From Geotalea daltonii FRC-32 (lineage in GTDB: Bacteria; Desulfobacterota; Desulfuromonadia; Geobacterales; Geobacteraceae): 32,000 nucleotides of DNA. Below, one piece after another: positions 1 to 32,000 of the stretch. The notes below the pieces were generated by a model. It searched no databases. It had not been told where the DNA came from and worked only from the letters and a program-made list of their open reading frames with translations. The translations under genes and the position numbers were made by a program. Within the stretch, counting starts at the first letter, position 1; every line of letters starts with the position of its first letter. The stretch lies in assembly GCF_000022265.1 (NCBI RefSeq), contig NC_011979.1, forward strand, positions 3,060,001 to 3,092,000, written 5' to 3'.

Positions 1-1
1 C

Positions 2-1507
2 CAGTCTGGCAGTACCGCATCCATCATCGTCATAGGATTCGTCAATGCCGGACTGATATCATTGTATCAAGCCCTGGCAGTCCTTCTCGGTACCGGCTTG
101 GGCACTACCATCGCTATCCAGTTCATTGCCTTCAAAATTTCCTTTTTCGCCTTGCCGATAATTTTTGTCGGGGTCATCTTAAGGTGCTTCAGCAGCAGAA
201 GGCGCTGGGTTAATGCCGGAACTCTGCTTTTGGGTGCAGGTCTGGTTTTTTTCGGCCTCCATCTTATGGAAAACGGTTTTGCTCCTTTAAAAAACAATAC
301 CCTCATCCACGGACTGGGTCAGCACTTTCTTGCCTGGCGATTGCCGGCCATGTTGCTGGGAGCTGTTCTCTCGTTCTTAATGCAGTCCAGCAGTGCTGCA
401 ATAGGCATTGTCATTGCCGTCGCCAGCAGTGGTCTGATAGGTTTCGACACTGCAGTGGCCATGGTCATCGGCGAATCACTCGGAAGTTCCCTTATCGCAG
501 CTATTGCCTCTATAAATGGTACTCTGACGGCAAAGAGAACCGCCCTTATCTACATCATCGTCAACCTGATTGCCATCAGCCTCGCCATGATCGTCTTTCC
601 TCTCTTTCTTCAACTGGTCAGGTCCTTTTCTCCAGGGGAGGCTGACCTCACCGTACGCGGTATTCAAACCCTGAATGTTTCTCCGCTCGCTTCCGAAACA
701 AAGCCTTTTATTGCCAGACATCTGGCCAATGCCCATACTATTTTCACTGTTTTCTCAGTCTTCTTGTTTCTGCCGTTGGTGGGTTTTTTTGCCAGATCGG
801 CGTCAATCATCGTTCCCGGCAGGGAAGGTGAAGGGGACATGGATCCCCGTCCGCGATTTCTTGACCATAGGGTAGTAAATACCCCAACCATTGCTCTTTT
901 ACAGGCAAAAAACGAGATCAAAAGAATGGCCCAGGTTGCCGGTACCATGTTTTTGGAAATGGCAGAGCAGTTCAACAGTTTCAATGTCCGCACTGCCAGC
1001 CGCCTCAAACAGAAGGAAGAACTTCTCGATATACTGCAACGGGACATTTCAGCATTTCTTATCACCCTTTCACGGCAACAACTCTCCACGGAAAATGCCA
1101 TGGAAATACCTGCCCTGCTTCAGCTCATCAATGATCTTGAACATCTGGGGGATCAGGTTGAAGCTATCATGGAGTATATGCGACGGAAAAAAGAGGACAA
1201 ACTCAGATTCTCAGGTGCGGCCATGTCCGAGATCAGAACCTTGTCAGCTCTTGTCTCACAGGTGGTAACGGTGGCAGTAGGTTCACTTGATACCCTACCG
1301 ATATCCTCGGATAGGGATGATCTGGAAAAGGTCATGGCTGAGATCGAATCTACACTGGCAACGCTACACCTGAGTCACATAAAAAGACTTCACAGTGGCA
1401 AATGCAGTGTCATAGCAGGTCTGCTTTTCTCCGATATCATCGCCTCCTTTGAGAAAATTGCACAGATTGCATACAACACGATCAAAACAAGCAGGGACTT
1501 GAAATGA
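2..1507 (+). CDS. Na+/phosphate cotransporter family protein with C-terminal PhoU-like helical region; 5' end lies upstream of the window
   Basis: The reading frame is open back to base 2 (QSGSTASIIVIGFVNAGLISLYQALAVLLGTGLGTT, a typical Na/Pi repeat motif), so the TTG at 62 in the ORF track is not the true start. Several hydrophobic helices are followed by a soluble helical C-terminus. The stop overlaps the next start (ATGA at 1504). Confidence 0.8.
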   Translation, partial: QSGSTASIIVIGFVNAGLISLYQALAVLLGTGLGTTIAIQFIAFKISFFALPIIFVGVILRCFSSRRRWVNAGTLLLGAGLVFFGLHLMENGFAPLKNNTLIHGLGQHFLAWRLPAMLLGAVLSFLMQSSSAAIGIVIAVASSGLIGFDTAVAMVIGESLGSSLIAAIASINGTLTAKRTALIYIIVNLIAISLAMIVFPLFLQLVRSFSPGEADLTVRGIQTLNVSPLASETKPFIARHLANAHTIFTVFSVFLFLPLVGFFARSASIIVPGREGEGDMDPRPRFLDHRVVNTPTIALLQAKNEIKRMAQVAGTMFLEMAEQFNSFNVRTASRLKQKEELLDILQRDISAFLITLSRQQLSTENAMEIPALLQLINDLEHLGDQVEAIMEYMRRKKEDKLRFSGAAMSEIRTLSALVSQVVTVAVGSLDTLPISSDRDDLEKVMAEIESTLATLHLSHIKRLHSGKCSVIAGLLFSDIIASFEKIAQIAYNTIKTSRDLK

Positions 1508-2409
1508 CAGAACTTAAAGCATCAATTGATCTTGGAACAAACACCGCTCGTCTGCTGATCGGCTTCAAGGAAGATGAACATACAATCAGGCAGGTACTCC
1601 TGAAACGGCAGATTACCAGACTCGGGGGAGGCTTTACCCGTGAAAGCGGAATTTCACCAGAAGCTGAAGCCAGATCTCTTGCCGCCATGCAGGAGTTCGC
1701 TGGCGAAATCCTGCGCCACAACGTCGGCAAAATCCGTGCTGTTGCCACCAGCGCCGTCCGGGATGCGACTAACGGAGCTGAATTTTGCCGCAAGGTCTTT
1801 GATGAAACGGGTATACAGCTTCAGGTCATTTCCGGTGAACAGGAGGCTCTTTTTACCCTGCGCGGCGTACTGGCTGGCCTTGATAACAAAAAAGGGAAGT
1901 TCCTCGTTTTCGACGTGGGTGGTGGCAGCACCGAATATACCCTTGCTGAAGACAGCTTGCCGGTTTTCACCCGGAGCCTTCCCTTGGGTGTGGTGCGACT
2001 TACCGAAGGAAAATCCGGCCCTGAGGCAATGACGGAGAAGATCCGCCGTGAACTGGCTGCACTGGGTGGAGAAATGAACAGATCGGCAGTAGACTTGGGC
2101 GGGACTATTCTGGTGGGCACCGCCGGCACGGCGACCACCCTGGCAGCAATCCATATGGAGATGACGGATTATGATTACCGGCTGGTCAACAACCATACCA
2201 TGGCACTGGCAGACATAGAGAAAATCCATGCTCGCCTTCTTCCACTATCGCCGGAAGAGCGGCTGAAGGTGAAAGGGCTGGAAAAGGGGAGGGAAGACCT
2301 GATTGTGGCCGGGACCCTGATAACGATCAACACCATGAAACACTTCGGTTTCAACAGTCTCAAAATCAGCGATTTCGGGCAGCTGGAAGGGTTGTTGCTC
2401 GAGGATTAA
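1504..2409 (+). CDS. Ppx/GppA-family phosphatase (short, about 300 aa form)
   Basis: N-terminal ASKHA phosphate-1 motif IDLGTNTARLLIG, then VFDVGGGSTEY and LVGTAGTATTLA motifs. Translationally coupled to the Na/Pi transporter gene. Confidence 0.8.
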   Translation: MTELKASIDLGTNTARLLIGFKEDEHTIRQVLLKRQITRLGGGFTRESGISPEAEARSLAAMQEFAGEILRHNVGKIRAVATSAVRDATNGAEFCRKVFDETGIQLQVISGEQEALFTLRGVLAGLDNKKGKFLVFDVGGGSTEYTLAEDSLPVFTRSLPLGVVRLTEGKSGPEAMTEKIRRELAALGGEMNRSAVDLGGTILVGTAGTATTLAAIHMEMTDYDYRLVNNHTMALADIEKIHARLLPLSPEERLKVKGLEKGREDLIVAGTLITINTMKHFGFNSLKISDFGQLEGLLLED

Positions 2410-2572
2410 AAGGGCCTTGTTGGCTCATATGCAGTTATTGCCGTAAAAGCACATCTTGACGATAAATCCCCTTCGTTCGGTTCAAGTCGGCTCCCCCAGA
2501 AGACTAATCTGAAACATTTCATCGTCAACCTGCTACACAGCCGATTCGGTGTAACCCCGTTCTACAAACAGA

Positions 2573-2601
2573 TTGACTATGCCTGCTTCTTTCTGTATAT
2601 T
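2573..2601 (+). promoter_or_regulatory. sigma70-type promoter of the iorA operon
   Basis: TTGACT (2573-2578), a 17-nt spacer, then TATATT (2596-2601), about 55 nt upstream of the iorA ATG. RBS AAAAAGGTG precedes 2655. Confidence 0.55.
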
Positions 2602-2654
2602 TTTGGCTCTTTACGGGGCTCGATCCCCTTATTTTATTTGAAAAAAGGTGTCTA

Positions 2655-4409
2655 ATGAAGGAAATTCTTTCCGGCAACGAGGCAATTGCCCGCGGTGCCT
2701 TCGAAGCAGGGGTAAGGGTAGCCAGTGCTTATCCGGGCACCCCTTCCACAGAAATACTTGAAAACATCGTGCAGTATAAAAACATCGATGCGTCTTGGGC
2801 GCCAAACGAGAAAGTTGCATTAGAGGTGGGTATCGGCGCCTCTTTTGGCGGTGGCAGGGCACTGGTCACCATGAAACATGTGGGCGTCAATGTTGCCGCA
2901 GACCCGCTCTTCACTTTTTCCTACACCGGTGTCAATGGCGGGCTTGTCCTGGTCAGTGCGGACGACCCTGAAATGCATTCTTCCCAGAATGAACAGGATA
3001 ATCGTAATTATGCCAGGTTTGCCAAGGTGCCCATGCTGGAGCCGTCAGATTCCCAGGAGTGCAAGGACTTCACCCGGCTGGCTTTCGACATATCCGAACA
3101 GTTTGACACCCCGGTCATGCTGCGCACCACCACCCGTACTTCCCATGGCAAATCAATTGTAACTCTGGAAGAGCCTGTTACCGGTTTGCCCATTCCAAAA
3201 CTGACCAGGAACGCTGCTAAATTCGTCATGCTTCCCGGCAACGCCAAGGTCCGTCATCCGTTTATCGAAGAGAGGACTCTCAAGCTCAAAGAGTACGGGA
3301 AAAATCTTCCCATCAACCGCGTGGAAATTAGGGATACTGCCATCGGCGTTATCACATCGGGCGTCCCCTACCAGTATGTGCGCGAAGTATTGCCAGAGGC
3401 CTCGGTGCTGAAGCTTGGCATGGTCTACCCCCTGCCGGACCAATTGATCCGCGAATTTGCGGCAAAGGTCGATAAGCTCTATGTGGTCGAGGAACTCGAT
3501 CCATTCATGGAAGAACAGATAAAGGCTCTCGGCATCACTGTCCTCGGCAAGGAAATCATTCCTGTCTGTGGTGAACTGACCCCAGGCATCCTGCGCAAAG
3601 CCTTCAATTTGCCCGAGCCGGAAAAAAACATCGTAGAGAAGCTGCCGGGGCGGCCTCCCAACATGTGTCCGGGGTGTCCCCATCGTGGCGTCTTCTATAC
3701 CCTCAATCAACTGAAAGCTTATGTCACCGGGGATATAGGCTGCTACACCCTTGGCTTCCTGCCCCCCCTTTCCGCCATGGACACCTGCGTCTGCATGGGG
3801 GCCAGCATCGGCAATGCCACCGGCATCACCAAGGTTCTCTCCCCGGAGGAACAGAAAAAAATCGTGGCTGTCATCGGCGATTCAACCTTTCTCCATTCGG
3901 GCATAACAGGTCTGCTGGACATGGTTTACAACAAGGCGCCCGCCACGGTCATCATCCTCGACAATCGCATTACCGCCATGACCGGCAGACAGGAAAATCC
4001 CGCCTCCGGCTATACCCTCATGGGCGAAGAAACCTTTCAGGTCGATCTGCCCCAGTTGGTAAGCGCTTTGGGGGTAAAAAATATCAGAACCCTTGATCCA
4101 CTAGATCTTGCCGAAACAAAAAAGGTCCTGCAGGAAGAGATGGACAGAGCTGAGCCATCGGTAATCATCACCCAAAGGCCATGCGTGCTCATCAAGAGGG
4201 AAGGGGTCTTCAAGAGAGGAAATACTTTCGAAGTGGACCTGGAGCTCTGCACGGGGTGCCGGGCCTGCCTGAAGCTCGGCTGTCCTGCTATCATCTGGCA
4301 GGCGGAGGGGGAGAAAAAAGGGAAGGCAACCATTGATCCACAGCTCTGCACGGGCTGCACCATCTGTGAGCAGGTCTGCAAATTCAACGCAATCGGGGCA
4401 AAAAAATGA
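2655..4409 (+). CDS. iorA: indolepyruvate (arylpyruvate):ferredoxin oxidoreductase subunit alpha
   Basis: 584 aa. N-terminal MKEILSGNEAIARGAFEAGV..AYPGTPSTEI. TPP-binding GDSTF..LDN region. C-terminal double 4Fe-4S ferredoxin motifs CTGCRACLKLGCP and CTGCTICEQVC. Followed by the small beta subunit with an ATGA overlap. Confidence 0.9.
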   Translation: MKEILSGNEAIARGAFEAGVRVASAYPGTPSTEILENIVQYKNIDASWAPNEKVALEVGIGASFGGGRALVTMKHVGVNVAADPLFTFSYTGVNGGLVLVSADDPEMHSSQNEQDNRNYARFAKVPMLEPSDSQECKDFTRLAFDISEQFDTPVMLRTTTRTSHGKSIVTLEEPVTGLPIPKLTRNAAKFVMLPGNAKVRHPFIEERTLKLKEYGKNLPINRVEIRDTAIGVITSGVPYQYVREVLPEASVLKLGMVYPLPDQLIREFAAKVDKLYVVEELDPFMEEQIKALGITVLGKEIIPVCGELTPGILRKAFNLPEPEKNIVEKLPGRPPNMCPGCPHRGVFYTLNQLKAYVTGDIGCYTLGFLPPLSAMDTCVCMGASIGNATGITKVLSPEEQKKIVAVIGDSTFLHSGITGLLDMVYNKAPATVIILDNRITAMTGRQENPASGYTLMGEETFQVDLPQLVSALGVKNIRTLDPLDLAETKKVLQEEMDRAEPSVIITQRPCVLIKREGVFKRGNTFEVDLELCTGCRACLKLGCPAIIWQAEGEKKGKATIDPQLCTGCTICEQVCKFNAIGAKK

Positions 4410-4987
4410 GCGGCAAGATTACCAATATACTCATGGTAGGTGTGGGCGGACAGGGAACCCTTCTCGCCTCTGAAATACTCTCCGAAGTTCTCAAGGAGGC
4501 GGGTTTCGACGTGAAGAAAAGCGAGATCCACGGCATGTCCCAGCGAGGCGGCAGTGTCGTTTCTCACGTGCGCTTCGGTAATGAAGTCAATTCACCGATA
4601 ATTCCCGAAGGAGAGGCCGACATTCTGCTCGGTTTCGAACTGCTCGAATCCTATCGCTACCTGCCTTTGTTGAAAAAAGGATGCAAGCTGGTCGTCAATG
4701 ATCTGAAAATAAACCCTTCCATCGTTTCCACCGGGGGAGAAGCCTACCCTGAAGGGCTGGAAGAGAAGATCCGGCAGCGTTTTCCCGACTGCATTCTTCT
4801 TGACGGTCTGAAGCTTGCCACCTCTGCCGGCAATGCCAAAACTGCAAACACTGTGTTGATCGGTGCCCTCTCTAAACGCCTGGATATAGATGAAAAATAC
4901 TGGCTTGCAGCCATTGGAAAAATGGTTCCCCCCAAAGCTGTAGAAATAAACCGGAAGGCATTTTACCTCGGCAGGGAAGCAGCTTGA
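4406..4987 (+). CDS. iorB: indolepyruvate:ferredoxin oxidoreductase subunit beta
   Basis: 193 aa. [29 protein letters not shown] is typical of the 2-oxoacid:ferredoxin oxidoreductase gamma/IorB domain. Start overlaps the iorA stop. Confidence 0.85.
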
Positions 4988-5022
4988 CCACTTGCCGCAG
5001 TAATATTAAAGGGGTTTCTGCC

Positions 5023-6327
5023 ATGTTCAATGAAGAATTTGAAACTCTTCCCAGACCGGCGCTGGAAGCACTGCAGCTTAAACGTTTGCAGACTATGCTG
5101 GAGCGCATCTATGCCAATGTTCCCTTTTATAAAAATGCCCTGGACAAGGCAGGAGTAAAACCGGGACAGATAACGTCATTGGCCGACCTGCAGCGACTCC
5201 CCTTCACCTACAAGCAGGATATGCGGGACAGTTATCCCTATGGCCTCTTTGCCGCAAAAATGGAAGACATTGTTCGCATTCATGCCTCTTCCGGCACCAC
5301 CGGCAAACCGACAGTGGTTGGCTATACCCGCAAGGATATCGAGACATGGTCCGAACTGATGGCCCGTTCCTTCGCAGCTGCCGGCGTCCACAGGGGTGAC
5401 ATCATCCATAACTCCTATGGTTACGGCCTCTTCACCGGCGGTCTCGGTGCCCATTACGGCGCAGAGAGGCTGGGAGCCTCGGTTATTCCCATGTCGGGGG
5501 GAAATACCAAAAAGCAGATCATGATCATGAAAGATTTCGGTTCGACTGTCCTGACTTGTACACCCTCATATTCCTTGTTTATGGCCGAATCGGCAGTGGA
5601 GGAGGATGTGGATTTCAGGAATCTCAGTCTGCGGGTCGGCATTTTCGGTGCCGAACCATGGTCAGACTCCATGCGCAAGGAGATCGAGGGCAAGCTGAAC
5701 CTGTCTGCCATAGACATATACGGACTGTCGGAAATCATGGGGCCGGGCGTCGCCATAGAATGCCAGCAGGCAAAGCAGGGGCTGCATATCTGGGAAGATC
5801 ACTTCATTCCGGAGATTATCGATCCCATAACAGGAGAGGTGCTTCCTCCAGGCACAAAGGGGGAACTGGTCATAACGACCATCACCAAGGAAGGCATCCC
5901 GCTCTTGCGCTACCGGACCAGGGACATTACCAGTATCACCTTCGAGCCATGTGTTTGTGGCAGAACCCATGCACGGATCGCCAGGATGAGCGGCCGGAGC
6001 GATGACATGCTCATCATCCGCGGCGTGAATGTCTTCCCGTCCCAGATTGAGTCGATCCTCATGGGAATCGAGGGGGTCGAACCCCATTACGTGCTGATCG
6101 TCGAGCGTAAGGGAAACCTGGATGTCCTGGAAGTGCAGGTGGAGGTTGGAGAAAACCTCTTTTCCGATGAAGTCAAACACCTTCAGGCTCTTTCCCATTC
6201 CATCGAAAAAGAGATCAAGGATATGCTGGGCGTAAGCTGCAAGGTGCGGCTGGTTGAGCCGAAAACCATCGCCCGTAGCGAAGGCAAAGCGAAACGGGTT
6301 ATCGACAACAGGACCATGGGGAACTGA
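5023..6327 (+). CDS. paaK: phenylacetate-CoA ligase family protein (copy 1)
   Basis: I place the start at ATG 5023 (RBS AAAGGGG at 5008-5014). This gives 434 aa, the same length as the paralogue at 12583. AMP-binding motif [15 protein letters not shown]-terminal [20 protein letters not shown]. Confidence 0.85.
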
Positions 6328-6376
6328 AACTGTTCAGATGGTTGCAGACCAAAAAATCCATTTACCGGAGGTATCG

Positions 6377-6808
6377 ATGCAGGTAGAACAGATCTCCATT
6401 TTCATTGAAAACAAGTCTGGTCGTCTGGCAGAGGTGACAAGGATCCTTGGGGAAAACGACATCAATATCCGCACACTCTCCCTTGCCGACACCTCGGATT
6501 TCGGGATTCTGCGGCTCATCGTAAATGATCGGGAAAAGGCATGCGGTGTGCTTAAGAGCAATGGCTTTACCGTCAATAGGACGGAGGTGGTAGCCGTGGA
6601 GGTCCCCGATCGTCCCGGAGGCCTCTCTGCAATTCTCCAGGCCCTGGACAGGGAATCCATCAACGTGGAATACATGTATGCCTTCGTGGAGCGATGCGGT
6701 GAAAATGCGGTCATGATTTTCCGTTTCGACGAAACGGCAAAGGCTATCGAAACCCTTCTGAATAATAATTTCAACATCCTGCCCGGTGAGCGGCTCTACA
6801 GCATGTAA
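6377..6808 (+). CDS. ACT domain-containing (amino-acid-binding) protein
   Basis: ATG 6377 follows GGAG (6367-6370). 143 aa with two ACT-like halves ([26 protein letters not shown] and [19 protein letters not shown]). The longer ORF-track start at 6254 would overlap paaK. Confidence 0.75.
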
Positions 6809-6826
6809 CCCCATTAAGGAGCAAGC

Positions 6827-7966
6827 ATGAAAAAGATCGTTTCGTATGCAATAGCAATGGTGACGTGCTTTTCTGTAAGCACGGCAACGGCAGCACCTTT
6901 CGTCCGCATCGGTGCATTATTCTCCGTTACCGGTCCTGCTTCCTTTCTTGGGGAACCTGAGAAAAACACACTGGAGATGCTGGTCAAGGAAATCAACGAA
7001 AATGGGGGGATCAACGGCACCAAACTGGAGGCCGTTATTTATGATACCGGTGGTGACGCCACCAAGGCAAAGCAGCTGGTCAACAAACTGATCAAGAATG
7101 ACAAGGTGTCGGTCATCATCGGACCAAGCACCACCGGCGAATCCATGGCCATTATCGACGACGTGGAAAGAGCGGGTATTCCGCTTATTTCCTGTGCTGC
7201 GGGACTAAAGATTACCGAGCCGGTGAAGAAGTGGGTTTTTAAAACTCCTGCCAACGATCATGTTGCCGCTGAAAAGATCATGAACTACATGGCGAAGCAG
7301 AAGCAGAAATCCTTCGCCCTGCTGACGGTAACCGACGGTTTTGGCCAGTCGGGCCGGGAACAGATCAAGGCTCTGGCCAGGCAGAAAGGGCTGAAGATTG
7401 TTGCCGATGAAGTTTACGGGCCGAAAGATACTGATATGACGGCACAGCTGACCAAGATCAGGGGGCTGAAGCCCGACGCCATCATCTGCTGGGGGACCAA
7501 TCCAGGGCCGGCAGTGATTACCAAGAACATCAAGCAACTGGGGATCAAGACTCCCATCTACATGAGTCATGGTGTGGCATCAAAGAAATATATCCAGTTG
7601 GCTGGCGCCGATGCCGCAGAAGGTGTAATGCTGCCAGCCGGCAAACTGGCCATCTATGATGTTCTGCCAAAAACCGACGCCCAGTACAAACTGCTGAAAT
7701 CCTATGACAGTTCTTACAAAAAGGCTTACGGTACCGAAGCTTCCACATTCGGTGGCTATGCCTATGATGCTTTTCTTCTGCTGACCCAGGCCATTAAGAA
7801 GTCAGGAACTACCCCGGAGCAGATCCGCAACGGTATAGAGCAGGCCCGCAAACTGGTCAGCATCTCCGGAGTCTTCAACATGTCGCCCACAAACCACAAT
7901 GGTCTTGATCTCTCCGCATTTGAAATGGTCAGGGTAACCAAAGGTGACTGGGTGGTCATCAAGTAA
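6827..7966 (+). CDS. ABC transporter periplasmic substrate-binding protein, LivJ/Leu-Ile-Val-binding family (paralogue 1)
   Basis: 379 aa with a signal peptide (..STATAAPF). Type I periplasmic binding fold motifs IGALFSVTGPASFLGE and IIGPSTTGES. Confidence 0.85.
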   Translation: MKKIVSYAIAMVTCFSVSTATAAPFVRIGALFSVTGPASFLGEPEKNTLEMLVKEINENGGINGTKLEAVIYDTGGDATKAKQLVNKLIKNDKVSVIIGPSTTGESMAIIDDVERAGIPLISCAAGLKITEPVKKWVFKTPANDHVAAEKIMNYMAKQKQKSFALLTVTDGFGQSGREQIKALARQKGLKIVADEVYGPKDTDMTAQLTKIRGLKPDAIICWGTNPGPAVITKNIKQLGIKTPIYMSHGVASKKYIQLAGADAAEGVMLPAGKLAIYDVLPKTDAQYKLLKSYDSSYKKAYGTEASTFGGYAYDAFLLLTQAIKKSGTTPEQIRNGIEQARKLVSISGVFNMSPTNHNGLDLSAFEMVRVTKGDWVVIK

Positions 7967-8001
7967 TCTGAAGTTTTGAAATAATATTATCGGGGGGTCA
8001 T

Positions 8002-9141
8002 ATGCGGCACAGATTATTGCCATTTATTTCTGCAGCAACCTTGATACTGTCCAGCGTAACAGCCTTTGCGGCGCCAACCATAAAAATCGGCGCACTTTTT
8101 TCCGTTACCGGCCCGGCTGCTTTCCTTGGCGAACCAGAGCGCAATACTGCCGTAATGGTTGTTGATCAAATCAACAAGGCAGGGGGCATCAAGGGCAAGA
8201 AGCTTGAGCTGGTGGTTTACGACACCGGCGGTGACGCAACGAAAGCCAAACAGCTGGTCAACAAGCTGATCAAGAATGACAAAGTCTCGGCAATCATCGG
8301 CCCCAGTACTACCGGTGAATCCATGGCAATCATCAATGACGTGGAAAAGGCAGGTATACCTCTGATTTCCTGTTCAGCAGGAATAAAAATTACCGAGCCT
8401 GCCAAAAAGTGGGTCTTCAAGACTGCCCAGAATGATTCCCTTGCCGTGGCCAGGATATACGACTACCTGCAGAAGCACAAGCTGACCAAGGTAGCCATCC
8501 TCACCGTTTCCGACGGTTTCGGCCAGTCCGGCCGCGAGCAGCTTAAGGCCCAGGCTGCCAGGTATGGCATCTCCGTTATTTCCGATGATACTTACGGACC
8601 GAAAGATACCGACATGTCGGCACAACTGACGAAGGTCAGAGGCTCCAAGGCCCAGGCGCTCATTTGCTGGGGGACCAATCCCGGGCCGGCGGTTGTTGCC
8701 AAGAATGCACGCCAGCTGGGCATCAAAATTCCCCTATTCATGAGTCATGGGGTCTCCTCGAAGAAATTCATTCAACTGGCGGGGGATGCAGCCGAAGGGA
8801 TCAAGCTGCCGTCAGGTAAGGTTATAGTTGCCGATGTGCTGCCCGCCTCAGATCCTCAGAAGAAATCCCTCCTGTCCTTCGTCAACGACTATAAGAGGCA
8901 ATTCAAAGCTGAAGGCGACCATTTTGGCGGTCATGCCTGGGATGCGGTCATGCTCCTGAAAGGGGCCATCGAGAGGGGAGGGGATGCTCCTGCAGGTATC
9001 CGCAACCAACTGGAAAAGACCAGGCAGTTCCATGGCATTGGCGGTACCTTTACCTTTACGCCCAAGGACCATGCCGGTCTGGGCAAAGATGCCTTTGTTC
9101 TGGTGGAAGTTAAAAACAGGGACTGGGTCCTCGTCAAATAA
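8002..9141 (+). CDS. ABC transporter periplasmic substrate-binding protein, LivJ family (paralogue 2)
   Basis: 379 aa, colinear with the preceding protein and sharing long identical stretches (YDTGGDATKAKQLVNKLIKNDKVS, IGPSTTGESMAII). Signal peptide ..VTAFAAPT. Confidence 0.85.
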   Translation: MRHRLLPFISAATLILSSVTAFAAPTIKIGALFSVTGPAAFLGEPERNTAVMVVDQINKAGGIKGKKLELVVYDTGGDATKAKQLVNKLIKNDKVSAIIGPSTTGESMAIINDVEKAGIPLISCSAGIKITEPAKKWVFKTAQNDSLAVARIYDYLQKHKLTKVAILTVSDGFGQSGREQLKAQAARYGISVISDDTYGPKDTDMSAQLTKVRGSKAQALICWGTNPGPAVVAKNARQLGIKIPLFMSHGVSSKKFIQLAGDAAEGIKLPSGKVIVADVLPASDPQKKSLLSFVNDYKRQFKAEGDHFGGHAWDAVMLLKGAIERGGDAPAGIRNQLEKTRQFHGIGGTFTFTPKDHAGLGKDAFVLVEVKNRDWVLVK

Positions 9142-9174
9142 AGACAACCGGGCAGCACTTGCCCTGAATTAATC

Positions 9175-9207
9175 CACAGAGAGACACGGCTTACGTGTCT
9201 CTCTGTG
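9175..9207 (+). promoter_or_regulatory. intra-operon stem-loop (partial terminator or mRNA-stabilising hairpin)
   Basis: Perfect 14-bp stem CACAGAGAGACACG (9175-9188) / CGTGTCTCTCTGTG (9194-9207) with a 5-nt loop. No U-tract follows. It sits between the binding-protein genes and the permease genes. Confidence 0.5.
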
Positions 9208-9226
9208 CGTATGGATGCCGAGGTAA

Positions 9227-10108
9227 ATGCAGTTGGAACAGATCTTACAGTATTCTCTCTCAGGCCTTGCCACCGGAGCTATCTATGCATTGATCGGCAT
9301 CGGTTTCTCCATCATCTACAACGCCACCGGCATCATCAACTTTGCCCAGGGTGAGTTCGTCATGCTGGGCGGTATCCTGACCTTCTTTTTTTTGGACATC
9401 CTCCAGTTCCCCCTCTGGGGCGCTGTCCCCATGGCGGTGGCCGGTGCAACGCTGTGCGGACTTCTTTTCGAACGGCTGGCCATCCGTCCGCTTGCCAAGG
9501 CATCACCCATCAACCTTGTCATCATCACCATCGGCGGCAGCATCCTTATCAGGGGGCTGGCCATGCTCGTCTGGGGGAAAGACACCCATTCAGTTCCCTC
9601 TTTTTCCGGAGACGACCCCATCAGCATCGGCAGTGCCACATTGCTTCCCCAGCACCTGTGGATCATAGGCATTACCCTGGTGGTAATCTGCCTGAACAAA
9701 TATTTCTTCTACCATACCATCAGCGGCAAGGCCATGCGGGCCTGTGCCTACAACCCACGCGCAGCCGGCCTTGTCGGCATCGACGTGAAACGGATGGTGC
9801 TCCTGTCGTTCGTTATCAGCTCCGCCATGGGGTCCATGGCCGGCATCATCATCGCCCCGCTGACCATGACAGCCTATGATGTGGGGGTAATGCTCGGGCT
9901 CAAGGGCTTCTGTGCCGCGATCATCGGCGGTATGAGCACCGGGATGTCCGTAGTTGTCGGCGGGCTCCTGCTCGGGGTGCTGGAATCCCTCGGAGCGGGC
10001 ATGATTTCGTCCGGTTACAAGGATGCCATTGCCTTCATCATCCTGCTCCTCATTCTCTTCATCCGCCCCCAGGGGCTGTTCGGCAAAGCCGAGACGGAAC
10101 GGGTGTGA
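9227..10108 (+). CDS. livH: branched-chain amino acid-type ABC transporter permease
   Basis: 293 aa polytopic membrane protein with typical LivH motifs (INFAQGEFVMLG, AYNPRAAGLVGID). Confidence 0.9.
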   Translation: MQLEQILQYSLSGLATGAIYALIGIGFSIIYNATGIINFAQGEFVMLGGILTFFFLDILQFPLWGAVPMAVAGATLCGLLFERLAIRPLAKASPINLVIITIGGSILIRGLAMLVWGKDTHSVPSFSGDDPISIGSATLLPQHLWIIGITLVVICLNKYFFYHTISGKAMRACAYNPRAAGLVGIDVKRMVLLSFVISSAMGSMAGIIIAPLTMTAYDVGVMLGLKGFCAAIIGGMSTGMSVVVGGLLLGVLESLGAGMISSGYKDAIAFIILLLILFIRPQGLFGKAETERV

Positions 10109-10109
10109 C

Positions 10110-11072
10110 GTGAAGAACTCTCTTATTAAATATGCAGCCTTTGTCGCGATTATTCTCGTCATCCCATTTCTGATGAAAGAGAGTTACCTGATCAATGTCA
10201 TGGTCTTCGTTGGCATCAACACCATGCTTGCCGTGGCTTTGAACCTGCTGCTCGGCTATGCCGGCCAGATATCCCTCGGGCACGCGGCCTTTTTCGGCCT
10301 TGGCGCCTACAGCTCCGGTGTGCTCACCGCTACCCACGGCATGAATCCGTGGCTGGTGATGTTTGCAGCTGCCGCAGTTGTCGGTATGCTGGCATTTCTC
10401 ATAGGATTCCCCATCCTGAAGCTGAAAGGGCACTATCTGGCCATGGCCACCCTCGGCTTCGGCATCATCCTCTATATCGTCTTCAACGAGACTGTCGACA
10501 TAACAGGCGGCCCATCAGGCTTGTCCGGCATACCAAACCTTCAATTGGGACAGATGACCTTCGATTCCGACATGAAAAATTACTACCTGATCTGGGTCTT
10601 TGCCCTGTTGGTCATGCTCTTCGCCGTAAATCTCACCAATTCACGCATAGGGCGCTCCCTCAGGGCAATCCATGATTCGGAGATCGCCGCCCGCGTCATG
10701 GGGGTCAATGCACGACTGCTCAAGGTCCAGATATTTGCCCTTTCCGCCGTCATTTCCTCTCTGGCCGGCAGTCTTTACGCCCACACCATGGCCTTTGTCG
10801 CACCGGCTTCTTTCGGCTTCAACTTTTCGGTGGAGCTTCTGACCATGGTAGTCATCGGCGGCCTCGGCAGTGTTTACGGCTCTTTTCTGGGGGCTGCTCT
10901 CCTTACGTTGCTGCCCGAATTCCTCCGCTTTCTCCACGATTACGATATTGTTTTTTACGGCCTGCTCCTCATGCTGATGATAATGTTCATGCCGGGAGGC
11001 CTGGTACGGGGCATACCGGCACTGTTTCGCCGGGTATCGAGCCGGAGAAGGGAAAGGTCGGCCGATGCTTGA
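10110..11072 (+). CDS. livM: branched-chain amino acid-type ABC transporter permease
   Basis: I prefer the in-frame GTG at 10110, 1 nt after the livH TGA (MKNSLIKYAAFVAI..). The ORF-track start at 10023 would overlap livH by 86 nt. LivM motifs GQISLGHAAFFGLGAY and RAIHDSEIAARVMGVN. Confidence 0.85.
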   Translation: MKNSLIKYAAFVAIILVIPFLMKESYLINVMVFVGINTMLAVALNLLLGYAGQISLGHAAFFGLGAYSSGVLTATHGMNPWLVMFAAAAVVGMLAFLIGFPILKLKGHYLAMATLGFGIILYIVFNETVDITGGPSGLSGIPNLQLGQMTFDSDMKNYYLIWVFALLVMLFAVNLTNSRIGRSLRAIHDSEIAARVMGVNARLLKVQIFALSAVISSLAGSLYAHTMAFVAPASFGFNFSVELLTMVVIGGLGSVYGSFLGAALLTLLPEFLRFLHDYDIVFYGLLLMLMIMFMPGGLVRGIPALFRRVSSRRRERSADA

Positions 11073-11820
11073 GATTCGGGGCATAAAGCAGGTTTTCGGA
11101 GGCGTTACCGCTCTGGATGATGTCTCCTTTACCATGCACCGTGGAGATATCACCGGTGTCATCGGTCCCAACGGAGCTGGGAAAACGACCCTCTTCAACA
11201 TCATCACCGGCATCTACACCCGTACTGCCGGTGCGGTTATTCTTGACGACCATGATATTTCCGACCTGCCGGCGGAGCGGCTGGCAGGGCTTGGCATGGT
11301 TCGCACCTTTCAGAATATCGAACTGTTCGCAAAGATGACCGTGCTGGAAAATGTCATGGTCGGCCTCCATAGTCGCAGCAAATGCGGCATGCTTTCCTGT
11401 GCGTTGAGAATGCCCTGGGCTGTTGCCGAAGAACGCAGGATCCGCAGCGAGGCCATGGGGTGGCTGGAATTTGCCGGCATAGCAGAACTGGCCCAAGTTG
11501 AAGCGGGCAATCTGCCCTTCGGCAAGGGGCGCCTTTTGGAACTGGCCAGGGCCATGGCCTGTGAACCGCGAATATTGTTGATGGACGAGCCTGCTGCAGG
11601 CCTGAACAGCCAGGAAACCCTGGGACTCGCCAAGCTGATCAGGGCTATCCGGGACAAGGGAGTTTCGGTAGTTCTTGTCGAACACGACATGGAACTGGTG
11701 ATGGATATCTGTGACCGTATCGTCGTCCTCAACCTTGGCAAGAAACTGGCAGAAGGGACTCCCCGTGAAATACAGGAAAATGCCGAGGTCATCTCTGCCT
11801 ACCTGGGAGAGGATCTTTAG
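11065..11820 (+). CDS. livG: ABC transporter ATP-binding protein
   Basis: Walker A GPNGAGKTT, signature-like FGKGRLLELARA, Walker B ILLMDEPAAGL. 8-nt overlap with livM. Confidence 0.9.
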   Translation: MLEIRGIKQVFGGVTALDDVSFTMHRGDITGVIGPNGAGKTTLFNIITGIYTRTAGAVILDDHDISDLPAERLAGLGMVRTFQNIELFAKMTVLENVMVGLHSRSKCGMLSCALRMPWAVAEERRIRSEAMGWLEFAGIAELAQVEAGNLPFGKGRLLELARAMACEPRILLMDEPAAGLNSQETLGLAKLIRAIRDKGVSVVLVEHDMELVMDICDRIVVLNLGKKLAEGTPREIQENAEVISAYLGEDL

Positions 11821-12564
11821 ATGCTGCGACTGAAGAACATAAATACCTATTACGGCAAAGTCCACGCCCTGAAAAATGTCTCCATACATCTGGGACAAGG
11901 GGAAATCGTAACTCTGATAGGGGCAAACGGAGCAGGGAAGACCACTATTCTCAATACCATTTCCGGTGTAACTCCCGCTGCAGGAGGGGAGATCCTCTTT
12001 GAAAAAGAGCCGGTCCAGGCCCTTTCGCCTGACCGTATCGTTCGTCTCGGCATTGCCCAGGTACCCGAAGGGCGCCAGGTTTTCAAACCGCTGTCCGTTG
12101 AGGATAACCTGGACTTGGGGGCATACCTCAGGCACCGGCAGAGAGAGGCGAAAAGCCGGATTCGGCAAGACAAACAGGAAATATTTACACTTTTCCCGCG
12201 ACTTGAGGAACGCCGTAAACAACCTGCAGGCACCCTGTCCGGAGGGGAACAGCAGATGCTGGCCATCGGCCGGGCGATGATGACCCGCCCGAAGCTGATG
12301 CTCCTGGACGAACCGTCCATGGGACTGGCTCCACTGGTTGTCCAGGAGATTTTCCGGGTCATTGACAATCTGCGTCGCCAGCACGGCACGACCATACTGC
12401 TGGTGGAACAGAATGCAAAGGCCGCGCTTAATCTTGCCGACCGTGGCTATGTTCTCGAAACGGGTAAAGTGATACTTGAAGGATTGTCTTCGAACTTGTT
12501 GGAAAACAAGGATGTTCAGCGTGCGTATCTGGGCAGGGAAAAGAAAGAACTTTGGGAAAAGTAA
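11821..12564 (+). CDS. livF: ABC transporter ATP-binding protein
   Basis: Walker A GANGAGKTT, signature LSGGEQQML, Walker B LMLLDEPSMGL. The ATG follows the livG TAG directly. Confidence 0.9.
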   Translation: MLRLKNINTYYGKVHALKNVSIHLGQGEIVTLIGANGAGKTTILNTISGVTPAAGGEILFEKEPVQALSPDRIVRLGIAQVPEGRQVFKPLSVEDNLDLGAYLRHRQREAKSRIRQDKQEIFTLFPRLEERRKQPAGTLSGGEQQMLAIGRAMMTRPKLMLLDEPSMGLAPLVVQEIFRVIDNLRRQHGTTILLVEQNAKAALNLADRGYVLETGKVILEGLSSNLLENKDVQRAYLGREKKELWEK

Positions 12565-12582
12565 TATCTTGGCGAGGGAATT

Positions 12583-13887
12583 ATGGAACTGATCTGGGAC
12601 CAGACGTACGAATGCATGGAACGGGAAGAAATCCAACAGCTGCAGCTGGAGAGGTTGCAGGCAACTTTGAATCGCGCCTACAAGAACGTGACCTGTTATC
12701 GCAACAAGTTCAATGAACTGGGGATCGTACCCGAAGACATCCAGTCCCTGTTGGACCTTACCAAACTTCCTTTCACCACCAAGGAAGATCTGAGGCTCAA
12801 TTATCCCTACGGCATGTTTGCCGTGCCGCTTCGGGAGGTGGTGCGCATTCATTCTTCTTCGGGCACGACCGGCAAACCCACCGTGGTCGGCTATACAAAA
12901 CATGATCTGAAGACCTGGTCCGGACTGGTAGCCCGGTTCATGACTGCTGCCGGCGTAACCCATGACGACGTGGTGCAGATCGCCTTCGGCTACGGGCTTT
13001 TTACCGGTGCCTTCGGTCTCCACTACGGTTCCGAGACCATCGGCGCCAGCGTCATCCCCATGAGCTCGGGCAATACGGAAAAACAGATCATGATCATGCA
13101 GGATTACAAATCCACCGCACTGGTCTGTACGCCCACCTATGCCATTACCCTGGCCGACAAGATGGAGAGGATGGGGATAGACCCAAAGAACCTCTCATTA
13201 AAAGTCGGATTGTTTGGTGGCGAGCCATGGTCCGAAAGCATGCGCAAGGAAATCGAAACCCGGCTTTGTCTGAGCGCCACCGACAACTATGGACTTTCCG
13301 AGGTCATCGGCCCGGGTGTCGCCGGCGAATGTTCCTGTAAGTGTGGCATGCATATCTTCGAGGACGCGTTCATTCCAGAGATCATAGATCCGGAAACCTG
13401 CCAGGTGCTTCCTCCAGGCAGTGTCGGCGAACTGGTTCTGACCACGCTTACCAAGGAAGCGTTGCCCATGATCCGCTACCGTACCAGGGATATTACCTCG
13501 CTGGATTACAGCAAATGCGACTGCGGCAGGACCCTGGTGCGGATGAAAAAAACCATGGGGCGCAGCGACGACATGCTCATTATCAAAGGGGTCAACGTTT
13601 TCCCGTCCCAGATCGAGGAAGTCCTCTTTGCCATCGAGGGCTGCGAACCCCATTACCAGTTGGTGGTCGACCGGATCGGCGCCATGGATGAACTCGAGGT
13701 GCGCATCGAGGTTACAGAGAATATCTTCTTCGATGAGATGAAAAAGCAGCGGGCCTTCCTGGAAATGGTAGAGAAAAAGATTGCCTCCATGCTCGGTGTC
13801 GGGGCAACTGTCAAACTTGTCGAGCCGAACAGCATTCCCAGACAGGAAGGCAAGGCCAGCCGGGTCATTGATAAACGTAAGATTTAG
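12583..13887 (+). CDS. paaK: phenylacetate-CoA ligase family protein (copy 2)
   Basis: 434 aa, colinear with copy 1 ([34 protein letters not shown]). Confidence 0.85.
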
Positions 13888-14359
13888 GCCCGTCGCGGCT
13901 TTACAGGGCAAAGCTCCAAATTTGACTTTTGAGCCGTCTTTGAATGTCCGGCAAGGCAGAAGCCTTCCTGCATTACGCAGTTATGGACCTGATCACCTTG
14001 ATATGGGTAGGCTGCAAATTCATGTCATCAACGAGAGACACCGACAGCGACCGTTATCCGGAAAATCGCAGCCATGCCTGATGTCTCAATACTGACTTGG
14101 ACAGATCCAGGCGCATGTTAACCTCAGGCTTGAATGTCGCTGTCAAACGGCCGGAGCTATCACGGGATGAAGAAGATATTAATAGCGTCCGATAAGATAT
14201 ATTATGTAAAGTACGAGGTCGGGTTGCGGGTATTTGTGCGAGAATAGCCTCATAATCCAGAATTAGCGGAGTTGTGCGTCTTTGCCGTTACACGCAAGAC
14301 CTTGCGCAATATCGATACCCAATGCAATGTAGCTTGTCCATGTTGACCTACCTGTATGG

Positions 14360-14389
14360 AAAAAGCCCGTCAAGAAAAGTCTGACGGGC
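14360..14389 (-). terminator. rho-independent terminator of the carbonic anhydrase gene
   Basis: 8-bp GC-rich stem GCCCGTCA (14365-14372) / TGACGGGC (14382-14389) followed on the - strand by TTTTT (14360-14364). It lies 30 nt past the stop codon. Confidence 0.7.
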
Positions 14390-14419
14390 TTCGTGGGCTG
14401 TACAGAGCTGAAAAATAAG

Positions 14420-15112
14420 TTATTTCAGCAGTGTTACCTTGCCATCATCCAGGTCATATTTGGCGCCGACGATCTTGACCTTGCCCTCTGCAACCAAATG
14501 CCTGATAACTTTCGACTGCTTGGTCAATGCAGCAGAAACCAGGTTCACATTATCGTCTATGGCCATTTCCACCACCTCAGGTTTTGCTTTGCCCGTTGAT
14601 TCTTTCTTAGCCAGCTTCACTGCCGGGGCGATGGAGCGGATTATCGAGCCCAGATTCCCTTCAGGCTTGCCTTTGGCTTCGACCGCAGCCGTTACTGCGC
14701 CACAACGCTCATGGCCGAGAACCATGATCAGCGGGGAACCCAGGTGTTCGGCTCCGTATTCGATGCTTCCCAGAATAGCCGGATCGGCGATGTTTCCTGC
14801 AACGCGGATGACGAATATCTCACCGAGACCCTTGTCGAATATTATCTCTGGCGGAACGCGCGAATCGGAGCAGGAAAGGATGATGGCATACGGCTTCTGA
14901 TGTTTGGCGAGACTTTCGCGGGTGGTAAGGTCACAGAGCTTCTGACCACTCATCTGATTGGAGACATAGCGCTGATTGCCATCCAGCAGGCTTTTCAAGG
15001 CTTCATCGGCGCTCATGCCGGCTTGTGTGCCGCTGGCAAGTGCAACCGCTGCAGTAATTACAAGTGTTAAAACCGAGAGCCAGACAACATTCTTCAACTT
15101 CCTAGGCAACAT
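14420..15112 (-). CDS. secreted beta-class carbonic anhydrase
   Basis: Zinc ligand motifs LSCSDSRVPPE and GHERCGAV. N-terminal signal peptide (..VITAAVALASG). RBS AGGAGGA upstream. Confidence 0.85.
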   Translation of the reverse strand: MLPRKLKNVVWLSVLTLVITAAVALASGTQAGMSADEALKSLLDGNQRYVSNQMSGQKLCDLTTRESLAKHQKPYAIILSCSDSRVPPEIIFDKGLGEIFVIRVAGNIADPAILGSIEYGAEHLGSPLIMVLGHERCGAVTAAVEAKGKPEGNLGSIIRSIAPAVKLAKKESTGKAKPEVVEMAIDDNVNLVSAALTKQSKVIRHLVAEGKVKIVGAKYDLDDGKVTLLK

Positions 15113-15259
15113 ATGGGGTTTCCTCCTGAAAAATTTTTCAAAAAAGTACCACCTTCATCTTTAAAAGGGAAACATTTTAATTGTTTAAACATAAGAGTGT
15201 GGCGATCACCAGATGGAATCCAGGTCGTCGGTGGTATTATCTGGCCTGCCATGGTGATT

Positions 15260-15679
15260 TCACTTCCGGCCTGGAATTAGATAGAGTGAAATTTTAGCTG
15301 CCTTTTTGACTATTTCGAAATGAGCATCCAGTGTGGCCAACGGGACACCGGCCTGTGCAGTAGCGGCGGCAATGAAGCAGTCGGCAAGACCGATGGTATG
15401 TCCCGAGCGGCGTAGATTGAAAGAGAGTCGCCCGGCTGCAGCCCATAATTCCGGGGTTTCCGGCAGGAATTCGAAGACATGCGGGAAATCGGCAAGCACG
15501 GCAAGCTCTTTGTCAGATTTTGCCCCCTGCATAAGTTCGGCAAGGATGATCCCGGTGCAGCAAACCTGTTCTTCGTCGATCAACCGCGTCACCACGCTAA
15601 AGCAGGGCTCTTGCTTGCGGAAGAACTCGATCCAGGCGGAAGTATCGACGAGAACCTTAGCCAAGGCGGTGGTCTCCAT
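15260..15679 (-). CDS. vapC: type II toxin, PIN-domain ribonuclease (VapC family)
   Basis: VLVDTSAWIEFF N-terminal acidic motif and C-terminal LATLDAHF. The start is uncertain: ATG 15679, or a TTG overlapping the antitoxin stop. Overlaps the upstream antitoxin gene. Confidence 0.75.
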   Translation of the reverse strand: METTALAKVLVDTSAWIEFFRKQEPCFSVVTRLIDEEQVCCTGIILAELMQGAKSDKELAVLADFPHVFEFLPETPELWAAAGRLSFNLRRSGHTIGLADCFIAAATAQAGVPLATLDAHFEIVKKAAKISLYLIPGRK

Positions 15680-15866
15680 GTCGCAGTTCATCAGCATCCG
15701 CGATAAACTCCATCTTCCCGGCCATGGCCTTTATACGGGCCGCCTTGCGCAGGCGTATCTCATCCCTGACAGCGGTAAGAACAGCTTCAGTCTTGGTCTT
15801 GGCATCCACCAAAGACATGAGCTCGGTCAAAAGGTCCTGTGGGAGTGTGACGGTTGCACGTGCCAT
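15657..15866 (-). CDS. vapB: type II antitoxin (VapB-like, about 69 aa)
   Basis: ATG 15866 is preceded by AAGGAG. MARATVTLPQDLLTEL.. is typical of small ribbon-helix-helix-type VapB antitoxins. The 3' end overlaps vapC. Confidence 0.6.
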   Translation of the reverse strand: MARATVTLPQDLLTELMSLVDAKTKTEAVLTAVRDEIRLRKAARIKAMAGKMEFIADADELRHGDHRLG

Positions 15867-15883
15867 AAGGGTCTCCTTTATTT

Positions 15884-15910
15884 CACACAAGTTATTATAC
15901 CTATTGTGTG
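15884..15910. promoter_or_regulatory. inverted repeat bracketing the vapBC -10 box (probable operator)
   Basis: CACACAA (15884-15890) and TTGTGTG (15904-15910) flank TATAAT on the - strand (complement of 15894-15899). Confidence 0.45.
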
Positions 15911-15941
15911 CTTCAAGCCAACACAAAAAATCACATGTTGC

Positions 15942-16733
15942 TCATGGTAATTTGATCTTACCTTTTGCGCAGGCATTGTTTTCGGCGATTTCCATCCGGG
16001 CGATGTTTGCCAGCGGGAAGATCAAGACTCCCCTCCCCTTTTGATACAAAGCACAGTGGGTGGCGGAGGTCTGGATCAGGTGGCCCGAGTAGGTGTCGAA
16101 GCTCTTTGATGGGTTGGTGACGAGGAGGGTCGCGCGGGAAGTGAAAGGCTTGGTGCTGGGTTTGCCGGAGAGGATTTCTTTGTAGTTTTGTTTGGCAATG
16201 GCCTTACCCTGCTCGCTTGCCCATTGGGACGTTTTAGCAACCACTAGTACCATTAACACTGACGCGGCAACGGTAAGTATGAGCAGATAAAGCCTGTTAA
16301 TAATCCTTTCTATGGTATCGCTGAAATGAAAATGCTCAGAAGCCTTAGGTTTTAACCATTCAACAAACATCTGAGCAAGTTTTTCCAGTTTTTGCCTCAC
16401 CCGTCTAAGGCAGCAAACCATTGCTAATAAAATTAACGCAGTAACTAAATAGAAAAGAGTCACTACGTAATCCATCAGGACATTTACAAACACCAGCAGA
16501 TAGGCAATAACACCGTTAATGACCGACTGTTCCTTAGACAAAGAGAACATGTCTTCGGACAAACCCCAGTATGAGTTGTAACCATCGCAATACGTACGCC
16601 CATAATAGGAGAGCAGTCCGGTCATAAGAGCAATTGCCAGCGCTAGGATTGAGGCATAATCCTTCCAGTCTAGCTTGGTCTTGGTTGATTGCGGGGTTGT
16701 AGCTGTATTTTCAGGACCAAATTTCTGTTCCAT
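15942..16733 (-). CDS. hypothetical membrane protein (about 4 TM helices plus a roughly 90 aa soluble C-terminal domain)
   Basis: Hydrophobic stretches ILALAIALMTGLLSYY, VIAYLLVFVNVLM, VVTLFYLVTALILLAMV and LYLLILTVAASVLMVLVVA. The ATG lies 9 nt after the HNH gene stop, and the RBS GGGAG overlaps that stop. Confidence 0.6.
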   Translation of the reverse strand: MEQKFGPENTATTPQSTKTKLDWKDYASILALAIALMTGLLSYYGRTYCDGYNSYWGLSEDMFSLSKEQSVINGVIAYLLVFVNVLMDYVVTLFYLVTALILLAMVCCLRRVRQKLEKLAQMFVEWLKPKASEHFHFSDTIERIINRLYLLILTVAASVLMVLVVAKTSQWASEQGKAIAKQNYKEILSGKPSTKPFTSRATLLVTNPSKSFDTYSGHLIQTSATHCALYQKGRGVLIFPLANIARMEIAENNACAKGKIKLP

Positions 16734-16742
16734 TCCATCTCC

Positions 16743-17720
16743 CTAAAGCCGCCAATCGCGGCGATGTTCTGCAAGATATTCCTGTGCCGGCCACAGGTTA
16801 TTGTCTTTCGGCCCGATGATGCCGCGTCCGCTGAGCGTCAGCAGGAACCCCGGCGCGTTCGGCTGTGCAGAAATATGTCGGGAGGTAATGACTTCATAGC
16901 CGTCAGAGACTCCCATCATCCCATTGTCGAATGCCCAGTGACAAAGCCTGCACAGCGCCATGCCGTTGCGGATATCATCATTATTGCTTTTGCTCCAAGG
17001 AACAATATGAGCTGCCTCAACTGCGGTATATTGCTCGGGGGTGATGATCCTGACACCGCACAGGGCGCAGCGATGGTCATAGGTGGTGACCACCAGTCGC
17101 CGAAAGCCTTGATCTCGCGCGATGGGGCGGTAGTTATCCGCCTCGATTATCTCCTTGACCAGCGGCAAATGTGATTTCTCCTCCAGAATCCGGCTGTAAT
17201 CATAGGCTTCGCGATTGATGACAGACTGCTCCCGCAGTTGCGCCTGTGCTTCGGGTGAGAAGCAGGAAAGGAGCAGTGCTTCCCTCAGCGCCTCCCTTCC
17301 CTCACCTGTCTGCATCACACCGAACAACTCTTCGTCCAACCGCACACCCAGAGCGTACTTGCGGAGGTAGCTGACGGAGGACGTGTTGTTGATGATGGCG
17401 GGGGTTATGGTTTTATCCGGCAGGGGGACCAATTCCCAGAACGACTCGCGATCCAGGCGAGAAAACGGAAAGGCGATGCTGCTGGTCTGGCCAAGAGGGA
17501 CGACGCGACGCCAGTAGAGGTTGAACAGTTCGTTTAGCTCGACCAGATCGCCGGTGACGTCGATGAATGGTGAGGTGATGACGCCACGATGCACTAGGTC
17601 CAGCACGGCCAGAAGTAGGATTGGCTTGTGCGGGGCCTTGCGCTTGGTGGCTTCGGTCCAGGTTGGGCCGGGGGCGCGGTTGAGGGAGGTGAAAAATTTG
17701 ATAAAGAGAGCAATATTCAT
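16743..17720 (-). CDS. HNH endonuclease with an N-terminal putative DNA-modification-reader domain (type IV restriction-like)
   Basis: C-terminal HNH motif DHRCALCG..AAHIVPW..NGMALCRLCHWAFD. The N-terminal roughly 200 aa contain APHKPILLLAVLDLVHRG and IAFPFSRL. Confidence 0.75.
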   Translation of the reverse strand: MNIALFIKFFTSLNRAPGPTWTEATKRKAPHKPILLLAVLDLVHRGVITSPFIDVTGDLVELNELFNLYWRRVVPLGQTSSIAFPFSRLDRESFWELVPLPDKTITPAIINNTSSVSYLRKYALGVRLDEELFGVMQTGEGREALREALLLSCFSPEAQAQLREQSVINREAYDYSRILEEKSHLPLVKEIIEADNYRPIARDQGFRRLVVTTYDHRCALCGVRIITPEQYTAVEAAHIVPWSKSNNDDIRNGMALCRLCHWAFDNGMMGVSDGYEVITSRHISAQPNAPGFLLTLSGRGIIGPKDNNLWPAQEYLAEHRRDWRL

Positions 17721-17771
17721 TGGAGGTTTTCTAACTCAAGTGTATTGTCTCCCGAAAGTCCCAATAGGAGG

Positions 17772-18422
17772 TTACCGTATGTATTTTTTACATATCCTGA
17801 AATGGGTTGCATTGGTCTTGTGGAACTTCTTGAAGTCGGCCTCCATGTTCGGATCTGTGAAATGAACCACATCCTGCATATCAGCTCCATGAGAAATAAG
17901 GCCTGGACTTATCACTATCTTATACTGACTTATAAATTCTGCGACAATGTCTTTGAACTTCGGCATGAAGTGCTGATACTCTGCTTCCTCGCTGGTAATC
18001 AAGTCTCCAGTTTCGCTACAAGCCAACTTTCCCCCACTTTTTTTAAAGGCTTCATTTTTTTGATATATTAGTTCATCAGAAACTGCGTGCCTGCAGGCTC
18101 TGTAAAAAAGTTGTTCTGTAGTTGGAGGATTTGCTTTTATGCAACTGATATATGAAAACTCCGTTGGCACATTGTCAGCTCGCATTATGAAAAAACAAGG
18201 TGTGTGGTATTCAGGTGATGTGCCCCTGTAAAAATATTTAATTCCTTCGCCAATTTTGTATTCTGCTTCAGGATGGCGTTGAAGTAACTCAGAAAGCAAT
18301 CTTGTGTCATCTGAATTTAACACTTGCCCATCACTATACGTGTTGAGCATGTCTTTGAAGAATTCCATAGCTGCTTTCTGAGTTCTAAAATATTTACTTG
18401 TAAGCTCAACCGATTTTGCCAT
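17772..18422 (-). CDS. hamC: DUF3223 / DCL-family protein; HamC-like third component of type II Hachiman
   Basis: The stretch FRTQKAAMEFFKDMLN..LLSELLQRHPEAEYKIGEGIKYFYRG..CFFIMRADNVPTEFSYISCI matches my memory of the DUF3223 consensus. Same strand, 148 nt downstream of the helicase gene. Confidence 0.55.
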   Translation of the reverse strand: MAKSVELTSKYFRTQKAAMEFFKDMLNTYSDGQVLNSDDTRLLSELLQRHPEAEYKIGEGIKYFYRGTSPEYHTPCFFIMRADNVPTEFSYISCIKANPPTTEQLFYRACRHAVSDELIYQKNEAFKKSGGKLACSETGDLITSEEAEYQHFMPKFKDIVAEFISQYKIVISPGLISHGADMQDVVHFTDPNMEADFKKFHKTNATHFRICKKYIR

Positions 18423-18570
18423 ATTTTTACTCCTCTCAAATGCTACAGTAGAAGGCTTGATTTGTTTAGCTATATGACGAGGTCCTGGGTTATCGGCGGT
18501 TGGTGCTCAAGCTTGTTGAGCATCATCACGTTTAACATGATCTTGAGAAATATGGCAACCGGATCGTGCG

Positions 18571-21024
18571 TCAACCTATAAATCGCCTAATTTCAAATCT
18601 GTAGAAATCATTAACTGTCTGGAGAAACTCGTCTAGCGCTGGTGTAGCTCGTAGGTTATTGAATTCGTCGAACTCAAGATTGTTTAGCTGTCCGTCCTCT
18701 TCTAGCCTCGAAACCATTCCCACACTCAAGCCGTATTTTGTCAATCGAATCTTCTTCTCATCATTAGTTCCATATATGTATAGGTTGTACTCATCCGTGG
18801 AAATAAGGTGGTAATCAAACAGCATCACTATGAACTTGTTGATCTTGAAACTTACGAAATCGTCCTCCATTTTGAGCTTAACCACGGCCAAATTGACGAG
18901 TTGTCTATCATTCTTGATCGCAAGGTCGACATAGGTGTTGTTGGAAGGACTGAGATAGGATGCCGTTTCGTAAGGCTCCTCTCCGTATGATTTGCCAAAA
19001 TACATCTTGCTGTTGTTTGAGTTCACTTTCTGCTTGAAATACTGGATCTGCGAGTTGATGTTCTCGTTCAGCGCCTTCTTTTGCGCTATCAGTATATGGG
19101 ACTCGTAGTAGTTTCTGGTTTCGGCGTGCGACAGACGTTTGATCTCAGCGTCACTTATGCTGTCAATCTCTCGCAAGAAAAGATACTCAATCTTCTCCAT
19201 CATGGGTGCGGCCGTCCACCATTCTGGGGGGCATGAAGCGAGGGTAGGTGATTCTGCAATAATCCGACGTACTACTTCGTCGGGATCAGAGTAGAATTCA
19301 ATAATCCCAGATTGGATTAGATATGCCTTTATTTCATCATCCATCGTCTGTGGCGTATCTGTTAAAAAACGCTCGTTTTCCTGCACCATGGTCACTTTTT
19401 CAAGGTACTTCTCTTTGGATTCAACCGGCATGGAGAGTGCTTCTATATCAAATGCTTCAAGCATTGGGTTCTTAATCTCATCATCAAAAACGCGGCTTCT
19501 GAGGAGAGCTATCTTGTTCTCCATTTTGCTCTTAGCGCTATTGTGTTCCTCGTTATTTACAAAGTGAACCTTTGGTAGGAGCCGCTCTAACCTGTTTCCC
19601 TTTTGCCCGAATATAGTGTTGAGCCTGTTGACACGGCCAATTAGATTCATGAGTTCCTTGCCGCGAAGAGAGTAAGTGTTGAATATGAAGAGTGTATCGA
19701 TTGGGAAATTCATGCCTTCAAGAATAACTGAATTTGCAACGACATATTTGAGCTCAGGCAGATCTTTATATTTGAACTCAAGATATTCTTTCACAAGGTC
19801 AGGAAGCTTTCCATGTAGATAAACGACACCATGCTTTAAGTGTTCGATGGCGTAAAAATCAGGGTGGACTTCATTAGTTAAAATCCGAGCCAACTCACTA
19901 ACCTTATCAGTGGGCTCGATCTGGGGCACCATTTCGCAGAGTTCACCTGCGAGCCGTTCAACCTTTACTGGCCGGTAGTTATACAAGAAGTTTTTCTCTC
20001 CAGAGTTTGCTAGAACATAGTCCTTTATTTCTACGCCCTCGCGCAGTTTATAAGTACTGCCCAGAAATCTATTGTACTGATGTACCTCCTTGTTAAGTCG
20101 CAATTCATATATCTCTGGTTCCTTAACGTTAAATCTGATTACATGTGAAGATATGTTCTGGTCTGGGGCCAATCGAAGACTGTTGGCATCGTTGAGAAGA
20201 GGAGAGAGGTAGATCACACGACTACTTGGATTCAATACGCGGTTCTTAGCTATGACGCGAGAAAGGAGAATGCTTCTGCTGTTCCCCTTGAGAAGATTAT
20301 GAGCCTCGTCAACAAAGACTATATCGAAGCAGGTATTATGCTTGGCGAGCAGACGTAATGCGCGTTCTTGGGTGAATACGGCAATAAACGAATCCTCCCC
20401 GTCATACATTTCGTCATGAATTATCAGCTTTCGTTGTAGATTTGCCTTCCTGATCATCTGAAAAGTCTGGATCAGTAGTGACTTTGTTGGAACTAAGATA
20501 ACGATTCTGCTTGGGATGGTACCTAATCGCTTGATTTGATCTACAATGAGTGAACTTTTACCAAAGGACGTAGGCGCCAAGTAGCAAGACTCTTGAGCGT
20601 TCTCATTCAGGAAAGAGGAGCTTGCGATGAACTGTTCAAGAGTGAGTATGTCATCGCTTTCATTGCGGAACCTGTCAAGCTTGATATCCCCAAGGCAAGT
20701 AATAATGAGATTACTGTCGTAAAGACCATTGGTGAGTATAGCTTTGGCTATTGGATAGAATCCAAAGTTTACAGCGAAGTCGTATAGGGGGGCGTAATCA
20801 GCATATTGTAGAGAGTACTTCAAAATTATGTAATAGGCGAGGTCTGCGTATGAGGTATAACGCCGGTCCTGTTGGTAGCGTCTTATAAATAGCATGGCGG
20901 CAGCAAGAATATACGCTCGATCACCTGGCTTAAGGCTTTCGCCAACAGTTAGTTGTGCGAAGACATCGCGGAATCGCTCCTCCTTCCCAAGACTGGTCAT
21001 CGTTTTCTTTTCGGCGCTCTGCAT
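18571..21024 (-). CDS. hamB: SF2 DEAD/DEAH-box helicase, HamB-like
   Basis: 817 aa. Motif I LAPTSFGKSS, motif II VFVDEAHNL, motif VI LIGRVNRL, plus about 350 aa of C-terminal extension. The start is 4 nt after the stop of the upstream 257 aa gene. Confidence 0.65.
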   Translation of the reverse strand: MQSAEKKTMTSLGKEERFRDVFAQLTVGESLKPGDRAYILAAAMLFIRRYQQDRRYTSYADLAYYIILKYSLQYADYAPLYDFAVNFGFYPIAKAILTNGLYDSNLIITCLGDIKLDRFRNESDDILTLEQFIASSSFLNENAQESCYLAPTSFGKSSLIVDQIKRLGTIPSRIVILVPTKSLLIQTFQMIRKANLQRKLIIHDEMYDGEDSFIAVFTQERALRLLAKHNTCFDIVFVDEAHNLLKGNSRSILLSRVIAKNRVLNPSSRVIYLSPLLNDANSLRLAPDQNISSHVIRFNVKEPEIYELRLNKEVHQYNRFLGSTYKLREGVEIKDYVLANSGEKNFLYNYRPVKVERLAGELCEMVPQIEPTDKVSELARILTNEVHPDFYAIEHLKHGVVYLHGKLPDLVKEYLEFKYKDLPELKYVVANSVILEGMNFPIDTLFIFNTYSLRGKELMNLIGRVNRLNTIFGQKGNRLERLLPKVHFVNNEEHNSAKSKMENKIALLRSRVFDDEIKNPMLEAFDIEALSMPVESKEKYLEKVTMVQENERFLTDTPQTMDDEIKAYLIQSGIIEFYSDPDEVVRRIIAESPTLASCPPEWWTAAPMMEKIEYLFLREIDSISDAEIKRLSHAETRNYYESHILIAQKKALNENINSQIQYFKQKVNSNNSKMYFGKSYGEEPYETASYLSPSNNTYVDLAIKNDRQLVNLAVVKLKMEDDFVSFKINKFIVMLFDYHLISTDEYNLYIYGTNDEKKIRLTKYGLSVGMVSRLEEDGQLNNLEFDEFNNLRATPALDEFLQTVNDFYRFEIRRFIG

Positions 21025-21028
21025 ATGC

Positions 21029-21802
21029 CTAGCCCTCCAGGTATTTCCAGAACAAGTCAGTTGACGCCTTGTTAACGCATATTATTTGGATTTTGCTGAA
21101 GCTAAAGCTTTTCATCAGTTGCTCAAGCTTTGGGGCTAGGTCACCGACGTCGATATCGGACCACTCTCCTTCAAGAAACAGCGTTGAACCAGGAATGATA
21201 TTGAATGAGGCTATGTCCTGACGTGTACCAAGAGTGAACGCCCTAGCCAGAGCTTTCAGATTCTGCCGGATACTTTCGGCTGTACCCACATCTACAAGAC
21301 TGGCGTGGTTATATGCATTCTGCCAGGGATTGTTTGCTGGGTTACCAGAAATCTTGTCTTTCAGATCAGAGTAGGCCAATGAGACCTTTGACTCATGCGA
21401 CGCATTCGCCGTCGCCATGGAGCCAGATTTGCTTTCGTAAATCCAAGCCTCTTCTTTAAGGGAGTAATATCCATCAAAGCCCTTCTTAATAGAACCTTCC
21501 TCGAGATTTAGAAACAGGAACTCTTGCTTGAAGCCAATCTCTGTCAAATAAAGGTGCCCGAAAAATTCTGCAATCGCCCCCATCTCTGTTGTAGAGCCCT
21601 TTTTAGGAAGTAAGAATGCTATAAGACGCTGCTTAATTGTAGGTATGTCTGTATCTGTTGCACCTTCGCAGATGGAGACGATACTCGCGTCAATGCGGGA
21701 AGTTATGTCGTCGTTCAGTGTGGGGATGTTGATGAAATGAAGATAATTGCCGTTACCCAAATTTATGCGCTCGAAATCGAAGACATTGCCCTGAAAAGAC
21801 AT
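21029..21802 (-). CDS. hamA: PD-(D/E)xK-like nuclease, HamA (DUF1837)-like
   Basis: I place the start at ATG 21802 (RBS AGGAGA 7 nt upstream). GFDGYY..(10 aa)..IYESKSG fits a D..ExK nuclease motif at a position similar to HamA. Size (257 aa) and position directly upstream of the helicase also fit. Confidence 0.55.
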   Translation of the reverse strand: MSFQGNVFDFERINLGNGNYLHFINIPTLNDDITSRIDASIVSICEGATDTDIPTIKQRLIAFLLPKKGSTTEMGAIAEFFGHLYLTEIGFKQEFLFLNLEEGSIKKGFDGYYSLKEEAWIYESKSGSMATANASHESKVSLAYSDLKDKISGNPANNPWQNAYNHASLVDVGTAESIRQNLKALARAFTLGTRQDIASFNIIPGSTLFLEGEWSDIDVGDLAPKLEQLMKSFSFSKIQIICVNKASTDLFWKYLEG

Positions 21803-21913
21803 TTTCTGTTCTCCTGGGTTCTCATGGCGCACAACCGCTGCACTGAAATCTTTTGAATTTTACCTATAAAAAATCCCCAGCCCTGTGGGAAGCGCAACAA
21901 GGAGAACTTGGAG

Positions 21914-22176
21914 TCGATGGTATAGATGCCTTCCGGTGTCCTGCAATTTCCTTCTTCGGTTTTCTTGCCTTGAGGATTCCGCCCCAGTGCTACCTCATAG
22001 GACTTGAGCGGTTTCCCCTGCCGGAAGAGTGTCAGCCTGCGAGGCCCCTTCTCGATCAGGATCCTGTCAGCAACCACGCCAGCGGCGAGAGGCTTGCTCT
22101 CTGGCTTCCCGAAAATCCAGATCACAGCCACTGAAGCGATGATTATCGCGATAAATGCGAGCAATAGCTTTTTCAC
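21914..22176 (-). pseudogene. 5' fragment (about 87 codons) of an L,D-transpeptidase (YkuD) paralogue
   Basis: From GTG 22176 the product VKKLLLAFIAIIIASVAVIWIFGKPESKPL..CRTPEGIYTID is colinear with the intact copy at 23814-24338. Homology stops abruptly at about 21914, where the hamA upstream region begins. Confidence 0.75.
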
Positions 22177-22251
22177 ATCATAGAAAATTAGGGACACTTC
22201 CCCATTTTTACTAATTGCTTTTTACGTGCGCCCTTGCCCTATCCGTAACTC
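22177..22251 (-). repeat. R unit, diverged copy D (spacer that follows L,D-transpeptidase 3' ends)
   Basis: Hand alignment to R copies A and B (..TTAGGGACAC..TTTTTACTAAT..). It ends at the stop of fragment D and starts 6 nt from the GTG of the 5' fragment. Confidence 0.4.
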
Positions 22252-22274
22252 CTACGGCACTATCTCCACAACCA
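22252..22274 (-). pseudogene. L,D-transpeptidase 3' terminus, fragment D (last 7 codons plus TAG)
   Basis: Contains the 19-nt core GGCACTATCTCCACAACCA (22256-22274). Confidence 0.55.
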
Positions 22275-22280
22275 TGTAGC

Positions 22281-22363
22281 GAAATCCGGGGACACAATAC
22301 GCATTTCCTGGCAACAGCTAGTTCAACCCATCCCCAGCTGCCCTGCGTCTTCTCAGATTCCCC
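22281..22363 (-). repeat. R unit, diverged copy C
   Basis: Starts GAAATCCGGGGACAC and ends ..CTGCGTCTTCTCAGATTCCCC next to the stop of fragment C. Confidence 0.45.
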
Positions 22364-22508
22364 TTACGGCACTATCTCCACAACCACCCCATCCGGCACC
22401 ACCCGCCAAATCTCCTCAATCTCCTGGTTCGTAACCGCAACACATCCCAGCGTCCAATCCCTTATCATGTGCAGCTTGCCGACAAAACCGAGGGCATTGG
22501 GCAGGCCG
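22364..22508 (-). pseudogene. L,D-transpeptidase 3' fragment C (about 48 codons, TAA stop)
   Basis: Encodes ..LPNALGFVGKLHMIRDWTLGCVAVTNQEIEEIWRVVPDGVVVEIVP*. Core 19-mer at 22368-22386. Confidence 0.75.
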
Positions 22509-22510
22509 GG

Positions 22511-22591
22511 GAAATATCCGGGACAGATTTATTTTCTTCTAATATAAAATAGATTGCTTCCCTACAAGAGCGCCTGCGATTCTCTGTCCCC
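22511..22591 (-). repeat. R unit, copy B
   Basis: ATCCGGGACAGATTTATTTTCTTCTAATA.. is near-identical to copy A. 8-bp inverted termini GGGACAGA (22520-22527) / TCTGTCCC (22583-22590). Confidence 0.7.
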
Positions 22592-22815
22592 TCATGGCAC
22601 TATCTCCACAACCACCCCATCAGGAACAACCCGCCAGATCTCCTCAATCTCCGGATTCGTCACGGCAACGCACCCCAGCGTCCAATCCCTTATCAGGTGA
22701 AGCTTACCGACAAAGCCGAGGGCATTGGGCAGGCCGTGGATCATCACATCACCACCTGGTGAAACGCCCCGTGCCTTGGCCTGGGCGACATCCGACGGGC
22801 TGGAGTGGGATAACA
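22592..22815 (-). pseudogene. L,D-transpeptidase 3' fragment B (about 74 codons, TGA stop)
   Basis: Encodes ..SPSDVAQAKARGVSPGGDVMIHGLPNALGFVGKLHLIRDWTLGCVAVTNPEIEEIWRVVPDGVVVEIVP*. Core 19-mer at 22596-22614. Confidence 0.75.
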
Positions 22816-22817
22816 GG

Positions 22818-22858
22818 GACAGGCTGCTTTTTTATTTCTCTTTCTAAAGCAGCCTGTC
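22818..22858 (-). terminator. 13-bp inverted repeat downstream of the secreted-protein gene (possible terminator)
   Basis: GACAGGCTGCTTT (22818-22830) / AAAGCAGCCTGTC (22846-22858). The loop is large (15 nt) and there is no clear U-tract on the - strand. Confidence 0.4.
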
Positions 22859-22894
22859 GCTCTTAATTATTCTTTTAGATCCCGATTTCCGTTA

Positions 22895-23644
22895 TTAAAA
22901 GCTTAACGCTCGCCACGCAATGCTGCCATCAGCGTATTTAGCGCATATCTCCAGGCTATCTTTTACCCCTGCTGCACCGCTCGTGTACCATAGGGTTCCA
23001 AGAGTATCTGTGGTACATGCAGGTTGTACGGCAACCGTGGGGGTGAGGGGGGGATTTTGGCTAAGGTCTGTGCTGGTGGCAATAGCTTTATTTATTTGAA
23101 GACCTCCGCGGAATTGTACAGTAGTTGATGGATCAACATTGGATTGTTTGATTCTCATTACCATTACCGGTCTGATGATATTGCTGGAGATCAGACTATT
23201 ACACTGGTTGAAAACCCTGAATCCACCGTCGCCTGACCCGAACATAGAGGAACATCCATTAGCTGATTTCGGAATCCAATTTGTTCCGTCAAAGGCAGTC
23301 CCTGATGAAACAAAGACATTGTTGGAGCCAGCGGAAGTTATATATCCGCCATTATCCTCGCCGTTATAGGATAAATGGATACTTGAGTCCTTGGCATGCA
23401 AAGTATCATCAGGGTTCGATATGTCCAGTGTGTAACCGGTAGGTCTAGCATTTGGACCTTTAGGGAGATTGATACTTACATATCCAAAAAAATCGGGCCC
23501 ATGTGTTTCGTTTGATTGAATGTTACCGTTCTCAACTATGGTTTCAGCACCTGCGGAGCCAAGGAAGCATATGCTGATACACGCAAAACTTGCCACTAGT
23601 CCTTTTACTTTCTTTACTACTTTCCACAACTCTCTTTCTTGCAT
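22895..23644 (-). CDS. hypothetical secreted protein
   Basis: ATG 23644 is preceded by AGGAGG (6-nt spacing). Signal peptide KVKGLVASFACISICFLGSAGAE. The mature part is rich in Gly/Ser/Asn/Thr with several Cys. I recognise no family. Confidence 0.55.
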   Translation of the reverse strand: MQERELWKVVKKVKGLVASFACISICFLGSAGAETIVENGNIQSNETHGPDFFGYVSINLPKGPNARPTGYTLDISNPDDTLHAKDSSIHLSYNGEDNGGYITSAGSNNVFVSSGTAFDGTNWIPKSANGCSSMFGSGDGGFRVFNQCNSLISSNIIRPVMVMRIKQSNVDPSTTVQFRGGLQINKAIATSTDLSQNPPLTPTVAVQPACTTDTLGTLWYTSGAAGVKDSLEICAKYADGSIAWRALSF

Positions 23645-23726
23645 CCTGTTCCTCCTGTTTTTTGGGTATAGGCCAAAGGCCATTCATGCATCCCCCCAAT
23701 AACTGATAAAAACGGGGGTGTAACTT

Positions 23727-23813
23727 AAAAATCCGGGACAGATCTATTTTCTTCTAATACAAATTATTGAGATAATACTTCCCTACAAAAGCGCCAGCGC
23801 TATGCCTGCCTCT
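23727..23813 (-). repeat. R unit, copy A (downstream of the intact L,D-transpeptidase gene)
   Basis: AAAAATCCGGGACAGATCTATTTTCTTCTAATAC..CCCTACAAAAGCGCC.. aligns with 22511-22591. Confidence 0.7.
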
Positions 23814-24338
23814 TCATGGCACTATCTCCACAACCACCCCATCAGGCACAACCCGCCAAATCTCCTCAATATCCGGATTCGTCACCGCAACGCACCCCAG
23901 CGTCCAATCCCTTATCAGATGCACTTTGCCGACAAAACCGAGGGCGTTGGGCAGGCCGTGGATCATCACATCACCACCCGGCGATACGCTACGTGCCTTG
24001 GCTTGGGCGACATCTGCTGAACTTGGATAGGAAATATGGAGGGCTCGATGATACCTGCTGCTCTGCTTGCGGCGGTCGATGGTATAGATTCCCTCCGGTG
24101 TCCTGCAATCGCCTTCTTCGGTTTTCTTGCCTTGCGGATTCCGTCCCAGGGCTACCTCATAGGTCTTGAGCCGTTTCCCCTGCCTGAAGAGTGTCAGCCT
24201 GCGAGGCCCCTTCTCGATCAGGACCCTATCAGCAACCACACCAGCGGGAAGAGGCTTGCTCTCTGGCTTACCGAGCATCCAGATCACAGCCACTGAACCG
24301 ATGATTATCAATACAAATGCGAGCAATAGCTTTTTCAC
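23814..24338 (-). CDS. L,D-transpeptidase (YkuD/ErfK family), membrane-anchored
   Basis: 174 aa with a GTG start. N-terminal anchor KKLLLAFVLIIIGSVAVIW. Catalytic region IHGLPNALGFVGKVHLIRDWTLGCVAV (the HG...GC motif of YkuD domains). Confidence 0.85.
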   Translation of the reverse strand: MKKLLLAFVLIIIGSVAVIWMLGKPESKPLPAGVVADRVLIEKGPRRLTLFRQGKRLKTYEVALGRNPQGKKTEEGDCRTPEGIYTIDRRKQSSRYHRALHISYPSSADVAQAKARSVSPGGDVMIHGLPNALGFVGKVHLIRDWTLGCVAVTNPDIEEIWRVVPDGVVVEIVP

Positions 24339-24437
24339 ATCAGTCTCTTCTGTTCAAAGACCTTCAGATTTACAAATTAATGAGCTCTTTTCTACTCCTC
24401 CAGCCGCACAAATTCAATAAAAAAATCGCAGAGTTAG

Positions 24438-24474
24438 CTGTAAAATTTTTTTACAGGTGTAAAAAATTTTACAC
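24438..24474. promoter_or_regulatory. two abutting AT-rich palindromes upstream of the L,D-transpeptidase gene
   Basis: CTGTAAAA-TTT-TTTTACAG (24438-24456) is followed directly by GTGTAAAA-AA-TTTTACAC (24457-24474). Confidence 0.4.
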
Positions 24475-24674
24475 ATCGGCAAAAATGGCTGGAATTTAAC
24501 GAGGTTAGAAAGGGCAGGAAAAGAGTGAAGAAAAAGGCAAGGGAGAAATTCGAAGGGTGAAGAGTGAAAAAAATCTGCGGATGGAGTTATTTCACTTCTT
24601 GCTGGCGTTGTTTCTGGTGTTCTTGACTGCGGAGTTCAAGGGGTTGGCGCAGTATTTCGGATACCAGCTCGACA

Positions 24675-24968
24675 TCAAACATAGATCGCTTCCCGATCAA
24701 TACGGCTCTTGAGAAATGCGTTCATTCGGTCGCGGTAATGTACGACGTCAACATGTTCGTGCAGGGCTTCCTCTAGAGTCTCCTTGACATGAACGAGGGT
24801 GTATAGGTTCGGGTCTTTCATCTTGACGACCACATCCACATCGCTCGTCCCTGTCGTCTGCTCGCGGGCTACCGAACCGAAAATCCCAAGTTCTGTAATG
24901 CCATAGCAGTCAAGGAGCTCCTGTTTTAGCCTGCTTAGAACAGCAAGCGCATCATCCCTAAGTATCAT
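24675..24968 (-). CDS. nucleotidyltransferase-domain protein (MNT-type antitoxin), apparently orphan
   Basis: GIFGSVAREQTTGTSDVDVVV (the GS..DxD polymerase-beta-like NTase motif). ATG 24968 follows GGGGG. No HEPN ORF lies downstream. Confidence 0.75.
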   Translation of the reverse strand: MILRDDALAVLSRLKQELLDCYGITELGIFGSVAREQTTGTSDVDVVVKMKDPNLYTLVHVKETLEEALHEHVDVVHYRDRMNAFLKSRIDREAIYV

Positions 24969-25102
24969 ATGACGCCCCCAAATCAGCGAACACTTTTCGA
25001 AGTCCACTAATACAATATTTGCATTAGTGGAGCAAGGCGAAGTTAGAGCATTTCGATCTGCCGTCGCGTGAGTGATTGTTTGACGCAGCCTCTCAACAAC
25101 TC

Positions 25103-25372
25103 TCAGGCTGCCCTCTTCCGCTGGTGCTCCATAGCAGACCTAAGAATCCTGTTGATCCTGGTCTGATAGCCCTTTCCCCCCTGCTTCAGCCAGTCAAGCA
25201 CGTCGGCATCCAGACGAATAGTAACGATCTCTTTTACCGGCCGGTAAAAACGCCCGACGACGGCGCTGCTCCAGTCAGTGTTCTCCGGAATCTCGGAAGT
25301 GTCAATCTCTTCATCGGATATTGCGGCAAGGACCGCCAATTCATCAGCCAACTTTTTATCTGCCTTCTTCAT
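25103..25372 (-). CDS. brnA: BrnA-family antitoxin
   Basis: 89 aa. Has ..EEIDTSEIPE..DW.. and a C-terminal ribbon-helix-helix-like IRLDADVLDWLKQGGKGYQTRINRILRSAM. Overlaps the toxin gene by 17 nt. Confidence 0.8.
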   Translation of the reverse strand: MKKADKKLADELAVLAAISDEEIDTSEIPENTDWSSAVVGRFYRPVKEIVTIRLDADVLDWLKQGGKGYQTRINRILRSAMEHQRKRAA

Positions 25373-25640
25373 ATCGTTGCCTCTCTTTCTTCGTTGCCTT
25401 GCGGGCGGAAATGATGCGGATCATCTCGTCATCATCCTGCTCGACGAAGGAATGAGCCACCAGCAGCACGACCACGTTGCCCACCAAGCCCAACGTCTGC
25501 CAGCGTTCCTCTCCGTTTTCGATCCGGTCGAGAACGCTAAGGTGAAAAGGGTCATCGAAAACAAGGCTGGCTAGTTCAAAACTTACCTTGTGCTTAATCT
25601 TGTTGCTGGTATTTTTGTTTTCGTCCCAGACAAGCTGCAC
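25356..25640 (-). CDS. brnT: BrnT-family toxin (DUF497 ribonuclease)
   Basis: VQLVWDENKNTSNKIKHKVSFELASLVFDDP..RIISARKATKKERQRY. I prefer the GTG at 25640 (GGGAG upstream); the TTG at 25652 is possible. Confidence 0.8.
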   Translation of the reverse strand: MQLVWDENKNTSNKIKHKVSFELASLVFDDPFHLSVLDRIENGEERWQTLGLVGNVVVLLVAHSFVEQDDDEMIRIISARKATKKERQRYEEGR

Positions 25641-25655
25641 GTGTACTCCCAATCG

Positions 25656-25685
25656 TTTACATAATTGTATTTACAGTTATGTAAA
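25656..25685. promoter_or_regulatory. inverted repeat in the brnTA promoter (probable operator)
   Basis: TTTACATAA (25656-25664) / TTATGTAAA (25677-25685), a perfect 9-bp repeat. TTGACT on the - strand is at the complement of 25686-25691. Confidence 0.45.
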
Positions 25686-25700
25686 AGTCAACCAGTTATT

Positions 25701-26348
25701 TTACCCCCACTCCCCGGTCCGAAACGAAAACCCCTCCCCCATCTCCCGCCGCCAGATTGCTTCATCACGGGTCACAATCAACTGCCAGGTCTGGGTGACC
25801 GGGTCGTGGTGGTTCGAGGCGAAGGCCCGTGGGGTCAAGAGTGCTGCACACCACGCCGGGTCGGGATCGCGAACGGAGCGGTAGAAGATCGCTTCGATAC
25901 CTGCCTCGCGGGCAAGGTGCGCCAGGGCCTGGGTGCCGGTGTAGTCCTTGGGGTGGGTCCAGATGGCTGCATCCTGGTTGAAAGGGTGGGATTGGAGATC
26001 GATGGCGGTGGCGTCAATGGTGACACTGAAGGCAGTATGGGCCGCTGGGCCCAGGCGACGGAGGCCGGTGGTTTCCTGGAGGAATTTCCAGCGCCAGTAG
26101 CCTATTTCGGCGGCGGCGGTGCGGATGGTTTCGGCCCCGTAGAAGACGCCGGGATCGGTGGGTGCGCGGAAGCGTGAACCTGGTAAAAAGGGTAGATAAC
26201 GGAAGGGTGCGGCCAGGAGGTAATCAAGTATAGCCGCGTCACGGGGCAATGGAGGCTTGCTCTCTTCCAGGATCTGTTCGAGGATGTCCTGCTCGGCCAG
26301 GGTGTCGACCAGTTTCATGGTCGAGGCCATATGCTGGGCCTCCACCAT
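25701..26348 (-). CDS. RES-domain toxin (NAD+-targeting RES family)
   Basis: WRMVEAQH..STMKLVD..KPPLP N-terminus, then GSRFRAP, FYGAETIRTAAAEIGYW and FYRSVRDP motifs. The start is uncertain: the first ATG is 26348 and the frame is open upstream to 26471. Confidence 0.75.
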   Translation of the reverse strand: MVEAQHMASTMKLVDTLAEQDILEQILEESKPPLPRDAAILDYLLAAPFRYLPFLPGSRFRAPTDPGVFYGAETIRTAAAEIGYWRWKFLQETTGLRRLGPAAHTAFSVTIDATAIDLQSHPFNQDAAIWTHPKDYTGTQALAHLAREAGIEAIFYRSVRDPDPAWCAALLTPRAFASNHHDPVTQTWQLIVTRDEAIWRREMGEGFSFRTGEWG

Positions 26349-26379
26349 GCGCCAGACCGATTCCGATCGGCGATGGGAA

Positions 26380-26766
26380 TTAGACGAGACCGCGTCTGGC
26401 GTCCAGGTAATAGATGACACGGACCAGGCCCTCCGTTGAGGTGATGAGCTCGATGGGCTTGCGGCCGGCAAGGGCCAGGTTGTCGCTGTTCATCCAGCTG
26501 CGCACATCGGTGGCAACTCCGCCGACGATGGCATCGAGGGAGCGGAAGAGCCTGAGCAGCAGCACGGCGAATTCCCATTCTTTCTTTTCACTGGAAAGCT
26601 GATAGGTGCCGGCAAAAAGGCGGGATACGGAGGCTTTGCTCAACCCCAGGACATGGGCAAGCCTGGCCTGGGATAAGCCAAGTCGTTCGGCGGCATTGAT
26701 CACCGCCTTGGATAGGACCGCTTCACGTGTGTGGGCTTCGGGTACTGTAACAGCTGCTTGGGCCAT
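26380..26766 (-). CDS. Xre-family antitoxin with a DUF2384 (MbcA/ParS-type) toxin-binding domain
   Basis: HTH region LGLSQARLAHVLGLSKASVSRL. C-terminal ..VRSWMNSDNLALAGRKPIELITSTEGLVRVIYYLD is typical of DUF2384. Confidence 0.8.
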   Translation of the reverse strand: MAQAAVTVPEAHTREAVLSKAVINAAERLGLSQARLAHVLGLSKASVSRLFAGTYQLSSEKKEWEFAVLLLRLFRSLDAIVGGVATDVRSWMNSDNLALAGRKPIELITSTEGLVRVIYYLDARRGLV

Positions 26767-26781
26767 GGTTCCTCCCTTATG

Positions 26782-26799
26782 TTATTTCTGTAGAAATAA
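26782..26799. promoter_or_regulatory. perfect palindrome between the RBS and promoter of the Xre/RES operon (probable operator)
   Basis: TTATTTCT-GT-AGAAATAA, 15 nt upstream of the antitoxin ATG. TATAAT on the - strand lies just upstream. Confidence 0.45.
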
Positions 26800-26878
26800 T
26801 ATCATTATATTATTGCTCAAGCAACTTTTTTATATAAACTAACCCTCCCTCCTCACCCTCACTATTATGGTAATACAA

Positions 26879-27027
26879 AACCACCGGCACATCCGCCGCG
26901 GCCCAATCGAGCGTCAGAAGTTCATCGGTCTTGAGCCAGACCACCGCGGCATGCTCATGGAGGAAGATTTCACCCGAATTTATCGTGCAGACGAAGGGAT
27001 AGAGGTAACGGTGCAATCGGCATAGCT
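26879..27027 (-). pseudogene. 3' fragment of a mutT/NUDIX paralogue, frameshifted
   Basis: Nucleotide and protein colinearity with 29730-29890 (YPFVCTI.SGEI.LHEHAAVVWLK.DEL.TLDWAAADVPVV). The NUDIX box is missing and there is a 1-nt frame change near 27003. Confidence 0.7.
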
Positions 27028-27068
27028 CTATAATCCGACAATTCAATAAAAAATCACAGTGTTAAGTA

Positions 27069-27243
27069 GTTTCCGTCCGGAAACGGTTCTTTTTCGCCCT
27101 GGCGGTGTCAATCTGCGGGATAGCTTGTGCGGCGTACCGATGTACGCCTCCGCGCAATCCCTTGATTTCCTTGCCAGGACAAAAAATCCCTCGTCTCCAA
27201 ATCGGAAACTGTTAGTGTCTCATCGGAGTTTCCGGATGGCCAC
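27069..27243. mobile_element. 175-bp MITE-like element, copy 1
   Basis: Termini GTTTCCGTCCGGAAAC / GTTTCCGGATGGCCAC (imperfect inverted repeat). Flanked by the direct repeat TAAGTA (27063-27068 and 27244-27249). It has no credible coding capacity (only a 63-codon + strand ORF in the track, 27059-27250) and is clearly homologous to copy 2 over its full length by eye. Confidence 0.65.
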
Positions 27244-27298
27244 TAAGTAAAAATAAATTTATACACTTCGCGAAAAAGATATCAGCCCTGCAGAAAGC

Positions 27299-27335
27299 AA
27301 AAAACCGCCCGACAGCATTCTGCTGGCAAGGCGGC
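27299..27335 (-). terminator. rho-independent terminator downstream of the PEP-CTERM gene
   Basis: On the - strand: CCGCCTTGCCAGCAGAATGCTGTCGGGCGG, an imperfect hairpin, followed by TTTTTT. Confidence 0.55.
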
Positions 27336-27440
27336 TTTCGCGTTATCAACTATTTTGGGTGACCAGGTTAGGCAGTTTTCTTTCAGCGTTAAATACTCCG
27401 ACAGGTGACAGTATTTTCGACGCAAAAGAATGCCGGGCTT

Positions 27441-28052
27441 TTACGACTTGGCTCTCTTTCTCACGAATCCCAACCCGGCCAAACCGGCACCAACCAAAAG
27501 ACAAGTGGCCGGTTCGGGAACCGGGGTCGTGGCCGAAGACTCGGTAACGCCGTTGCAGAACATGACGATTTCGCCGGTAAGTTTCCCGTCGCTGTAAAGA
27601 CTGTAATCCAGATAATCACCCAAATTTATGGATGAAAGAGTCTTGCTGTAGTTGTAAAAAGTGCCGAATGGCTCGGGGAGGTAGATATACCCTTCGTTGT
27701 AGCCCTTATCGCCAAAGGGGGTATAGTCTTCGCCGGTGCCTTCGATGTTCGCCAGGTCGCCGAAGATGTTCCCCGAAACGTACCTGGCATAATAGCTGCG
27801 GCTGGCATCGAAAGTGCCACCGGGAAAACGGTAGGTGCTCACATCACGATTATAATCAATGTAAAAGATTGCGTTATAGAGTTCTCCGGTCCCATACGCC
27901 GTACCATCTTTGTATCGATTCAGCTCCCCTGCAAAACTGAGGTAAGTGGGATTCTCGTGAAGCCCTAAGGGAATGGCCTGCGCCAGACCGGGCAATAGCA
28001 GTGAGATTGCCAGGAGGGAAAGAACAGTCAACCTTTTTAAAATCATGGACAC
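27441..28052 (-). CDS. PEP-CTERM sorting-domain secreted protein
   Basis: Signal peptide LSLLAISLLLPGLAQA. C-terminal VPEPATCLLVGAGLAGLGFVRKRAKS (PEP motif, TM helix, basic tail). Confidence 0.85.
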   Translation of the reverse strand: MSMILKRLTVLSLLAISLLLPGLAQAIPLGLHENPTYLSFAGELNRYKDGTAYGTGELYNAIFYIDYNRDVSTYRFPGGTFDASRSYYARYVSGNIFGDLANIEGTGEDYTPFGDKGYNEGYIYLPEPFGTFYNYSKTLSSINLGDYLDYSLYSDGKLTGEIVMFCNGVTESSATTPVPEPATCLLVGAGLAGLGFVRKRAKS

Positions 28053-28419
28053 GCTCCTTTTAAGGAAGATGATTTGTCAGATTAACTATTATTCATATTT
28101 TATGCCAATGCAGAAGTTGCTGAAAAAGTATGAGTTTTCATCACGTCTGTTAGTGTAAATGTTAGCACCTCTGACACTTCAGACAAGAGTAACCTTGTTT
28201 AATATTCATCAACCTGCCTATCTTTCTGCACAAAACCAACGCTTAGGCTTAAAGAGACCGCTGAATTGCCCTCAACGGCGAGCGACCAATCCAACTAACC
28301 TCATGAGCCGCGCCTGCCAGCACCATACATACTTACCTGTCCCCATATTTGCTGCCTTACCTGTTGACGCGTAGTCAAAGCAAAAAAAAAGCAGCCATGA
28401 AGGCCACCCTTGATTCCGT

Positions 28420-28480
28420 CTTTATGTCATAAATTTCGGTGATCAGCTCCTCGCCTGTATCGGACAGGTGGCCGTGGAGA
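28420..28480 (-). pseudogene. remnant of a creatininase-family gene
   Basis: CTTTATGTCATAAATTTCGGTGATCAGCTCCTCGCCTGTATC matches 30620-30661 inside the intact gene (protein GEELITEIYDIK versus GEELIAEIYDIK). The adjacent 28325-28375 matches the intergenic region 30189-30235. Confidence 0.55.
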
Positions 28481-28544
28481 TTTTCACAGTCTTCATGGTA
28501 GTGCATCAGGCAATGGGCTGCGGCAAAAGATGTACTGAACCAGG

Positions 28545-29336
28545 TCATGATGGCCAGGCCATCTTCCGAGCAACATCAACATCCGGCATTGGAAACGACG
28601 CAGGTATTCCGGCGTAGGACAGTGCCACATGTACCCTTCCATGACAGAATGTGTTCCTGAATGTCTCGACTACGTCCGGGTCAAACTGTAAGCCCGAACA
28701 ACGTTCGATCTCAGCCATTGCCAGTTCCGGAGTGGTCCCCGGGCGGTAAGGCCGATTCTGGATGATCGCAGAATAGGTGTCCGCCACGGCGACAATGCGT
28801 GCGCCGATCGGTATCGCCGCTCCCCTTAACCCAGCGGGATAACCGCCCCCGTCATATCGTTCATGGTGGCAGCGGATGATATCGGCTATTCCGCCGGTGG
28901 TAGCGCAAAGCCCAACAGGAGCGACGATTTGGGCGCCAATGACGGGATGGCACCGCATTTCCAACTGCTCTTCAGTGCTGAGTGGCCCTTCTTTCTTCAG
29001 TACTGCGTCAGTGACGCCAATCTTGCCGATGTCATGGAGATGTCCGGCAATATGGATCAGGTTGCACTCGTGGTCATCTAGCCCCAGGTTCCGGGCGATC
29101 AGCAGACTGAGTTCAGCGACATGCTCGGAATGAAGAGCTGTGTTCGGGTCACGGGCATCAATGGCCCTGCCGAGAGATTCTGCCATCTGGTGAAGAAACG
29201 TAAGTCCACAGCCATGGATAGAGGCGGTCGGCAAATCTCCTGAAGCACGCAGCAGCGATGTAGTTGCGGTCAGCATCTCACCCCCGCTCTCTGCAGAAAT
29301 CTGCTGCCCACGTTCATACAATCGAGATTCAATCAT
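28545..29336 (-). CDS. HD-GYP domain phosphodiesterase (c-di-GMP-specific family)
   Basis: HSEHVAELS, HLHDIGKIGV and HHERYDGGGYPAGL motifs. Confidence 0.85.
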   Translation of the reverse strand: MIESRLYERGQQISAESGGEMLTATTSLLRASGDLPTASIHGCGLTFLHQMAESLGRAIDARDPNTALHSEHVAELSLLIARNLGLDDHECNLIHIAGHLHDIGKIGVTDAVLKKEGPLSTEEQLEMRCHPVIGAQIVAPVGLCATTGGIADIIRCHHERYDGGGYPAGLRGAAIPIGARIVAVADTYSAIIQNRPYRPGTTPELAMAEIERCSGLQFDPDVVETFRNTFCHGRVHVALSYAGIPASFPMPDVDVARKMAWPS

Positions 29337-29352
29337 GCTTCCCCACTTGAGT

Positions 29353-29378
29353 AATAATGATAGTAATTATCATTATCA
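29353..29378 (-). promoter_or_regulatory. Fur-box-like AT-rich inverted repeat over the HD-GYP promoter
   Basis: The - strand reads TGATAATGATAATTACTATCATTATT, i.e. hexamers GATAAT-GATAAT-TACTAT-CATTAT. Arms ATAATGATA (29354-29362) / TATCATTAT (29368-29376). TTGACA on the - strand is at the complement of 29393-29398. Confidence 0.35.
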
Positions 29379-29490
29379 AACCACCTCAGGGCTGTCAACG
29401 AAATTTAGCGGGACTTGTTTTTTCATTAGCATCATTTGTGAACTGGCGCTCAAGCAAGATGTTTCCACGCAATAAAAAAGGGATTAGCTT

Positions 29491-29665
29491 GTTTCCATCC
29501 GGAAAAGGTTCTTTTCTGCCCTTGCGGCGTCAATCTGCGGGCTTACTTGTGCGACGTACCGATGTACGCCTCCGCGCACCCTTGATTTCCTTGCCAGAAC
29601 AAAAAAATCCCCTCTTTCCGAATCGGAAACCACTAGGTTCTCATCCGGAGTTTCCGGATGGAAAC
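29491..29665. mobile_element. 175-bp MITE-like element, copy 2
   Basis: Perfect 15-bp terminal inverted repeat GTTTCCATCCGGAAA ... TTTCCGGATGGAAAC. Flanked by the direct repeat TAGCTT (29485-29490 and 29666-29671). Confidence 0.7.
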
Positions 29666-29710
29666 TAGCTTGAATAGATGGAAGGGAAGTCCTGCTGCAG
29701 ATCTAAGGAG

Positions 29711-30121
29711 TCAGTCTGGGATGACGGTGGTCAGATACATAGCCACTACCGGCACATCGGCCGCAGCCCAATCTAGCGTCGGAAGTTCATCTGCCTTGAG
29801 CCAGACCACCGCGGCATGCTCATGGAGGATAATTTCTCCCGAATGGATAGTACAGACGAAGGGGTATAGGGTAACTGTGCAATCGGTATAGCCGTGGGTG
29901 ACGGGGGAAAGTGCTCGGCTGACCGTCACACCTATGTTTAGCTCCTCCATCAACTCCCGCTGCAGACATTCCTCAGCAGATTCCCCCGTATCGATCTTAC
30001 CGCCGGGGAATTCCCATTTGTGGGGCAGGCTCATTGTTGCGCTGCGCTGAGCGGCAAGCACCAGGCTACCGCGCTCGATAATGGCGCAGGTGACGTGAAT
30101 ATGTTTTTTTGAAATAATCAT
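29711..30121 (-). CDS. mutT: NUDIX hydrolase, MutT-like (8-oxo-dGTP diphosphatase family)
   Basis: NUDIX box GGKIDTGESAEECLQRELMEELNI. 136 aa. Confidence 0.85.
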   Translation of the reverse strand: MIISKKHIHVTCAIIERGSLVLAAQRSATMSLPHKWEFPGGKIDTGESAEECLQRELMEELNIGVTVSRALSPVTHGYTDCTVTLYPFVCTIHSGEIILHEHAAVVWLKADELPTLDWAAADVPVVAMYLTTVIPD

Positions 30122-30240
30122 AACCGAACCATTGCCTAAGGATGGAAAACAGCGCTGCGGATAAAATAAAAACCAGGTAAATTTAGCCTCACATACTTAC
30201 CTACCCCGGTATTGCCCGGCTTACCAGTGGGAAATAGCAA

Positions 30241-30276
30241 TAAAAACAGAAAAGACGGCTTGTTATGGCCGTCTTT
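30241..30276 (-). terminator. rho-independent terminator of the que/creatininase operon
   Basis: 9-bp stem AAAGACGGC (30251-30259) / GCCGTCTTT (30268-30276), followed on the - strand by TTCTGTTTTTA. Confidence 0.7.
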
Positions 30277-30302
30277 CATTCCATTGTAATTCATTGTGCT
30301 TG

Positions 30303-31022
30303 TTAATCCTCCAATGCCTCCAGCGCCCTGGCCAGCTCAACCACCTTGGTCGCCACCAGTGCTTCCAACTTTGCTCCTTTTTCGGCGGTTGCCTTGGTTG
30401 GGTCGCCCCAGACGCCATTCTGCCAGTATTGCCGCTTGTTGCGCACCAGAATACCCGGAGGGAACGTGGGGAATTCCCGTTCCCCCGTTCCGGTGACAAG
30501 CTGGGGATGGGAATGCATGATCCGGGAAGTCTCGATCTCGCCGGCGTGGGCATCGCCGGCCGTTTCGATCAGCCCTCTCCCCTCTTCCTTGGCCAGATCA
30601 TATTCGGTAACCACGGCCATCTTTATGTCATAAATTTCGGCGATCAGCTCCTCGCCTGCATCTTGCAGAGCCATTTTATGGGAGCCGCCGGCGTGGCCGG
30701 TGAGGACGATGAAGTTTTTCAGGCCGTGGGAGTGGAGGGACCGGACAATATCCTTGAGAAAGGATTTGAGGGTGGCGGTGGAAATGGAGATGGTTCCCGG
30801 ATGGCGGGCCGTGGAACGGCAGCACCCATAATGGACCGGCGGGGCGACAAAGAGGGGAATGAGTTCCGCAGCCCGTTTGCCAACTTCATATGCCTGGATG
30901 GTGTCGGTGGAAAGGGGCAGGTGATAGCCATGCTCCTCAACGGAACCGAAGGGGATGTAGACCGTTTGGGTCCGCTTCAATCCCTCTTCGAAGTCCCCCA
31001 TCGTCATGTTTTCGATGATCAT
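30303..31022 (-). CDS. creatininase-family amidohydrolase
   Basis: PFGSVEEHGYHLPLSTD metal-binding motif and VLTGHAGGSH. 239 aa. Starts 10 nt after the queE stop. Confidence 0.8.
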   Translation of the reverse strand: MIIENMTMGDFEEGLKRTQTVYIPFGSVEEHGYHLPLSTDTIQAYEVGKRAAELIPLFVAPPVHYGCCRSTARHPGTISISTATLKSFLKDIVRSLHSHGLKNFIVLTGHAGGSHKMALQDAGEELIAEIYDIKMAVVTEYDLAKEEGRGLIETAGDAHAGEIETSRIMHSHPQLVTGTGEREFPTFPPGILVRNKRQYWQNGVWGDPTKATAEKGAKLEALVATKVVELARALEALED

Positions 31023-31032
31023 GTAAAAATCC

Positions 31033-31782
31033 CTATAACTGACCGATGAATTTGTGGGTCTGGGGAATTATCCGTACTTCCTGCAGATACCGATTTGCCG
31101 TCTCCTGCATCTCCAGCATGCGGATCGCGGAGAGGTTCACCCTGCCCTTCAGGTCGGTAAATGGCTGAAGGATGAGTGGAATCCGGCTGTCGATTGCGGC
31201 CACGAGCTCTGCAGTCCTGATGATCTCCCAATCTTCCGTATCGGTCCCGATCACTGTCTTTACATAGGTTTTTTTCGATGCGGCGAGGCGAAGAAACTCC
31301 TCGTGGGCCTGCCACAGATCAGTGTAGCCGGAGGTTGAAGGGAGCTTGATGTCCATGCTAACGTAATCCACATGGTCCAGGAGTTGGGCGAGTTGGCCAT
31401 GAAGAATGCCGTTGGTTTCAAGATATATGGGAAGATAGTGCCGCAGGGCCGGCAGCAGTTCCTGCAGCAGTTGATGACACAGCAGCGGCTCACCGCCGGT
31501 GATGCTTATGGAATGATGAATGCCGGGCCAGCCTCGCTGCCAGCCGCTGACAAGATTCACCAGGCGATCGACAGGGACGGGATTTTCAACCTGAAAAAAG
31601 TCACGGCGGCCGGGCGTGCTTTCCAATTGGCAGTATTGGGTGCGATCAGGCTCTGTGTCGCAGTAACTGCAGGTGAGATTGCATCCGCTGAAACGAATGA
31701 AAACCTGGCGCAGTCCTACCAGCAGTCCTTCGCCCTGGATGGAGGAAAAGACCTCGATGAGGTCGGCACTGCTTTTATTCAT
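31033..31782 (-). CDS. queE: 7-carboxy-7-deazaguanine synthase (radical SAM)
   Basis: FSSIQGEGLLVGLRQVFIRFSGCNLTCSYCDT (CxxxCxxC cluster) and GGEPLL. Its start overlaps the queD stop. Confidence 0.85.
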   Translation of the reverse strand: MNKSSADLIEVFSSIQGEGLLVGLRQVFIRFSGCNLTCSYCDTEPDRTQYCQLESTPGRRDFFQVENPVPVDRLVNLVSGWQRGWPGIHHSISITGGEPLLCHQLLQELLPALRHYLPIYLETNGILHGQLAQLLDHVDYVSMDIKLPSTSGYTDLWQAHEEFLRLAASKKTYVKTVIGTDTEDWEIIRTAELVAAIDSRIPLILQPFTDLKGRVNLSAIRMLEMQETANRYLQEVRIIPQTHKFIGQL

Positions 31783-32000
31783 AATAGCTGGCGCTGGCGA
31801 AATCCGATTCCCAGACCGTTACTTCTGTCAGGCCGATGTTGTCACTGTTGAATTTCTTGGCCAGTTCCTGGAAAAGATAACGGGCGATGTTTTCAGAAGA
31901 TGGGGAGCTCTCGATAAAGGGGGGAAGTTCGTTGAGATATTTGTGATCCAGGGTTTTGAGCAGAGCATTGGTTTCGCTTTTCAGGACCTTGAAGTCGATG
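31775..32000 (-). CDS. queD: 6-carboxy-5,6,7,8-tetrahydropterin synthase, C-terminal part (5' end beyond the window)
   Basis: My translation of the - strand gives IDFKVLKSETNALLKTLDHKYLNELPPF..SSENIARYLFQEL..VTVWESDFASASYYE*, which carries the PTPS/QueD motifs LDHxxLN and ENIA. Confidence 0.8.
   Translation of the reverse strand, partial: IDFKVLKSETNALLKTLDHKYLNELPPFIESSPSSENIARYLFQELAKKFNSDNIGLTEVTVWESDFASASYYE

What the first reader, a model, noticed from the sequence alone, without database searches (positions are those of the whole stretch)
15942..17720. Translationally coupled HNH nuclease + 4-TM protein: candidate undescribed two-gene defence module beside Hachiman
The 325 aa protein (16743-17720) joins a clear C-terminal HNH motif (DHRCALCG..AAHIVPW..NGMALCRLCHWAFD) to an N-terminal domain of about 200 aa (APHKPILLLAVLDLVHRG ... 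IAFPFSRL). From memory, that domain's HR dipeptide plus an aromatic-Pro pair about 40 residues later resembles the sulfur-binding (phosphorothioate-reading) domain of ScoMcrA-type type IV restriction enzymes. Its TAG stop sits inside the RBS (GGGAG) of the next gene, which starts 9 nt later. That gene encodes 263 aa with about four TM helices and a soluble tail of about 90 aa carrying no motif I recognise. Stand-alone modification-dependent HNH enzymes are not known to need a membrane partner, so the coupling suggests a sensor-nuclease plus membrane-effector (abortive-infection-like) arrangement. The pair is also compositionally mosaic. My hand counts on single 60-nt lines give 37/60 G+C at 17041 (HNH) against 22/60 at 16441 (TM helices), while the 3' end of the TM gene is GC-rich again.
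Basis: partly seen in the sequence, partly recalled or inferred. Interest (0 to 1): 0.7.

Follow-up and report, generated by a model that had tools for sequence, protein, structure and literature searches.

The report
Sulfur-sensing restriction nuclease plus optional membrane partner
A known kind of restriction enzyme that cuts sulfur-modified (phosphorothioated) DNA is followed in Geotalea daltonii by an uncharacterised membrane-protein gene; that gene is an optional, swappable add-on found in bacterial defence islands, not a required partner.

Summary
Two minus-strand ORFs (325 aa, 16743-17720; 263 aa, 15942-16733) are separated by 9 nt, with a GGAG at the stop codon. The window is Geotalea daltonii FRC-32.

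**The 325 aa protein** is an SBD-HNH, phosphorothioate-dependent type IV restriction-enzyme homologue:
- NCBIfam PT-DNA_restrict matches at E=1.8e-37.
- PDB 8H0L (SBDHga) matches at E=8.7e-6.
- The sulfur-cavity equivalents H31-K32/F84-P85/R88 are invariant.

**The 263 aa protein** has no Pfam, NCBIfam, PADLOC or PHROG family. A fair-confidence AlphaFold2 model shows 3-4 TM helices and a C-terminal five-stranded small beta-barrel.
- Close homologues (21 clusters) lie directly behind this HNH gene in 9 of 11 lineages.
- Only about 3 of 48 genomes with a full-length close HNH homologue carry it.
- Elsewhere the same slot, starting at the HNH stop codon, holds NERD, TM-NERD, TM-Mrr or other defence-type genes.
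- Distant relatives (444 clusters) sit beside Olokun, PDC-S41 and nSTAND genes, or in toxin-antitoxin islands, without SBD-HNH.

**Verdict:** a known enzyme type with a facultative, recombinationally exchanged membrane cassette of an undescribed defence-island family. An obligate sensor-effector pair is not supported. Interest is moderate.

The parts
16743..17720 (-). SBD-HNH gene (325 aa), a predicted phosphorothioate-dependent type IV restriction endonuclease
   Evidence: ORF confirmed. NCBIfam NF045808 PT-DNA_restrict matches at E=1.8e-37 over profile positions 13-280 of 284. Pfam HNH_2 matches at 4.1e-13. More than 1,450 homologue clusters exist, mostly at 75-90% identity in Desulfuromonadales.
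17262..17639 (-). Sulfur-binding domain (residues ~28-153), with cavity residues H31, K32, F84, P85 and R88
   Evidence: A profile of 7 homologues matches PDB 8H0L (SBDHga1) at E=8.7e-6; the single sequence matches at 0.0024. The published cavity residues H25/K26/L75/P76/H79 (PMC10602919) align to H31/K32/F84/P85/R88. All five are invariant in alignments A1 and A7.
16758..17114 (-). HNH nuclease domain (residues ~203-321; core 218-271), with C218/C221/C257/C260 zinc ligands and H216/N252/H261
   Evidence: Pfam HNH_2 and HNH hits. PADLOC PDLC04132 matches at 8e-17. PDB TagI and an HNH endonuclease (6ghs, 6yex) match. The motif residues are invariant.
16734..16742 (-). 9-nt spacer GGAGATGGA; the Shine-Dalgarno sequence overlaps the HNH TAG stop
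   Evidence: Read directly from the sequence. Homologous loci have 5-81 nt spacers, each with its own Shine-Dalgarno sequence, and homology between loci breaks exactly at the HNH stop codon.
15942..16733 (-). Gene for a 263 aa membrane protein (Geob_2810) of an uncharacterised family
   Evidence: No Pfam, NCBIfam, PADLOC, PHROG or PDB sequence match. There are 21 close clusters and 444 clusters at E<=1e-3 among 1.84 billion representatives. The AlphaFold2 model has pLDDT 79.6.
16230..16655 (-). Membrane region. Firm TM segments lie at about residues 27-45, 88-108 and 148-168; residues 71-87 form a weaker hydrophobic segment. The motif GY(L/N)SYWGL..(L/M)F(S/P)LS.E lies after TM1.
   Evidence: AlphaFold2 helices at 23-56, 67-107, 110-132 and 139-189. 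Family hydropathy and charge profile: loop 44-72 is net negative and loop 109-147 is net +3.6. The motif is conserved across the superfamily.
15981..16145 (-). C-terminal five-stranded small beta-barrel (residues 197-251; motif SGHLIQTSATHCALY..GV.IFPL). It is the best-conserved and GC3-rich part of the gene.
   Evidence: AlphaFold2 pLDDT is about 90. Foldseek gives only weak Sm/Hfq/SH3-like matches, with E>=0.012 against PDB and >=0.005 against BFVD. GC3 is 0.72 here against 0.47 upstream. The region is 84.5% identical at the nucleotide level to the paralogue P0012 in L006.
15844..17100 (-). Recombination block (HNH catalytic half, whole membrane-protein gene and spacer), 100% identical to a metagenomic contig whose SBD half is only 74-88% identical
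   Evidence: Sliding nucleotide identity between L006 and the window. The membrane-protein gene differs at 1 of 792 nt, while 97 HNH codons differ between the two, and every amino-acid-changing difference lies before codon 200.
17772..21832 (-). Upstream context: a Hachiman-like cluster. HamC/DUF3223 is at 17772-18422, the HamB helicase at 18571-21024, and an unassigned 267 aa ORF in the HamA position at 21029-21832.
   Evidence: PADLOC HamC at 1.7e-65 and HamB at 3e-39. Pfam DUF3223 at 3.8e-23. The HamA-position ORF has no hit. G+C is low, 0.39-0.46.
15260..15926 (-). Downstream context: a VapB-like antitoxin plus PIN (VapC) toxin pair, with its own promoter-like site at 15921-15894
   Evidence: Pfam PIN at 2.7e-15 and a weak VapB hit. 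A TTGGCT-16-TATAAT site matches 10 of 12 consensus positions. The same pair follows the membrane-protein gene in SG265 and in L006.

Best explanation
The locus is a short operon of two separable parts.

**Gene 1** is an SBD-HNH type IV restriction endonuclease of the SprMcrA/EcoWI kind.
- Its N-terminal sulfur-binding domain would dock the Rp sulfur of phosphorothioated (dnd/ssp-modified) foreign DNA. The cavity is formed by H31, K32, F84, P85 and R88.
- Its C-terminal zinc-stabilised HNH domain would cut nearby.
- This part is inferred from strong homology.

**Gene 2** encodes a 3-4-TM membrane protein with a C-terminal small beta-barrel and no conserved catalytic residues.
- It occupies a recombinationally exchangeable second-gene slot that begins at the HNH stop codon.
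- It is a facultative add-on, probably read from the same transcript. That is inferred from the 9-nt spacing and the absence of a predicted terminator.
- It is not an obligate partner.

I consider it most likely that the HNH enzyme restricts on its own. The membrane protein would be a self-contained or auxiliary defence-island factor acting at the membrane: abortive-infection-type leakage, or exclusion at DNA entry. Its mechanism is inference only.
For: **HNH identity**
- NCBIfam PT-DNA_restrict at 1.8e-37, matching along the full length.
- PDB SBDHga 8H0L at 8.7e-6.
- Cavity residues conserved (PMC10602919, PMC6224610).
- HNH_2 at 4.1e-13.
- Characterised SBD-HNH enzymes act without partners (PMC7461809).

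**Facultative slot**
- 21 membrane-protein clusters against more than 1,450 HNH clusters.
- The partner is present in only 3 of about 48 genome loci with a full-length close HNH homologue.
- Alternative genes start 10-100 nt after the same stop codon: 7 soluble NERD, 5 TM-NERD, 3 TM-Mrr+Zn-ribbon, and others.
- Homology between loci breaks exactly at the stop codon.
- Partner types are interspersed on the HNH tree.
- In G. toluenoxydans a TM-NERD cassette has replaced the gene, leaving an 84-nt 3' remnant.
- The membrane-protein gene has a GC3 mosaic.

**Defence association of the membrane family**
- Close members lie behind SBD-HNH, next to Hachiman, Qat or nSTAND genes and many toxin-antitoxin pairs.
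- Distant members lie next to Olokun OloAB, overlap a PDC-S41 helicase by 4 nt, follow an nSTAND NTPase, or sit in toxin-antitoxin or restriction-modification islands.
- The family has no plasmid, phage or PHROG matches.

**A real, constrained gene**
- Architecture and motifs are kept down to about 18% identity.
Against: - Linkage of the close membrane-protein subfamily to HNH is very tight: 9 of 11 lineages, kept while the protein diverged to about 30% identity. That would be odd for a fully independent gene.
- A 1.25-kb block joining the HNH catalytic half to the membrane-protein gene moved as a unit.
- Many slot occupants are membrane-anchored (TM-NERD, TM-Mrr, this protein). This hints at a shared membrane-linked role with the HNH enzyme.
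- No experiment or structural match supports any activity for the membrane protein.
- Its topology, and therefore the side of the membrane on which the barrel lies, is unresolved.
- PT dependence of the HNH enzyme is untested, and its score is below NCBIfam's curated cut-off (129 against 180 bits).
- The AlphaFold2 model of the HNH protein failed (pLDDT 40).
Confidence: 0.55

Rival explanations
1. This is the first reader's model: an obligate two-component system. The SBD-HNH protein senses or cuts modified invader DNA and then activates the membrane protein, which collapses the membrane (abortive infection).
For: - The genes are tightly spaced on the same strand, with the Shine-Dalgarno sequence at the stop codon.
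- The membrane-protein subfamily sits almost exclusively behind this HNH gene, across deep divergence.
- The HNH catalytic half and the membrane-protein gene transferred together as one identical block.
- One HNH position (G303 against P) associates with the partner, at p=1e-4 uncorrected.
- From my own knowledge, not tested here: a TM region plus small beta-barrel recalls ligand-gated membrane effectors such as the CBASS effector Cap15.
Against: - Most HNH homologues, at 62-93% identity, lack the partner.
- The slot holds unrelated genes, and homology breaks exactly at the stop codon.
- Distant membrane-protein homologues have no SBD-HNH nearby.
- SBD-HNH enzymes are already complete sensor-plus-nuclease proteins (PMC7461809).
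- Pairwise divergences of the two proteins are only weakly correlated (Spearman 0.32, p=0.095).
- The G303 association is largely phylogenetic.
- Foldseek found no significant match to any PDB structure.
Confidence: 0.17
2. The membrane protein is a tether. It localises the cytoplasmic SBD-HNH nuclease at the inner membrane, near sites of phage or plasmid DNA entry. Sister loci would achieve the same thing by encoding nucleases with their own N-terminal TM anchors.
For: - 17 of the 24 defence-like slot occupants are membrane-anchored: 9 of this protein, 5 TM-NERD and 3 TM-Mrr.
- The barrel and the following helix are the best-conserved parts, matching the high conservation of HNH.
- The HNH catalytic half and this gene were co-transferred.
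Against: - The charge-based topology with three firm TM segments puts the barrel outside the cytoplasm.
- Distant homologues occur without any HNH.
- No interaction evidence was obtained, because no complex prediction was run.
Confidence: 0.1
3. The membrane-protein gene is an unrelated passenger with no defence role. It could be, for example, a selfish or addiction-type membrane toxin, or a niche envelope protein that merely accumulates in variable islands.
For: - Its neighbourhoods are rich in toxin-antitoxin pairs: VapBC, ParE/RelB, BrnTA, HEPN-MNT and Zeta.
- It has no catalytic motif and no match to any defence model.
- The region shows rampant recombination and cassette turnover.
Against: - It keeps a consistent same-strand position directly behind one specific gene in 9 lineages.
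- Its distant relatives are adjacent to, or overlap, recognised defence genes such as OloAB and PDC-S41.
- In most loci no antitoxin-like small ORF is paired with it.
Confidence: 0.15

Closest known systems
SBD-HNH phosphorothioate-dependent type IV restriction endonucleases (SprMcrA, EcoWI and relatives; NCBIfam NF045808; SBD structures 5ZMO, 7CC9, 8H0L)
   Same: - Same two-domain order, N-terminal SBD then C-terminal HNH, at similar length.
- The profile match runs along the full length (1.8e-37).
- The sulfur-cavity residues His-Lys ... aromatic-Pro ... +4 residue are conserved.
- The HNH domain has the four-cysteine zinc motif.
   Different: - The score is below NCBIfam's naming cut-off (129 against 180 bits).
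- The lid residue is Phe rather than Tyr or Leu.
- The clade is unusually conserved (75-90% identity) across Desulfuromonadales.
- It is followed by a variable second gene. No membrane partner is reported for the characterised enzymes (the word "membrane" does not occur in PMC7461809).
ScoMcrA (SBD-SRA-HNH)
   Same: It has the same SBD and HNH domains and the same sulfur-recognition logic.
   Different: This protein has no SRA domain and no N-terminal head domain. It is about 325 aa, against about 560 aa for ScoMcrA (that length is from my own knowledge).
Hga (SBD fused to a PD-(D/E)xK nuclease, Hahella ganghwensis)
   Same: Its SBD is the closest solved structure by sequence. It uses the same HK dipeptide and the same x-Pro pair.
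   Different: The nuclease domain is of a different type: PD-(D/E)xK in Hga, HNH here.
Membrane effectors of abortive-infection systems with TM helices plus a small beta-barrel (e.g. the CBASS effector Cap15). This is an analogy from my own knowledge only.
   Same: The general layout is the same: N-terminal TM helices, a C-terminal small beta-barrel, and no catalytic motif.
   Different: - There is no sequence or Foldseek match.
- The helix count differs.
- There is no cyclic-nucleotide synthase nearby.
- Membership is not supported.
Defence-island hot spots and variable-cassette loci
   Same: A conserved anchor gene has sharply bounded, exchangeable neighbouring defence genes, with remnants of displaced cassettes.
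   Different: - The boundary here is the stop codon of a defence gene itself, not a core housekeeping gene or tRNA.
- Cassettes appear to be read from the anchor gene's transcript.

Membership tests
SBD-HNH PT-dependent type IV restriction endonuclease | N-terminal sulfur-binding domain homologous to ScoMcrA/SprMcrA/Hga SBD | tested here: met
   NF045808 matches at E=1.8e-37 over profile positions 13-280 of 284. PDB 8H0L matches at E=8.7e-6 with a 7-sequence profile, residues 28-153.
SBD-HNH PT-dependent type IV restriction endonuclease | Sulfur cavity residues: His-(Arg/Lys), (Tyr/aromatic/Leu)-Pro, and the +4 residue | tested here: met
   H31-K32, F84-P85 and R88 align to SBDHga H25-K26, L75-P76 and H79 (PMC10602919). 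They correspond to ScoMcrA H116-R117, Y164-P165 and A168 (PMC6224610). All are invariant in 33 homologues.
SBD-HNH PT-dependent type IV restriction endonuclease | C-terminal HNH (beta-beta-alpha-metal) nuclease with catalytic His/Asn/His and zinc cysteines | tested here: met
   Pfam HNH_2 at 4.1e-13 and HNH at 1.4e-6. H216, N252, H261 and C218/C221/C257/C260 are conserved.
SBD-HNH PT-dependent type IV restriction endonuclease | Score above NCBIfam's curated cut-off for the family name | tested here: not met
   The score is 129 bits against a cut-off of 180. The model is of 'exception' type, so this shows a divergent clade, not non-homology.
SBD-HNH PT-dependent type IV restriction endonuclease | SBD three-dimensional fold | tested here: inconclusive
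   The AlphaFold2 model has pLDDT 40.4 and pTM 0.28, because the alignment is shallow (all sequences at least 74% identical). It was not searched.
SBD-HNH PT-dependent type IV restriction endonuclease | PT-dependent DNA binding and cleavage; host lacks a cognate dnd/ssp modification system | not testable with these tools
   This needs biochemistry and the whole genome. No dnd or ssp gene was seen among the window ORFs scanned.
Obligate two-gene module (HNH + membrane protein) | The membrane protein is found with HNH | tested here: met
   9 of 11 lineages lie directly downstream, 5-81 nt away. The exceptions are P0012 (behind VapBC, 1.4 kb from an HNH-membrane-protein pair) and L079.
Obligate two-gene module (HNH + membrane protein) | HNH is found with the membrane protein | tested here: not met
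   Only L010, L012 and L032 among about 48 full-length genome loci carry it. There are 21 clusters against more than 1,450.
Obligate two-gene module (HNH + membrane protein) | Co-divergence of the two proteins | tested here: inconclusive
   Pearson 0.59, driven by the closest pairs; Spearman 0.32, p=0.095. HNH is 70-90% identical between loci while the membrane protein is 31-63% identical; one pair is 100% identical.
Hachiman (neighbouring system) | HamB helicase, plus HamC (DUF3223) for type II | tested here: met
   HamB at 3e-39 and HamC at 1.7e-65.
Hachiman (neighbouring system) | HamA (DUF1837) nuclease | tested here: not met
   The 267 aa ORF in the HamA position (21029-21832) has no PADLOC or Pfam hit.
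Any described membrane or defence protein family, for the 263 aa protein | Significant profile or fold match | tested here: not met
   - Pfam best hit is E=0.0096, below the cut-off.
- NCBIfam best hit is 0.022.
- PADLOC and PHROGs give none.
- PDB sequence search gives nothing below 0.9.
- Foldseek best hits are 0.012 (PDB) and 0.005 (BFVD), all generic Sm/SH3-like barrels.

The most novel reading that the evidence does not exclude
The 263 aa protein would found a new family of membrane-acting anti-phage or anti-plasmid factors, with TM helices and a C-terminal Sm/SH3-like barrel. That family would plug in as an accessory behind different defence genes: SBD-HNH in Geobacterales, and Olokun, PDC-S41 helicases or nSTAND NTPases elsewhere. 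In addition, the stop codon of the SBD-HNH gene would mark a dedicated cassette-exchange site. At that site membrane-anchored nucleases (TM-NERD, TM-Mrr) and this protein would be swapped as alternative second lines of defence, functionally coupled to PT-dependent restriction.
Probability: 0.3. Interest if true: 0.6.

Novelty: new variant of a known kind. Interest (0 to 1): 0.42.

Why it matters
- The nuclease adds a well-conserved Desulfuromonadales clade to the known PT-dependent restriction enzymes. That is ordinary.
- The useful part is the context. The locus gives a concrete, testable case of a type IV restriction gene whose immediately downstream slot is exchanged among membrane-anchored nucleases and an undescribed membrane-protein family.
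- If that family has a defence function, it adds a new effector or accessory type: about 444 sequence clusters, absent from Pfam, PADLOC and PHROGs.
- It would also suggest that restriction at the membrane or DNA-entry site is a recurring theme.
- If the family has no defence function, the locus still documents domain-level recombination (SBD half against catalytic half) in a restriction gene.

Tried and rejected
- **AlphaFold2 of the HNH protein.** A 33-sequence alignment gave pLDDT 40. The model was unusable, so no Foldseek test of the SBD fold was made.
- **Third large protein search.** Using the divergent alignment A4, it returned only the close family and added nothing.
- **Subgroup alignment A5 against metagenome contigs.** Only 2 loci were found. 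Viral contigs gave none with either subgroup alignment, A5 or A6.
- **tblastn of three family members against plasmids and one against phages.** No match.
- **An island-insertion model.** I looked for HNH 5' fragments or repeats within the window that would show insertion into the HNH gene. None were found, so the model is rejected for this window.
- **TM-gene remnants behind other cassette types.** One case only, L018. "The membrane protein was the ancestral occupant everywhere" is therefore not supported.
- **HNH residues specific to partner-carrying loci.** One weak position, G303, was found and is largely phylogenetic. Inconclusive.
- **Promoter and terminator scan.** The counts do not exceed those from shuffled sequence. 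It was used only to note that no terminator lies between the genes.
- **Weak Pfam and NCBIfam hits of the membrane protein** (DUF1980, TIGR03943, 7tm_7). Rejected as sub-threshold TM-composition matches.
- **MscS-like and Hfq-like Foldseek hits.** Rejected as generic small-barrel similarity.
Full report
**1. Observation**

The window is from Geotalea daltonii FRC-32; the 263 aa protein is Geob_2810. Both ORFs are present on the minus strand at the stated coordinates.

The HNH ORF ends ...CGG CTT TAG. Nine bases (GGAGATGGA) follow, and then the ATG of the next ORF in the same frame. A GGAG lies 5 nt upstream of that ATG and overlaps the stop codon.

The mosaic is real at synonymous sites: GC3 is 0.68 in HNH, 0.47 in codons 1-190 of the membrane-protein gene, and 0.72 in its last 73 codons.

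No terminator-like site lies between HamC, HNH and the membrane-protein gene. A good promoter-like site lies just after the membrane-protein stop, in front of the VapB-like gene. That scan is not statistically enriched.

**2. The 325 aa protein**

Sequence evidence for the family:
- Pfam finds only the HNH domain (HNH_2, 4.1e-13, residues 218-271).
- NCBIfam NF045808, "phosphorothioated DNA-binding restriction endonuclease", matches along the full length. E is 1.8e-37 over profile positions 13-280 of 284. The score (129 bits) is below the curated cut-off of 180 bits.
- Against PDB sequences, the N-terminal residues 28-153 match the sulfur-binding domain of Hahella Hga (8H0L). E is 0.0024 with the single sequence and 8.7e-6 with a profile of seven homologues.

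The sulfur cavity is conserved:
- The 8H0L paper gives the cavity as H25, K26, L75, P76 and H79 (PMC10602919).
- The ScoMcrA paper gives H116, R117 (Lys in most homologues), Y164, P165 and A168 (PMC6224610).
- In the HMMER alignment these map to H31, K32, F84, P85 and R88 of the window protein. All five are invariant in 7 and in 33 homologues.

Its "HR" dipeptide (H44-R45) is not the cavity dipeptide; H31-K32 in APHKP is.

The HNH catalytic residues and the four zinc cysteines are conserved. An AlphaFold2 model failed (pLDDT 40) because every available homologue is at least 74% identical. The fold itself was therefore not checked.

The family is large: more than 1,450 clusters at E<=1e-5. Many are 75-84% identical to the window protein and come from Geobacter sulfurreducens, Pelobacter propionicus, Desulfuromonas and others.

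Characterised SBD-HNH enzymes (SprMcrA, EcoWI and others) bind and cut PT-DNA without partner proteins (PMC7461809). A dnd island is known in Geobacter uraniireducens Rf4 (PMC6435447), so PT-DNA does circulate in this group.

**3. The 263 aa protein**

There is no significant match in Pfam, NCBIfam, PADLOC, PHROGs or PDB sequences.

AlphaFold2 with 20 homologues gives a fair model (pLDDT 79.6, pTM 0.65). It shows helices at 23-56, 67-107, 110-132 and 139-189, then a five-stranded barrel at 197-251 with pLDDT of about 90. Foldseek finds nothing better than E=0.012 in PDB or 0.005 in BFVD. All hits are generic Sm/Hfq/SH3-like barrels.

Family-wide hydropathy gives three firm TM segments, at about 27-45, 88-108 and 148-168, plus a weaker one at 71-87. 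Loop 44-72 is net negative and carries the most conserved motif, GY(L/N)SYWGL..(L/M)F(S/P)LS.E. Loop 109-147 is net +3.6. With three TM segments the barrel would be outside the cytoplasm; with four it would be inside. This is unresolved.

No residue that could be catalytic is conserved across the superfamily.

An exhaustive profile search of 1.84 billion representatives finds 444 clusters at E<=1e-3, of which 84 are at <=1e-10. Most are 210-290 aa with the same architecture.

**4. Linkage between the two genes**

From the membrane protein's side, linkage is tight:
- Every contig read for close homologues has the gene 5-81 nt behind a 324-329 aa SBD-HNH gene on the same strand.
- That makes 9 independent lineages.
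- There are two exceptions. One is a second paralogue behind VapBC in L006. The other is L079, where it follows an unassigned 207 aa ORF with an HNH remnant 1.5 kb away.
- What lies upstream of HNH varies: Hachiman-like here, QatABCD in Geotalea sp. SG265, an nSTAND NTPase, or transposases. The pair therefore does not depend on Hachiman.

From the HNH side, linkage is weak:
- A genome scan gave 70 loci, almost all Desulfuromonadales.
- Of about 48 with a full-length HNH, only three carry the membrane protein.
- In the others a different gene usually starts 10-100 nt after the same stop codon.
- These include 7 soluble NERD proteins, 5 TM-NERD, 3 TM-Mrr_cat+Zn-ribbon, and single cases with Bro-N, SWIM/PDC-S62-like, PrimPol-helicase, Fic or MazG-like genes.
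- Homology between loci stops exactly at the HNH stop codon.
- Partner types are interspersed on the HNH tree.

Sequence divergence also differs sharply. HNH proteins are 70-90% identical between loci, while the membrane proteins are 31-63% identical; one pair (window and L006) is 100% identical. The two sets of distances are only weakly correlated.

**5. Recombination**

- In G. toluenoxydans, whose HNH protein is 93% identical (86% at the nucleotide level), a degraded TM-NERD cassette sits between HNH and VapB. It is followed by an 84-nt remnant of the membrane-protein gene's 3' end. This is direct evidence of cassette replacement.
- A metagenomic contig (L006) is 100% identical to the window over about 15844-17100. 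That span covers the HNH catalytic half, the whole membrane-protein gene and the spacer. The same contig is only 74-88% identical over the SBD half.
- Exchange therefore also happens inside the HNH gene, and in that case the catalytic half travelled with the membrane-protein gene.
- The GC3 break inside the membrane-protein gene fits domain-level exchange. So does the 84.5% nucleotide identity of only the barrel-coding part with the L006 paralogue.

**6. Distant relatives of the membrane protein**

Contexts could be read for six of them:

| Locus | Context |
|---|---|
| L080 | Toxin-antitoxin island (PhD/YefM-like, HEPN-MNT) |
| L082 | Between an nSTAND NTPase and a PDC-S41 (Schlafen-like) helicase, which it overlaps by 4 nt |
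| L084 | Behind an XRE regulator, near ArdC |
| L085 | 115 nt behind the Olokun pair OloA-OloB |
| L087 | In a type I restriction-modification / Mrr / HNH_2 island |
| L088 | Overlapping an unknown 272 aa gene that follows a protein of more than 1,700 aa |

None has an SBD-HNH neighbour. There are no plasmid, phage or viral-contig matches.

**7. Interpretation**

- The nuclease is a member of a known kind and very probably restricts PT-modified DNA by itself.
- The membrane protein belongs to an undescribed family that lives in defence islands and attaches to different defence genes.
- In Geobacterales it is one of several alternative occupants of a slot directly behind the SBD-HNH gene.
- I favour a facultative add-on with its own, or an auxiliary, membrane-level defence role (confidence 0.55).
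- The rivals are an obligate sensor-effector pair (0.17), a membrane tether for the nuclease (0.10) and a non-defence passenger (0.15).
- Two observations keep functional coupling alive. One is the strong one-way linkage. The other is that 17 of the 24 defence-like slot genes are membrane-anchored.
- The mechanism of the membrane protein is inference only.

**8. Novelty and score**

- The HNH enzyme is a new member of a known kind.
- The pairing with an exchangeable membrane cassette, and the membrane family itself, are not described in the libraries or papers I could search.
- I therefore rate the whole as a new variant of a known kind, with interest 0.42.
- It is a useful lead for defence-system discovery, not a surprise for the field.

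Noticed in passing
window 15844-17650, compared with L006 4643-6923: There is a recombination breakpoint inside the HNH gene near codon 200. The catalytic half plus the whole membrane-protein gene are 100% identical to a metagenomic contig, while the SBD half is 74-88% identical. The DNA-reading domain and the nuclease half therefore have separate histories.
   Followed up: partly
L018 (Geotalea toluenoxydans) 6977-8243: A degraded TM-NERD cassette (TM fragment at 7051-7170, NERD ORF at 7391-7966) sits between the HNH stop and VapB. It is followed by an 84-nt remnant (8014-8095) of the membrane-protein gene's 3' end.
   Followed up: yes
L061-L078 (e.g. L065 5977-6312 and 7371-7691; L069 3646-6342): Many Geobacterales genomes keep only 5' fragments of this HNH gene (aa 1 to about 110, 80-89% identical), sometimes several per locus. 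Fic/RhuM, HipA or radical-SAM genes follow them. These may be scars of repeated replacement events; the cause is not established.
   Followed up: partly
window 15942-16733: There is a GC3 step inside the membrane-protein gene: 0.47 for codons 1-190 and 0.72 for codons 191-263. Only the barrel-coding 3' part is 84.5% identical at the nucleotide level to a second paralogue (P0012) on contig L006.
   Followed up: partly
L006 7001-7801: A second, divergent copy of the membrane-protein gene (37% identical) lies behind the VapBC pair on the same contig, with no HNH gene of its own.
   Followed up: no
L004 2922-3809 and L007 429-1241: Additional, more divergent HNH_2 genes lie next to the pair. In L004 the second one has SBD-like and HNH segments (E=2.5e-32 to the HNH profile) and follows the membrane-protein gene directly, giving the order HNH, membrane protein, HNH.
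   Followed up: no
window 21029-21832: The 267 aa ORF in the HamA position, 4 nt upstream of HamB, matches no HamA/DUF1837 or any PADLOC or Pfam model. The Hachiman-like cluster may therefore carry a divergent or replaced first gene.
   Followed up: partly
window 21763-22197 and 23814-24338: A partial YkuD (L,D-transpeptidase) ORF abuts the Hachiman-like cluster, which has low G+C (0.39-0.46). A full YkuD gene lies 1.6 kb further on. This may be a duplication or scar from island insertion.
   Followed up: no
window 24675-26471: More toxin-antitoxin-type genes lie upstream: a nucleotidyltransferase (MNT-like, 24675-25007) and a RES-domain toxin (25701-26471). The whole stretch from 15260 to 26500 is a defence and toxin-antitoxin island.
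   Followed up: no
L082 5001-7831; L085 2411-6750: Distant relatives of the membrane protein overlap a PDC-S41 helicase gene by 4 nt, or follow the Olokun genes OloA-OloB by 115 nt. The family may act as an accessory to several defence systems.
   Followed up: partly
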